64,000 nucleotides of DNA, from NCBI GenBank assembly GCA_004431415.1, contig QPMI01000071.1:372001-436000 (forward strand), read 5' to 3'. A program made the position numbers and the translations under genes. This DNA comes from Cyanophora paradoxa CCMP329 (taxonomy: Eukaryota > Plantae > Glaucophyta). Positions 1-64,000 of the stretch are shown here, piece by piece. How positions within the stretch are numbered: the first letter of the stretch is position 1; every line of letters begins with the position of its first letter. The notes under the pieces were generated by a model, which saw only the letters and a list, made by a program, of their open reading frames with translations, was not told where the DNA came from and searched no databases.

Positions 1-2160
1 CTAGCATCAACACTACGATCAGAATCCGAACCAGACCGAACTAAACTAGAAGACGAAGAAGTACGCCGGCGCCGGCGGGATACGATCGCGACCAGCGAAG
101 CAGAAGACGAAGGCAAAGGCGGCAGTCCGGTATCAAGAACAAAGGCCGGAGGGTCCGGCCCGGCAAACCGCCGGGGGAAGTAGAAGGAGCCGCAGGCTCG
201 GCAAGCCGGCGACGGGTACGACCACGAGTCCGGGAGGAGATCGGGGAAGCCGGTCCCGGAGCTGAGGGCCCAGGAGCAGAGCCAGGAGAAGGTAAGCCCG
301 GCGAGAAATCTGACCCGGAGCCGGAACCCAGCGAACGACGACGACGAAGAGGCCCCGAGGAGCCACGACGGGGGAGCTACCGAGCAAAGTACTGACAGCC
401 GGCGCCGAACACGGCGGCGGAGGTACCCCGCAGACAGTGGCAGGCGGAGAGTCCAGGGTCGATCGAGAGATCCGCCGACGGGAATGCGGCGGGGGCCGAC
501 GAGACGGAAGAGGCCTAGGCGAGGAGGGGGCCGAGGAAGGGTCGGAGGCAGGGGAAGGGCCGCGAGCAGGTGACGGGGATCGCTGCCGGCGCCGAAGAGA
601 GGGCAGCGAAGCTGGAGAAAGGTCGGGTGGCGCCGGATCAGATGACACGGAGGTCATGGCCATGGGCGGCGCAGAGAGAGACGAGCTCGAGGGCGCAAGG
701 GCCCGACGAGGGCGCCGGCGGCGAATCTCACGAGCGCCAGGAAGCGGGATAGGACCCGCATATGGGACCCGAGGCGCCGAAGGGGAGCAGGGAGCCGGAA
801 TGACGGGGAGACCGAAAAGAGGACAGTCTCGCCAACACTCGGAAGCGGGGCAGAGGCCGAGGACCCGGAGCTCGAGGGGGGAGGGAGGGCGGAGGAGGAG
901 AGAGAAGGCGGCTATTCGAAGGGTATGGAGAATCGAGAGCGGAGGCGAGGGAGGCCGAAGTGATGGCGAGCTCTGGAGGCGAGGGGGCCTGCAAGCGGAT
1001 CCGGGAAAGTGGATGCAGATGCAAAGAGACCGGGGACGTAGAGGCGGGAGGGGCATGCAAAAAGATAGTGCCGCCCAGCGTCACAGTTGCAGAAGCGGGG
1101 GCAAGAAGGATGGGCTGAAGAGGGGGCTGAACCAGGAGGACGTCAGAAAGAGGGCCTCGCAGGGGCGGAAGTGGAGGAGCAAGGGGAAGAGGTAAGAAGG
1201 GGTATGGAGCTGCAAGATGACCGGCCACATGTACAGGCCGGGCCCACATGTACATCTAGCGCTGCAGTCTCTAGACACCAGCACTGCGGGGGCTGCCTAG
1301 GGGCCCGGCCGAAGCAAAATAACTGGCTATATATAGGACAAGAGCACTAAGAACGACAAGACGAAGAGCCGAAAGCGACAACAAAAAAAAATAGACATAG
1401 ACCGAGAAGAGACGTCGACGACGTACGTATACGAGATATTAAACACCGGTCGCGAGACCGAGAAAATCTTTCAAGTTTAGGACGACAGACACAAAAAAAT
1501 TGAGCTAACCCCAACATCCAAGGGGACCACAGCATGCGATGATCATGACGAGACCGCTACCGTCGAAAGAGGACAAAGCTAGAAGCGAGAAAGATAAATT
1601 AAATCACAGGACGCCTTAAAGCAGACAGGTAAGAGGAACAACAGGAGGAACGACAAGTAAGAGAGTAAGAGGGGACGGAGGCGAAGGCGGACGATGCGAA
1701 AGAGCAGGCAAAAACGCAAAAACCTTGCAATTGATATGAAGCCTGAAGGGCAGTCAACGGGATCGATATCGTAAAAACTGGCCACAAAACTTGAAACTGG
1801 CCGAACTGATCGCGAACTACCGTAGTACAAGCCGGCAAAGCATAAGACGAAGCGAGGACCCCGGCACCAAGGACGGGGGCCGGAGGCCCGGGCCGCCCGC
1901 GGCCGGTAGGGAGTGAAACAGAAGGAGACGAAGGCCCAGCAAGCGTTAAGGCGACGACGGGCGCGACCACGAGGAAAACGGAGCGGCGGGCCCGGCACGC
2001 CGCCGAAAAGTCTAATCATGACCCGGGGAGCCGGCTCCAGACTCTGAGAATTGAAGCAGACAAGCCCGGAAGAAAGCCTGACCCGGCCCCTGCGGCCGGG
2101 GGAGCGCTAGCCAATTCGCAAGACGTCGACGAGGCAGGGAAACGTGGGAGAGGAAGGAAA
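1..2160 (-). other. Unassigned, strongly purine-skewed segment; possibly a degenerate retroelement fragment
   Basis: Strong strand skew (pyrimidine-rich on -), broken S/P/L-rich ORFs (133-1056, 1579-2019) and none of the intron pattern seen in neighbouring genes. No RT, integrase or zinc-knuckle motif recognisable. Confidence 0.2.
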
Positions 2161-2828
2161 TCAATTAAGAATGAATGTATCCAGCTAGCTATCCTAGCTA
2201 TGATCCTTTAGCTTCGCCCAGTATTACCGTCCACTGCAAAAAGAGGAGTATCGAAAGCTCTTAAGCTTAAGAGAGGGGAGGCAGAGGGGGGCCTGGAAGC
2301 GGAACTCGGGGGCTTCATTAAATATATGGGCGCTCAACGAGAGATGGAAGACAGTGGGCGGCCGCGCCGGATCCGCAGCAGAGGCCTGGGCGACCTGCTG
2401 CGGCCGCCGCCGCCCCCCCGGTGGTTTCCGAAAGCCGGGGCGTTCTGAGCTTGAGGCGGTGCCGGTTCCCTCCCGGCGAGGCCCTGCAGGGCCCAGAGCT
2501 CTCAGGGGATGATAAGGGGACGAAATGCGGGGGTGGGGGGGGGGGGCGCGAAAGGGGTACCTACCTCCGGATTTGGGCCGCCGGGAAAAAAGTGGGAGGG
2601 TAAGAAAAAAGGAGAGGGTACAACGGTAAAGAGCTCGGCCGTCGATGCGGCGGCCGCTCTGCCGTGGCGGGACGCTGGGAGAAAAGTTGGGGCGGAAAGG
2701 GCGGGGGAGGGGGAGGGCGGAGAGGGGGGTAGGGGTTCAAAGACGGGTATAGGAAGCGGGAGGTACGTCTGGGTCGGCGTTAAAAAACGAAAGAGGGAGG
2801 ACGGGGCCGGATCGATGGGTTGGTTGGA

Positions 2829-3232
2829 CAGGCGGGCCGCGGGCGGGCGGGCGGGCGGGGGCGCCCGCGGGCCTGGCCCATCGCCGGGTCAGAAGGGGCG
2901 GGGGAGGGCATGGGGGAGGGGGTAGGAGTTCAAAGCGGGCGGGCGGGCGCGCGGCGGGGGCGGGCCTGGCCCGTCGCCGCGCGGGCGAGGGCGCCCGCGG
3001 CCCCCCCGTCGCCGGGCCTGGCATGGGGAAGGGGGGTAGGAGTTCAAAGCGGGCGGGCGGGCGGGCGGGCGGGCGGGCGGGCGGGGGCGCCCGCGGGCCT
3101 GGCCCATCGCCGGGTCAGAAGGGGCGGGGGAGGGGCATGGGGGAGGGGGGTAGGAGTTCAAAGCGGGCGGGCGGGCGGGCGGGCGGGCGGGGGCGGGCCT
3201 GGCCCGTCGCCGCGGCCGGGTCAGAAGGGAGG
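2829..3232. repeat. G-rich minisatellite (about 3 imperfect units of 110-130 bp) just beyond the stop codon of F-box paralog 1
   Basis: Recurrent gggcctggccc(a/g)tcgccg...ggtcagaaggg...catggggg...gggggtaggagttcaaagcgggcggg, with (GGGC)n runs. Confidence 0.85.
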
Positions 3233-5717
3233 GCGCCCATCGAAAACGCCCTCGACCGCCTCCCGCAGATCCTCGAGCTCCGGGCTCCCCCAGGGGTACA
3301 GCGCGTTGCGCGGCGTCAGGGCGAGCTGGACGGCGACCTCGGGCCCGAGCCGGCGGTTCAGGTCCTGGGGGGTACGCGTAAGTATCGGACGAAGCCAGTG
3401 AGGCGGACTCGGGATGGTAGCGAAGGGGGGGGGGGGGGGGGGGGGGAGCGCGGACCTCGAAGGTGCGAAGGGGGAGGGGCGCGGCGGGGTCGAGCCCGGC
3501 GGAGAGGCGGAGGCGCTGGAGGGCCGGCAGGGCGAAGAGGGCCCCCGCCCCCGCTTCCGATAGCGGCCAGCCGCATGCGAAGTCGGTGAGGACCCGCCGG
3601 ACGCCCTCGCTCCCCAGGAACGCGGCGAAGTCGTCGGAGGAACCGGTGTAACCCCCTGCGCCCCCCGGGATGAGCGGGGCGGGGCGGGCGGGCGGGCGGG
3701 CGCCGGGTCCGGCCGGGCTCACACTTCATCTCCCGCAGGGCGAGCCTGGCCAGTCGGGGCAGGGCGGCGATTGCGTTGGCCAGGGCGCGGCTGTCGCCCG
3801 GCGCCCGGAAGAGCCCGTCGAGCTTCAGATCCGTGAGTGCCCGCCGCACGCCGGCGCTCGTCAGGAGCGTGACGAGGATGTCGTTGGCGGCGGCGCTCGA
3901 GCTCGCAGAAGCAAAAGTGCAGCCTGCAGGCACGGAACGTTAACAGCCGAAGGCCTAGGGCCGGGGGGACCCTCGCTCCGTGAGCCGGGTACGTAGACAT
4001 ACGCGCGCGGCGCCGGCTCACCTGAGAAGTTGTACTGGAGATCGAGAGCGAGGTTCTCGAGGCGGGGCAGGCCGGAGAGCGCGGCGCAGAGGGCGTCCAG
4101 GCCGGCCCGCGCCCGCTCGGGGCTGACGCCGGGGTGGTAGTTGAACACGACGCTCAGGCGCGTTGACCGCAGGTTCTCGGCGCAGCCGAACGCTAGAATC
4201 GAGGAGGGGTCTATGTGGGTGTCGTAGACGTGGATCTGCGATCGCGAGCAGGAAGATCGGCGCAGGCAGAGACAACGGCTCGGATCGAGCTCTGGCGGCT
4301 CACCTCCAGGGGTGCGATCACCTCGAGCTTCGGCATGCGCCCCAGCGCGGCAAGTGTGGCGCCGTCGCTGATCTGCGCCGGCGCCAGCTCCGCGGCTGTG
4401 AATCCCCTCGGAAAGACTCCGTCCCTGCAAAAATCAGGAAGTTAAAATCGCAGAAAGGTAGAAAGAAAGACTGGGAAAGGGCCGCCCGCGGAAGTTCTAG
4501 TGCGCACCCCAGCAAGCGGTTCTTCCCGGCGAAAACGATCTTGCGTAGGCTCTGGCCCGCCGGCCCTTCCGCGAGCTCCAGCAGGCCGTGGCGCAGGTAT
4601 ACGGAGTAGGCGGGATCGGACAGCGCCGCCGACCGCGTGCACGACACGACGACCAGCGCCAGCTCCTCGAGGTGCGCGAGGCGGGCGAGCGCCGCCAGCA
4701 CCGCGTCCGACGACTCGCGGAACGGGCGGAGGCTGACCGCGACGGAGCGGAGGAGGGGGCAGGTGGCGGCGATGACCGTCGCGGCCTCCGAGCTGACAGC
4801 CATGCGGAAATCGTCGAAGAGAAGGGTCAGGGAGCGCAGGCCGCGAAAGGGGATGAGGGCGGCGTGCAGCTCGGCTGCCGGCGGCCACGGCACACAGCCG
4901 GCCGGCATCTCGTCCATGACTGAGTGGATGTAGTCGTCGTAACCGTCGTTGTCATGATCTGCGGCGTCGACGCAGCTCCCGCCGCTAAAGCCGACGCTGA
5001 GGCTCTCGAGAGCGCTGGGCGCCCCCTCCCGAGGCTGCAGCGCCCGTAGCACGTCCAGCAGGTAAGAGCTGAACAGATCGGGATCGATTTCCCGCGTGCT
5101 GCTGTCACCGAGCACTAGCCCGGTTTCATCGTGATCGTTTAGGAACATCACGCTCGCTTCGCGCGGCTGCGCCGATCTGAGCATCATCGCCGCGAGGAGG
5201 TTGCAGGCCGCCGCGACTGTCCGCTTGTTGCCTGCCGCTTGGGCGACGAACTCGTAGAGCCACGGGCGGAGGGTCACGCTGAAGCGCTCGCTGAGCCGCA
5301 GCTTCCCCTTTTCGAACAGATCCGAGGCCATGCAGTACGCACAATCGCAGTGCGAGCTGCACGCCGGCGTCGACGTCGACCCCGCTTCGTACGCATACCA
5401 CAGGTCAAAGTCCGCCCACTCCGTCTCCTCGACAACTCGCCGCCACCGCCTGCGATCCGCCGTATGCTTAGCTAAGACGAGAAGCGCGCGCGGGGGGCAT
5501 GCGCAATTGAGGACCGAGCGACGGACCTGCACACGATGCGCAGGGGCCAGCTCTCTCGCAGCCCGAGCGCCTTGAAGACGTTGCTGACTACATCATCGGG
5601 CAGCGTGTCGATAGATGCAGCTGCCGCCGTTTGCGAGGGCGCCGGCGCGGCTTTCGCCGGCCGCGGGTCCACGCGCTCGGGATCCTCCGCACGCTCTCCG
5701 GACGCAGGGCTCAACAT
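3221..5717 (-). CDS. F-box/RNI-like LRR protein, paralog 1 (multi-exon)
   Basis: ATG at 5717. F-box motif IDTLPDDVVSNVFKALGLRESWPLRIVCR|RWRRVV is split by intron 5450-5526. LRR-like segments LRSLTL, CPLLRSV, LAHLEEL, LPRLENLAL. Final exon ...VEGVFDGRPPF* ends at TGA 3221-3223. Colinear with the paralogs at 7691-10070 and 48219-50841. Confidence 0.8.
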
Positions 5718-7690
5718 CGCTCGTCTCTCCCGACTGCTCTGCAGCGTTTGAAGTCAGCGGGCGTAGGCCAAGGGCCGCGCGGGGGAACACAGCAGGCAGA
5801 CCAGCGGGCGGGGCGGCCCGGATACAGTTGGACCGTAGCTAACGCGTTGGTGCGATCAAAGCGAAGGATCTCGATCCCTTAGTGCTCTGGCGGACCTCAC
5901 GACGAGCGAAGGGGGGCTAGGCAGTCGCCCCCGAGGGGGGGTAGACAGCAGCAGCCGCGCGTTCGACTGCGAGCTGCGAAGCGACGGGAGGGCTCGACGT
6001 GCTGCGATGAACAACTTGCTCGGCTTGCGGGTGAGCTGGCCTGTGCGCCGCGCGTGGAGGTCCGCATCGCCAATTGGCCTATCGATCTCAGCCGCGCGTA
6101 GCTACAAGCTAAGCATGCGGCATATGATGGGCGGTGGCAGCGAGTGGGCCAGCTTCGAGCGTCATGGGCCGAATCGAAGCGAGCGTCGTGGGCCGGTCGT
6201 GCAGTTGACCAGTAGAGGCGGTCAGCGATCAGCCGCAGCGGAATCATGATCGATCGAGACCAGAGTGCCGCGGGCGCTGGCGCCGCCGGGAGGAGCGGCT
6301 GAAGCCGGGCCTGCAGGGCCCTCGCTAACGCGTCGGCTGCGGCGTAACCGCGGCCGGCGCCGGCAGAGGCAAACGCAGCGCCGAGCCCGCCAGCTCGCGA
6401 TCGAGCTCGGCCCCAGCTCCTGCATGGCAGTCCGTGCCCGCCGTCGCCGCCCGTCGCCGAGCGGCTGCCTGCTGTCCCCGCTCCACGCTCTTCAGCTTCC
6501 GGCCCGCAGGCCGCTGCCCGCCCGCCCGCCCCTCCGCTCCGTCGGCGTCACCGCTCGCCCGCGCCCCGCTCCGAATCGTTCTGCGGAGCGTGGGTCGCGG
6601 TTGACGTCGGCGGCGGCGGCGGCGCCTCGGGATCCGCGCCTCCGGCTCTCCGCCGGGCTCCGCCGGGCTCCCGCACCTGCGAGGCGCACGCACGTGCGCC
6701 GTCCCCTCGGCCTGGCCCGCCCCAACCGCCCCTCTGACCGCCCGCCGCCCGCCCGCCCGCCCGCCCGCCCGCCAGGACCGGGGTCGAGCGTCCCGCCTCG
6801 CCCGCCCGCCCGTCCGTCAGGCCCTCGAGTCGTCAGGCGAAGACGGCCCCTGGTTCGACGAGGCGAGCGCCGCCGTCCGCGCCCGCCCCGCCCGGCCCGG
6901 CGGGGCCCTGGAGCCTCCCGCCCCTGCCCGCTCACACGCCCCACGCGCCCTCTCCGGCCTCGTACCCCGCTCACGCCTTCTTCCGGGGGGGGGGGGGGCA
7001 CCCCGGACTCCTTCGCCCCCAGACTCTCCTCCCCTGTTTCAGCCCCCGACCCCCTCGCCGCCGAGTTGCTCAGGGAGGGAGGGAGTGTGGTGGGGGGTGG
7101 GGGTGGGGGATGGGGGGGGGGGGGGGGGGGAGGGGTGGGGGGGCTTGACCCCGTACCTCCAACCTGGCGAGCGGGATCCCGGCCTTCACAGACTCTCCAA
7201 GGTACCCATGGCCAGCCCCTTCCCTTTTCCTCTTCCTGTAGTACCCCCTCCGATTCCTTCCCACGTGCAGGCCGAGACCCGCCTCGTACACTCGTAACCC
7301 CCCCCCCTCCTCCCCGCTCTTCCATCCCGGGATTCCATCTTCCATCCCGCTCTTTCTAGGCGTGGCGGAGGATCGGAGCGGAGACTCTCAGATGGATAGA
7401 TTGCTGTTCTCGGGTCTCGTTCTAGTTCGCACCAGCCCTCTAAATCGGCTCCGACCCGGGACCCATGTCAAAAGCTGAAAGGTCATAATAGCATATATAT
7501 AGCTGGCATAGCTAGAATGCTACAGCATAGCTGAACATAATCTAGAATCTAAATCAGGTCCGCGGAAAGCATTATAATTACAGCACCGGAAAGAGGGGCA
7601 TCAGGGCATCAGGGGCAGCTGCGACGGGGCGGGCGGGTGGGCGTCGACGGGGTGGGCGGGCGGGGGGAAGCGAGGGGAGGGAGGGGCCCC

Positions 7691-8165
7691 TCAATCGAGT
7701 CCAGCTGCAACCGAGTCGACCACCTCGATCTCGAAAATCTCGCGCTTCCGCGCGGGCCGGCGCCCCGCAAACATGCGCTCGATTGCGCGCTCCGCCCTCG
7801 CGAACGCACGATCGTCGATCTCGTCGGGGTACACCTGCATGCTCACGGCGACCTGGGGCCCCAGGCCCTGGAGAATCTGCCGGGGTACAGGCGCGCGCAC
7901 GTTAGACGGGGGTACAGGCTGCGCGGGGGGGGGGGGGGGGGGGGACGGCTGCGCCTGGAAGGGGCGGAGGGAGGGTTTGGCGTTGAGCCAGCACGCGACG
8001 TCCAGGCGCTCGAGGGCCGAGAGCTCCAGTACCCCCTCCGCCTCGGCCAGCGTGAGCGGCCGGTCGAGAGAGACGTAGAGGTCGACCAGGGCGCGCCGGG
8101 CCCCGGAGCACGCCAAGATGGCTACGATGTCGCCCACCTCCAACCGGTACACTGCAGCGGCTGAG

Positions 8166-8197
<32 letters not shown>

Positions 8198-10070
8198 GCT
8201 CAGCTGACCGTCGAGCTCCAGAGAGAGCCGTTCGAGGCGGGGCAGGACGGAGAGGGCATCGGCGAAGGCGCGGGCGGCGGCGGAGACGTGGGCGCGGTCG
8301 AAAGGGACCCCGCCGTGGTAGCGGACGGCGAGCTCGCGCAGGCCGGTGAGGCGCCCCAGGGCCTCCACGAACGCCGCATCCACCTGCGAGTCCCGAAGCT
8401 GCGACGGAGTAAGAGGGGTACGGAAAGGAAGGGGGTGGGCCCCCCCCTTCCGGACCTCGAGCGGCTCGTACGACTCGAGGCTGGGCATGCGGGCCAGGGC
8501 GGCGAGCAGGGCCAGGTCGTTCCCCGCCAGATCGGCATCCGCCTGGGCCCGCCGGGCCCACTCTGACCGGGCCGGGAACGCCCCTTCCCTAGCACGTCGG
8601 TCAGCGAAGGGCGCACGAACTTCGGAACGAGTGGCGCGGCTCAGCAGACTTTGGATAGCGCAAATACATTAGCTCAGGCTGGTGTACTTCCTAGTAGTGA
8701 GTACTTAACTGGGCTTCATTGATTAGCTAAAGATTGGATTGGCGGAGCTAGCTTAGCTTAGGGTCTTACGCGTGGCGCGGCTCTTCAGACTAATGCTGTA
8801 CTCAGCAGACTCAGTATACGTAGTGAGCGCTTAGCTGTACTTGGTTCGTCGGCTTAGGATTGGATCGTCTAAGTTCGGAAGGCCTAGGGGCGAGCGGCCG
8901 CACCGGTACAGGCCCGTCGAGCGGAAGAGAGCGATGCGCCTGAGGCTGCGGCCGGCGGGTTTGTCGGCGAGCGCCGCGAGCGCGCGCGGCTCGTTCGAGT
9001 CGCGGGTCGGCGGCGGCCACTCGACGACCAGCTCCTCGAGGTGCGCGAGGGGCGCCAGCGCGGCGAGCGCCGCGTCCTCGCCCGGGCCGAGGGCGAGGGA
9101 GCGGAGGAGGGGGCAGGCTTCGGCGATGGCGGCCGCCGCCTCCAGCGCGGCGCCCTCGTCGAGCTCGTTGAAGAACAGGGTGAGCGAGCGGAGCTTGCCG
9201 AAGGGGGCGAGGGCGGTCCGCAGCTCGTCGGGCTCGGGCCACGGCATGAACCGATCGGATTCGGAGTCGTCGCTGCCGGGGCCGCCCGTGAATCCGACGC
9301 TGAGGCACTCCAGGGCGCTGGCGGCGCCGTCCTGCGGCGCCAGCGCCCGCAGCACGCCGAGTAGAACGTCGCGCAGGAGCTTCCGTGTGGCGCGGCGGAT
9401 TCTGGAGGCGTTGATCAGCTCGACGGTCGCCTCCCGCAGCTGCGCAGGGCCGCAGACGCGGCCGGCGATGGTTGCGAGGAGCCCGCACGCGGCGCTCGCT
9501 GCGAGCTGGTGGCTCTTCTCTACAGCGGCGACGTCGCCGCTCTTCCCGAGGCGCAGGGTCGGCGGCCGGGGGAACTCGGCCCGAAGCGCCACGCTGCAGC
9601 CGGCGCTCCCGCCGAGCCGCAGCTTCCTCGCCTCAAAGAGTTCCGTCAGAAGGCTGTAAACGCGCTCGCCACCCGGGCCGCCGGCGCCCTCGCCCCCTGC
9701 CGCCTTGCGCCGCTTGCCTGACTTGCCGCCCGTCCAGTCCGTGGCATCCCCGCCCTCGATCCGCAGCTCGACGCTCGCCCACTCCGTCTCCTCGACCACT
9801 CGCCGCCACCGCCTGCGATCCGCCGCGTGCTTAGCTACCACGAGAAGCGCGCGGGAGGCTAGGGCACACGAACCTGCACACGCCGCGCAGGTGCCAGCTC
9901 TCTCGCAGCCCGAGCGCCTTGAAGACATCGCTGACTACAGCATCGGGCAGCGCGTCGAACGCCTCCTGACCCGCTCCTTGCAGAGGTACCGGCGCGGGTG
10001 CAGGTGGCGCGGCCGGCTGTTCGACGCGGGCCCGCTTCGACGCATGCGATTTCGATTTGTGCCCCGACAT
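7691..10070 (-). CDS. F-box/RNI-like LRR protein, paralog 2 (multi-exon)
   Basis: MSGHKSK...FDALPDAVVSDVFKALGLRESWHLRGVCR|RWRRVVEETEW, with the same first-intron position as paralog 1. LRR-like GKLRSLTL, ACPLLRSL, LPRLERLSL. Last exon ends at 7691. Confidence 0.8.
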
Positions 10071-10212
10071 CGCTGAACGCGCTCGGCGTGAACTTCGCAC
10101 CCCGAGCTTTCGGGTCGACGTACCCGCCGTTGAGTGCGAGCGTACCCGGAAAGGTTGATCGCCCAGGTCGGGCGCAGACTGCCGCACCAGCACGCAGCGC
10201 TGGATTGGGCGG

Positions 10213-13200
10213 CATGAAGCAGGGCCCGTCGGCGGTCCCATCGCTGCAGCTGCTGGACCTGCCCGACGAGGTTCTTTGGTACATCTTGCAGCTCGTGGAT
10301 CCCGGACCTCGCGGGCGCGTGGCGCGCGCGGCGGGCGTGCCGCCGCTGGAGCGCGGCGTGCCGTGGGGCGAGCTGCGTACGGCGGCGGACGAACCGGCCG
10401 CGCTCGAGCTGTGCGGGCGGGCGCTGTGCACATCACCTTGAAGCCAGGAGCTCGAGGCGAGCGGCTGCGGGTGTTCGGAGCGGCGGCGGCGCTGGTCGAG
10501 GCGTGCGCCGCGCGCGGCCGCGGAGGTGGCGCGCGGGCAGGGCGGAGAGCTTCGAAGCAGCGCTGGCGCTCGAGGGCAAGGTTCTGGGCGGCGACCCGCT
10601 TCGGGTTCCGCAAGCGCTGCGCGAGGCGCTTCGAGTTCAGATGCCGGGGCTCGAGCTCGAGCGCCTGACCGGCCTGCACCTCCCGGGCGCACTTCAGATC
10701 TACGACAAGGCGGCGGCCGAGACCGCCGCGCGCTGCCCCTGCGGCCGGCTCCGGCGGCTCAGCTTCAGCCTCTCAAAGCTGTGCTACGGGCTCCCCGGGG
10801 GCGTCCTGGGCCAGCTCTCGGGCCTCCCGCTGGCGGAGCTGGCCGCCGCCTGCCCGCGCGACTCGCCCAAGTACGCCTGGAGCCTTCGCGCCCTCGCCGG
10901 GACGTCCGCTGGCCTCTCGATTCGCTCCCTCCAGCTCGGGTGAGGCACCCCCGGGCCCGGGCCCGCCGCCCCGCCGGCTTCGCCTTGCCCCCCTCTGAAT
11001 TCGTGCAGGGACCGGCTCTGCCTGGGCCGCGACGCGGCGGCCGCCTTCTTTTCGTTTCCCCGCCTCCAGCGCCTCTTCCCGACGGCGCTCGTCGTCCTGT
11101 CCGTCCGTTATCCCCGTACCCGCCCCCGCTGCCGTGCTCAGCGCGTACCCCGCCAGGTCGGAGGCGGAGGGCACATTCCTGGAGGGCCTCGCGCGGCGCA
11201 CGGCGCTGCGGGAGATCAAATTGCTCCTGGACGCCCGGCGGTACCCCAGGGCCGGGTTCCCTTCCCGGCTCGGGGAGGCCCTCCGCGGCTCCGCCCTCTC
11301 CGCCCTCGATCTCCAGGTCGACTCCCGTGCGTTCCACTTTCCCGCGCCCGTCCTCGCATCTCGCTGAGCCGGCCGATGGGCCGGCAGGCTCCGCGCGGGA
11401 CCGGAGCTTCCTCCCGTCGCTGCTCGAGGGCGCCGGCGCCGTCCTCCGCGCCTTAAGCTTCCGCCTCACAGCGAAGGACCCGCCCGCGCGGGGCGGGCTG
11501 GCGGCCCTCGCCGCCTGCGGGCCCCACCCAGCTCGCGTCGGCGCGCCTCTCCCACCCCCTCGAGCTCGCGATCGGGGAGGACCCGCCGGAGGGGTACGAC
11601 GCCCTCTCCGCCCTCGGGGCACGCCTGCAGGTCCGCCCCGCCTGCCAGGCCCTGCCAGGCCCTGCCAGGCCCTGCCAGGCCCTGCCAGGCCCTGCCCTGC
11701 CGCCGCTGACCGCTGACCGCGGGCAGGTCTGCATCCCGGGCTACTCCCCCCAGCAAGCCGGGGCCCTCCGGGCTCTCCGGCGGCTTGTCCTCTTCGCCCG
11801 CGTCTACGTCGACGTCGAGGAAGACGCGGATCCGGATCTAGATCTGGAGCCGATCTAGATTCTGGATTCTTTGTTTCAAATGCATTTCAGTTCATGCATA
11901 TGATGAGTCAATGTCAGCTTCGAGCGCTTGTGACCGCGCTCCGCGCTCCGCTCTGGCTAGCTCGCTCCGCGGACGTGTCCGCCCGCCCGCCTCGCCCCGC
12001 GCCCCTCGATGGGCTCGGCGCCCCGGCGGCGCAGCTGAGCGTCGAGGCTCCTCCGGCGCGCCCCTCCCTCCCCCCTCCTCTGGCTTGCCTTGCTCACACT
12101 TTCTCCTTAGGCCTAAGGCGGGGTCCGCGGGCGCTCCCCGCGAAGGCCTAAGGTTCTCGCCGGTGGCTCCACCGTCCTCCTGCCGGCGCCGGCCCGGCGG
12201 CCGCCCTCCAGAGCGTCGGCCCCGCCTCCCCTTCTCCGCCTCAAGGGCCTTGCAAGTGGCCCCTCGACTCGACGGACGCGTGAGCCCTGCGCCGGGCCCC
12301 GCGTGAGCTTTCCCTGGGGCCCGGGGTACAACGAAGGTTGAGGCTGAGCCGCAGGCGGCGGGTGCGGGGGCGGTGCCGGTGCCCCCGTCCCTCGAGCGCC
12401 TCCGGCTCTCCATGGCCACCGGGCTCGACCCCGCCGCGTGCGCCGCCCCTTCGGCCTACCCCCCTCCTCCTCCCCCCCCCCGCCATCCCTCCCTCCCCCT
12501 CGCCCCCCCCCCCCCCCCCCCCCCCCCGCCCCCACCCGAGTCGACCTCCGTTCGAGGCTCCAGTTCCCGAGCCGAGCCGCCGTCAGGGGCTCCCGCTGAG
12601 CCCCTGACGGCGTACCCCCCGCGCGCTCCTTCTCCGCCACCGGTCCCCTCGCCTTCCCTCCCTCCAGCCAGCCAGCCCGCCCTCCCGCCCGCCCGCCCGC
12701 CCGCCCGCCCGCCCGCCCGCCAGGCCCGGGGCTGAGCGCCCCGCCTCGCTCCTTTGAGGACCGCCTCGCGGCGCCCTCGAGGCGCGACCGCCGAGCCCGT
12801 TACGGCGTACCCCCCCCTCGTCCCCGCGCCCTCTCTGGGCCGCTGCCGGTCCCCTAACGGAGCGGCCCCGTGTACCCCCGCGCCGCCTACTATAGCTAGA
12901 GCGTACCCCAGACGCCTTCTTCCCCGTACCCTCATCCCCGGATTCGGCCCTCGACTCGGCCGCGGGGCGCCGGCCGGCGCTGCAACGTTCCGAACTGGCC
13001 CTGTACCCCCGTCCCAGCCTGCACGCGGCCGGCGTCTCTCCGATCTGCGCGCCTCCAAGGTACCCTCCCCCTCCCCCTTTCCTTTTCTGTGCCACCCTCC
13101 GATTCCTTACGGGGGCGGCTAGATCGTCGTCAGGTGAGAGCCGGCGCCGGCGCTGGCCGCGGCCGCGGCCGTCGACACCAGAGCATTCGCCGTTTCCCCC

Positions 13201-13564
13201 TTCTTTCATTCGTCAGAGGTCCCGGCCGCGGCCTTCGGCCGCACCGCCGTCTGCGGGAGATTCCCGAGCCCGTAGGCCTGCAGCTGGCCGCCCCGGGCCA
13301 AGAGCTCTCAAGCCCCCCCCGCCTGGAACGGCTCGCCCTGGACCCGGGGGGGTACCTGCATCCCCCCCTTCCCCCCCCCCCCCCCCCCCCCCCCCCCCCT
13401 GCTCCGCCCGGGCCCCCCTCTGCGCCCGCCTCTTCTCAGTTTTGGCGTGCAGGTCATTTCTGGCGCAGCGAGGAGGTGGCGGCCGCCCTGCGGAGCCCGG
13501 GCGCGCTAGCGCTGATCACGAGGGCCGGGCCGGGCGGGGCCGGGCCCTCGCGTCTCCGCCCTGA
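10213..13564 (+). pseudogene. Divergent F-box/LRR-like gene with several frameshifts (pseudogene or indel errors), 3'-truncated by fusion to a PIG-S fragment
   Basis: MKQGPSAVPSLQLLDLPDEVLWYILQLV is F-box-like. The coding-like text changes frame at about 10340, 10425 and 10530. Later LRR-like exons: RLRRLSFS, ALREIKL, SLERLRL, RLERLAL. The extent is uncertain and may include two genes. Confidence 0.5.
11641..11700. repeat. Tandem repeat (CCTGCCAGGC) x5, probably intronic
   Basis: Directly visible 10-bp unit. Confidence 0.9.
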
Positions 13565-13750
13565 CCGCCCTGCGCTCGGCGATGCCCATCTTCGTGGGGC
13601 AGCTGCGGCTCCTGCTGGGCCTCCCCCCGCTCGACCCGGCGCTCTCGCCCTACGCCCGCTCGGACGCCCCGCCGGCCCCGCCGGCCCGGCTCCTGACCTG
13701 CCCCGAGACCGCCATCTGCGACTGGGAGGTCAACGTCCTCGCCCGCGGCC

Positions 13751-13782
<32 letters not shown>

Positions 13783-15212
13783 TCCCTCCGCTCCCTCACA
13801 GCCCTCTTTGACCAGCAGAAGAACATGGTACCCCGCTCGCATCCCGTACCCCCCGCCGCACTTCTCTAAGGCGTACCCCCCCAGGTCGTCGGGGACCACA
13901 TTCGGAACGTCTGCGACCTCGCAATCCAGCAGCTCCGCGACGTGCGCTGCCCCGTAACCCCTCCCGATGCTGTACCCGCCCGACCGCTCCCCTTCTCCCG
14001 TCCCGCAGGCCCGCGCGGCGGTGGCGTCTCTGGACCCGCGGACGGCCCTCGGCGTCGCCCTCTCCGCCGCCCGCCGCGCCCTCGTGGTGCGATAGCCGTA
14101 CCCCTCCTTTCTTCTGCCCCCATCTAATCGCGTACCCCCGCAGGCCTCGCGGGAGGCGTTCTTCGACCCGACGATGCTCGGAATGATGTACTTCCCCGAC
14201 GAGCACAAGGTACCCCCCGGCCCCCGCCCCGCCCCCCTCCTCCCCCCGTTCCATTTGAAATCCGTACCCCAGGCGGCGGTCTACATTCCAATCGCGCTGC
14301 CCGTGGCGATCCCGATTGTGACGGGCTTCGTGAGGCAGCTGCGGTACCGGCGGGAGAAGCTCCGCAGGAAGGCGGCGGAGGCGGCGGCCAAGGCACAGGC
14401 CGACGCGGCGGGCGGGGACGCGGCTGGCGCGGGCGCGGGCGTCGGCGCTGGCGCGGCGCCCTCTGCGGAGGCGCGGCCGGCGGCGCCGGCGGCGGCGGCA
14501 GCGAAAGCGGCGGGCAGGGGTGTCGCGGGCGAAAACTGCGCCGCTAGAGGCGCGCGGGCTCGACTCCGGAGCTGGACATTGATCCGGAGGGCGAGCGACG
14601 GCCTCAGCATACATATATAGCTATACCCCACTTAGCTAGGGCTCCCCTGGAGGGCCCTCTGGGCGATAAACCAATTTGCAACGGCCCAGGAGCGGCGGGC
14701 CTTTGTTTCCCTTCATTCCCCTTCTCTTATTCCCCCCCTACGTCGCCGACGTCATTCTTCATATATGTCGTATATAGTTCGTACGGCGTCTTATGATAGG
14801 CCTCCAAGGAGCGTCATAAGCTTCTTGTGGACTCTAGCCGTGTACATGTGTAGGACCCTGTATAAAAAGTAGGACTGCCATACATTCTGGGAGTCTGCTT
14901 ACGTAGGGCGAAACTCTGTCGGATCAAATATACGGACTATACCTGCAAGCTACTCGAGCCGCTACTTGCCTAAGATCTAGAGCTGTCACGGGACCGAGCA
15001 CACTGCACTGCAGGTCAGATAAACCTCTGTTGGGTCTCAGTCTGCATACCCCTAGACAATGCATTATAAGGGGACTAGTACTTGAGTAAGGGGACTAGTA
15101 CTTGATGCTTAACAGGGGCGAGGCTGCGCGGCGCGCGGGGGCGCCCCCGGCGGGGGCCGGAGCGGGGCTCTCGCGGCGAGCGGCGGGCAAGGCGCCGGTG
15201 GGCGCCGGGTAG
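13565..15212 (+). pseudogene. PIGS: 3' fragment of GPI transamidase subunit PIG-S, interrupted by a solo LTR
   Basis: AALRSAMPIFVGQLRLLLGL...AFFDPTMLGMMYFPDEHK|AAVYIPIALPVAIPIV matches the PIG-S/Gpi17 C-terminal signature. The last exon breaks at 14520, resumes at 15115 and runs to TAG at 15210-15212. The 5' exons are absent. Confidence 0.85.
14521..15114. mobile_element. Solo LTR (594 bp) with 4-bp target-site duplication GGGG
   Basis: Begins TGT, ends ACA, and is flanked by GGGG on both sides. Removing it plus one GGGG restores the PIG-S codons KAAG(R/K)GEAAR seen in the intact copy. Contains TATAAAAA at 14861 and a 20-bp tandem duplication near the right end. Confidence 0.8.
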
Positions 15213-16155
15213 CCGCGGACCCTGGTATAGAGCCCTGGCTTAGGACTTGGTATAGAGCTCTTGCTTAGGTGCCCTCTCCTTCGATAATTATAATTGCACA
15301 TGCGCATGCATATGCACATGCATCTGCTTTCATCTGTAACTGCGCATGCTGATCGTGATTAAAGTGATCATGCATATACTATGATATATGATCGATTACG
15401 CAACGTGCTCGCAAATTTAAAATCAGGATCTAGGCGCGGCAGATCTAGAGCAGTCTAGACAGAGGGAAGGTGGGGGAGTGCGGGGGAAGGGGGCGGGGGG
15501 TTCCGGCCATGGTGCGGATCCGGATGCGGCCGATCGGGTGCCCGCTTTGCTGCGCTCTACGTATATATACCCTCTGCCCGCCGCGCATCCCCGTATACGC
15601 TCTTCTGGGCCACCTGCACCCCCTTTCCATGCATTTGGCCACCTTATCGATATCCAGCGCCACCCTGGCCCCACCTCTTCCGATCCGTCGACGTCGTCGA
15701 CCTCTTCCGATCCGTCGACGTCGTCCTTCCCTCCCCTTTCCCCCGCCCCGGCGCGTTGATTCACCGCCCACGCCCACGCCCCCCCCCCCCCCCCCCCCCA
15801 CCCCTTCTGGCCCTCCCCGGTCCCCCTCTTCGCTTTCTCCCCCGCGCCCCAAGGCCTTCCTTCCAGGCGCCAGCTTTCCTGCTTCACGCAAGCGCAGCTT
15901 GTACCCGCGTCCGACCTGCGTGACCAGATCTAGAAGCGGCACCCCCCGTTCTGCACAGGCGTCGCAGATCTAGTCCGACGGTCCGGAAGCAGCAGTGGCC
16001 GTGCTCATTCCGTACTCTCCTCGAGAGGTATACGGTATAGGTTTACCCATTTTTGATGTTGATTTGATTAATGGTATAAATGAGGGGGGCCGCAGCCGGG
16101 GCGGGGAGCGAATTCCGAATTTGCCAATGCCGGGCTGGCGTTCGTAATATTTACA

Positions 16156-18788
16156 TTATTGCGGGACGAAATCTTCGGACGAAATTGACTCCACATCCTG
16201 CGCAGACAGGACACGATGTTATATTTAGGCTCGCCATGCACATACATGGATTGGGCTGCAGCCGGAGTGGTGCGGCGAACCCGGAGGTAGGAGGTGGAGA
16301 TGTGCAGGTCGGTGGCCCAGTCCTCCTCCTCCAGAACATCGTACTCGTTCGCATCCATGTCCGGCTCCGCGGCTTCCTGCACGACTCATGTACACGCTTA
16401 CTATATTGGTCGCTTACAGGGGTCGTGCTTTACTTTCGCACGAATCGGTAGACTCGCAATTGCAAGTTTGCACCTGGGTTTCGGAGTCTAGGTGATAGTC
16501 TTGGTATTCGATGCAGCCAGAGCGAAACGTCTCCTTGCATGGTCCCCCCCAAGCGGGACATTGCTCCACCCTCTGCCGGACACCGCAGGGCCACCGCAGA
16601 TTATAATACTACGAAAGTAGTTGAGCGGCATATATACGTACTAGTATGTACTTGTTCCCTGGGCCCCCGCACCTGCGTGCAAGCGGGAGGAACGGTGAGG
16701 GAGTCTGGATTTGCTCATGACCAAAGGCCGCGGGCGACGGGGAACGAACTGGGCCGGATCTCCCACCGTAAATTTATGGTCTTCGCACCAAAGGTCGTGG
16801 TAGCAATCAAAATGGAACCGCTCCTCCACGCTGCAGTGCACGGGGTCGGAGCCACATCGCATCAAGATCGGCCGCAGCGCTAGCGGGCGGCCGTGCACGT
16901 GGCCGCGGGCGCCGAGCAGTGCCACACCAGGGTGTGCAGGGAATGTCGTCTGGTGCGCCGAAACTTTTTGTCTCGAGTGTGAAGCTAGGGAATTGCAGCT
17001 TGAACTTGGCTTTGGCGAGGTTTCCCCAGTCATATGTACTCTCCCATTCGTCGAATTTGTATAAGTAGGGATCCGTAATCGTGGTGGCTGAGCGCATGCA
17101 GGCCGCCTCGATTTTGTCCCACGGGACAGGGGCTGGTGATTCACGTAGGATGTGGCTAACTTGTAGGACGCCCCCGCTTGACTCGTCAGCGATGTCCACC
17201 ACCAGACTCACGAGCTCCTTCGCCTCCTCCTCCGTCAGGTTGCCATCCGCCTTCTCGGTCTCCCATTTCGATTTCTGCGCTTGCCCACGCCGGTGCACGC
17301 GTTCAATTGAAGTGGGAACATAGCATCGATAGTTATATCGATCGATATACATCATGGTCTACTAGCTATAGGCTATCGTTCAATAATATAGTCTATATAT
17401 CATATATATATATATATATTTGAATCATAGCTTCGCATCAATAATTCTATATCTTCTATAGCTATGATTGATTATAAGGCTCTACGAATTCGGACAGCGC
17501 GTGGCCATGTTTACCGCTGGCCATGTGATCTATTGTTCTATGCTTTTGGCGAGCGCGCGGGTACCGCCGCAATGAACTTCTCGTTCTGCTGAGCCGCCGC
17601 ATCCCCGAGGTTCTTCGTGACCTCCGCCATGGTGTGCTGCGCCTTTTGCATCGAGACCACATCCTCGAGCGCCATCATCCCCGCCCCCTTGTTGATGAGC
17701 GTTGCGATCTTGGCCTCCTTTTCGGTCCGCGCGAGCTCCGCCGCCGTGTTAGCCGCGCATGTGTCCGAGGCGAACACGCGCAGGGTGTTGACAGCGTGGC
17801 TGGCCGAGCGGCAGATCAGGGACTGGAGTGCGCACGCGGAGCCTCGGAGCCCTGTCAAAGGACTCGGGAAGTAGGGCACCATGGCTCGCAATCTGCGATT
17901 TGGGTAGCTGTGCCTCCTTGAAGAAGCTTGGCGATGTACGAGTAGGCCCTGGGATGGGCGCAGGCGGTGGTGACGAGCTCGGGCGTGCCTGCCTGCAGGG
18001 CTCCGTAGATGTAACGCGGCGGCAAAGCTGTCGTACTCGACCATGTCCCGCAATTGGGAGCTGCGGAATAGCTATACTCGTCTCCCATGGGTTCAGGTTT
18101 TCCGCAGCCTATCACGCCAGGTCCGTAATCGTAGTCGAAAGTACAGTGGTACGGGTAGACTGCCGTCACCGGCGGGCTGTCCAACAATTGCAAGTCTTGG
18201 ACAGATTTAGATCCAACATATATAGCAGCCTGAGGGCGCACCAGGGGGTGCAGGCGGCGGTCGTGCCTCCAAAATTTCCCTTCGACAAGTAGTAGGCGGC
18301 CCCTTCCGTGCCCGATCTGCCGCACGCGTCGGCGAGGGTTTCGTTCGTGAGCTGTCCAGTAATCGTCTTTGTTAGAAGCGGAGTCCCGCTGCAGCCTGTT
18401 GCCGGGTAAGTTTCAATAGTAGACAGCGCCGGGCTGCGGGCCGGGCGAAGCCATGATCAGAACGCATGTACGTGTGCATGCGGTGCTGGCGCTGCTGATG
18501 ATCATATGCATGATGCACACCATGGCGAGCAAGCCCATTTCGTCCCATAAGTGTCGCCCGCGTCTTTTACGGAATTGTAGTTGGAGACGCCCAGCGTTGA
18601 GCACACCTGCACGCCGGGCGAGAGTTCGAGAGTTCACGCGTATATATGTATACGCGTATACGCGTGCAGATACGCACCGCGATTTTGTCTTGCTCTGTGG
18701 CATAGTTTTTGATCGAACGAGTGATTTCCGCTGTCCCGGAGCAATCGGCGCTCTTCCACCCGCTGACTTTCGACCCAGTTGTGCCCAT
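16156..18788 (-). CDS. Novel Cys-module protein A: N-myristoylation motif, CxPC repeats, helical insert, acidic tail (about 10-11 exons)
   Basis: Spliced by hand: MGTTGSKVSGWKSADCSGT...KIA|VCSTLG...WACSPC|PALSTIETYPATGCSGTP...AACTPC|PPVT...YSAAPNCGT...ADCEPC|HAVNTLRVFASDTCAAN...FIAA|KSKWE...DIPCTPC|VEERFHFDCYHDLWCEDH...|EAAEPDMDANEYDVLEEEDW...YLR|DVESISSEDFVPQ*. Junction phases are consistent. The stretch 16470-16780 is ambiguous (possible indel). Confidence 0.7.
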
Positions 18789-18972
18789 CGCAAATTTATA
18801 CGACCGCCAGCTACACACACTGACGTCGACAGTCGCTCAGCTAGATCAGTCGATCGCAAACTTATGCCAGTAAGGCATATGCTTTCCGTCCTAGCTGCAT
18901 GTATATATCTAAGATCCTAACTTAGTAACTAAGATCCGGCGCGGATCCTTAGTAGATTCCGTACTAGTACTA

Positions 18973-19174
18973 CTGTAGGACGGCTTTTTTATAGCTAAAT
19001 TAGCTGTAGTTTTAAATTGCCGTAAATTGCCGAGAGGCCGAAATCTGCAATTTAGCATCACGGCAATGTAGCTGGGGGTAGGTGATTTCTTTGGCCGCCA
19101 TAGAGCGGACGTCTGGACTCTGGACTCGGCAATTTATCGCCACGGCATTTATCGCAATTTAAGCAATCCTACAG
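18973..19174. mobile_element. MITE family 1, copy a (Tc1/mariner-like, TA target-site duplication)
   Basis: TA|CTGTAGGA...TCCTACAG|TA. The internal sequence (tgccgtaaattgccgagaggccgaa...ccgccatagagc...cggcaatttatcgccacggca) is homologous to 54797-55016. Confidence 0.75.
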
Positions 19175-19528
19175 TAAACAACTGGTCCGTCTGGACACTT
19201 CGAAAAAATTCAAACAACTGGCGCCGACTCGAGCTCTGCATGCAGCTGCGCATGCCGGCAGCCGACTCATTGCCGAGTCATTGCCGAGTCAATGCCGACT
19301 ACGGTAACCCTCATGATCAGGGCCAACTAAGTATATAGCTACTAGTACTACGGTAGTAGCCTAGGCTCAGCGCCGAGTCAGCGGCTGCCTAGTACAGTCT
19401 GTACAGACTGTACAGTAGCTTCGTTTAAAGACTGCAGTTTTCAAGTTTCAAGCCTTGAATTTGAAGTTTACCACATGTGCACGTGAACATTAAAATATTG
19501 TGTAAAACTTTCAAGTTTTACAGCACTA

Positions 19529-19820
19529 CCGTGTAAGACTTAAATACCGCGTCACAAATTAGCGCGTTCCAAAAATTTGGGCCCGATTTGCGCTTTACCG
19601 CGCTACCAAATTACCGCGTTCCATCGTCTTCGAAAATGTATTATTTGTTAGCAAAGGGGGTAATACTGCGCTACCAAATTACTGCGTTCTAAAAATTTTG
19701 AGCGCGGTAATTTGGCAGCGCGGTATTTTTTTTGGTGAATTACCGGCCACAGTCTCTAGACACCAGCACTGCGGGGGCTGCCCGGTAGTTAAGTCAGCGC
19801 GGTATATAAGTCTTACACGG
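19529..19820. mobile_element. MITE with 23-bp terminal inverted repeats (CCGTGTAAGACTTA(A/T)ATACCGCG)
   Basis: The inverted repeats match at 22 of 23 positions. Left flank is TA, right flank TC. Internal direct and inverted subrepeats taccgcgctaccaaattaccgcg. Confidence 0.75.
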
Positions 19821-20726
19821 TCGTAGTACATATATGTATGCGAAGTCTAGCTAGGATACCTAGTACTCGTTTGATTTTCGAAAAAATTAAACGCTCGAAG
19901 GCTCTTTCCCGGTCACGGCCGACTCACGGGTACTGGTATATTATGCCATGAATCCCGGCATCCCGGGGGGCCGGGAGCCCGGGACTCCGGGAGTCGGGCC
20001 GGGGCCCGGGAGTCCCGGAACTCGGAAGTTGCCGCCGAACTTGCCGGAACCGGACCGTGACGGCCCGGGGGCCGGGACTCCGGGAGTCCGGGAGTCCGGG
20101 ACGTGACGTCGACGGGCCGCGGCCGGGACAGTCACGGTCGGCGGGACTCCGCCGGGTCGGGACTCCCGGGCCCGGGCCGGGAGGCACCGCCGCCGCCGCC
20201 CGCCGGCATGCGCAGCCTCAGGGCCTGGCAGTGCGGCAGTACTAGCTATACTAGTGCTGCCGCTGCTGCGGCACTGCTGCCAGGCTGTACCGTGAGTACC
20301 GTGACAGACACTGACAGTGCCGCACTGCAGCCGCAGTACTAGTGCGGTTCCGAATTCGAATTCGAAGTTCTACTACGTATACGCTGCCTACGCAGTGTAG
20401 TACCGTAGTACGCACACGGGACGTACGGTACGTAACAGTACTACGGTAGGCTGGAGCTCATCACTGAGTCATGCATGATCAGCGGCGAGCGGTCGAGTAC
20501 CGGTAGTAGAGTACGCCGCGCCTCTCCGCGGCCTTTCCAAGTTCCGAAGTTGAGCGCGAGCGGCAAAACTGCACATAGACCCACTGGTAACACACACATG
20601 TACACGTATATATACGTACATGTATACGTATTAGCCAATAGATCTAGATTAGGGTCCTTTAATTTGAACCCCTTCGTTGAACCCCGGCCCGCGCAGGTTA
20701 CCTAGGCCTGGTAACTCCCGTCGAAC

Positions 20727-23700
20727 ATGGGAGCCGATCTTTCAAAGTTCATCAAACCTTCGCCGGCGAGGTGCTACGATGCCGAGGACTGTAAAGGATC
20801 AATACGTATCTCGCGCACGGACACGTAAGTACATAGCACGATATATTATGAAGAAGTACACTTGTACGTGTGTGTCTGTTCACTCCTTGCGTTCCGCACC
20901 GCGCACGCAGTAACGCGAACGTGATTTCCCTCTGCTCGGACCCCTCGCACATCTCTGGCTATCAGCGAGGAAGCGCATCCTGCGTGCCTGCCAAACTGCT
21001 CTGCTACGCCTCCAGGTGATCGCGATCGATTCGGCTTCGAGCATGCGCAATTGCTCTTGCCGACATTCGCCCTTGTTCACAGCGATTGCTCTGGAGCGTT
21101 CACACTTGGAAAAGATCCGGCATCCGGCAATCTGGTCACTCATTAGTGCGCGCGCGCTTGGCCGATTCCGTGGCCTTCCAGAGGTAGTATACTCCAGTGT
21201 CGCTCAAGCTTATAATTACGAATTGCGCGTACGCAGCCAGCCTACGGGAACGTCCGACGCCGATGCATTCGCCCGTTGCCCTGCAGCGCTGTCGTACAAG
21301 AACGGAAACGACAACACATGCCGCCCTGCCCAAAACTTTATTGCATGTCACAAGGACTGGAACTGCAAGAGTACCGGAAGCGACGTCACTCATGTACTGG
21401 GAGAGGACCCGTGCGCCATCGTTTGATTCTCTGATTTGTGCCCGCGACGCCGGCCACGGCCACGACCGATTGCGCACTTCGAATTCTCACTTTACTCTCC
21501 CGTCGTTTGCAGCGCCAAGTGCCCTGCAGTTACTGCGAGCTGGAGCCTCAACGGGAACGGGAACTGCAACCCCCGGGCCCTCATGTGCTTCTCCGATAGC
21601 CAATGCACGAGTACTCCGACGGTCCCCCGAGACGCGGCCGGCAATCTCTACCCTCTGTAGTGCGCTTGGAATTGCGAGGTTTCTTGGGCGCGCTGAACGT
21701 TTAGCTCGCACTCCGTTGCAAAAGCCAGCAGCTGGGGCAGCGGTTTCCGATTGCAAAGATTAACTGCACCTGTCTTGCAGCCAGCCGACGGGTCTCTCGG
21801 ACTACGACGCGTGGCTCCGTTGCCCGGACGGGTGCGAAAAAACATATACATATAATGAAGGGAACACTTCAAATGCGCACGTATTGCCTGGTTTTGTGCT
21901 TCTCGAGAGGTCACATCGATATCGCGATCGGCAGGACGCAAGCGTTTAAAGATGCGACGTCGCTCCGATGCAACTCTGGAGTAAAGAAAGGCGGAAATTG
22001 CTACCAGGTGAATAAAGATTGATGCTTGCTTATATATGAACTGGGCAGCGCCCGGCGCCCCGACACACCTCACAATTGAATGCGATGGCAATATTAATTA
22101 TATATAATGCGTCCTCGCACCCGACACACGTGGTGTCTGACACACGCGCGCGAACGCATGTATACGTACAGAGTTTCAATTGCTCATCAGTGGATCCGAC
22201 GGGCTCTGACGTCACCCGCGCTTACGACGCGTATGCCATGCATTGCATATAACATGCCTTCTCGGAATGCTATCTCTGACCAGTCCGGATCCGTGCACGT
22301 GGCTGACTTTGCAACTGCGCGTGCGATCGTCATTAGTTCAAAGTGCCCGGATTCAGCGAACTCGTTCAAAAAGGACGGAACTTGGGTATGCAAAGCGGCG
22401 AGCCTGCATTGCTTTAGCGATACGTGCGCTATTTGTTCGGCGTCCATTCGACAGCGTCGAAGATGACAGCCGCGATCGATCGACGACAGGGCGTGCAAGA
22501 CTTCGCCGACAGCTGGAAAGGACGCCATCGGGAACAACGTTGAGCTGTAGTGCGCATCTTCGAACTCTAGATCGCACGTGATTAATATTTCTATCAAGTA
22601 TCAGCGATCGCCGCGAATTATAGGACTTGTACTCGTCTCTGACCGGCACGCTTCCAGCCAGCCTGCCGGGGTCACAGACGAGGAGGCCTGGGGGCGTTGT
22701 CCGGTGTGCTACAGCTAGCGCTCTAGAACTAAATGTTTTCCATCACACAACTCTTCTTGAAAGTCGTTGAAACGGTTCTGCTCAGCCTGGCACCCATACG
22801 TTCATGGAAATGGATTCTACTTGGTGCAAAGCTGCCATAAAAGGGACTGCCTGGTACTTGAGCTTATACAATATGCATTTGTTTGCTTTTACGACTTTAT
22901 TTTCCCCACTTATAAAGTCAACTATATGCTTGTGATGTTTAGCCAGAAGACGTACGAGTTAAACTTATTACATATCAAAGTAGTATCCAGCGCTCGTCCT
23001 TCGAATTCATCAGTATTCAGCTGCAGCGATGTTCTCAACGCTCTCCGTGTGCAGTTAGCGCTATCTACAGCTACTCGGTTCTCATCCATTGCACCTGCGC
23101 GCAGCTACTCAGACCTGAAGTGTGGCTCCACTCCCACTTACGTCTTCGACAAGTCCAAGTGTCCGGCTGACACTCTGGCCGTGCGTAACTACAATGCATA
23201 TGCCATCTGCGCCTCGCGCCGCTGAGCTCGTGTTTGTCTGCATTCCTGATGCTGCGCAAATATATGCTACAGATAATATCGAACGATATTAACAGTGGAA
23301 GATGCACTGCAAGCAAGCTCGTCTGGTGACCTTAAAACAATTTTCTAAAGAAATGTAGGCGATACGTATACCCGAACTTAAGTTCAAGCGCGCAGCTTTG
23401 CGGACGCTTTGTGCGGCGGCGTTCCCACTCTTGGAAAAGATCCGGCATCCGGCAATCTGGTCACTCATTAGTGCGCGCGCGCTTGGCCGATTCCGTGGCC
23501 TTCCAGAGGTAGTATACTCCAGTGTCGCTCAAGCTTAGAATTACGAATTGCGCGTACGCAGCCAGCCTACGGGAACATCCGACGCCGATGCATTCGCCCG
23601 TTGCCCTGCAGCGCTGTCGTACAAGAACGGAAACGACAACACATGCCGCCTCGCCCAAAAATTTATTGCATGTCACAAGGACTGGAACTGCAAGAGTACC

Positions 23701-26700
23701 GGAAGCGACGTCACTCATGTACTGGGAGAGGACCCGTGCGCCATCGTTTGATTCACTGATTTGTGCCCGCGACGCCGGCCACGGCCACGACCGATTGCGC
23801 ACTTCGAATTCTCACTTTACTCTCCCGTCGTTTGCAGCGCCAAGTGCCCTGCAGTTACTGCGAGCTGGAGCCTCAACGGGAACGGGAACTGCAACCCCCG
23901 GGCCCTCGTGTGCTTCTCCGATAGCCAATGCACGAGTACTCCGACGGTCCCCCGAGACGCGGCCGGCAATCTCTACCCTCTGTAGTGCGCTTGCGAGGTT
24001 TCTTGGGCGCGCTGAACGTTTAGCTCGCACTCCGTTGCAAAAGCCAGCAGCTGGGGCAGCGGTTTCCGATTGCAAAGATTAACTGCACCTGTCTTGCAGC
24101 CAGCCGACGGGTCTCTCGGACTACGACGCGTGGCTCCGTTGCCCGGACGGGTGCGAACCAACCCAATGAAGGGAACGCGTGAAACCGCGTTGGCTGTATT
24201 GGGGCTTATGATTCTCGAGAGTTCACATCGATATCGGCAGGACGCAAGCGTTCAAAGATGCGTCGTCGCCTTATTGCAATTACAGAGTCAAGATAGGCGG
24301 GAATTGCTACCAGGTAATCATTATCAGCGCTGGATGCTTTAGGATCATTATATATATATAACTACATGCATATGCATATTTACAGTTTCATGGTTCCCGA
24401 ATATTAATGGACGACGCATCCTTGCACCACGTGCACGTGCATGATATCCAGACCTGACACGCCTTTTGCTCGTCCAGAGTCTTGATTGCACCTCCACGGA
24501 TCCAACGGGGGCTGACGTCACCCGCGCGTACGACGTGTAAGCCATGCATAAGACGGCCCTATCGAGATCCGAAGTGGTATTCGTAACCAGCCCATGCGCA
24601 TGTGATCGATCTCAGCACGAGGTGCCCGGCTTCGGCGAACTCATTCAAGCAAGATGGCAGTTCGGAGTGCAAGGCAGCGAACCTGCTTTGCTATAGCGAC
24701 ACGTGCGCAGATTCTCGGTTTCCTTATTGCCGTCTGTCAAAGAGACTGCTTCTGAATCCGTGACAGGAAGTGCAACTCTTCGCCGACATCTGCAAAGGAC
24801 GCTCTCGGGAACGCCGTTGAGCTGTAGTGCGCATTTAATTTGCGTTTGTGGTATACTCAGTCTAAAGTGCTCGAGCTCGCGTTATCTACCCGCGGTCTCT
24901 TCGAACTCGTCCCTTGTTGCCGTTGCCGGCTCTGACGCGCGAGATGCTAGCCAGCCAGCCGGAGTCACAAACGAGGAGGCCTGGGGACGCTGCCCGGTGC
25001 GCTCTTGCACATGCATGCTACATATGTGCAGTGCATTGCTCTTGAGAAAGCATTGTTTGTAATTACATTCGCGTACGCTGCACATTTCCTGCTCAGCCTG
25101 GCACCCAAGCGGTCAAGGAAACCAATTCTTCGTGCAAAGCCGACATTCACAAAGGGACTGCCTGGTGAATATTGTTATCGCTTTAATGTCGCTGCCTGCA
25201 CTCTGATCACATCGATCGCACCTGCGCGCAGTTACTCAGACCTGAAGTGTGGCTCCACTCCCACTTACGTCTTCGACAAGTCCAAGTGTCCGGCTGACAC
25301 TCTGGCCGTGCGCAAACACACAACGTAATGAGCTAGCTGTATAATGTCATGTAGCTGTGCACACACGAATTCTACGCTGAGTTTTGCTGTCGGCATCTCT
25401 AACGTTAACCGTACCCTTTTACAAATCTTTCAGGTCGTTGCAAAGAATGAAAGGGATCCCAATTACGGTGTTTGTATGCCGCAAAAGCTCGTCTGGTAGG
25501 CCATTGACTTCACATCCAAGGGGCTCCGTACTGATCCGGAGCAGCTATTCGAGCAACAACTGCTCGGATGCCGGAACAATTACGAGCTACGATCAGTAGT
25601 GAGCCCGCGCATACGCATTCCGTTCATGGCCGGAAGGGTTCGTGTTGTATTTGATGTCATCTTACGACCTCATCACAGCCAGCCAGCTGGAGTTTCAAAC
25701 GAGCAAGCGTGGGAGCGCTGTCCGGTGCGAACGAATGCCTAGACCCGGTTTTATGGACTCTACGTGATACTGATCCCACATTTCTAGATCGGCACCCGGG
25801 CGATCAAAGAAGCGAATTCTACCGAGTGCCGCTACAGCTCCACTCTGGACCTGGGCTATTCCTGGTAACAAACCTTGTTGACAATACCAATTGATATCGA
25901 GATACATGCCCGCTTGCAGCTACTCAGACCCAAATTGTCGCTCCACTCCCACCATTGTCTTCGACAAATCGAAGTGCCCGGCTGGCACTGCAGCTGTGCG
26001 TGCAAAAGTCCTCGACCCCTTTCCTCGTCGGCTACCACTCTAATGATATAACCCTTTTGCAAATCTTCAGACCAGTCCAAGGAGTCCAATGGAAGCCAAC
26101 TTCAATGGTTGCTTGCCAGCAAAGCTCGCCTGGTAGGCTAGACTATATATTTCATATCAAAAATTAATATTCAACTAATCTGGAGCAGCTTTACGACTTC
26201 CGATTGCTCGGATGCCGGAACAGTTACCAGCTACGACCAGTAGTGAGCCCGCGCCTTCCAATCAAAATTGAAGCACTGATTATTATATTCGCGCATATAA
26301 TCTTATAATATAATTAGAACGTTGCGTTCACGGAAATCTGACGTGTACATGTACAGCCAGCCAGCTGGTGTCACAAACGAGCAAGCGTGGGAGCGCTGTC
26401 CGGTGCGCTCGACTTCGAATTCCTAGACCTGGTATAGCTTTTCTCGCCTCCGCGATGGATACTGATCCCACATCTCTAGATCGGCACCCAAGCGTTCAAG
26501 GAAGCGAATTCGTTCGGATGCAAGAACTACAACCTCCAGTATGGAGTTGCCTGGTATTCGTTAATTCAAGCTTTCGATATCGAGAACTTCAGCTTGCAAA
26601 TTGCAATTGTAGCCATAATATTCATGTATGCATATGCCTGCGCGCAGCTACTCGGACCTGAAGTGCGGCTCCACTCCCACCATCGTCTTCGACAAATCGA

Positions 26701-29700
26701 AGTGCCCGGCTGGCACTGTAGCTGTGCGTACGCGTGCGCCAAATCATCGAAGTGCCCGGCAGGCACTGTCGCTGTGCGGTTGTGTGAAACTTGACACTTG
26801 CATCTCGCATGCTCTTAATTGTTTGAAAGATTCGATCGCGAACTCGACAATCCTGACCATAACTACAGACAGCTTCAAGACACGCTGGGGGAATCCAAGG
26901 ACGGTGCTCGATAGCCAAGCTCGCCTGGTAGGCAAGACAGTGCAAAATACCGGTATCACTGCGAATTTCGAAACTGATTCGACGTGGCAGCTACATGAAC
27001 AAGGATTGCTCGGACTCCGGAACAATCACCGAATACGATGACTAGTGCGTTGACGCCCTGCATTGCAACTGCATTTTGAATTCGACTTTGTTACCAACAC
27101 TTGTGCAGCCAACCGGCTGGGGTCACGAACGAGCAAGCCTGGGCACGCTGTCCGGTGCGAAATTATTTGAATAAAAAGGCTCATTCATGATCATCGAATT
27201 GGCACTTAAGCTTGTAATTGTGCTCACGATACATGTATTTTTTTCAGCCTGGAACAAAAGCGATTCAGATCCCCAACGACTACGTGCAGTGCCGAACCTA
27301 CCCAACACATTATATCCACTGGGGCACACCCTGGTGATTGGTTTATTAAGAGAATCGCTAGCCACATAAATACAGAGGAAGATAATTGCATGCGCATTGT
27401 CAACCTTGTCCGTACTCGCGCCCGCGCGCAGCTATTCCGACTTGAACTGCACGTCTACCCCCACGTACGTCTTCGACAAGTCACAGTGTCCTGCAAACAC
27501 ACTGGCCTATGGCGTGCGTGAAAGTCAGCTCCTCTGGAAAATCGATCAGCGGTTAAGAATCCTATCTCGCAGAAGCTCTTATATAGCGGCCAGTACCAAT
27601 GCACCACAGCCAAGCTCAACTGGTAGCTGCAATATTGATTCCGATTGCGCCGGCACCCCAGCCTGGCCCGCTTCAAAATTTCGCGCCTCGTCTGAACCGG
27701 AATATGTATAGCTTCTCGAACGCAGACTGCTCGGGTTCCGTCACGACAACCAACTACGAACGCTAGTGCGCTTTACGCTCTTTTCATGATCACTATAAAT
27801 CATGAACCATGGAGGGACGGACGGCGCCCTGAAATTTAGATTGCCGCCTTTTGGTTTTACAGCTATAAGTATACAGCGAAGGTTATATACATATCTGACC
27901 AAGGTCTCATAGTCACGAATACCCCATCTCGGCTGAAGAGGCGTGGAAGCGCTGCCCCGTAAGTTGCTCTACATTGCGGAAACATTGTCCGAATTCCCAG
28001 AAATGACGCATGCTCACATACACGCGTACGTGTAAAATATCATTCCAGCTCTCCACACTGTCTGTGAAGAACGGGAACGAGGACTCGCAATTGTGCACGA
28101 AGTTATCGAACACTTATCTGGGCAATGTAACTGAATGGTATGTGGACGTGTTATGCATATGCTCTCTCAATTGTAGCTGCATATGCACATGTATTTCTAG
28201 ACTGTACCAAACAACGGACTCGCGTGCAGCTACTCGGATTTGCAATGCTCCACGACCCCTACAATCGTTTTCGACAAAACAAAATGTCCGACAGGCACTG
28301 TAGCGACACGGGTGCGCCGACTTTGCTTCACGCGAATAGCGCGTCAATCGATCGCGCCATTTACGTATCGAATGCTGCAGCCGTATACGAAAGACGACAG
28401 CGGGGTCTGCACCACATACAAGCTCACCTGGTAGCTAATTAATATAAAGCATAAGTTATTTTCATATTTAAATTCAAGCTCAATGTTGATCTACCAATAT
28501 CGAAATAGCTTCTCCGGCAAAGATTGCTCGGGAGAAGCCACTTTCACCAGCTACGACAAATAGTGCGCACGTTTGCGCCTGTTGGTTACGAAAGCAAAGC
28601 CACATGCTGAACTCCTGAACAGCCAACCAGCCCCGTATGTGGACTACAGCACTTATAGCTATCCGCCAAAGACAATCAGCGTCAGCGACGACGAGGCCAT
28701 GCGGCGTTGCCCTATGGGGACGCAGTCCGTCAAGGAAGGCGGCACGCCCACCAGTCAGTGCAAGACCAGCGGCGTGCACATGGGCGTTCAATGCTTCGTG
28801 AGCACATGCATATGCGCATGCGCATGCGCTGCCACGCATTGCTTCAGCCTTCGACTCATGATCATCGCTTCAACCTTTGCAGTCGGACGCCGAGTGCAAG
28901 ACGGGCGGGGCGTGGCAGGTTTCGATGTGCGTGCCGTTCCACGTTCTCGTACGCGTGCTGGCGTCCCCGGGGCCGGGGCCCACGTGCATTCGCATGTATA
29001 TTTATTATTCGACAAATTAGATTAACTGAAATCGCTTGCGCTTTCTTATAGATCTTCTATTGCTAAATGTATTCACGTTTTTCTTGCGCAGCGAGAAGTG
29101 CCCCTTCGACACGACCCAGTCTGTGCTCCCGGTCCTGTCCCCGACCTGCTTCTCTCGCGGCGATAACTTGCGTTTGCCGAGTGCTCTCGCCGAGTGGTGC
29201 GTTCTCGTATGTAGCTAGGTATAGCTCAAAATTTCTCCGGATCTTCCACGGGGCACTCCACCCCCCTTCGAAAATTCCCACTCCTCCTCCCCTCCCTCCC
29301 TCCCTCCCTCCCTCCCCCCCCCCCCCCCCCCCCCGCCTCCACTTCCACAATGAATGGGCCTTCTCCGATCGCAGTTACACGAAGCCGAACTGCGAAGGGA
29401 CTGGAGTATTGACGTTCAAACAAGGCGTCGACAAGTATTTTAAGTCGGTTCCTTGTCCGAAGGGTTTGCACTTGCACACACGCATCCGCCGCGCCTCGCC
29501 TCCTCGTCGAACGTATTTGAATCGGTATCGTATATATACGTAGGTACTACGGCATCGCACAAGATTTACCATGAACAAGGCACAGCGTTCGGGTGCGAGA
29601 ATAGGGCGATGTGCTTCCAGAACGAATATTGGTGAGCTTGAAATTAAAACATGTTCGAGAACTTCTCGATCGCCGTACGCGTACGGGTTGCTCCTTGCGA

Positions 29701-31058
29701 TTGATGATTTCCGATGCAGCCGACCTACATATCTGTACGGAACCCTTGATGGACCGACGAAGCCCCCCGTTTACGGAGAAACAAGACACGTGGACACGTC
29801 AGTGAACTTTGCTTTACGTTTGCGCGCGTTGGCTCGACTGAACGGCTCCACTAACCGCGGCTCTCCTCTATTCGTACTTGGCAGGTTTACGTGCAGTCAT
29901 ATGAACGAGCGTGATATCGATGGCGTGGCATACATAAAAGAAGAACCAGTCGGCGGCGTCGCAGCGAAGGCCGGCCCTCTCTTCGGGCAGACGGAGTACG
30001 GTCCCTGCCAACGGGTCGCCCCCAGATGCTATTTACAGGTGGGTGTTTTTTTCGAATATATTCGCCGGTTTCGGCTGCGTTACATTGGCCGGTACCGTTC
30101 GAAATTCGAAATGCAGGCCAATTGCGAAGGCGGACCACTCTATGGGACTTCCAGGTGCTCGAAGATTACAATTACGTGAACGATTTCGTCATCGCTGTAA
30201 CGATCCTAACAATATTGCAGCGCTGCGTATGTTATGTCCATGTGGAAGCAAGGTGGTTTTAATTTTCTTGCTTCATCTTTTATTTAAGAGCTCAAACGGA
30301 TGCTGCCTGGATCCCAATCCCAAGGCAAAATTCTCCCGAACAAATTTGTCGTGTGCTCCAAGGGTATGCAAAGTTATATGGAATTCCAAAATGAAGAGTG
30401 TCAAAACTTCGTGCGTGTCCTCGATATTTTGGCTATCTGTGCCTCGGAGAGAGCTTAAGCTCAAGTGTCGAGCGCGTGCGCGCAGACGTTCCCGAACCGC
30501 CTGGACGCCAATGTCGCCGTCGTTGAAGAGGACAGAGCGCTCGAGGTGTGCGGCGCTTTCGTCCCCACCGCCCCCCCCCCCCCCCCACCCCACCCCTCCC
30601 CCCTACCCCCCCCCCACACACACACACCCACCCTTCCACCCCTTCCCAAAGCTAGAGAAAGCTAGAGCTAGACCCCTCATATATAGCCCCGTATATAAAG
30701 GAGGGGGAGACTCTGAGACCCTCGGATCGAGAGGTTGTGTCACATACCTATATCTAAGATCGTGCTATATCGAAATAATCGAGCTAGATCGAAAGAATTT
30801 ACTATATCTAATTATATGTAATTATATATATAAGATCCTGTATCTAAGATCGAAATAAATGGAACGCGCGCGCAGGATTCGGAGATGGACTGCGATTTTG
30901 ATGACGACTTCGAATGCGATGCCTTCAGCTCGCCTTCAGCTCACGACCACGAGGCCGAGGTGCGGTCCCTGTGCTTTTATAATTAAATAGCTGATTTGCA
31001 TCTGACTGGGTTTACGTGGGATGGGTGGCTGCAGACATGTGCTGCACTGGACGCGTAG
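20727..31058 (+). CDS. Novel Cys-module repeat protein B: about 60 exons, about 1,500 aa, about 11 tandem ~105-aa eight-Cys dyads, N-myristoylation motif, acidic tail
   Basis: ATG at 20727 (MGADLSKFIKPSPARCYDAEDCKGS) with an in-frame TAA at 20712. A continuous phase-consistent GT-AG exon chain repeats QPAGVxxExAWxRCP|xGTxAxKE..C..C|YSDLxCxSTPTxVFDKSKCPAxT|..C..KLxC|Y/F....CSxxGT..YDxY. It ends ...LDANVAVVEEDRALE|DSEMDCDFDDDF...|TCAALDA* at TAG 31056-31058. The terminal exons are less certain than the repeat exons. Confidence 0.8.
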
Positions 31059-31768
31059 AGAAACTTGAAAGGAACTGCGCGCGGCATATATATGCTGCGG
31101 ATCGGCGGCGCCTTCTGAATTTGTTTCTAGGATAGGGCTGTTTTCTAGTCAGTTGCACTTGTACGTATACATTGCAATTGACGTCGACGCGTCATATACA
31201 CATTCGTGCGCGCACTCGCGACTGCTCAGCGGCTATCGCCTCTCCAGAAAAGAGGATGGTGCGGGGCGAGGATTTACACGTCCACGTGAGAGATCTAGAC
31301 GTGCTTTGCTTTTGATTGGACTATTACTGCGGGGAGAGGGACCGCAAGGGATTGGTGAAGTCAATACGAAGGCCAAATGATCATGATCACCGTCGACAGT
31401 ATTGATGCGGATCCCGACGGCAGAAATGATCATGACAGCGGATAAGATCTAGAGGGGCGGGGACGGAAAGGGGAATGAAAGGGATGGTGTGGATAGATCT
31501 AGAGATCTAGAGCGCCCTGCGGCAGCCAACGGATGGATCCGGATAGGCCAGAGTCCCCCCGCCCACCCGTGCCTCCCCCCCCCTCCCCTCCCTTTCCCTG
31601 CCCCCCTTCCTTCTGTCTAGACCGCTCTAGATCGGTCTAGACCTACTATGAATATGCGTGCACGTGCACGTGGCTCTGTGAGTCAGTAATCATGATAAAT
31701 TCAATCAGCAGTTACAGATGAGAGCATGCAAATACCGAAGGAGAGGGCAACTGCGCAAAAGCCCGCAG

Positions 31769-32598
31769 CTACCCGGCGCCCGCCGGCGCCTTGCCCGCCG
31801 CTCGCCGCGAGAGCCCCGCCCCGGCCCCCGCCGAGGGCGCCCCCGCGCGCCGCGCCGCCTCGCCCTTGCCCGCCGCTTTTGCCGCCGCCGCCGCCTCCGC
31901 CGCCGGCCGAGCCTCCGCGGAGGGCGCCGCCCCGACGTCCGCACCGGCGCCGGCGCCCGCGCCAGCCGCGTCCCGCCCGCGCCCGCCGCGTCGGCCTGCG
32001 CCTTGGCCGCCGCCTCCGCCGCCTTCCTCCGGCGCTTCTCCCGCCGGTACCGCAGCTGCCTCACGAAGCCCGTCACAATCGGAATCGCCACCGGCAGCGC
32101 GATCGGAATGTAGACCGCCGCCTGGGGTACGGGTGTCAGGCGGATGAGCGGGGAGAGGGGGGCGGGGCGAGGACCGGGGGGTACCTTGTGCTCGTCGGGG
32201 AAGTACATCATTCCGAGCATCGTCGGGTCGAAGAAAGCATCCCGCGAGGCCTGCGGGGGTACGCGATTAGATGGGGGCAGAAGAAAGGAGGGGTACGGCT
32301 ATCGCACCACGAGGGCGCGGCGGGCGGCGGAGAGGGCGGCGCTGAGGGCCGCCCGCGGGTCCAGAGACGCCACCGCCGCGCGGGCCTGCGGGAGGCGGTC
32401 GGGCGGGTACGGCATCGGGAGGGGGGTAGGGGGCAGCGCACGTCGCGGAGCTGCTCGACTGCGAGGTCGCAGAGGTTCCGAATGTGGTCCCCAACGACCT
32501 GGGGGGGTACGCGTAAGAGACGGGCGGGGGGGTACGGGATGCGAGCGGGGTACCATGTTCTTCTGCTGGTCGACGAGGGCTGTGAGGGAGCGGAGGGA

Positions 32599-32630
<32 letters not shown>

Positions 32631-34385
32631 GGCCGCGGGCGAGGACGTCGATTTCCCAGTCGCAGATGGCGGTCTCGGGGCAGGTCAGAAGCCGGGCCGG
32701 CGGGGCCGGCGGCGGGGCGTCCGAGCGGGCATAGGGCGAGAGCGCCGGGTCGAGCGGGGGAAGGCCCAGCAGGAGCCGCAGCTGCCCGACGAAGATGGGC
32801 ATGGCCGAGCGGAGGGCGGCCCGCGCCTCGGACTCGGGATCGGTCCCGTTCGGAACGTGCGCGAGGGCGAGGCCGCCCCAGCCGGGGACCAGAAAGGCCC
32901 CCTCGGCCGAGAGGCGGCCGCCGGGCAGGCGCAGGTGCAGCGGCGAGCGCGCCGCCGACGGGACGAACGCCACGAAGTGGACCGGGGGGTCCAGCGTCAG
33001 CGCCGAGTCGAGGTTCCAGCTGCGCACACCCCAGGGATCGCAGGGGTACGGGGGCAAGGGAAGCGAGGGGGACGGCGCACGCGTTGGCGTCGAGGACGAA
33101 GGGGAGGTGCTCGGCCTCGAAGACGTACCCCCCGAGGGCCTCGTCACGCGTCGGCTCGCGGGCCCAGTGCACGTGCCGCAGGACCTGAGGGCCCGGGGGG
33201 GAAGAGTTAGGGGGTACAAGGCTTCATCCTGGGGGTACACCCGCCTGGGTGTCGAGGGTGAAGGAGGCAACGGGGGCGAGGGCGTTCAGGATGCCTCCGA
33301 AGTAGGCTGTGAGGGTACGGAGGCGTGGGCGTGGTACACGGTCGGGGCGCGCGGAGCCGCCGCACCGTCCGCGAGGGGACCAATGGCGGAGAGGGCGCGG
33401 GAGTGGGCGGGGGTACGCGAGGATGGGTCTTCGTCGAGAACGGACACTGACACGCGGTACGAGTCCGCGAGGCGAATCGACCGGTCGCGCCCCGCGGGGC
33501 TCTGGGGCGGAGGGGGGTACGCGTCAGGGCCGCTTGGGGGGTACAGACAGCCCGCGCGGGCCGTACCTTGGTGTCCGGGGCGCCGACGAGCGGGATAAGG
33601 CGCTCCCATGCGAAGCGCGCGCAGGCCTGGAGCGCGGCGTCGACGTTCTTGTACCCTGCTAAGTCGTGAGCGGCCAGGCGCCGGCGGCTCGCGAGTCGAG
33701 GGGCGCACCGTCCGCGAAGACCCAGCCGTGGAGCTGCCGCCCGGCGCGGAGCAGGCGCCACGGCGCGCTGGGGTCCGGGTCGGGCCGCTCGAGGAGGAAG
33801 AACGTGAACGAGTACTGCGGGCGGACCAGCGGCCCCAGCGCCGCGTCCACCGCTGCGGGCGCGCGGGCGGTCGGCGGGCGTGACGGGCGGCGGCGGAAGC
33901 GCGTGGGAGCGGCCGCACCGTCGTCCGTGTCATCGTGCGCGAAGCCGGGCGGCTCGTCTGCAACCCGCTCGTCGACGTTGACGTCGAGCTCCAACGCCGG
34001 CTGCACGCCCGGCGGCCGCGACTCCCGGAGCACTTGCACGAAGTGCTCATCGTCCTTGAACGCGCCCGGCGGCCCGCCGCCGCCTCCCCGTAGCCGCACG
34101 ATTTCGATTGAGAGCGGGACGGTCATCGGGGCCTGCGAGCGCGCGGTCGGGGGCTCGCGCGTCTGCGAGCGAGCGGAAGCGGCGGCTCACCATGCGGCTC
34201 AGCTCGTCGATCGCAGCGTTCGGCAGCGGGGCGCGGTGGATCTTCGTCGTGTGCCACCAGACGACGACGGACACGAGCAGGGCGCCCATGTAAATGCAAG
34301 CTATGGTGGACCGCTTGCCTGCGCGCCCCGACCGCTTCAGCGCTCCCGCGGCGAGCGCAGCGGGAGTGCGATGCCACGAACCCAT
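31769..34385 (-). CDS. PIGS: GPI transamidase component PIG-S (Gpi17), full-length copy
   Basis: N-terminal TM followed by WWHTTKIHRAPLP, internal FLVPGWGG, C-terminal AFFDPTMLGMMYFPDEHK...VYIPIALPVAIP TM. One apparent 1-nt indel in the Ala-rich tail (about 31975), probably a sequencing error. Confidence 0.88.
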
Positions 34386-34568
34386 CTTGAGGTAGCTGCT
34401 GTATAGATCGACGGTGGCTAGAACAGCTGTCGGGCCCGCAGACCAGGCGAACGGAGAGGGGGGGCCAGCGAGCGGCGAGCCTGGTCGCGTCTCAACGTAC
34501 CCCCAGCCGTCTGTACCCCCCCCAACGAGAAGCTCGCGGAAGCTGCCAAGCCCAGGCCCGGCTTTACA

Positions 34569-37072
34569 ATGAGCACGGGAAAGAAAGTGGTGGAGGACAA
34601 GGTACGCAGCGACGCGCCGCGGACCGCAGCGCCTTCGTTTTTGAATCGTTCCGGCGTCCGGCAGCAACTGTCTCGTGTCCGAGCGGCGCAGAAGCACCCT
34701 GCTAACAAGACCTGCTTCGTGTGCGGCGAGAAGGGTGCGCCGCCGCGGATGAGCGCCTCAACGCCGTCGCCTCCGACCGCTCGGTTTCCGCGCCGCCAGG
34801 ACCGCAGTACATCTGCTCGAACTTCCACACGTTCATCTGCACAGGATGCAGCGGGATCCAGTGCGCACCAGGCCTCCTAGAACCGGTTTGCGCTCTCATT
34901 CTGACGCCTGCCCGCAGCCGCGAGTTCTCGCACCGCGTGAAAGGCATCAGCATGAGTACTTTCTCCGCTGACGAGGCCCAGGCAATCGAGGTCCGCCGGC
35001 TTCTCGAAGATCAAATCCCGTTGCGACACAGAGCGTTTCGCGGCCGCAGGACGGAGGGAACGAGGTCGCGGCAAAGAGCTGGCTCGCGAAGTACGAAGAC
35101 CGCGACCGGGGGCGCCCCGACGCAAGCGACCCGAAGAAGCTGCGTGAGTTCATCAAGTCCGGTGCGCACATGAACGTCATAGCGGTCTTTTGGCGCGTGC
35201 TGACGTAGTGCGCTCCTCCGTTTCTTTTCCTTCTCTTGTACACGGCAGTGTTCGTCGAGAAGGTGAACGCGGCCCCCGACGCGCTTCGCCGAACCGCCCG
35301 TGCTGACTGCGTCGCGCAGCGGTACTACCGCACGTACAACGCCGAGCGCGAGAAGGAAAAGGCGAAGGAGAAGGAGGCAGCGCAGGCCGCCAAAGCTTCC
35401 TCGTCGGCGCCCGCCGCAAAGGCGCCCCCCGTTCAGCCAGTGTCGAACATTCTGGGGGAGAACCCGCCCAAGCTTGTCGTCGGCCAGAGCGCGCCCCCGG
35501 CTGCTGCGAAGGTAGGGTCCTCTTTGGTTTATATCGGGCGGGCGGGCGGGAGGGCGGGCGGGCGAAGAGCTGACGTCCCGCCCGCAGTCCGCAAACCTGC
35601 TCGACGACGATTTCTTCACCGTTTCGACGCCGGGTGCGCTTTCTTCCGCGGAGCCTCTGCTGCGCGCGCCGCGCGGCTGAATCGGCCGCGCAGCGCCGGC
35701 CCGGCCCCCGGCGCAGCAGTCGGCGGCGAACGCGCTCGCAGACATCTTCGCGCAGCAGTCGCAGCCGAACAACCCGTTCGCGCAGCAGCAGCAGCAGCAG
35801 CAGCAGCCGCAGGGGTACTACGGCATGCCCCAGCAGGGGTACCCCCAGCAGCAGGCGATGGTGGCCCCGCAGTCTCACTACAGCTCCGGCGGCTTCGCGC
35901 CCGCCCCCGCGGCCGCTAACCCTTTCGCCCCCGCCCAGCCCGCCCTCCCGCCCGCCGCCTCCGCTCCCGCCGCCTCAGCCGACTGGAACCCGTTCGGCGG
36001 GGCCCCCGCCGCCCAGCCCCCCGCCTCCGCCCCTGCCGCCCACCAGCCCGCCGCCAGTTCCAACCCGTTCGCCCCCTCTCAGGCCGCGGCGCCAGCTCCG
36101 GCCCCGGCGCAGCAGTCATCTGCCGCCGATCTCCTGTTCGGCGGCCCGGCGCAGCCCGCGGCGCCGGCGGCGCCCGCGTCGGCCCCGGCCGGCGTGCGGC
36201 AGATGATCCCCATGTCAGCGCCCCCCACCAGCACCCCCCAGCAGCAGCAGGCGGCGCACAACGCGCACCTCGAGGATAGTGCGCCCCGCCCCTCTCCCCC
36301 GCTCCGACCGGCCGGCTGACGCTGACGCTGACGCGCCCCGCCCCGCCGCAGTGTTCGCGAGCTTCTCGGGGATGTCGACGGGCCCCAAACCGGCACAGCC
36401 GCAGCAGCCGCAGGCTCAGGCGATGGGCATGGGCATGGGTATGCAGCCGCAGGCGATGGGCATGCAGGGCATGAACCCGATGGTTGCCCAGCCGCAGCAG
36501 CAGGCCCAGGCCCAGGCCCAGGCCCAGCACGTGCAGGCGCAGCAGGCTCAGGCTCAGGCGCAGGCGCAGGCGCAGCAACAGCAGCAGCAGCAGCAGCGCG
36601 CGATGCAGATGGGCGGCATGATGGGATCCTTCGGCGGGATGCAGCAGCCGCAGCAGCATCAGCAGCAGCCGCAGCAGATGGGGATGATGGGAGGCATGCC
36701 TCAGCAGCAGCAGATGATGGGAATGCACCCGCAGATGATGATGGGGATGCAGCCCGGCACGAATCCGATGGAACAGCAGAAGATGCTCATGCAGCAGCAG
36801 CAGATGATGCAGCAGCATATGATGCAGCAGCAGATGATGCAGCAGCAAATGATGCAGCAGCAGATGATGCAGCGGCAAATGGCTATGGGCGGCATGCAGG
36901 GCATGCACCCGCAGATGGGCATGGTCCGCACGGCGCCCCGTTTCCCCGCCACGCTCTCTCTGTCTCCGTCCGACCTCGCTCGCAGATGCAGCAGCCGCAG
37001 CAGCCGGCGGCGGCCGCGGCCGCGGCGCCGCAGGCGGCCAAGCCGAACCCCCTCGCCGATCTCTTCTCGTAG
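34569..37072 (+). CDS. AGFG: AGFG/AGD14-type ArfGAP with NPF motifs and a Q/M-rich tail, copy 1
   Basis: Spliced: NKTCFVCGEK|GPQYICSNFHTFICTGCSGIH|REFSHRVKGISMSTFSADEAQAIE|DGGNEVAAKSWL, which is the CxxC-x16-CxxC zinc finger plus catalytic Arg. Four NPF motifs, LLDDDFF, and the ending NPLADLFS*. Confidence 0.9.
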
Positions 37073-37345
37073 CCCCCTCGATCTAGTCCCCCTCCCCTCC
37101 CCCCCACCCCCCTCTCTTTCGTGCCCCTCGGCCCGCCCGCCCGCCCCATCCCGCCCCGCTTTCGCCCCTTTCCCTCTCCGCCCCCCCGCCCCATCGAACC
37201 GTAGGTCGCTCGTACGTAGTGCATATCCGAATTCGATTACCACACCGGATCTATCAGTTTCCGAATTCCGAATGTGATTCGATTCGTAGTGCATATCCGA
37301 ATTCGATTCGTAGTGCATATCGATTCGTAGTGCATATCCGAATTC

Positions 37346-37798
37346 GATGAGCGGGGAGAGGGGGGCGGGGCGAGGACCGGGGGGTACCTTGTGCTCGTCG
37401 GGGAAGTACATCATTCCGAGCATCGTCGGGTCGAAGAAAGCATCCCGCGAGGCCTGCGGGGGTACGCGATTAGATGGGGGCAGAAGAAAGGAGGGGTACG
37501 GCTATCGCACCACGAGGGCGCGGCGGGCGGCGGAGAGGGCGGCGCTGAGGGCCGCCCGCGGGTCCAGAGACGCCACCGCCGCGCGGGCCTGCGGGAGGCG
37601 GTCGGGCGGGTACGGCATCGGAGGGGGGTAGGGGCAGCGCACGTCGCGGAGCTGCTCGACTGCGAGGTCGCAGAGGTTCCGAATGTGGTCCCCAACGACC
37701 TGGGGGGTACGCGTAAGAGACGGGCGGGGGGGTACGGGATGCGAGCGGGGTACCATGTTCTTCTGCTGGTCGACGAGGGCTGTGAGGGAGCGGAGGGA

Positions 37799-37830
<32 letters not shown>

Positions 37831-39584
37831 GGCCGCGGGCGAGGACGTCGATTTCCCAGTCGCAGATGGCGGTCTCGGGGCAGGTCAGAAGCCGGGCCGG
37901 CGGGGCCGGCGGCGGGGCGTCCGAGCGGGCATAGGGCGAGAGCGCCGGGTCGAGCGGGGGAAGGCCCAGCAGGAGCCGCAGCTGCCCGACGAAGATGGGC
38001 ATGGCCGAGCGGAGGGCGGCCCGCGCCTCGGACTCGGGATCGGTCCCGTTCGGAACGTGCGCGAGGGCGAGGCCGCCCCAGCCGGGGACCAGAAAGGCCC
38101 CCTCGGCCGAGAGGCGGCCGCCGGGCAGGCGCAGGTGCAGCGGCGAGCGCGCCGCCGACGGGACGAACGCCACGAAGTGGACCGGGGGGTCCAGCGTCAG
38201 CGCCGAGTCGAGGTTCCAGCTGCGCACACCCCAGGGATCGCAGGGGTACGGGGGCAAGGGAAGCGAGGGGGACGGCGCACGCGTTGGCGTCGAGGACGAA
38301 GGGGAGGTGCTCGGCCTCGAAGACGTACCCCCCGAGGGCCTCGTCACGCGTCGGCTCGCGGGCCCAGTGCACGTGCCGCAGGACCTGAGGGCCCGGGGGG
38401 GAAGAGTTAGGGGGTACAAGGCTTCATCCTGGGGGTACACCCGCCTGGGTGTCGAGGGTGAAGGAGGCAACGGGGCGAGGGCGTTCAGGATGCCTCCGAA
38501 GTAGGCTGTGAGGGTACGGAGGCGTGGGCGTGGTACACGGTCGGGGCGCGCGGAGCCGCCGCACCGTCCGCGAGGGGACCAATGGCGGAGAGGGCGCGGG
38601 AGTGGGCGGGGGTACGCGAGGATGGGTCTTCGTCGAGAACGGACACTGACACGCGGTACGAGTCCGCGAGGCGAATCGACCGGTCGCGCCCCGCGGGGCT
38701 CTGGGGCGGAGGGGGGTACGCGTCAGGGCCGCTTGGGGGGTACAGACAGCCCGCGCGGGCCGTACCTTGGTGTCCGGGGCGCCGACGAGCGGGATAAGGC
38801 GCTCCCATGCGAAGCGCGCGCAGGCCTGGAGCGCGGCGTCGACGTTCTTGTACCCTGCTAAGTCGTGAGCGGCCAGGCGCCGGCGGCTCGCGAGTCGAGG
38901 GGCGCACCGTCCGCGAAGACCCAGCCGTGGAGCTGCCGCCCGGCGCGGAGCAGGCGCCACGGCGCGCTGGGGTCCGGGTCGGGCCGCTCGAGGAGGAAGA
39001 ACGTGAACGAGTACTGCGGGCGGACCAGCGGCCCCAGCGCCGCGTCCACCGCTGCGGGCGCGCGGGCGGTCGGCGGGCGTGACGGGCGGCGGCGGAAGCG
39101 CGTGGGAGCGGCCGCACCGTCGTCCGTGTCATCGTGCGCGAAGCCGGGCGGCTCGTCTGCAACCCGCTCGTCGACGTTGACGTCGAGCTCCAACGCCGGC
39201 TGCACGCCCGGCGGCCGCGACTCCCGGAGCACTTGCACGAAGTGCTCATCGTCCTTGAACGCGCCCGGCGGCCCGCCGCCGCCTCCCCGTAGCCGCACGA
39301 TTTCGATTGAGAGCGGGACGGTCATCGGGGCCTGCGAGCGCGCGGTCGGGGGCTCGCGCGTCTGCGAGCGAGCGGAAGCGGCGGCTCACCATGCGGCTCA
39401 GCTCGTCGATCGCAGCGTTCGGCAGCGGGGCGCGGTGGATCTTCGTCGTGTGCCACCAGACGACGACGGACACGAGCAGGGCGCCCATGTAAATGCAAGC
39501 TATGGTGGACCGCTTGCCTGCGCGCCCCGACCGCTTCAGCGCTCCCGCGGCGAGCGCAGCGGGAGTGCGATGCCACGAACCCAT
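37346..39584 (-). pseudogene. PIGS: PIG-S duplicate truncated in its last intron (lacks the second TM exon)
   Basis: Matches the full copy from ATG 39584 to YFPDEHK. The duplication breakpoint at 37346 removes the AAVYIPIALP exon. Confidence 0.85.
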
Positions 39585-39770
39585 CTTGAGGTAGCTGCTG
39601 TATAGATCGACGGTGGCTAGAACAGCTGTCGGGCCCCGCAGACCAGGCGAACGGAGAGGGGGGGGCCAGCGAGCGGCGAGCCTGGTCGCGTCTCAACGTA
39701 CCCCCCAGCCGTCTGTACCCCCCCCAACGAGAAGCTCGCGGAAGCTGCCAAGCCCAGGCCCGGCTTTACA

Positions 39771-42268
39771 ATGAGCACGGGAAAGAAAGTGGTGGAGGAC
39801 AAGGTACGCAGCGACGCGCCGCGGACCGCAGCGCCTTCGTTTTTGAATCGTTCCGGCGTCCGGCAGCAACTGTCTCGTGTCCGAGCGGCGCAGAAGCACC
39901 CTGCTAACAAGACCTGCTTCGTGTGCGGCGAGAAGGGTGCGCCGCCGCGGATGAGCGCCTCAACGCCGTCGCCTCCGACCGCTCGGTTTCCGCGCCGCCA
40001 GGACCGCAGTACATCTGCTCGAACTTCCACACGTTCATCTGCACAGGATGCAGCGGGATCCAGTGCGCACCAGGCCTCCTAGAACCGGTTTGCGCTCTCA
40101 TTCTGACGCCTGCCCGCAGCCGCGAGTTCTCGCACCGCGTGAAAGGCATCAGCATGAGTACTTTCTCCGCTGACGAGGCCCAGGCAATCGAGGTCCGCCG
40201 GCTTCTCGAAGATCAAATCCCGTTGCGACACAGAGCGTTTCGCGGCCGCAGGACGGAGGGAACGAGGTCGCGGCAAAGAGCTGGCTCGCGAAGTACGAAG
40301 ACCGCGACCGGGGCGCCCCGACGCAAGCGACCCGAAGAAGCTGCGTGAGTTCATCAAGTCCGGTGCGCACATGAACGTCATAGCGGTCTTTTGGCGCGTG
40401 CTGACGTAGTGCGCTCCTCCGTTTCTTTTCCTTCTCTTGTACACGGCAGTGTTCGTCGAGAAGGTGAACGCGGCCCCCGACGCGCTTCGCCGAACCGCCC
40501 GTGCTGACTGCGTCGCGCAGCGGTACTACCGCACGTACAACGCCGAGCGCGAGAAGGAAAAGGCGAAGGAGAAGGAGGCAGCGCAGGCCGCCAAAGCTTC
40601 CTCGTCGGCGCCCGCCGCAAAGGCGCCCCCGTTCAGCCAGTGTCGAACATTCTGGGGGAGAACCCGCCCAAGCTTGTCGTCGGCCAGAGCGCGCCCCGGC
40701 TGCTGCGAAGGTAGGGTCCTCTTTGGTTTATATCGGGCGGGCGGGCGGGAGGGCGGGCGGGCGAAGAGCTGACGTCCCGCCCGCAGTCCGCAAACCTGCT
40801 CGACGACGATTTCTTCACCGTTTCGACGCCGGGTGCGCTTTCTTCCGCGGAGCCTCTGCTGCGCGCGCCGCGCGCTGAATCGGCCGCGCAGCGCCGGCCC
40901 GGCCCCGGCGCAGCAGTCGGCGGCGAACGCGCTCGCAGACATCTTCGCGCAGCAGTCGCAGCCGAACAACCCGTTCGCGCAGCAGCAGCAGCAGCAGCAG
41001 CAGCCGCAGGGGTACTACGGCATGCCCCAGCAGGGGTACCCCCAGCAGCAGGCGATGGTGGCCCCGCAGTCTCACTACAGCTCCGGCGGCTTCGCGCCCG
41101 CCCCCGCGGCCGCTAACCCTTTCGCCCCCGCCCAGCCCGCCCTCCCGCCCGCCGCCTCCGCTCCCGCCGCCTCAGCCGACTGGAACCCGTTCGGCGGGGC
41201 CCCCGCCGCCCAGCCCCCCGCCTCCGCCCCTGCCGCCCACCAGCCCGCCGCCAGTTCCAACCCGTTCGCCCCCTCTCAGGCCGCGGCGCCAGCTCCGGCC
41301 CCGGCGCAGCAGTCATCTGCCGCCGATCTCCTGTTCGGCGGCCCGGCGCAGCCCGCGGCGCCGGCGGCGCCCGCGTCGGCCCCGGCCGGCGTGCGGCAGA
41401 TGATCCCCATGTCAGCGCTCCCCACCAGCACCCCCCAGCAGCAGCAGGCGGCGCACAACGCGCACCTCGAGGATAGTGCGCCCCGCCCCCTCTCCCCCGC
41501 TCCGACCGGCCGGCTGACGCTGACGCTGACGCGCCCCGCCCCGCCGCAGTGTTCGCGAGCTTCTCGGGGATGTCGACGGGCCCCAAACCGGCACAGCCGC
41601 AGCAGCCGCAGGCTCAGGCGATGGGCATGGGCATGGGTATGCAGCCGCAGGCGATGGGCATGCAGGGCATGAACCCGATGGTTGCCCAGCCGCAGCAGCA
41701 GGCCCAGGCCCAGGCCCAGGCCCAGCACGTGCAGGCGCAGCAGGCTCAGGCTCAGGCGCAGGCGCAGGCGCAGCAACAGCAGCAGCAGCAGCAGCGCGCG
41801 ATGCAGATGGGCGGCATGATGGATCCTTCGGCGGGATGCAGCAGCCGCAGCAGCATCAGCAGCAGCCGCAGCAGATGGGATGATGGGAGGCATGCCTCAG
41901 CAGCAGCAGATGATGGGAATGCACCCGCAGATGATGATGGGGATGCAGCCCGGCACGAATCCGATGGAACAGCAGAAGATGCTCATGCAGCAGCAGCAGA
42001 TGATGCAGCAGCATATGATGCAGCAGCAGATGATGCAGCAGCAAATGATGCAGCAGCAGATGATGCAGCGGCAAATGGCTATGGGCGGCATGCAGGGCAT
42101 GCACCCGCAGATGGGCATGGTCCGCACGGCGCCCCGTTTCCCCGCCACGCTCTCTCTGTCTCCGTCCGACCTCGCTCGCAGATGCAGCAGCCGCAGCAGC
42201 CGGCGGCGGCCGCGGCCGCGGCGCCGCAGGCGGCCAAGCCGAACCCCCTCGCCGATCTCTTCTCGTAG
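39771..42268 (+). CDS. AGFG: AGFG-type ArfGAP, copy 2 (several 1-nt indels: errors or incipient decay)
   Basis: Duplicate of 34569-37072. Single-base deletions in G/C runs (about 40310, 40630, 41820, 41878) shift the frame. Confidence 0.75.
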
Positions 42269-42503
42269 CCCCCTCGATCTAGTCCCCCTCCCCCTCCCCC
42301 CCCACCCCCCCTCTCTTTCGTGCCCCTCGGCCCGCCCGCCCGCCCCATCCCGCCCCGCTTTCGCCCCTTTCCCTCTCCGCCCCCCCGCCCCATCGAACCG
42401 TAGGTCGCTCGTACGTAGTGCATATCCGAATTCGATTACCACACCGGATCTATCAGTCAATCAATCAGTCTAGCGAGCTACGAGAGAGATTCACCCTGCC
42501 GCT

Positions 42504-44425
42504 CTACTCGTCATCCTCATCCTCATCCTCGTCCTCGTCCTCGTCGTCCTCGTCCTCGTCAAAGTCCAAGTCGTCGAAGTCGTCAAGGCAGTAGTGCTCG
42601 ACGCTCACGTGCGGGAAGCGATTGCGCAGCCCGTCGACGCGCGCGCCGCTCACGCCGCGGCACCCGCTGAGCAGCAGCGTCGCCAGGCGCGCGGCGGGGC
42701 AGGCTCCGCCGGCCCCGCCATCCTCCTCCTCCTCCAGGGCGTCGATGAGGCCGTCGTCGACCTGGGAAGGGGGGCGGGGCTCATTTAGGGGCCAGGCGGG
42801 CATTTAGGGAGGCGGATCGGGGGCGGGCGGGCAGTCGTTCATCCGCTAAATCATATCAGTCAGTAGTATACATTTCAGTTCTATGGGCACTGAAGCGGGC
42901 GGGCGGCGGGTGGGGCGGGGCGGAGGCGGCGGCGGGCGGGCGCGGCGGGCGCGGCAGTGTGGTGGGGCAGACCGAGCGGGAAGGGGGGATGGGGGGCTGG
43001 TAGGGGGCGGGGGCGGGTAGGGGGGCATGAGCTAACTTGAGTAAATTTGCGAAGTCTAAGCCTATGAATCTATCTCAAGTCTCTCTAAGTCTAGGGGCGG
43101 GGCGGAGGCGGGCGCGGGGGCACCTCCGGGAGGTCGGCGCAGAGGAGCTCGCGCAGGCGCCGGCAGCCGCGCGCCGCCCCCGCCGCCCCCGCGGACGTCA
43201 CCCGCCTGCCCCAGCGCCCCGCCGCCTCAGCCGCAAGGAAGGCAAGGGCGAGCGAGGTCGTTCTCCTAACGGGGCGTGATCTAGATCTAGATCTACGTGA
43301 TCTAGATCTCTATAGCGGGGCGTGGGGGGTACGCTGCTATCGCCCAGATGGGCGCGCGGGGGCGCGCCCGCTTAGACTCTCGCTTAGACTCGCTTAGACT
43401 CGCCTCAGCCGCAAGGAAGGAAGGGCGAGCGAGATCGTTCTCATAGAGGGACTCTATATCTATAGCGGGGCGCGGGGGGCGCGCGCCTGCAGCCGGAGAC
43501 GTCGAGGCGGGGCTCTAGTTCTAGTCTAGTTCTAGTCCTTAGATCTATTTATAACTCGCTCAGATGGGCGCGCGCGCCTGCAGCCGGAGACGTCGAGGCG
43601 GGCAAGGAGAGGCAGGCCCCGGCCCACCGCAGCCAGCGCCGCGTCGGTCACGCCGGGGGCCCCCACGAGCGCCAGCGACCGGAGCGCCCCGCAGCGCCCC
43701 GCCACCGCGATCACCTGCAGCAGTCGAGTAGAGTCAAGAGAGGGGGCGAGGAGGGGGGAGGGGGGGTAGGACGCACCCCCGCGTCCGTGAAGCGGGCGCT
43801 CGCCGTACCCTGCACCCGGACCTCGTGAGTCAAGGGCTCGGGTAAAAGAGACAGGGGGTAAAAAGGCTCTGCATTCTCCCGTCCCCCTCCTCCTCCTCCC
43901 AATAAAGAGCTAGACGCTAGAAGCTAGGGGCTAGAATCGCGGCCCTAAAAAGATGAGATATGGGCACCCTCCCGTCCCCCTCCTCCTCGCCCTAGAAAGA
44001 ACGAAGGCTGGGGCTGTGCACCTTCCCGTCCCCCTCCCCCTCCCCCTCGTCCTCGTCGGCCTCGGCGCCGGCGTCGCCCGCGGAGAGCCCCTCGAGGGCG
44101 GGGCAGGCCAGGACGGTTCTAGCAATCTAGAAATTCCCGGGCATCTACAAGAGGATAATCCCCGGGCAAGAAGCTAGAAGCTAGAAGCTAGAAGCTAGAA
44201 GCTAGAAGCTAGAAAGCTAGAAGCTAGGAGCTAGGAGCTAGAAGCTAGAAGCTCACCTTCTCCTCGTCCTCCTCTTCCTCGTCGTCGGCCTCGGCGCCGG
44301 CGTCCCCCAGGGAGAGCTCCTCGAGGGCGGGGCAGCCGAGGGCCAGCGCCTCCAGCGCCGCGTCCCCGATCCCGCCTGCAGCGAGCCGCAAGTCAGGGAG
44401 GGGGAGGAGGAGGACCGGGAGGGAT

Positions 44426-44461
<36 letters not shown>

Positions 44462-47400
44462 CGGGATTCCGCCTGGAAGGGTGAAAGAAGCAGGAGGAAG
44501 TGAGGGGCAAGAGAGGGAAGGAAGTGAGAGGAGAGAGGGGAGAGAGGAAGCTTCTAGGGGTCTAGCCGGTCAGCATCGCCTCTCGAGGATGATGGGCGCA
44601 CCGCAGCGGGAGGCGGCGCAGAGGAGATGCTAGAAGGAAATCTAGATGGAAACTGGGCCACAAACTAGGAACTGGATATGTCTTATCAAAAAACTATCGA
44701 GCGTGAAACTAGACACGTTTTCTAAACTAGAACCTCTAAACTATGCAAAGGGCGCGCACCGGAGCGGGAGGCGGCGCAGAGGAGGTTGAGAGAGCGGAGG
44801 GCGGGGCAGAAGGCCGCGAGCCGCAGCACCGCCGGCTCCCCCACCTGCGGAGAGGGTCGGCGCGGCGCGGAAGCAAGGGCAAGGGCGAGGGGGCGATCTG
44901 AACCGATCTAGCGGCCAATCTCGACGGCGAGGGGGCGGAGCTCTTATGAGCTTAACAACCTAATCAACTCTAACTGACCAATCAAATTCAACAACCTTAG
45001 TCCGCTCAAATAAATCTTTTAGAAGCCTCTCTAACAACCGCTCTCTCTAATAAACCTCTTGGAAGCCGGTCTAGCAAGCTCTGATAATAAGAGCCGCACC
45101 ATGGCGCAGTGCTCGAGGGTGAGGCAGCGGAGCTGGGCGAGCTCCTCTCCTAAAGGCGCGAACGAGGCGTCGGCCACGTCCTCCCGCGACGTCACGTCCA
45201 GCTCCTCCAGGCTCTGGGGGGGGGGAGGGGGGGGAGGGGGGTGTCAGCAGGCGGGGGGCGGGAGATGCGTCGAAGGAAGGCTCTAAGGAAGGCTCGAAGG
45301 GAGGGGAAGAGGGGGGCGGGGTCAGGAGGCGGGGGGCGGGGGTTGCGGGAGTTGATTGCTTTGAGGTCTAGTTTAGGTTTGAGCCGATCGATCCTTGGCT
45401 CTACCCCTGACGCGCGTTCGGCGGAGGCGGACAGGGGAGGGGGGTACCTGGGATGCCGCGAGGAGGGCCGCGACGACGTCGGCGGGGCCCTTCCCCCGCA
45501 CCCGCGAGCCGCCCGCCACGCCCGTCGCCCGCGCGCCCAGCCGCCTCAGCTTCGGGCACACCTGAGAGGGGGGGGGGGAGTTAGGGGGGGTATGGACGCG
45601 GAGGAGGGGTGGGGGGGGGCACCGCGGCGAGGGCGACGAGAGCGCCGTCGCTGACGCGGGGTAGCCCCCCCAGGTCCGCGGATTCGAGGGCCGGCGGCGC
45701 CGCCGAGGCCAGCGCGGCCACTCCCTCCGTCGTGACCCGGGTACAGTCCCTCAGACCCAGCTCCACCAGGCCCTTGCACGTGGCGCCGATGATCTGCGGG
45801 GGGTACGGCGTCAAGAGGGCGCGCTTCGAGTGGGGGTACGGCGTCAAAGAGGGGGTACCGCGAGCGCGTTGTCGTCGACGTTGCGGCAGTACGAGAGATC
45901 GAGGCGCGTGACGCCCGCGCAGGCCTGAAGGGGGGTACGGGTTCGATTGGGGGGTTGATTCGCTGAGGGGTACAGCTGCGGACCTCGAGCATCGGGTGAA
46001 TCGCGTCGGGCCGCATGGAGAGGGACGAGAGCCTCAGCTCCGCGAGTCCCGCGCAGTTCTGCGAGGAGGGCGGGGGGTACGCGTTAGGTTGGGGAGGGGG
46101 GAAGCTGGCGGAGGGGGATACGTTGCGCTCGCCTGCGAGAAGGCGCGCCAGACGATGGGCGAGGCGCCGCAGAATTTCTCGGGGCACGACCGAAGGGCGG
46201 AGAGGTTCGGGCAGTAGGCCCCCGCCGCCGCCAGCGTCCTTCGGGGGTACAGGTTACATTCAGGCGTGGAGCGCACGAAAGGGGGGGTACGGGGCGCACG
46301 AGGACGTGATGCGCGAGCATTCCCCGAGCGCGAGCACCCGGATCGACTCCCCGCAGGAAGAAAAGACCTGCGGGGCCGATAGATCAGCGCCGTACCCCCC
46401 TCGGCCCGGCCCGGAGCCGCGGTCCGCGCCTCGGCCATGCATCCGTCGGTGACGTCGGTGCACCACTCCAGCTCGAGCCGCTCGAGCTTGCAGGAGCGGG
46501 CCAGGGCGCCCAGGCCAGCCCCCGTCACCTGCCTTCGGTTCGGACCGGGCGGGATCGTCCGGGAGCGCAGGGGGGTACACCTTGATTGGGGCGTCGCGCC
46601 CCGCGAATTTTCGGTTCAGAACGACCTCCCGAAGGTCGGGGCAGCCCTCCGCGAGCGCGCGAAGGCCTGCGGGGCCGCTCGGGGGGTACCGGAGAGGGCG
46701 GCCGGGGGGGTACGGGGCGGCCGCACCGTCGTCCCCCATCTTCAGGCAGTTGGTGGCGTCGAGCGAGCGGAGCCTGCGGCGAAAATCGGGCGGCGAAGCG
46801 GCGCGTTGTACCCCCCCCGGGAGCGGGGCGCCGTACCCCCGGAGGTGGCGGCCGGCCGCGCGGAGCGTCTCGTCTGTCAGTAGGACACAGTCGCGGAGGC
46901 TAAGCGCCTGGGCGAACGAAGCTAAGCGGAGGGGGGTACGCTGGCGGCCGGGCCGGGGGCGAACGGGGTGGGGTACCGTTAGAGAGGGGCACCCCTCCAG
47001 GAAGGGTACGACGTGCTCGTCCCTGAGGAAGCCGCAGCCGTCCAGAGCCGCGCGGGAGAGCAGGGGGGTACAGAAGGAGGGCAGGGCCGCCCCGCCGCGG
47101 AGCGCGGCCCAGCCGCCGGCGACGGCGGCCGACAGGATGGGCTGCAGCAACGAGTCGCTCGCGTCGGGCCGCCCCGCCGCCTCCGCGAACCGGCGCTCGT
47201 GGTCCAGCTCCATACCCGTCGCCTCGGCCGCTTTGACGTGCCCCCGCGCCTGCAAGAGAGCTCAGCTTTGGCTTCGTGGACGCGTGGGGAGGCGGCCGGG
47301 GCGCGCCTTGTCGCTCCGGAGGCCGAGCGTCCGGAAGTACCCGGCGAACGCGTCCGTACCCCGCTTGCAGCGCTCGCTCTCCGTCACGCGCAGGTACCCT

Positions 47401-47970
47401 GCGCGCGGCGCTCGGACGCCCGGGCGCGCTGCGGCGGCGGCGCGGATCGCATCCGGACCGGCGAGGGCGCGGTCGGGCTGGCCCGTGTTCTCGAGGGCGC
47501 AGGCGTGCCTCAGGAGCGCTTTCAAATTCCTCGGCTCGCGCTTCAGAACCTCCTCGCAGTCGGCGAGGGCCTCTTCGAACTTGCCCTGCGCAGCGCCGGC
47601 TCGCGAGTGAGTGGGCGACCGGGCCGGGCCGGGAGCGCGGCGCGGAATCGTGAGGCGGTTTGCGAGCGGACCTGCTTCACGTAGCACGCGGCGCGGTTGT
47701 TTCGGAAGGTGGCCTCGTCCGCCTGGCCCCCGCTCAGCTCGATCGCTTTCCCGTAGCACTCCGCCGCCTTGTCGAGCTCGCCGCGCTTGAAGAACTCGTT
47801 CCCGCGCTCCTTCCACTGCGCCGCCGCCTGCGCACCGGGCCGGGGCGTCAGCTTCGTCAGAAGGCTCGCGCGGGCTTCCCGATCGGAGGTCTCCAGGGGA
47901 TGCGGGCGATCTCAAATGGCTAGCTAGGCTCGCATGAGGCGCGTCGGGGCGCCAGCTTCGCACGAACCAT
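42504..47970 (-). CDS. TPR (Hsp70/Hsp90 carboxylate-clamp type) + cysteine-containing RNI-like LRR protein with acidic tail
   Basis: ATG|intron|AAAQWKERGNEFFKRGELDKAAECYGKAIEL...FRNNRAACYVKQ|GKFEEALADCEEVLKREPRNLKALLRHACA. More than 12 LRRs follow (LSLRDCVLLTDETL, LDATNCLKMGDDGL, LELEWCTDVTDG, LDLSYCRNVDD, LDVSGCR), ending in a D/E tract. The start exon (ATG only) is tentative. Confidence 0.82.
44171..44252. repeat. Intronic microsatellite (AGCTAGA)n
   Basis: About 11 copies of a 7-bp unit. Confidence 0.9.
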
Positions 47971-48218
47971 CTCTGATGAGGCTCTGGGGCTGTACCCGGC
48001 GACTGCGGCGAAAGCGCATCGATTCAGCCGCCCGCTGCGCCCCGGCCAGCTAGCCGGCATATCTCTGCTCCTTAGTTCGTGTTGGAGCTACAGGAGCAGC
48101 AACAGCCGCAACTGCCGCGGCTGCCGCAGCTTTTCAAAACGTGAGTCCCGGCGCGGCGCGGCGCGCGCGGCCCGCGCGACGTCGCGCCCGCTGATATCAA
48201 TCGTATGGCGCAGATCAA

Positions 48219-50841
48219 ATGTCCCCAGAGCGCGCGGGGAAGCGGGCCCGCGTGGACGGGGCGGCGGAAACCGCGACCGCCCCGGATCCTCTGCAGGCGC
48301 CACTGCCGGACCCGTTCGACGCCCTGCCCGACGCGGTGGTGAGCGATGTATTCAAGGCGCTCGGGTACCAAAACTCCTGGCCCCTTCGCCGCGTCTGCAG
48401 GTCCGTGTCGCGCGCGCCCCGGCCCGGCCCGGCCCGGCCCCACCGCAGCTGCAGGGGCCGCGAACGCCCGTTCTCGGATTACTCTTACGTGTAGCTAACG
48501 ACGAAGCGGATCGCAGGCGGTGGCGGCGGGTGGTCGAGGAGACGGAGTGGGCGGGCGTCGAGCTGACGATCTGGGGCAGCTCGGGGGAGGACCGGGACGG
48601 CGAGCAGACGCGCCGCTTCCGATCGGCTCTCTCCGTCTTCGAGAACAGGAAGCTCAGGCTCGCAAAGGGCGTCGCCCTGCGGGCGCGGCTCCCGTTCGAT
48701 AGAACTCAGCCCGAGCCGGAGGACAACGAAGACTGGGAGGCGGTGGGCTTGCCGCCGCCGCCGCCGCGGACCAAGACGAAGTGGACGGCGGAGAAGGGCG
48801 CGAACCGGCGCACCGTCGGCGCGGCGTGCAGCCTCCTCGCGGCGATCGCCCGCAGCCACTCCGGCCCAGCGGAGCTTCTCGACGTCTTCGTCGGGCTGGA
48901 CGGAGTGGGCCCCGGCGACCTCTCCGACCCTCGTTTCCTCAACTCCTACCTCCTCGGCGTTCTGGGGGCCCTGGCGCCCCCGGGGGGCGCCCCCAGCGCC
49001 CTCCAGATCCTCAGCGTCGGCTTAAACGGGGTGCAGCTGGACGACCCGGGCTCCTTACGCTGCCCCACGTGGCCGCCGGCCGCCGAGCTGCGGGCCGCGC
49101 TCGCCCCCTTCGGCAAGCTGCTCTCGCTCACCCTCGTCTTCGACCAGTCCTGCCTGGGCGTCAGCCCGCAGGCGGCCGCCGCCATCGCCGAAGCTTGCCC
49201 GCTGCTGGAGCACGTCTGCCTCTGCCCCTCCTTCGAGGACAAGGCCCCGGACGGCGTCCTGGCGTCCCTGTCCCGCCTCGCCCACCTCGCCCACCTGATC
49301 GTCCACTGGCCCTCGGCCTCGTCCTGGCCATGGGACGGCGGCCACGACGAAGCCAAGGTCCTTGAGCGTCTCTTAAGCTTATACACGTCTGAGCCTTTTT
49401 ATCTAATGTCTTCTATGGTCTTCTAAGGTCCTGGACGGCGGCGTCGTGGCGCTCGCGACCGGCCCGGCGGGGCAGAGCCTTAGGGGACTGGCCTTCCACA
49501 CTTCGATCTACGGCTACCGGTGCGTGGCCAGTGTTTTACGTTCTATGATATGATCTATACGTTCTATGATCTCTTTCCATTAGGGACTTGGACGAGTCTT
49601 GGGACCCGTACACGTGGCTCCGCCTCGCGGACGTCGAGCTCTCGGGCGGGGCCCTCGCCGCCCTGGGGGGCATGCCCCTCCTCGAGTACCTCGAGCCGCT
49701 CCAGGTGCGCTTTCTAAGCTAACCTAACCTAAGCGAAACTAAGCTAATCTAAACTGTTTATAAGCTAAACTAAGCTAGGCTAAGCTAATCTAAGCCAGTT
49801 ATAAGCTAATTATAAACTAAGCTAAGCTAAGCGGCTTATTTGTGAGCTGGCTAGCTAGCCGGCCCTGACTTGCCCCGCGGCCCCGCCCCCGCCCCCGCGC
49901 CCCGCCGACCCCTACCCAGCTCAACCCGGACCACGTGACCCCGAAGGCCGTCCTCGCCCTCGGGCGCGTACCCGGCCTCCGGGAGGCCAGCGTCGTGGTT
50001 CGGGAGCCGGTGGGGTACAGCGACGACCCGGCGGGCCGGGCCGCGGCGCTGGCCGGCCTGTTGGGAGCCCTCGGGCAAGCCCTCTCCGAGGCGCCGAGCG
50101 TGGAGCGGCTCACCCTCAAGCTCGAGCGTGCGCCGAAAGTAGATCTAGTAGATCGCTTCACCTGACTTCGTTCGCATGTCGTGCAGTTCGCGGGTACGTC
50201 GACTTCTACCACACGGAGGAAGATCGCGACCAGTTCGAAAGGGCCCGCGCGGCCCTGGGCCCGGGGGCCGTCGCCGCCCTTCTGGGGAGCGCCGGCGTGC
50301 AGCGGAGCCTCGTGTTCCTCCTGCTGCACGCCGCGCACAAGGTGACGGATGCTAGTTATAAGCTAATTCTAAGCTAATCTAAGCTAGCTGTAAGCTAATT
50401 ATTGTAATTACAAGATGACGGAGGCCGAGGCGGAGGCGGTGGTGGCCCTGGGGGCCCTCGAGCGCCTCCAACTCGAGTACGAGCTCGAGCCCGAGCAGAC
50501 CGACTCCCTCCGGCCCTACGAGGTGCCTGCTTCGCTTGTAATTACATTTTTCATCGCTCGTAATTAAAAACTATGCGACGCGTTCACATAATCCTTAAAG
50601 ATCAAGCGAAGTTTGTTTGTTTCACATCTTCCAATCGAGCGATCGTCTAATATCGGCGCACGCCTGTACCCCGCCCCGCCAGATCCTCCTGGGGCTCCAC
50701 CCCAACGTCCGGGCATGCGTGAACGCGAGCTCGGGCCACCGACTGGGCTCCAACGAGAGCCCCGAGGGGATGGGCGTCCGCGAGCTCGAGGCCGTCCGCG
50801 AGATGTTCAGAGGAGAAGGGCGCTGGGGCTGGCGCTGGTGA
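48219..50841 (+). CDS. F-box/RNI-like LRR protein, paralog 3
   Basis: MSPERAGKRARV...FDALPDAVVSDVFKALGYQNSWPLRRVCR|RWRRVVEETEW, with the same exon layout as paralogs 1 and 2. Ends ...REMFRGEGRWGWRW*. Confidence 0.82.
49716..49832. repeat. Intronic (CTAAG/CTAAC/CTAAT)n array; a second array lies at 50351-50400
   Basis: Directly visible 5-bp-period array resembling reiterated branch-point motifs. Confidence 0.8.
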
Positions 50842-51518
50842 CGCCATCGATATCCCGCCCGAGCCTGGCGCCCCGCCCCCCGCCGCGCGCTGCGCTTCGG
50901 CTGTTTCTTAAGAAACTTCTCTCGAGCTCAATGTATCAGTGATGGCTTGCAAAGATCTTGCTATTCACTTGGGCTTAGTTCTCGAGATCAAATTCTATTA
51001 ATCACATTTGATCTCTCAGAGGAGAAGGGCGCTGGTGCTGGCGGTGGTGACGCCGTCCCCCCCGAGCCTGGCGCCCCGCCCTCCCCCTTCCCCCCCCCCC
51101 CCCCCCCTCCCGCCCCCGCCCCCGGCGGTGGCTGTGTGACGTCGTCCCGCCCTAGCCTCGCGGCTCTCAGCGGGCAGCCGCCCGCCCCTCCCACCCCCCC
51201 CCTCCACCCCCCCTCACCCCACCCCCACCTCCTCCCCCTCCCCTCCCCGGCTCTCCTTTACGCCTCTCCCCCCAGGCGCCGGCGGGGCGCCTTCCGGCTA
51301 CGCCTTTACGCCGGCTTCCGCCCCTTCCTTCGCCGCACCCCCCCCCCCCCCCCCCCCGGCCCCCCCCCACCCCTGCCCCTTCCCTTCCCTCCTGCGTCGC
51401 ATCGCTCCCCGCAGCCCCATCGTTATCTCCCCCATCGCACCCCTCCCCCAACTGCCCATCGTCATTCTCCTATTTTCTCCTCCCTTGGCCGCCCTTATTT
51501 TTGCTATATATCTGCGAC

Positions 51519-52822
51519 CGGACGACGGTGCGGCCGCCGCTCCTGCGAGCTCCCGTCACCGTCTCTCACGCCGCACGCCCGCCCGCGCGCCCGCCCGCCC
51601 GCAGCGGTGGACACGGCGCTCGGGCCGCTGGTCCGCCCGCAGTACTCGTTCACGTTCTTCCTCCTCGAGCGGCCCGACCCGGATCCCAGCGCGCCGTGGC
51701 GCCTGCTCCGCGCCGGGCGGCAGCGCCACGGCTGGGTCTTCGCGGACGGTGCGCCCCTCGACTCGCGAGCCGCCGGCGCCTGGCCGCTCACGGCTGAGCA
51801 GGGTACAAGAACGTCGACGCCGCGCTCCAGGCCTGCGCGCGCTTCGCCTGGGAGCGCCTCATCCCGCTCGTCGGCGCCCCAGACACCAAGGTACGCCCTT
51901 CGCGGGCCGCCTGTACCCCCGAGCGGGCCTGACCCGTACCCCCTCCGCCCCAGAGCCCCGCGGGGCGCGACCGGTCGATCCGCCTCGCGGACTCTTACCG
52001 CGCGTCAGTGTCCGTTCTCGACGAGGACCCATCCTCGCGTACCCCCGCCCACTCCCGCGCCCTCTCCGCCGTCGGTCCCCTCGCGGACGGTGCGGCGGCC
52101 CCGCGCGCCCCGACCGTGTACCCCGCCCACGCCTCCGCACCCCCACAGCCTACTTCGGAGGCATCCTGAACGCCCTCGCCTTCGTCGCCTCCTTTACCCT
52201 CGACACCCAGGCGCGTGTACCCCCAGGATGAAGCCTTGTACCCCTTGACTCTTCCCCCCCGGGCCCTCAGGTCCTGCGGCACGTGCACTGGGCCCGTGAG
52301 CCGACGCGTGACGAGGCCCTGGGGGGGGTACGTCTTCGAGGCCGAGCACCTCCCCTTCGTCCTCGACACCAATGCGTGCGCTGTACTCCTCGGTTCCCCC
52401 GCTCCCGTACCCCTGCGACCCCTGGGGTACGCGCAGCTGGAACCTGGACTCGGCGCTGACGCTGGACCCCCCCGTCCACTTCGTGGCGTTCGTCCCGTCG
52501 GCGGCGCGCTCGCCGCTGCACCTGCGCCTGCCCGGCGGCCGCCTCTCGGCCGAAGGGGCCTTCCTGGTCCCCGGCTGGGGCGGCCTCGCCCTCGCGCACG
52601 TTCCCAACGCGACCGATCCCGAGTCCGAGGCGCGGGCCGCCCTCCGCTCGGCGATGCCCATCTTTGTGGGGCAGCTGCGGCTCCTGCTGGGCCTACCCCC
52701 CCTCGACCCGGCGCTCTCGCCCTGCGCCCGCTCGGACGCCCCGCCGGCCCCGCCGGCCCGCCTCCTGACCTGCCCCGAGGCCGCCATCTGCGACTGGGAA
52801 ATCGACGTCCTCGCCCGCGGCC

Positions 52823-52854
<32 letters not shown>

Positions 52855-53660
52855 TCCCTCCGCTCCCTCACAGCCCTTGTCGACCAGCAGAAGAACATGG
52901 TACCACGCTCGCATCCCTTACCCCCCCGCCGCTCTTCGCCAACGCGTACCCCCACAGGTCGTTGGGGACCACATTCGGAATCTCTGCGACCTTGCAGTCG
53001 AGCAGCTCCGCGACGTGCGCTGCCCCGTACCCCCCTCCCCATGCTGTACCCGCCCGACCGCCTCCCGCAGGCCCGCGCGGCGGTGGCGTCTCTGGACCCG
53101 CGGGCGGCCCTCAGCGCCGCCCTCTCCGCCGCCCGCCGCGCCCTCGTGGTGCGAGAGACGTACCCCTCCTTTCTTCTACCCCCATCTAATCGCGTACCCC
53201 CGCAGGCCTCGCGGGATGCTTTCTTCGACCCGACGATGCTCGGAATGATGTACTTCTCCGACGAGCGTAAGGTACCCCCCGGCCCCCGCCCCGCCCCGCT
53301 CGCCCCACTCATCCGCCTGACACCCGTACCCAGGCGGCGGTCTACATTCCGATCGCGCTGCCGGTGGCGATCCCGATCGTGACGGGCTTCTTGAGGCAGC
53401 TGCGGTACCGGCGGGAGAAGCGCCGCAGGAAGGCGGCGGAGGCGGCGGCCAAGGCGCAGGACGACGCGGCGGGCGGGGACGCGGCTGGCGCAGGCGCGGG
53501 CGTCGGCGCTGGCGCGGCGCCCTCTGCGGAGGCGCGGCCGGCGGCGCCGGCGGCGGCGGCAGCGAAGGCGGCGCGACCTTCGGCTTCGGCCGGCCAGGGC
53601 GGGGCGCCCGCCGCCCGCGACTTCGGCCGGCGGCGGGCAAGGCTCTGGCGGACGCCGGCG
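51519..53660 (+). pseudogene. PIGS: 5'-truncated, diverged PIG-S copy
   Basis: Homology to the full copy starts at ggacgacggtgcggccgc (end of exon 2). No start codon or first TM exon. The conserved YFPDEHK has become YFSDERK and the tail has diverged. Confidence 0.8.
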
Positions 53661-54367
53661 CCAGATACTGGCATCATACTGCGGCCCGGCGGGCTTCGAA
53701 GATCTCGAAGATTTCCGAAGTTGAACTACCAGGGTAGTCAAGGCCTGCTGCCGCAGTGCTGCGCATCATCGAGCGGCGCATGCGGCATGCCGCAGTGCCA
53801 GGCTGAGTGAAGTGCGCTTGCATGAATAAACGAATTCGAAGCTGAAGGGTTCGACTCCTCGCAGAATACATACGGCGCGGGGCCCCAACTTGGGCCCCCA
53901 AGCCTAGGCCCCCAATTGCAAGTTTGCAACCCTATGGGCCTAATCAATTGCGCGACCAAAAAAAACAATCGTATGCGTGAATTAGATCATCGAATGCATA
54001 TGTGGCCCTATAATGTGCCTTAAATGTGGGCCCATTGTGGGGTTCGACTCGGCGTCGAGTTACTGAGTCGGCGAGCCGCTGACTCAGTGAGGGGGGCCTC
54101 GGCCCTCGAGCCGACACGGCCCGGAATGCGCAGGGCCGGCACTGGCCGCCGGTGGCCGGCAGTACTAGTGGCCCGGCAGTACCGTAGTACTAGTGGGCCG
54201 CCGCCGGCCCGCCGGCACCCCTCACACTGTGACAGACGAGTCACAGTGGGCCTCACTGGGCCCTCAGTGGCCCCTCACTGGCCCCGCATGATCATGATCA
54301 GGGCCTCGTCGCCGGGCCGAGTCGTCGGGCCCTCGAGCTCGAGCCGCTGAACTCGTAATTAAAAATA

Positions 54368-54601
54368 CTGTAGAACTAGTTTATTTAGTACAGGAAAATA
54401 ATTAGTAGTTCGCCAAAACTGTCACTTTAGCAGGGGCAAAATCTTTAGTAGGTCGGGCTTCGCAGGGGTTTTGTATGGCGGAGAAGGGACTACCCCTAAG
54501 AAATCTCGGCTTTAGCAGGCGAGAAATATTTAGTAGATCGCCCAAAACTTTTTAGTACTATATATAAATATGCAGCCCACTAAATATTTCTAGTTCTACA
54601 G
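54368..54601. mobile_element. MITE family 2 (terminal inverted repeat CTGTAGAACTAG, TA target-site duplication)
   Basis: TA|CTGTAGAACTAG...CTAGTTCTACAG|TA, with internal tttagtag/tttagcagg subrepeats. Confidence 0.8.
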
Positions 54602-54796
54602 TAAGCTTAAGGCGGCCCTTAGGCGGGCTTAGGCGGCCCCTAACTTTGTTTTTCTTGGTAAGGCGGCCCCTTACTACTGGGCCCTTAGTAGGGGCCCTTA
54701 CACCGGGCCTTACTAAAGTTAGGCGGGTACTACGGTACTCGGACCGTACTCCGACTCTCCGAGGACCGAGGCTCATGATCACTACGTATACGTATA

Positions 54797-55016
54797 CTGT
54801 AGGCGTAGTTTTTTAGCCGTGGTAAATAATTGCCGTAAATTGCCGAGAGGCCGAATTCGGCAATTTATACGTAGCACCACGGCAATTGCTTTGGGGTAGC
54901 GGATTTCCTAGACCGCCATAGAGCAGAAATCTGGATTCGGCAATTTATCGCCACGGCAATTCCAGGTTGGGCGGATTCGGCAAATTAACTCCACGGCAAT
55001 TTAACTACGCCTACAG
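54797..55016. mobile_element. MITE family 1, copy b (terminal inverted repeat CTGTAGGCGTAGTT, TA target-site duplication)
   Basis: Perfect 14-bp inverted repeats flanked by TA. Internal homology to 18973-19174. Confidence 0.82.
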
Positions 55017-55663
55017 TACATTGGTACACGCGCATTGGTACTACGGTACTACTACCGGTACGGCGGTACATTGGTCCATGGTACCGTAGTAGTACGCGCG
55101 CATGGTACAGTACTAGGGTACCGGTACGTACCAGTATATCGTTGACTCGGTGAACGCCACACTACTGTGACCGTCGGACACTAGTACATGTACTACGGTA
55201 CACGGCGCGCGCCGCCGGCGGGCCGAATTCGAAGCAGCGTACTACGGTACTATTACGGTCACCGGGTATACAAGTTCACCACACATACTAGTATAGCGCC
55301 ATTGCTAGCTAGGACAGCCGCAGGCTAGGCCCTGAGGAGTATACGTAGTAATACTGTACATGTAGCCCCTGCTTCGCCGGCGCGTATCTTCAAGGCCGTG
55401 CGGCCGCGGCTTAAGAGCTCAGCGGCTTCTAAATCTCCATCATGTTCAAGCGCCACTATAGCGCTAGTTTCGCGCATGCAGCGCTCGAGGCTGCGTGTCT
55501 ATGAGTGAGCTCATGTTCGTGATCATGATCAGTATTAGTCGTCGAAGCGCCAGCGTTGGACATGTCCCACGCGCAAGTTGGGCTGCAACTCTAGCCCTGC
55601 TTATCCAGGCACGCACGGCTGTTTGCAAACGTCAACCACGGCTATCGAAGACCTTTTTAACCC

Positions 55664-58600
55664 ATGGCCATCACGCAGCTCCTCTTGCTGGTTTCCTCTG
55701 CATCGATCGCTGCATGCGCAGCGACGTGGGTCGAGATTCCCTCGTCGGGCCAGCGGCCCTTGCCGCTCTCGATTGATCAGTTCAGCCCCATTGCGGGGGT
55801 CAAGTCCCGTGCGCGCGCTCCGGATCCGCTCTAGATCTCACATTCATGCTGACCACAATGTCATGCAATCGGACCGCTTTGCGTGAACAGTGAACTTTGG
55901 CTACGCCGCCGCAAACGAGACGCTGCTGTTCCTCAGAACTCCGAAGACGGGAGCGCCGGTGCGCATCGATATCTGCACATACGCTGCAGCTGGGCCTTCC
56001 TTCTATATCTTCGAGAACCAACTTGATCCGACCGCTCTCTTGCAGGAGCTGTGCATCCTGAACCTGCGGGACTGGGTATGGAGCAGGCGCGGGCTGGCAT
56101 CCTCGGGCTTTCTCTCGTCCGCAGGGGCCGAGTGGTCCGGCTTTTCGACCAGCGAAGTGTGAGCAGGCGCTGTCCGACATGTACAGGATCCGGAAGCGAC
56201 GCCTGTGTAACGGCCTGCTCGCGCAGGTTTCACTCCAACTCATGGAGGCTGTGCGTGCACCCTCCTTGCCACCGTGAACCTGCATGAGCGTATAATATAC
56301 ATACACGTTCGACTTTGAGCGATCGGATTCGCAGGGTGCTCTACGGGGGCCACGTGGCATCCAACCCAACGTCGACAAACCGCATGCAGCACTACGACAC
56401 TGCGACGGGCCTGTTCATGACGAGGGCCGGAGGCCTGCAGCTTTTTAACGGGTTTGCAAACGTCGCTGGTTCATTCGTGGTTGATCAATTAATATTTACG
56501 GTTCTTCATTATCAGTCGAGGCGTCCACGGCCACCAATCGACGACGTGTCGAGAGCGGCTTTCTGTTGTATGTGCGTGCACGGCCACCCGGTGTCTGGTC
56601 TTGCAAGGAGCGCGTGATAACGCAGCCGATGACATCGCAGACTACGGCGGCGGCACTCTCGATAACGGCCTTTCCACGAACCAGCTCTGGGTGTACGGTT
56701 CGTATGAAAATCTATCGATATCTCTTTCGAATTCTCCGAATCCAATGACAGTTTCTTTTTATCCAGATGCACAACTGGACTCCGCCTCTCAGCTGGCCGG
56801 AGAAGCCGCCGCCTATTCCCCTGGGCCAGGCAATTGGTGGAATGGTATCGTTTGTTATCAGGAAACTTTATATGTTTTGCATCCAGCAACAGCGCTAGAC
56901 GAAATGAGACTCCGGACGTTTGAGTAAGTCGAACTTTATGTGGAAGTTAACGTTGGAAGTCGCCCCTCACAACTTAATCGTGCAGTCTTTCTTTGAATGC
57001 GTGGAAAGAAACCTCGTCTCGAGTGTTCCAAGCCGGCCGGTTTCTTATCACTGGGGTGCCTCTTGGGTCTTCTCAGTACTTGCTCGCGATCGGAGGAACT
57101 TATCTGGCAGGAAACACATCCGTAGCTTTGTCCGACAGTTTTGTTGTCGATTTAGTGAGCGGAAGGTGCTTCTCGCCTCCGGCGAGGGCAGAAGCGGCTG
57201 AGCATGAAATCCGCTGTGCGCATTTGACTGTGGATGCAGTTCGTGGACTGTGGATCTGGCATCGCATATTTCTGTTCAGGCCCCGTCGTCAACATTCATC
57301 CCGTTTGCCAGCTCATTTTCCTTCGTCTTTGCCAAATCCAGCGCTATAAATGAAAGTGAGAACCGATTGCATGCTGCTGCACGCAATTTAGGCTTGATTG
57401 TAACTCTGCTGCGACTCCGATACGCAGATTTTGTCCTCGATCATGATGCACTTGTTGTCGATGGGGACTTTCGAGTGTGGGGATTACAACTTCAACAGAA
57501 AGCAGACAATTCATCGGCGCTCAACTGCCCGTATGGCGCTGATTTTGATGGACCTTTGGGAGCGATAATCGAATGCTCATTGTTTCCGAAAAGAATAAGC
57601 ACTCCAATTGGGTAACCAGTTTTTGTATTTGCAATAGACTCTAGAAACAAGTTGCGCATTAATATTAATATGCAGGCTCAATCCGTTTGCTGTGAGCATT
57701 GCCGGTTCTGGTTCTTTTTCGGTACCGGTGAGGGAAGAACCGGTTATCACACTTGCGAACTATCCGAGCGGAAACCATGTGCTAGTATTTAATGTATCCA
57801 CGTCATCTTTACGGGGAGAAGGCGTTTTAACGCTGGCATGGATTATCACTGGCGAAATCATCGTGCTCTACAAATTCGATTCCCGGCGCCCACCAGATCC
57901 TCCGTCCTCGGCTGTCGCTACTGTCTTCGGAGCGTTATCCGACGCCGACTTCTGCATCGACATTGCAATTGCGACCGCATACGACTCACAGACCGCGCCT
58001 GTCGCGTCTGCTTCTGCCGAATGCTCATGTTGGTACTTCAACTACCGCACCGGGTCAAATATTTCAGAGGCTTTCCGTGAGATCGAACCCATCTCTCGTG
58101 CATATGGCCAGTTTCCAAACCGACGTGTCCGGCTTTGGTTTGATATTGATGACGTAAAGGTTGTCTCAACTTGTGAGTGTTTCGCATGGGTATCGAACAT
58201 CGTCGGGTCTTCTGCACGGATTGGGACCTCTCCAAGAGTTGTGCGGATCGAAAGCCCGCCAACGCCGCCCTCCCTCGATCCGGATAGTGATTTGATTGTA
58301 CACACGACATCCGTGGAACTGGATGAATTTGGATTGCCTGTTGTTCGGATGTTCGCAAATCTCAATGTCACCGCTTGGATTTCCGACCGCAACGCCGGAG
58401 ATATTCACATCAGCAATATTGTAGCCCATGATTTCTGCTCCCTCATCGACTCAACTTTAAACTTCGACAGAGGGCATTCTTATCAGAGCTTGCCCGGTGT
58501 CGCTGCAGCAGGTCCTTACATGCAATTGCTCAACCCGCAAGCGGCAGATGAACTGGTCTTGCAATTGCTCAGCACGACTACTGTGTTTGCAGAGAGCGAT

Positions 58601-61600
58601 TATAAGTGCACCGTCGACATTACTATTACTTTCGAGTCGGACTATTACCAGTTTGGGAGGACGTTCACATATTGGTACTCGCCCGTGTATTTCGTTACGA
58701 CGCCTAGCCTCCCAGAACCTCGAGGGCAAGCCCCAGGCCCGCCAGCAACGTGCACAGCTGCATTTCAAAAATCCCCAGGCAACTACTTCAGCTACACTCC
58801 GGAAATAGAAACTATCGTTTTGAACGTGACACTCCCCGAAGTCTGCACGGACGTGTCCAACAGGCGTTGCACAGGAATAATTGCATATTGCTACGCTCCT
58901 GCTGTTCAGCAGTTTTCCTTCGACATCACGACGCTGGTCGCGAACGCCGAGCTCGGGTCAAGTCACAGATACGAACCCCTGCACGTGTACAACACCACAT
59001 ACAACGAATTCAAATCTGTTGCTTTCGATCCCGCATCCTACACCGCTGGGTCGCACATCCAGCTCAAGTTCCAACTGGGCAGTCGGTTCAGTGCGGCCAC
59101 ATTCTTCTGCTCGGCGGCGGTAGCCAGCGATTTTCGGCATTCTCGATTTGCTCCGGAAGTGACGATTACCGTTACACCATCCAGCTCTGCATCAGCGACA
59201 GCACCACTAATTCGTCCGCTTATTGTTGGAGATACGTGGATTTACTTCCAGGTTGCCACTCGTTGGTCAGCACTGGCGCAGCTTGACAGGAGTTACCGGA
59301 TGCTAGCAGCCTCTGTCGAGTGCACAGACGTAAACACGGCTGAGGGCGCATTATTCTCAGGAACTGCCCCTTTCTCGGAAACTTATATGTGCAATCAACT
59401 TGATTTTTTGGATCTACAGCTGCGAGACTCCTTCGTCAACATCAACATAACAGGTTTACGACCTGCAACACAGTACACGTGCAAGGGCCAGACCGTCGGA
59501 GCAAACGGGCAGTTGTCGGCAGTTTCAAATTCAGTATATGGACTCCCTTATATTGTGACTAGAGATCCCAACTACGACAACTCTGCCTCAGACTGCATGG
59601 GCCCTTGCCTCGGCGTGCGACCGGTTTTGGTCACCTCGCGGACTGTCGACTTTGTTGCGACCTCACGGTTTTCGCCTGATGCATTAAGAAGCTATTTTCC
59701 GAATCCAGCTGAAGCTACTATGATCACTACATGCGATAAATTCAGTTTTCAGATGCTCGAGGATAACATGTGGCTTATCCCGCCTGCTGAACGAAATCGC
59801 TACAATGTGACTTTGATGCATATGGTCGACCTTACCGACAACAGTGGCGTGGCAAATTCGAGGTGGACTTTACGCGGCCTTGAGCCCGGGGAGCGATATT
59901 TTTGCAGTGTTTACAGTACTCGGGATCAGTGGGGCTATGTAAAGTATGTACAGTATATCGATTGGAAGCCAGCACCGCAATTGATTCGCACGGAAACGGA
60001 GCCTCCTGACCCCCTTTTCCCTGAGAATATTGTCGCTGTCGCGGTTGGACCCCGAAGCGCTGAGTTCGACATCACGCTTGGATTCGATGGAGGACACGGC
60101 CTCAAACGATTGCGATTCGAGTGCACGTGTAATTCGACGGGAGATAAAGCAGAGAGGACTTTGCTTTTCAAACGGAATTACAACGAGACCTTTCCCCTGA
60201 GCACCCAGAATCTGGGCCGGTATCTTTCTCCCCCTGATCCTTTACGACATCTGTATTCTTCGTTGCGAAACTGGCCGTATCAGAGGATTGCACGAATTCG
60301 AACAGGACAAACGGAGACGTTCAGAGTGAGATTATACGGATTGCGCGCCAACGCAGTACACAATTGCTCGGTGTTCGTAACTTACGGGGATGACTCCGTT
60401 CTTTCAGCTATCAGCCCTGGGCCTCTTGTCACCCAGCCTGGAGCTCCAGCCCCTCCTCACCTGTCACTAGAGTCGGCCCAGTCACACTCGCTCACTCTTG
60501 CCCTGAAACCGTCGGCCGACGACGGGGGCCGGAATGTCACTCGCGGAATAATTTCATGTTCATTGGTTGGACAGCCCTGGCAACCCGACATGAACATTTC
60601 TGCGAGCGTTCCCATTCACGATATAACTCTCTCTGTGACCGTTCAATTCAGCGATCTGCTTCCTGGGGAACAATATAACTGCTCCTCGGCATCAACTAAC
60701 GAACTTGGCGATTCTGCATGGTCACCATCAATTGCATTCAGCACGTTGCCAGTGGCTCCTGAAGCGCCAGTTGTCTCCACTCCTTTTACCGATCAGGGTT
60801 TTCGATCTCGGCGGATTATTGCTCCCATTTTGCTTCGAGGCACTGGCGGTGGCCGCACAATTAATGTCTCTGCTATCTGCACATGCAACATTTCAGCAAC
60901 AGGCGTACCCTGCAGTCCTTCTGTTGTTTTTGCATCCTCCTTGTTGCCTCAAGGAGTGCGGGAAATCAACTTGGATGTACCTGCTGGACCCAGTCTCGAG
61001 TTTCCACCGGGCGTCGAGTACGCGTGCAGAGTATCCGCCACAAACGAGATCGGAACGACCCATGCGCCCGTTGTGGCCGTTCGAACGCGCCCTGTGCCGC
61101 CAGAGAAGCCTACAGTCTTCAGCCTTGAGCGCTACGTGCAGGCGAGGCAGGTGCATCCTGTCGAAATTCAGTTCGAATTCGTTTTCTTCTCTTCTCAGCT
61201 TTGTCATCTTTGCCTTGCTACAGGCTAGTCTCTTTGCGATCGTGAGATTTGGCGCCGATGGAGGCGCTCCGCTGAGTGGAGCTGAAGCTTTGTGCTCGTC
61301 GGCATCGGGAAGAATCATTTCCGGCAGGAGCGTTTCTTTTACCGGCTTTCAGAAGGTGTCGGTCGGCGGTGATGACATTGGCGCGCTGCTTCTTCAGAAT
61401 TTAGAGCCTACCACGACGTATCAGTGCTTCGTTTTCGTGCAGAACTCTAGCCCGCAATTTTCTGGGGGCACCGTGCAGCTGGCGGCTTCCGAGCCCGCCC
61501 CCGTCACGTTTACCACCTATGCTGAACCGCCAAGAATATCCAGCGCGCCCGTCTACCTGCGGACCATCGAGTCTTACTGGGCTAATGTGACGCTCGTCGT

Positions 61601-63998
61601 AAACCCTTCCGACCGTGGGGGCGTTGCTTCGAAGGTATCTCAAGCGAGCATTGTCTGCTGGACCCCCGGCAGCGCTGGCGGGACAACTGCAGAAGCGATT
61701 GCCGCCAGGGCTTCCACTGCAGTATCCGGAACTGCATCCAGTTTCGGTGCAGCGGAGCTTCTGCAGGTGCAGCTGTCGATTCGCAGCCTTCTCCCTGGAA
61801 CGGCGTACAGATGCAACGCGACCGTAACTAACGAGGTGATTGTGAACGAACGTAGCTATCATTCCCTTCAAAATCGCAGCGGATTATGAATGTTAATGCG
61901 CAGGTTGGAGAGTCTCCCTTTTACGAACTTGAGGTTTTCCAAACACCGGCTGTTCTCCCTTCGGCTCCCACCGCTGTCGACGCTTCTTTCGAAACGAAGC
62001 CCGTTGCCGCAATCGTTCTTCGCGTTTTCATCGGCTCTGACGGAGGCTCGCCCATCACGCGAGCCGTCGGAACCTGCTCCGTTGCCTCAGACGGGCCGCA
62101 ACAGGATGCGTTTGGCGGCAGCATGTCACCGTCGAACGCAACTGTCTACTCGACTACTCTCGTCCAAGAGCTGCAGGGCACTGCTGCTTCGCCCTGGGTA
62201 GAGATGCGGGTCAGCGGGGTGTATCCCGCTTTGCGCTACACCTGTACCGCGGCGGTTGCGAACGCCGTCGGTCTCTCTCCTACAATGCAGGCGTTCCCTA
62301 CAATTATTTCTGTGCCATCGGATGCTCCGTTTCCGCCAAGCGCCGTTCAGATTATTGCATTCGACTCTCGCTCCGTCGTGATCTTCGTCGAGCTCGGCTA
62401 CAACGGGGGCAGCGACATCAAGTCCGTGACGGGACGCTGTGCGGCTGCAACGTTAACACTTCAGGTTCGAGCTGCTTGTGAAGCGTCAACGTTCGAGCTG
62501 CGTCCGCTAAAGTGCATCTCCCGTTCAGGCACCGGATGTTGTGGCGAGCTCGTCCGTGCTGCTGGCCCCGGGGACCCGCCTGATCGAGCTCAACGTCTCT
62601 GGTCTCGTGCCTGCCACCGAATATAACTGCAGCGCCTCCGCTGCAAACAGCGTCGGCGAGTCTGACGGATCCTCACCGGTGCAACTCCGGACAGCGGCAG
62701 AGCCTCCGTCCCCGCCGGCCGCCGTCACTGTTGCTGTCGCGAATTCGCGGTCTCTGCGTTTCTCTGTCAGGCACGGATCCGACGGGGGCAGTCCAATCCT
62801 CAACTTCACGCTCTCATGTCGACTTGTTATCGCGGGCGATAATCCCGCATCGTTTGCCGAGACTACGGTACCGGTGCCCGTGGGCGCGACAGATGGCATC
62901 GGGCAGCTGGACAAGCTGATCCCAGGGCGGCCATACGCGTGTGCGGGGTTCGTTATCAATGCCGTCGGCGCTTCGCCCTCCACCGCCGCCTTCCCCGCAA
63001 TTGTTGACACGCCCCCCGAACTGCCTGCGGCACCGGCCGCCGTCTCCACTCGCGCGGCCTCCTCCCGCGTTGTGGCCGTCAGCATTGGTTTTGGCTTCGA
63101 CGGCGGCAGCGCGCTGCTCGAAGTCATCGCCTCCTGCGTGCGGCTCCCCGAGGCCGCCTGCCCTGAGATCCGGTCCGCCGCCACCACCATTCCGGCGACC
63201 GGCACGGCCTCGCTCTTGGTCAACGTGTCAGGGCTGTGGCCCGCCTCCGAGTTCCGCTGCAGCGCCCACGTAAGGAACGACGTCGGCGCGTCCCCGCCTT
63301 CTTCGGCTGCTATCACCGTCCAAACCCCCGCCGAGGAGCCGGCCGCGCCTCAATCGGTTGAGGTCGTTGCGGCGAGCTCGACGGTCTTGCAGGCGAGAAT
63401 CGCGCCAGGCTACGACGGCGGCTCGGCCATCACTAGCTGCATCGTCACGTGCAGAACTCGAGACGCAACCACTGCTTCCAACAACTCGTCATCGGTATCA
63501 GCCGCGTCGGTAAATCAAGCCATCACAGTCGAGAAACGCTTCTCCCCCTCGACCCTCTCGGACCCCATTCTCGTGAACGTCACGGGCCTGCGCCGGGCTA
63601 CGGGCTACGCCTGCAGCGCGCAGCTCGCGAACGACGTCGGGCCATCCCCGTCTGTAGAAGCCGCTCCGCAGCGGACGCTCTTGGAGGCGCCGGGGCGGCC
63701 GACCGTCCTTGTGGAGGCCCAGGAGGCGACGGTCGGCCTCACGTCGACGAATCTTCGTGTGACAATCGCCGACAACGGCGGCAGCAACGCTGTAGCCGTT
63801 CGCGCCGACTGCGCGAGCACCTCGGACTCAGTGTCGGCCGGGCCCGTCGGCATCGCCGTCGGGGCGGACGCGTACGCGCTGCTTACTGTGCGGAAGCTGA
63901 CCTCGGGCCTCTTCTACTGCTGTTCCGTGTACACCGAGAACGAGGCAGGGCGCTCGCCCGACCGCAGCGTCTGCTTCGACACGCCCATACAGGCATGA
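55664..63998 (+). CDS. Large secreted or cell-surface protein: signal peptide, Kelch-like repeats, many fibronectin type III repeats (may continue beyond the window)
   Basis: MAITQLLLLVSSASIAACAA signal-like N-terminus. Kelch-like blades WVEIPSSGQRP, VLYGGH...HYDTATG, LLAIGGT...VVDLVSG. FN3-like repeats PxxP...DGGSPI...GLxPxTxYxCxxxxxNxVGxS. The 3' end is either TGA at 63996-63998 or a GC donor after CAG. Confidence 0.8.
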
Positions 63999-64000
63999 TC

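What the first reader, a model, noticed from the sequence alone, without database searches (positions are those of the whole stretch)
16156..31058. Candidate undescribed family: divergent pair of N-myristoylated, 4-Cys-module proteins with a shared acidic tail
Two genes that the ORF track shows only as fragments point away from each other. Both begin with a textbook myristoylation motif (MGTTGSK, MGADLSK) followed at once by a related module (WKSADCSGT / YDAEDCKGS). Both are built of modules with an aromatic-x4-Cys motif and an S/A-x-K motif after the first Cys. Both frequently split a Cys codon TG|Y with a phase-2 intron. Both end in a similar acidic motif (MDANEYDVLEEED / LDANVAVVEED). Neither shows a signal peptide or TM segment. 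Regular Cys spacing usually implies secreted disulfide domains, whereas MGxxxS/K implies cytosolic membrane anchoring. They may therefore be metal-binding or acylated cortical/flagellar scaffolds, or unconventionally exported proteins (inference). I do not recognise the module as a known family.
Basis: partly seen in the sequence, partly recalled or inferred. Interest (0 to 1): 0.85.

Follow-up and report, generated by a model that had tools for sequence, protein, structure and literature searches.

The report
Lipid-tagged cysteine-repeat algal gene pair
Two real, spliced, head-to-head genes of the alga Cyanophora paradoxa encode chains of an undescribed four-cysteine module that looks like an outside-the-cell disulfide domain, yet both start with a membrane lipid-anchor signal instead of a secretion signal; what they bind and where they go is untested.

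Summary
Mostly confirmed. Gene A (minus strand, 11 exons, 538 aa) has all ten introns shown in spliced contigs. Gene B (plus strand, 60 exons, 1515 aa) models as one open frame; RNA was checked only for its 5' part. In-frame stops precede both start codons in the transcripts, so no signal-peptide exon is hidden. The only relative found among 1.84 billion proteins is a Cyanophora paralog (59% identical to B), which also keeps a myristoylation-type start. B holds 26 modules with exactly four Cys each, with conserved and variable exons alternating. A holds five modules (4,4,6,4,6 Cys), one split by a ~100-aa helical-looking insert. No Pfam, NCBIfam, PDB, Atlas or viral match; folding failed. Corrections: A-B kinship is only moderately supported, the shared acidic tail is not significant (p 0.17-0.56), and S/A-x-K lies at its slot in 13 of 26 B modules. 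Best reading: myristate-anchored, disulfide-type multivalent binding arrays, conditionally expressed. The scan had noted this stretch and a similar 32-module gene elsewhere in this genome.

The parts
16156..18788 (-). Gene A coding span, 11 exons (18788-18678, 18606-18521, 18433-18242, 18176-17880, 17799-17565, 17274-16928, 16830-16750, 16672-16642, 16572-16474, 16376-16281, 16197-16156), 538 aa, 24 Cys
   Evidence: All 10 introns GT-AG, seen as joints in runs X8 and X1 (9 of 10 in X2), absent from the unspliced control run X4
18768..18788 (-). Gene A N-terminal myristoylation-type motif (MGTTGSK)
   Evidence: PS00008 match; 5' exon unspliced up to 18913 with in-frame stops before the ATG
18789..18913 (-). 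Gene A 5' UTR (minimum extent), with two upstream ATGs and in-frame stops
17880..18767 (-). Gene A modules A1-A3 (4, 4, 6 Cys), each ending in CxPC
   Evidence: A1 vs A2 local score 78, 0 of 3000 shuffles; A2 vs A3 p 0.008; Cys counts
17161..17756 (-). About 100-aa Ala/Glu/Lys/Leu-rich insert inside module A4 (spans intron 5); helical or coiled-coil by inference only
   Evidence: Read from the model; heptad a/d hydrophobic fraction 0.53-0.55 in two registers; no Pfam match; not folded
16474..16830 (-). Module A5 (6 Cys), the most B-like module of gene A
   Evidence: 0 of 1000 shuffles reach its score against the B module profile
16156..16376 (-). Gene A acidic tail (45 aa, 15 D+E, no Cys)
   Evidence: similarity to B tail not significant
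18914..20696 (.). Intergenic stretch between the divergent starts; holds repeated elements (very high DNA depth near 18860-19859) and about 190 nt of B 5' exon sequence inferred to lie in 20260-20659
   Evidence: exact 5' joints of B were not shown in the output
20727..31058 (+). Gene B coding span, 60 exons, 1515 aa, 107 Cys, all introns GT-AG, one open frame
   Evidence: RNA pieces, joints or loose ends support parts of exons 1-8 and 15-19; exons beyond 24313 are modelled only
20697..20747 (+). Gene B first coding exon start: acceptor, two in-frame stops, then myristoylation-type motif MGADLSK
20772..30410 (+). 26 four-Cys modules of gene B, alternating short (43-51 aa for the first 12) and long (53-75 aa)
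   Evidence: exactly 4 Cys in each of 26; short vs long profile probability 93.5%
21083..25495 (+). Internal tandem duplication of 12 exons (exons 3-14 vs 15-26), about 2.3 kb
   Evidence: 93% over the first 920 nt; pN 0.077, pS 0.202
23105..28562 (+). Five-exon cassettes: slots a and d conserved (76%, 72% aa identity), c intermediate (50%), b and e variable (29%, 31%), same phases in each slot
30486..31058 (+). Gene B acidic tail (55 aa, 18 D+E)
   Evidence: modelled, not RNA-checked
13565..15218 (+). Left flanking arm: 3' part of a PIG-S gene copy and downstream sequence
   Evidence: Pfam PIG-S; 91-94% identical, inverted, to the right arm
31763..32819 (-). Right flanking arm: PIG-S gene copy, inverted relative to the left arm
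   Evidence: Pfam PIG-S E 7e-27

Best explanation
What it is (about 0.85): two functional, conditionally co-expressed Cyanophora genes for signal-less proteins built from a lineage-restricted four-Cys module, B as a 26-module array grown by cassette duplication, A as a shorter, diverged relative (kinship about 0.7) with a large insert. How it most likely works (about 0.4): Met is removed and Gly2 myristoylated, tethering each chain to a membrane by its N-terminus; each module folds around two disulfides as a fixed frame showing variable loops, so B is a multivalent binding or coat-forming array and A a partner whose helical insert could oligomerise; the proteins reach an oxidising space (cell surface, alveolar or mucocyst lumen) by an acyl-dependent, non-classical route. 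Shown: gene structure, splicing, no signal peptide, Cys regularity, frame/loop contrast, purifying selection. Inferred: myristoylation, disulfides, export, binding, A-B partnership.
For: Splicing and upstream in-frame stops. PS00008 in A, B and the paralog P0001, whose N-terminus differs from B in length but keeps MG. Exactly 4 Cys in 26 of 26 B modules with no His replacement; A modules 4,4,6,4,6, so Cys are gained in pairs; 27 C-x5-C spacings in B. Cys kept even inside the variable exons. pN/pS about 0.38 in the internal duplication. Both genes present in the same three laid runs; 14 other RNA-like runs of the species label hold 0.00-0.03 of the words. Precedents for myristate plus disulfides or myristate-dependent export: poxviral L1/F9 and A16/G9 (10.1101/2023.01.19.524718), Mic19 (PMC6362269, title and abstract only), Leishmania HASPB (PMC3491706). 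Cyanophora has mucocysts, alveoli and two kinds of mastigonemes (PMC6704402).
Against: No protein-level data. HASPB export needs a palmitoylated Cys3; the first Cys is at 16, 16 and 8 here. A 1515-aa disulfide chain leaving without a signal peptide has no precedent that I found. N-glycosylation sequons are not enriched (8 vs 12.8 expected in B). Four Cys is also the count of a zinc site and A carries CxxC. No confident fold (pLDDT 32 and 51). No sign of positive selection at whole-module level. Absence from runs is not proof of silence.
Confidence: 0.4

Rival explanations
1. Cytosolic, membrane-tethered recognition scaffolds: the modules bind zinc (Cys4) or stay reduced, and B's variable loops sense intracellular ligands such as invader proteins, with A as the adaptor or effector of a head-to-head pair.
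For: Myristoylation motif and no signal peptide point to the cytosolic face by default; CxPC four times in A; sequons not enriched; head-to-head layout and patchy expression. Unchecked scan notes describe many lipid-anchored, immune-like genes in this genome.
Against: Pairwise Cys gains, no His ligands in 26 modules, C-x5-C spacing and Ser/Thr/Gly/Asn/Tyr-rich composition fit disulfide domains better; no signalling domain found in A or B.
Confidence: 0.27
2. Structural scaffolds of the cortex, flagella or mucocysts, where repeats give length rather than binding diversity.
For: Long repeat array, coiled-coil-like insert in A, acidic tails; Cyanophora has an epiplast and mastigonemes (PMC6212826, PMC6704402).
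Against: Not detected in 14 RNA-like runs, unlike what a constitutive skeleton gene should show; loops are variable in length and sequence.
Confidence: 0.13
3. A and B are unrelated Cys-rich genes that happen to be neighbours; shared motifs are generic to Cys-rich sequences. (Compatible with any of the location models.)
For: BLASTP A vs B best E 0.4; hhalign probability at most 6.6%; tail match not significant; split-Cys introns are not at the same position.
Against: A1 and A5 beat 999 and 1000 of 1000 shuffles against B profiles (15 tests run); N-terminal 65 residues align at p 0.006; both start with PS00008 plus Lys7; head-to-head and found in the same runs.
Confidence: 0.3
4. Domesticated giant-virus membrane proteins (L1/F9 or A16/G9/J5 type) or Mia40-imported mitochondrial proteins.
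For: These are the known settings where myristate and disulfides co-occur; Cyanophora carries giant-virus insertions (PMC12344493); the locus is a low-GC island (52-56% vs 70-72%).
Against: No TM segment; no Pfam match to those families; no relative in viral contigs or BFVD (weak model); dense spliceosomal introns; no twin Cx9C or Cx3C.
Confidence: 0.05

Closest known systems
Cyanophora paradoxa tig00020563_g11214.t1 (EukProt EP00741_P011606; P0001)
   Same: 59% identical to B residues 9-193, same module series, myristoylation-type start.
   Different: Unannotated 186-aa model; it stops where B has a Tyr codon split TA|C by an intron, so it is probably a truncated model of a longer gene (inference). 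Essentially no match to A (E 0.05).
WAP four-disulfide core (PF00095)
   Same: CP then C-x5-C with Asp inside; weak scores E 0.02-0.04 for two B exons.
   Different: Below the curated cut-off; no CC doublet, 4 not 8 Cys per unit, no signal peptide.
Leishmania HASPB
   Same: Repeat protein with N-terminal Gly2 acylation and no signal peptide (PMC3491706).
   Different: HASPB needs palmitoylated Cys3 and is not a disulfide array; no sequence match tested or seen.
Poxviral and giant-virus entry proteins L1/F9 and A16/G9/J5
   Same: MG start plus conserved disulfides without a signal peptide (10.1101/2023.01.19.524718).
   Different: They have TM segments and mostly helical folds; no match in Pfam, viral contigs or BFVD.
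Mic19/CHCHD3
   Same: N-myristoylated and imported through the disulfide relay (PMC6362269).
   Different: Twin Cx9C CHCH domain absent here; B is far larger.
Cys-rich surface repeat proteins of protists and algae (Giardia VSP, ciliate surface antigens, mastigoneme proteins); from my own knowledge
   Same: Tandem Cys modules with variable loops; CxxC in A, CP-x-GT in B.
   Different: Those carry signal peptides and TM or GPI anchors; no Pfam match here.

Membership tests
N-myristoylated proteins | Gly2 directly after the true initiator Met | tested here: met
   In-frame stops upstream of both ATGs in spliced contigs
N-myristoylated proteins | PS00008-type context (small residue at 6, no Pro at 7; Lys7 favourable) | tested here: met
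   A, B and P0001
N-myristoylated proteins | Myristate actually attached | not testable with these tools
   Needs labelling or N-terminal proteomics
Classically secreted Cys-rich surface proteins (VSP, surface antigens, mastigonemes) | N-terminal signal peptide | tested here: not met
   Best 10-residue hydropathy 0.10-0.70 vs 2.34 in a neighbour
Classically secreted Cys-rich surface proteins (VSP, surface antigens, mastigonemes) | C-terminal TM or GPI signal | tested here: not met
   Acidic tails, best 19-residue window about 1.1
WAP four-disulfide core | Pfam gathering score; 8 Cys with CC doublet | tested here: not met
   15.4 and 14.7 bits vs 20.8; no CC
HASPB-type dual acylation (SH4) | Palmitoylatable Cys at about position 3-5 | tested here: not met
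   First Cys at 16, 16, 8
Poxviral L1/F9, A16/G9/J5 | Family profile match | tested here: not met
   Pfam exon by exon; viral contigs
Poxviral L1/F9, A16/G9/J5 | C-terminal TM segment | tested here: not met
CHCH / Mia40 substrates | Twin Cx9C or Cx3C | tested here: not met
   A none; B three isolated Cx9C linkers, no Cx3C
Beta/gamma-crystallin-like Greek key (Cys variants) | Aromatic-x4-(aromatic or Cys)-x-Gly hairpin and later Ser-x-Lys; two-motif beta sandwich | tested here: inconclusive
   Motif resemblance and short/long pairing are suggestive (from memory); no Pfam or PDB sequence match; models too poor and fold searches list no crystallin
Zinc-finger (Cys4) domains | Metal bound by four Cys, usually two knuckles | not testable with these tools
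   One CxxC per A module, none in B
One family comprising A and B | Significant module-level homology | tested here: inconclusive
   A1 1/1000, A5 0/1000, A2 26-36/1000, A3 and A4 not significant; hhalign probability 0.9-6.6%, column-shuffle p 0.01-0.12

The most novel reading that the evidence does not exclude
Cyanophora uses N-myristoylation as an export or targeting signal for a whole class of large disulfide-rich arrays (and perhaps, per unchecked scan notes, its aerolysin-like proteins), and the A/B pair is an inducible, exon-cassette-diversified recognition system built on a new fold.
Probability: 0.15. Interest if true: 0.85.

Novelty: new variant of a known kind. Interest (0 to 1): 0.58.

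Why it matters
The genes are invisible to ORF-based annotation (A is missing from the protein collections searched; the one paralog on record looks truncated), so a module family of a key early-branching alga is undescribed. The conflict between a cytosolic anchor signal and an extracellular-type Cys pattern, kept in three proteins, gives a cheap, clear test of whether myristate can route large disulfide proteins out of an algal cell, or whether such modules work reduced or metal-bound inside it. The conserved-frame, variable-loop cassette layout also makes B a candidate natural binding scaffold.

Tried and rejected
Joined spliced proteins were built only inside local scripts, they were not sent to search or folding tools, so all database searches ran exon by exon or with the natural protein P0001, which lowers sensitivity. 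Pfam, NCBIfam, PHROGs: nothing above cut-off (weak WAP, Toxin_7, DUF3761 scores rejected). PDB sequence searches blank or noise. ESM Atlas features: no usable hit. Representative search with a mixed A/B exon profile, which scores the own models at 155 and 352 bits, found only P0001 and a Jatropha simple repeat (P0002, rejected). Word-index searches found only P0001 itself (49) or nothing; they see only similar-length proteins. Viral, metagenome and genome contig scans: nothing, except L002, a 20-residue chance match in a bacterial protein. AlphaFold: P0001 alone pLDDT 32; A exon 3 with three rows pLDDT 51 (hairpin plus helix); four fold searches gave only background. Fragment alignments of B exons on P0001 misaligned and were not folded. 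Shared acidic tail rejected as evidence. Positive selection not seen at module level. No paper names the paralog's contig.
Full report
Source. Scan notes call this genome Cyanophora paradoxa; the only protein relative found is an EukProt Cyanophora paradoxa model, which agrees. The pair lies in a low-GC island (52-56% against 70-72% either side).

Gene A. Contigs of three runs (X8, X1, X2) skip ten GT-AG introns (X2 shows nine) that the control run X4 does not skip. The spliced frame is 538 aa, ATG 18788 to stop 16156. The first exon runs unspliced to at least 18913 and has in-frame stops before the ATG, so MGTTGSK is the N-terminus. The protein has five Cys modules with 4, 4, 6, 4 and 6 Cys; the first four end in CxPC. 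A1 and A2 are clearly homologous (0 of 3000 shuffles), A3 likely (p 0.008), A4 only by pattern. A4 is interrupted by about 100 residues rich in Ala, Glu, Lys and Leu, which I read as helical (inference). A 45-residue acidic tail follows.

Gene B. Sixty exons with GT-AG introns give one open frame of 1515 aa ending at 31058. RNA was laid only on 16060-22050: pieces, joints and loose ends support parts of exons 1-8, and letters that differ from the first copy match the duplicated copy, supporting exons 15-19. The rest is a model, supported by its periodicity and unbroken frame. The contig covering the ATG exon includes two in-frame stops before MGADLSK; about 190 nt of further 5' sequence lies upstream by depth, but cannot extend the frame. 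B has 26 modules, each with exactly four Cys, alternating short and long, the two types homologous (probability 93.5%). In the middle, each short+long pair is encoded by five exons with fixed phases; slots a and d are conserved (76%, 72%), b and e vary in sequence and length (29%, 31%) but keep their Cys. Exons 3-14 are duplicated as exons 15-26, with pN 0.077 and pS 0.202, so the gene is under purifying selection. Eleven introns split a Tyr codon TA|Y, so the unspliced sequence reads TAG there; this hides the gene from ORF tracks.

The lipid-anchor claim. A, B and the paralog P0001 (59% identical to B 9-193) all match PS00008 and have Lys7. P0001 has a shorter leader than B yet keeps MG, the best evidence that Gly2 is selected. 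None has a hydrophobic N-terminus, whereas a neighbouring receptor-like gene at 55664 has an ordinary signal-like start. None has a Cys near position 3-5, so the HASPB dual-acylation rule (PMC3491706) is not met.

One family? BLASTP and profile-profile comparison of A and B are weak. Modules A1 and A5 score above 999 and 1000 of 1000 shuffles against B profiles, and the N-terminal 65 residues align at p 0.006, but shuffles do not keep Cys spacing and 15 tests were run. The acidic tail match is at chance level (p 0.17-0.56). I put common ancestry at about 0.7.

Relatives and fold. A mixed profile against 1.84 billion representatives found P0001 and one chance repeat. Pfam, NCBIfam, PHROGs, PDB, ESM Atlas, viral, metagenome and prokaryotic contigs gave nothing real. 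Models were low-confidence and fold searches uninformative. So the module is unmatched, but a known fold is not excluded; a Cys variant of the beta/gamma-crystallin Greek key remains an untested lead from memory.

Expression. Five non-genomic runs hold 0.26-0.34 of the words, about the exonic share; 14 other RNA-like runs with the same species label hold 0.00-0.03. Both genes appear in all three positive runs laid. This suggests conditional co-expression from the 1.9-kb intergenic stretch, but the tool warns that absence is not proven and the conditions are coded.

Mechanism. Strict four-Cys units, gains in pairs, no His replacement and C-x5-C spacing favour two disulfides per module; the start favours the cytosolic face of a membrane. 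I rank: myristate-anchored disulfide arrays that reach an oxidising space and bind multivalently (0.40); cytosolic zinc-bound or reduced sensor scaffolds (0.27); structural cortex or flagellar scaffolds (0.13); viral or mitochondrial-relay origin (0.05); the rest unassigned. Myristate plus disulfides without a signal peptide has precedent in poxviral entry proteins (10.1101/2023.01.19.524718) and Mic19 (PMC6362269), but membership in those families was tested and not met.

Novelty. The module family is undescribed in what I could search. The scan had already noted the cassette part of B (s1-554053) and a 32-module gene of seemingly the same type elsewhere (s1-570243). New here: RNA-backed N-termini without a signal peptide, Gly2 conservation in a paralog, and gene A. 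As a system it is a new variant of Cys-rich repeat arrays; interest 0.58, limited by orphan status and no functional data.

Noticed in passing
window 13565-15500 and 31576-32819: The A/B island is bracketed by inverted copies (about 91%) of the 3' part of a PIG-S gene, giving a mirror layout PIG-S, A, B, PIG-S; the arms are far more alike than A and B are. The left copy seems to lack the 5' part.
   Followed up: partly
window 32143-37258 vs 37346-42457; 51519-53573: A 5.1-kb tandem duplication at 99.6% identity holding PIG-S (recent duplication or assembly artefact), and a fourth, inverted PIG-S copy at 93%.
   Followed up: partly
window 23105-23180 vs 25232-25307; 21145-21830 vs 23470-24150: Some exon pairs or tracts inside the B duplication are 99% identical, third positions included, while neighbouring introns and exons are 60-80% alike: suggests gene conversion between cassettes.
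   Followed up: partly
window 55664-64000: Low-GC, intron-rich gene with a signal-like start and FN3 domains (receptor-like; already noted by the scan as FN3-TM-TIR).
   Followed up: no
window 19015-19150 and 54828-54961; 19525-19824: Short repeated elements upstream of both low-GC loci; a 300-nt element with 27-nt terminal inverted repeats and very high DNA depth sits between A and B (MITE-like).
   Followed up: no
window 26700-26780: A partial extra copy of the end of exon 35 with its donor lies in the following intron of B; possible alternative donor or duplication remnant.
   Followed up: no
P0001 (tig00020563_g11214.t1): The published model ends exactly where B has a TA|GT split Tyr codon, so it is probably the 5' fragment of a longer gene.
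   Followed up: no

Follow-up and report, generated by a model that had tools for sequence, protein, structure and literature searches.

The short-exon array examined here, within a window of 64,000 nucleotides of Cyanophora paradoxa CCMP329 (the whole stretch of DNA analysed), probably belongs to an ordinary, constitutively spliced gene of a Cyanophora-specific family, encoding a 1,515-aa chain of 26 small modules with an acidic tail. An earlier note had proposed that its exon cassettes allow combinatorial isoforms or exon-level recombination; we dropped combinatorial splicing as the headline because a gene built by duplicating a symmetric exon block, which recombination then keeps homogeneous, follows a known logic, and short exons are usual in Cyanophora.

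Gene structure and exon classes

The gene model runs from ATG to stop across 60 exons (1,515 codons plus the stop), and an exon-by-exon frame check found no internal stop. The six five-exon cassettes (A to E) of the earlier note were recovered with the phases it gave, all bounded by GT-AG, and the peptides that it quoted are correct. They lie inside its span of 22658-28563, but the gene reaches far past both ends. The principal features are as follows.

20727-31058, + strand: whole gene
20727-20747, + strand: putative start codon with MGxxxSK motif; in-frame stops directly 5' and a strong acceptor at 20696
A 22658-22703, B 22786-22853, C 23105-23180, D 23273-23325, E 23396-23470, + strand: cassette 1, from RNA and DNA contigs; its E exon, the first, is a chimera
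A 24951-24996, B 25097-25164, C 25232-25307, D 25434-25495, E 25545-25598, + strand: cassette 2, from exon frame check and identity comparison
A 25679-25724, B 25788-25864, C 25920-25995, D 26071-26132, E 26189-26242, + strand: cassette 3, exon bins covered by RNA contig X1
A 26357-26402, B 26480-26553, C 26648-26723, D 26869-26927, E 26991-27044, + strand: cassette 4, with joints 26926>26990 and 27044>27109
A 27109-27154, B 27248-27333, C 27432-27513, D 27573-27622, E 27712-27765, + strand: cassette 5, RNA contigs, joined in order
A 27913-27958, B 28049-28137, C 28230-28311, D 28381-28430, E 28509-28562, + strand: cassette 6, joined in order in three studies
28623-30410, + strand: last four modules, more diverged (exons AB11 to J); the join from E10 to 28623 is a loose end in 3/3 RNA runs, the remainder modelled
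30486-31058, + strand: Asp/Glu-rich tail of three modelled exons, with neither transmembrane nor GPI segment

The eight 3' exons that we infer past 29631 give 1,093 nt to the stop, which fits RNA contig tails of 1,125-1,205 nt, with one uncertain element, a 36-nt intron at 30253-30288.

Exons of class A measure 46 nt (phases 2-0), B 68-89 nt (0-2), C 76-82 nt (2-0), D 50-62 nt (0-2) and E 54-75 nt (2-2). Joining each exon to the next class in another cassette kept frame and Cys register in 75/75 cases (15 per class), as the earlier note had claimed, with Cys always at the B|C and D|E borders and Tyr always at E|A. Its description of the array as phase-interchangeable throughout holds for the six cassettes but not for seven exons at 23562-24826, which form two other cassettes with different exon counts and phases. 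The regularity of the cassettes is not due to chance. What really repeats is a module with four Cys, some 45-60 aa long, and the 107 Cys of the gene product comprise 26 such modules and 3 in the tail; since a cassette consists of one long and one short module, A and C, like B and D, fall into the same phase classes. Phase compatibility across cassettes is a necessary result of the tandem duplication of an in-frame exon block. Mean amino acid identity supported the assignment of A (0.72) and C (0.76) as conserved and of B (0.33) and D (0.29) as variable, but E (0.39) does not belong with the conserved exons.

Expression and splicing

The gene is expressed, with exons from 22658 to 28562 lying under RNA contigs, and eleven of the GT-AG joints listed in RNA-type contigs match cassette exons. 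Among the listed RNA joints all are consecutive and none skips, and in 6 multi-piece contigs from 3 studies the offset equals the in-order exon sum exactly, so that the combinatorial isoforms envisaged in the earlier note were not seen. RNA contigs of 1.6-1.9 kb pass unbranched through cassettes 4-6 in three studies, at a shallow depth of 3-17 at which contigs drop rare variants. Apparent skipping at odd joints or loose ends (24535 and 23426) was traced to reads of the upstream duplicate placed on the downstream copy. No letter variants between RNA and gene were found in three studies, whose runs look like the same strain.

These results bear directly on a combinatorial scheme of the MEG, Dscam or brown-algal ROCO kind, in which exons of later cassettes replace earlier ones, perhaps only under stress or infection. 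Such a scheme would be served by the universal compatibility of cross-cassette joins, has a precedent in the alternatively spliced tandem LRR exons of brown-algal ROCO genes (PMC11378527), and its rare forms would be invisible in contig data. The phase match itself gives it no support because tandem duplication alone yields it. Cassettes are all of a length divisible by 3, and the frame would survive 53% of the skips possible within the span. Of the single exons only E is 3n, A and C being 3n+1 and B and D 3n+2, so that skipping any single exon of A to D breaks the frame. Furthermore, the introns are 49-251 nt with good splice sites, and intron-intron pairing of the docking or selector type showed no excess over shuffles (longest helix 15 versus 13-17). 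Short introns are usual in the Cyanophora genome, which has 9.2 per gene with a mean of 86 nt (PMC6704402), and in non-animal eukaryotes intron retention rather than skipping is believed to predominate (PMC6142364), which also counts against this scheme. Together with the unbranched contigs, these observations make combinatorial splicing very unlikely.

Duplication and recombination

The following features, all within the gene, record duplication and recombination of the array at the DNA level.

21105-23429, + strand: first copy of a tandem duplication of 2.3 kb that takes in three cassettes (exons ABC1 to E3), from self-BLAST and exon/intron identity
23430-25598, + strand: second copy, from exon check and identity; it includes the cassettes of 2 and 5 exons with other phases (23562-24826)
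23396-23470, + strand: chimeric E exon, whose last 41 nt are those of exon E0 (21105-21145)
23430-24162, + strand: tract of recent homogenisation, with 98-99% identity to 21105-21843 in introns as well as exons
26746-26778, + strand: intronic copy, 33 nt, of the 3' end of exon C plus donor, with 2 mismatches and no acceptor

The chimeric E exon is the crossover breakpoint of the 2.3-kb duplication. It is bridged by a DNA contig (23156-23459), and record 1 of RNA contig X1 has the matching length 5' of 23562. An assembly artefact was ruled out, as each of the two copies is matched perfectly by DNA contigs, which also span the breakpoint. Synonymous differences number 2/84 in the homogenisation tract versus 30/72 downstream (p=4e-10). 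On a smaller scale, exon C of cassette 2 is identical to that of cassette 1 at 75/76 nt while its neighbours have diverged, with synonymous differences at 0/18 sites versus 9/26 in A+B (p=0.006); this pair represents a conversion-like tract. The 33-nt intronic copy is a relic of local duplication. Synonymous divergence is lower in A+C than in B+D (0.29 vs 0.47, p=0.012), and pairwise distances of A, B and C exons correlate (0.65-0.79), whereas those of D do not.

Taken together, the chimeric exon and the patchy identity bear out the other half of the earlier proposal, exon-level recombination, in the form of unequal crossover and gene conversion that acted in the germ line on an evolutionary time scale, and not as a programmed process. 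We suggest that the array grew through duplication of a symmetric, phase 2-2 block of two modules, that unequal crossover and conversion, starting within the conserved exons (A, C and E), would hold the frames alike, and that the B and D exons, which encode the last hairpin and linker, may drift and become reassorted. On this view, diversity arises in the germ line and is found along the molecule and among paralogs, not among splice isoforms.

Programmed somatic rearrangement or cassette conversion, building variant genes in each cell as in VLR systems, might draw on the same conversion-like tracts and on the paralogous A, C and E exons found elsewhere in the genome (as DNA loose ends and depth peaks). 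It is nevertheless highly implausible: unlike VLR cassette assembly, the germ-line gene has an intact ORF, and its transcripts in the three studies carry its own letters and no others; no donor pseudo-cassettes or recombination signals lie nearby; and every DNA joint is explained by a duplicate or a paralog. A search of the 64-kb window with the module profile found no donor cassettes outside this gene and its neighbour. A 16.5-kb inverted repeat, considered as transposon ends, was rejected, its arms being copies of the end of a PIG-S-like gene that occurs four times in the window.

Constraint on the variable exons

As a description, a scaffold with variable loops stands: in closest pairs, nonsynonymous divergence was 0.06 for A+C versus 0.35 for B+D (p about 1e-17) and pN/pS 0.22 versus 0.74. 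In both module types B and D encode the same structural element, the last beta-hairpin and linker. An excess of nonsynonymous change, expected if the loops were diversified by selection, was not observed, pN/pS being below 1 in every class, with B at 0.67 and D at 0.88, the D alignments being noisy with both pS and pN inflated. B and D are under relaxed constraint, with no sign of positive selection in these ratios; episodic selection could be hidden because synonymous sites are near saturation.

That the variable exons are neutral, tolerant loops or linkers of a structural spacer with no part in recognition is a serious possibility. Their pN/pS values and the lack of an attached signalling domain agree with it, and loops between fixed Cys vary in most repeat proteins. 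Set against neutrality are the many paralogous arrays, with loops differing in each, the exposed aromatics among the loop residues, and the near-saturated synonymous sites that may conceal selection.

Predicted module fold and cysteine pairing

The module follows the pattern C-[YFH]-x4-C-x(12-31)-C-P-x(12-17)-C, with Y, F or H directly after C1 in 40/40 paralog modules. AlphaFold models (pLDDT 84 and 78) have three strands and a helix for a single module and four strands per module for two modules, and the module may be a four-stranded mini-domain with two disulfides (C1-C3, C2-C4) and a predicted buried aromatic. The best compact structure matches of one module included properdin (Z 3.7, rmsd 2.7 A, 45 residues), the fibrillin hybrid domain (Z 2.7, rmsd 2.2) and recifin (Z 2.5, 38/41 residues), and the TB fold gave the top VIA rows (Z 2.2-3.7), all Z values being under the trust level of the tool. 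The predicted fold weakly resembles the properdin TB and recifin Tyr-lock domains, with one disulfide fewer. A beta-gamma-crystallin Greek key was rejected; it gave similar Z (2.1-3.7), but rmsd was mostly 3-4.8 A and the Cys pattern was left unaccounted for.

At the sequence level no known family was matched by exons, exon alignments or paralog proteins in family profiles and PDB sequences, and Pfam PF00683 (TB) gave no match at E up to 10 among 40 modules. Foldseek with the module model returned nothing on PDB or viral models; the ESM Atlas returned nothing by features and TM up to 0.39 by shape.

Protein ends, localisation and family

A paralog is transcribed divergently from the gene.

16281-18788, - strand: paralog with MGxxxSK start at 18788, diverged modules and an acidic exon near 16376-16281; first five exons modelled

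The MGxxxSK motif occurs at 2/562 ATGs in low-GC zones, namely the starts of these two genes, and Gly2, Ser6 and Lys7 after the start that we infer predict N-myristoylation of the gene product. No signal peptide, hydrophobic stretch or transmembrane segment was found in the product, whose 5' end is modelled from sequence. Disulfide formation normally needs the secretory pathway, and the missing export signal thus speaks against the predicted disulfide modules.

One alternative is a cytosolic or ciliary protein that its myristate would anchor to the inner face of the membrane, each module having its four Cys metal-bound or reduced. The myristoylation motif, the missing export signals and the scarcity of N-glycosylation sequons within the exons (only 7 for 68 Asn) fit this, as would four Cys per module. 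We consider it unlikely: C1 and C3 are jointly lost while C2 and C4 are kept in one module of paralog P0003 and in the second module of the neighbour gene, as fits disulfides and not a four-ligand site; one P0001 module carries an extra Cys pair; and the nearest folds by rmsd are disulfide domains of the same connectivity (PMC11339948, PMC6713926).

As to its role, an N-myristoylated, membrane-tethered product displaying many different loops on a rod for putative multivalent binding has close to an even chance; next in likelihood, and a serious possibility, comes a filament or spacer with a structural role alone.

Searches used single exons, exon alignments and paralog proteins as queries, and of 1.84 billion representatives 5 were related, all from C. 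paradoxa. Judged from these searches, the module family appears to be undescribed, found in one alga only and arrayed in several genes. The end of P0003 is acidic too (37% D+E in the last 60 aa). P0001, P0002 and alignment A4, used as queries in word-index homolog searches, recovered themselves or nothing, a weak result given the length limit of such searches; metagenome contigs gave no match to patterns that introns break, and a search for contigs of the paralogs found none.

It is rather unlikely, but would reach furthest, that glaucophytes hold a repertoire of myristoylated binder arrays lacking signal peptides on a minimal two-disulfide, TB/Tyr-lock-like scaffold, with inter-exon conversion exchanging loops, inside one gene or from gene to gene, at a rate that would make isolates differ, and possibly condition-specific module skipping. 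Conversion between conserved exons would swap binding loops because the exon borders bracket the variable hairpin. If true, algae would have a recognition system of their own, independent of others, and a TB-like fold would occur beyond the animals.

Comparison with known systems

The brown-algal LRR-ROCO and NB-ARC-TPR genes of Ectocarpus have one exon per repeat and an attached GTPase or NB-ARC domain, with diversifying selection and alternative splicing reported (PMC3341825, PMC11378527). The present family resembles them as an algal multigene repeat family in which repeats follow exon borders and recombination acts on DNA (chimeric exon, patchy identity); it differs in spreading two modules over five out-of-register exons and in that neither selection nor skipping was detected, and no ROC-COR or NB-ARC domain was matched by Pfam in exons or paralogs. 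Schistosoma MEG genes likewise have many short exons and form a lineage-specific, Cys-bearing family, but most of their exons have a length divisible by 3, often 15 nt, their introns are long, and they encode signal peptides and yield many isoforms (PMC10526429), whereas exons across this gene measure 44-175 nt and are mostly not multiples of 3, introns are short, no signal peptide was found and one isoform was seen, at low depth. Unlike the mutually exclusive arrays of Dscam1, exon classes alternate and all are included, with intron pairing as in shuffles.

Toxoplasma MIC7 is N-myristoylated, lacks a signal peptide and carries tandem EGF domains, and its transmembrane helix can explain ER entry (PMC7373427). 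The gene product shares the myristoylation motif, the missing signal peptide and tandem, predicted disulfide modules, but has neither EGF domains nor a transmembrane helix; a myristoylation signal paired with predicted disulfide modules and no export signal would be unusual. WAP (PF00095) matched weakly at profile positions 4-25 (E 0.024 and 0.039, best 15.4 bits versus a cut-off of 20.8), but WAP has eight Cys and the module four, the second half with four further Cys being absent.

Recifin A (Cys5-Tyr6, Cys11, Cys21, Cys39) has a Tyr-lock fold (PMC11339948), and the module resembles it in Cys spacing, in the aromatic directly after the first Cys and in the four strands of the two-module model. 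Bonds I-III and II-V of recifin and of properdin/fibrillin TB domains correspond to C1-C3 and C2-C4 of the module (PMC11339948, PMC6713926), which lacks the third disulfide (IV-VI) and has Pro where the CC pair has its second Cys. With four Cys it would not form the Tyr-lock ring of three disulfides round strand 3, and unlike TB or 8-Cys domains (six to eight Cys, CC or CCC) it has no CC. The module may be a stripped-down relative or an analogue of this fold, and if confirmed would offer a scaffold of 45 residues whose loop tolerates change, a way to test the origin of the TB fold and a case of unusual protein trafficking in a glaucophyte. To our knowledge, the TB/Tyr-lock fold is so far known from animals.

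Gene Architecture

The stretch at 22658-28563, described in an earlier note as six five-exon cassettes (exons A to E), is the mid-part of a single plus-strand gene inside a low-GC island (~50% GC vs. 65-75% in the surrounding DNA). Exon-by-exon analysis resulted in 60 exons from the ATG at 20727 to the stop at 31058, an uninterrupted frame of 1,515 codons that encodes 107 Cys, of which 104 belong to 26 modules and 3 lie within an acidic tail. The actual repeat is the module C-[YFH]-x4-C-x(12-31)-C-P-x(12-17)-C; related C. paradoxa proteins (paralogs) have the same Cys spacing and the same alternation of long and short modules. Median exon and intron lengths over the first 52 exons are 68 and 90 nt, and since genes in this genome have on average 9.2 introns, of mean length 86 nt (PMC6704402), the small exons are normal for Cyanophora.

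The six cassettes and their exon phases were borne out, with the array also holding two differently built cassettes at 23562-24826, between the first and the second. The claimed conservation held for A and C (mean amino acid identity 0.72 and 0.76), with E intermediate (0.39), and B and D were indeed variable (0.33 and 0.29). A phase-2 intron in the E/A Tyr codon, shared by 11 of 11 cassette borders, is the only one kept at every border, the remaining introns varying among cassettes. Comparison of 21935-22423, 24241-24702, and 28797-28883 with the six cassettes also showed introns near the module's first Cys at slightly shifted codons or phases, and two cassettes lack three of these introns; such near-intron pairs and missing introns represent intron gain, loss or sliding inside one gene.

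Splicing and Expression

The proposal that any exon can join the next-class exon of any later cassette is formally correct, as all 75 cross-cassette joins retain frame and junction residue. This is not evidence for alternative splicing, because duplicating a symmetric in-frame block necessarily yields compatible phases. Four sequencing runs supplied contigs for 22620-28600: one is DNA-type and three, spread over three studies, are RNA-type. The RNA label is a software guess, but the contigs so labeled nevertheless skip GT-AG introns. All 11 GT-AG joints among those listed for RNA-type contigs join consecutive exons, and in six contigs that align in several pieces and reach 1.9 kb, the piece offsets exactly equal the summed intervening exons, indicative of the complete in-order chain as the major isoform. 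The combinatorial isoforms suggested previously therefore found no support at the contig depth of 3-17, with rare forms dropped, where minor or induced isoforms could escape. No sequence variants relative to the window were seen in the three RNA-type runs over this interval, and intron-intron complementarity within the gene did not exceed that of shuffles. One RNA-type contig (depth 5) was unspliced over 23959-24109, retaining intron 23985-24099, which is intron retention, pre-mRNA or DNA. Taken together, the repeat gene is genuine and expressed, and its splicing is constitutive.

Recombination and Selection

Recombination at the exon level, the other possibility raised, is supported by a chimeric E exon and by uneven identity along a 2.3-kb tandem duplication of three cassettes. 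The breakpoint lies within an E exon whose final 41 nt are identical to those of the E exon three cassettes upstream; DNA contigs agree with each copy and run across the junction. Identity between the copies is highly patchy: the opening 740 nt are 98-99% identical, introns included, the exons that follow are 75-87% identical with introns near random similarity, and exon C (23105-23180 vs. 25232-25307) matches at 75 of 76 positions, together with ~20 nt of upstream intron. Synonymous differences run from 2/84 to 30/72 to 0/18 (p=4e-10 and 0.006). Protein-level selection cannot account for identity at synonymous sites and in introns, for which the simplest cause would be gene conversion or repeated unequal crossover. 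Between-cassette distances of A, B, and C are mutually correlated, while those of D, which are noisy, are not; loose ends of DNA contigs at A, C, and E borders, with depth peaks, indicate paralogous exons elsewhere in the genome. Judged from its sequence, the gene appears to be shaped by germ-line duplication and conversion.

Across all 15 cassette pairs, pN/pS was 0.25 (A), 0.21 (C), 0.57 (E), 0.67 (B), and 0.88 (D), and synonymous sites were close to saturated. Among the three most similar pairs, pN was 0.06 in A+C vs. 0.35 in B+D, so that B and D are far less constrained than A and C; pN in B+D remains below pS, and the anticipated excess of nonsynonymous change in these exons was not observed. 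Separately, exon 24767-24826 differs from 22490-22549 by 9 nonsynonymous and 1 synonymous changes, a pattern suggestive of selection that is statistically not significant (p=0.42).

Module Fold and Family

Searches used single exons, exon alignments, and paralog proteins as queries. The exon-built profile retrieved five proteins, each a Cyanophora paradoxa gene model, from 1.84 billion representatives (the window's own protein not among them), and the module had no match in Pfam, PDB sequences or the Atlas; this is an undescribed Cyanophora family. AlphaFold predicted paralog modules (pLDDT 84 for two modules, 78 for one) as a small beta domain, to which the long type adds a short helix. By position, B and D map to the last hairpin and linker, and A, C, and E to the first hairpin and helix.

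Structural matches of the single module, all with Z below trust level, were led by the properdin TB domain (Z 3.7, rmsd 2.7 A), with the fibrillin hybrid domain (Z 2.7), recifin A (Z 2.5), and, at poorer rmsd, crystallins also among the best. Recifin has Cys5, Tyr6, Cys11, Cys21, and Cys39, with bonds 5-21 and 11-39 and Tyr6 buried (PMC11339948), and properdin has the same disulfide connectivity (PMC6713926). The module has recifin's Cys spacing, an aromatic residue or His directly follows the first Cys (C1) in 40 of 40 paralog modules, and C1 and C3 are jointly lost in two modules; these independent details somewhat strengthen the TB/Tyr-lock lead. Unlike recifin and properdin TB, the module has no third disulfide and thus belongs to neither family; it probably works as a reduced version of this type.

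Protein Ends and Genomic Setting

Neither a signal peptide nor a membrane helix or GPI tail was found in the main protein, whose predicted start codon opens the myristoylation motif M-G-x-x-x-S-K. The same start occurs in a head-to-head neighbor 1.9 kb from the main gene:

16281-18788 (minus strand, start at 18788): divergent paralog with diverged modules, the second without C1 and C3

None of the other ATGs in the low-GC zones (562 in all) opens this motif; in the window, 2 matches compare with 0.45 expected. The neighbor also has an acidic exon and, near 17850-17565, a coiled segment poor in Cys. Toxoplasma MIC7 is a precedent for combining myristoylation with disulfide modules (PMC7373427), but it has a transmembrane helix and the main protein has none; the disulfide reading would require the main protein to enter an oxidizing compartment. 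Between the divergent genes, 19525-19824 holds nested short inverted repeats (arms 27-39 nt), possibly a small non-autonomous element, and 19015-19147 is similar to 54828-54958 (80%).

Other features of the window are:

13565-15500 and 31575-32819: PIG-S-like gene end (Pfam PF10510, E 1.5e-6) with its downstream DNA, copies inverted and 91-94% identical
37346-39085 and 51571-53573: further PIG-S-like gene-end copies
32143-37258 and 37346-42457: 5.1-kb tandem duplication, 99.6% identity
57692-63998 (plus strand): long-exon gene whose FN3 repeats match PF00041 (E 1e-12)
2900-10100 and 48000-49400: several GC-rich ORFs related to one another, with patches of 73-91% DNA identity

The inverted copies flank the low-GC island with both the main gene and its neighbor. 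The 5.1-kb duplication, which carries an ArfGAP-like gene whose tail is rich in Gln and Met, is a recent event or an assembly artefact. The FN3-repeat gene lies in a second low-GC zone and extends past the window edge, and the GC-rich ORFs look like F-box/leucine-rich-repeat genes.

Comparison with Known Systems

In genetics, the nearest likeness of the main gene is to the exon-shuffled receptor genes of brown algae (PMC3341825, PMC11378527), which differ in having a selection signal and isoforms, neither of which was detected here, and a signaling domain that the main gene is without. For its family, the main-gene copy provides expression and isoform evidence, a myristoylation motif, and the TB/Tyr-lock lead.
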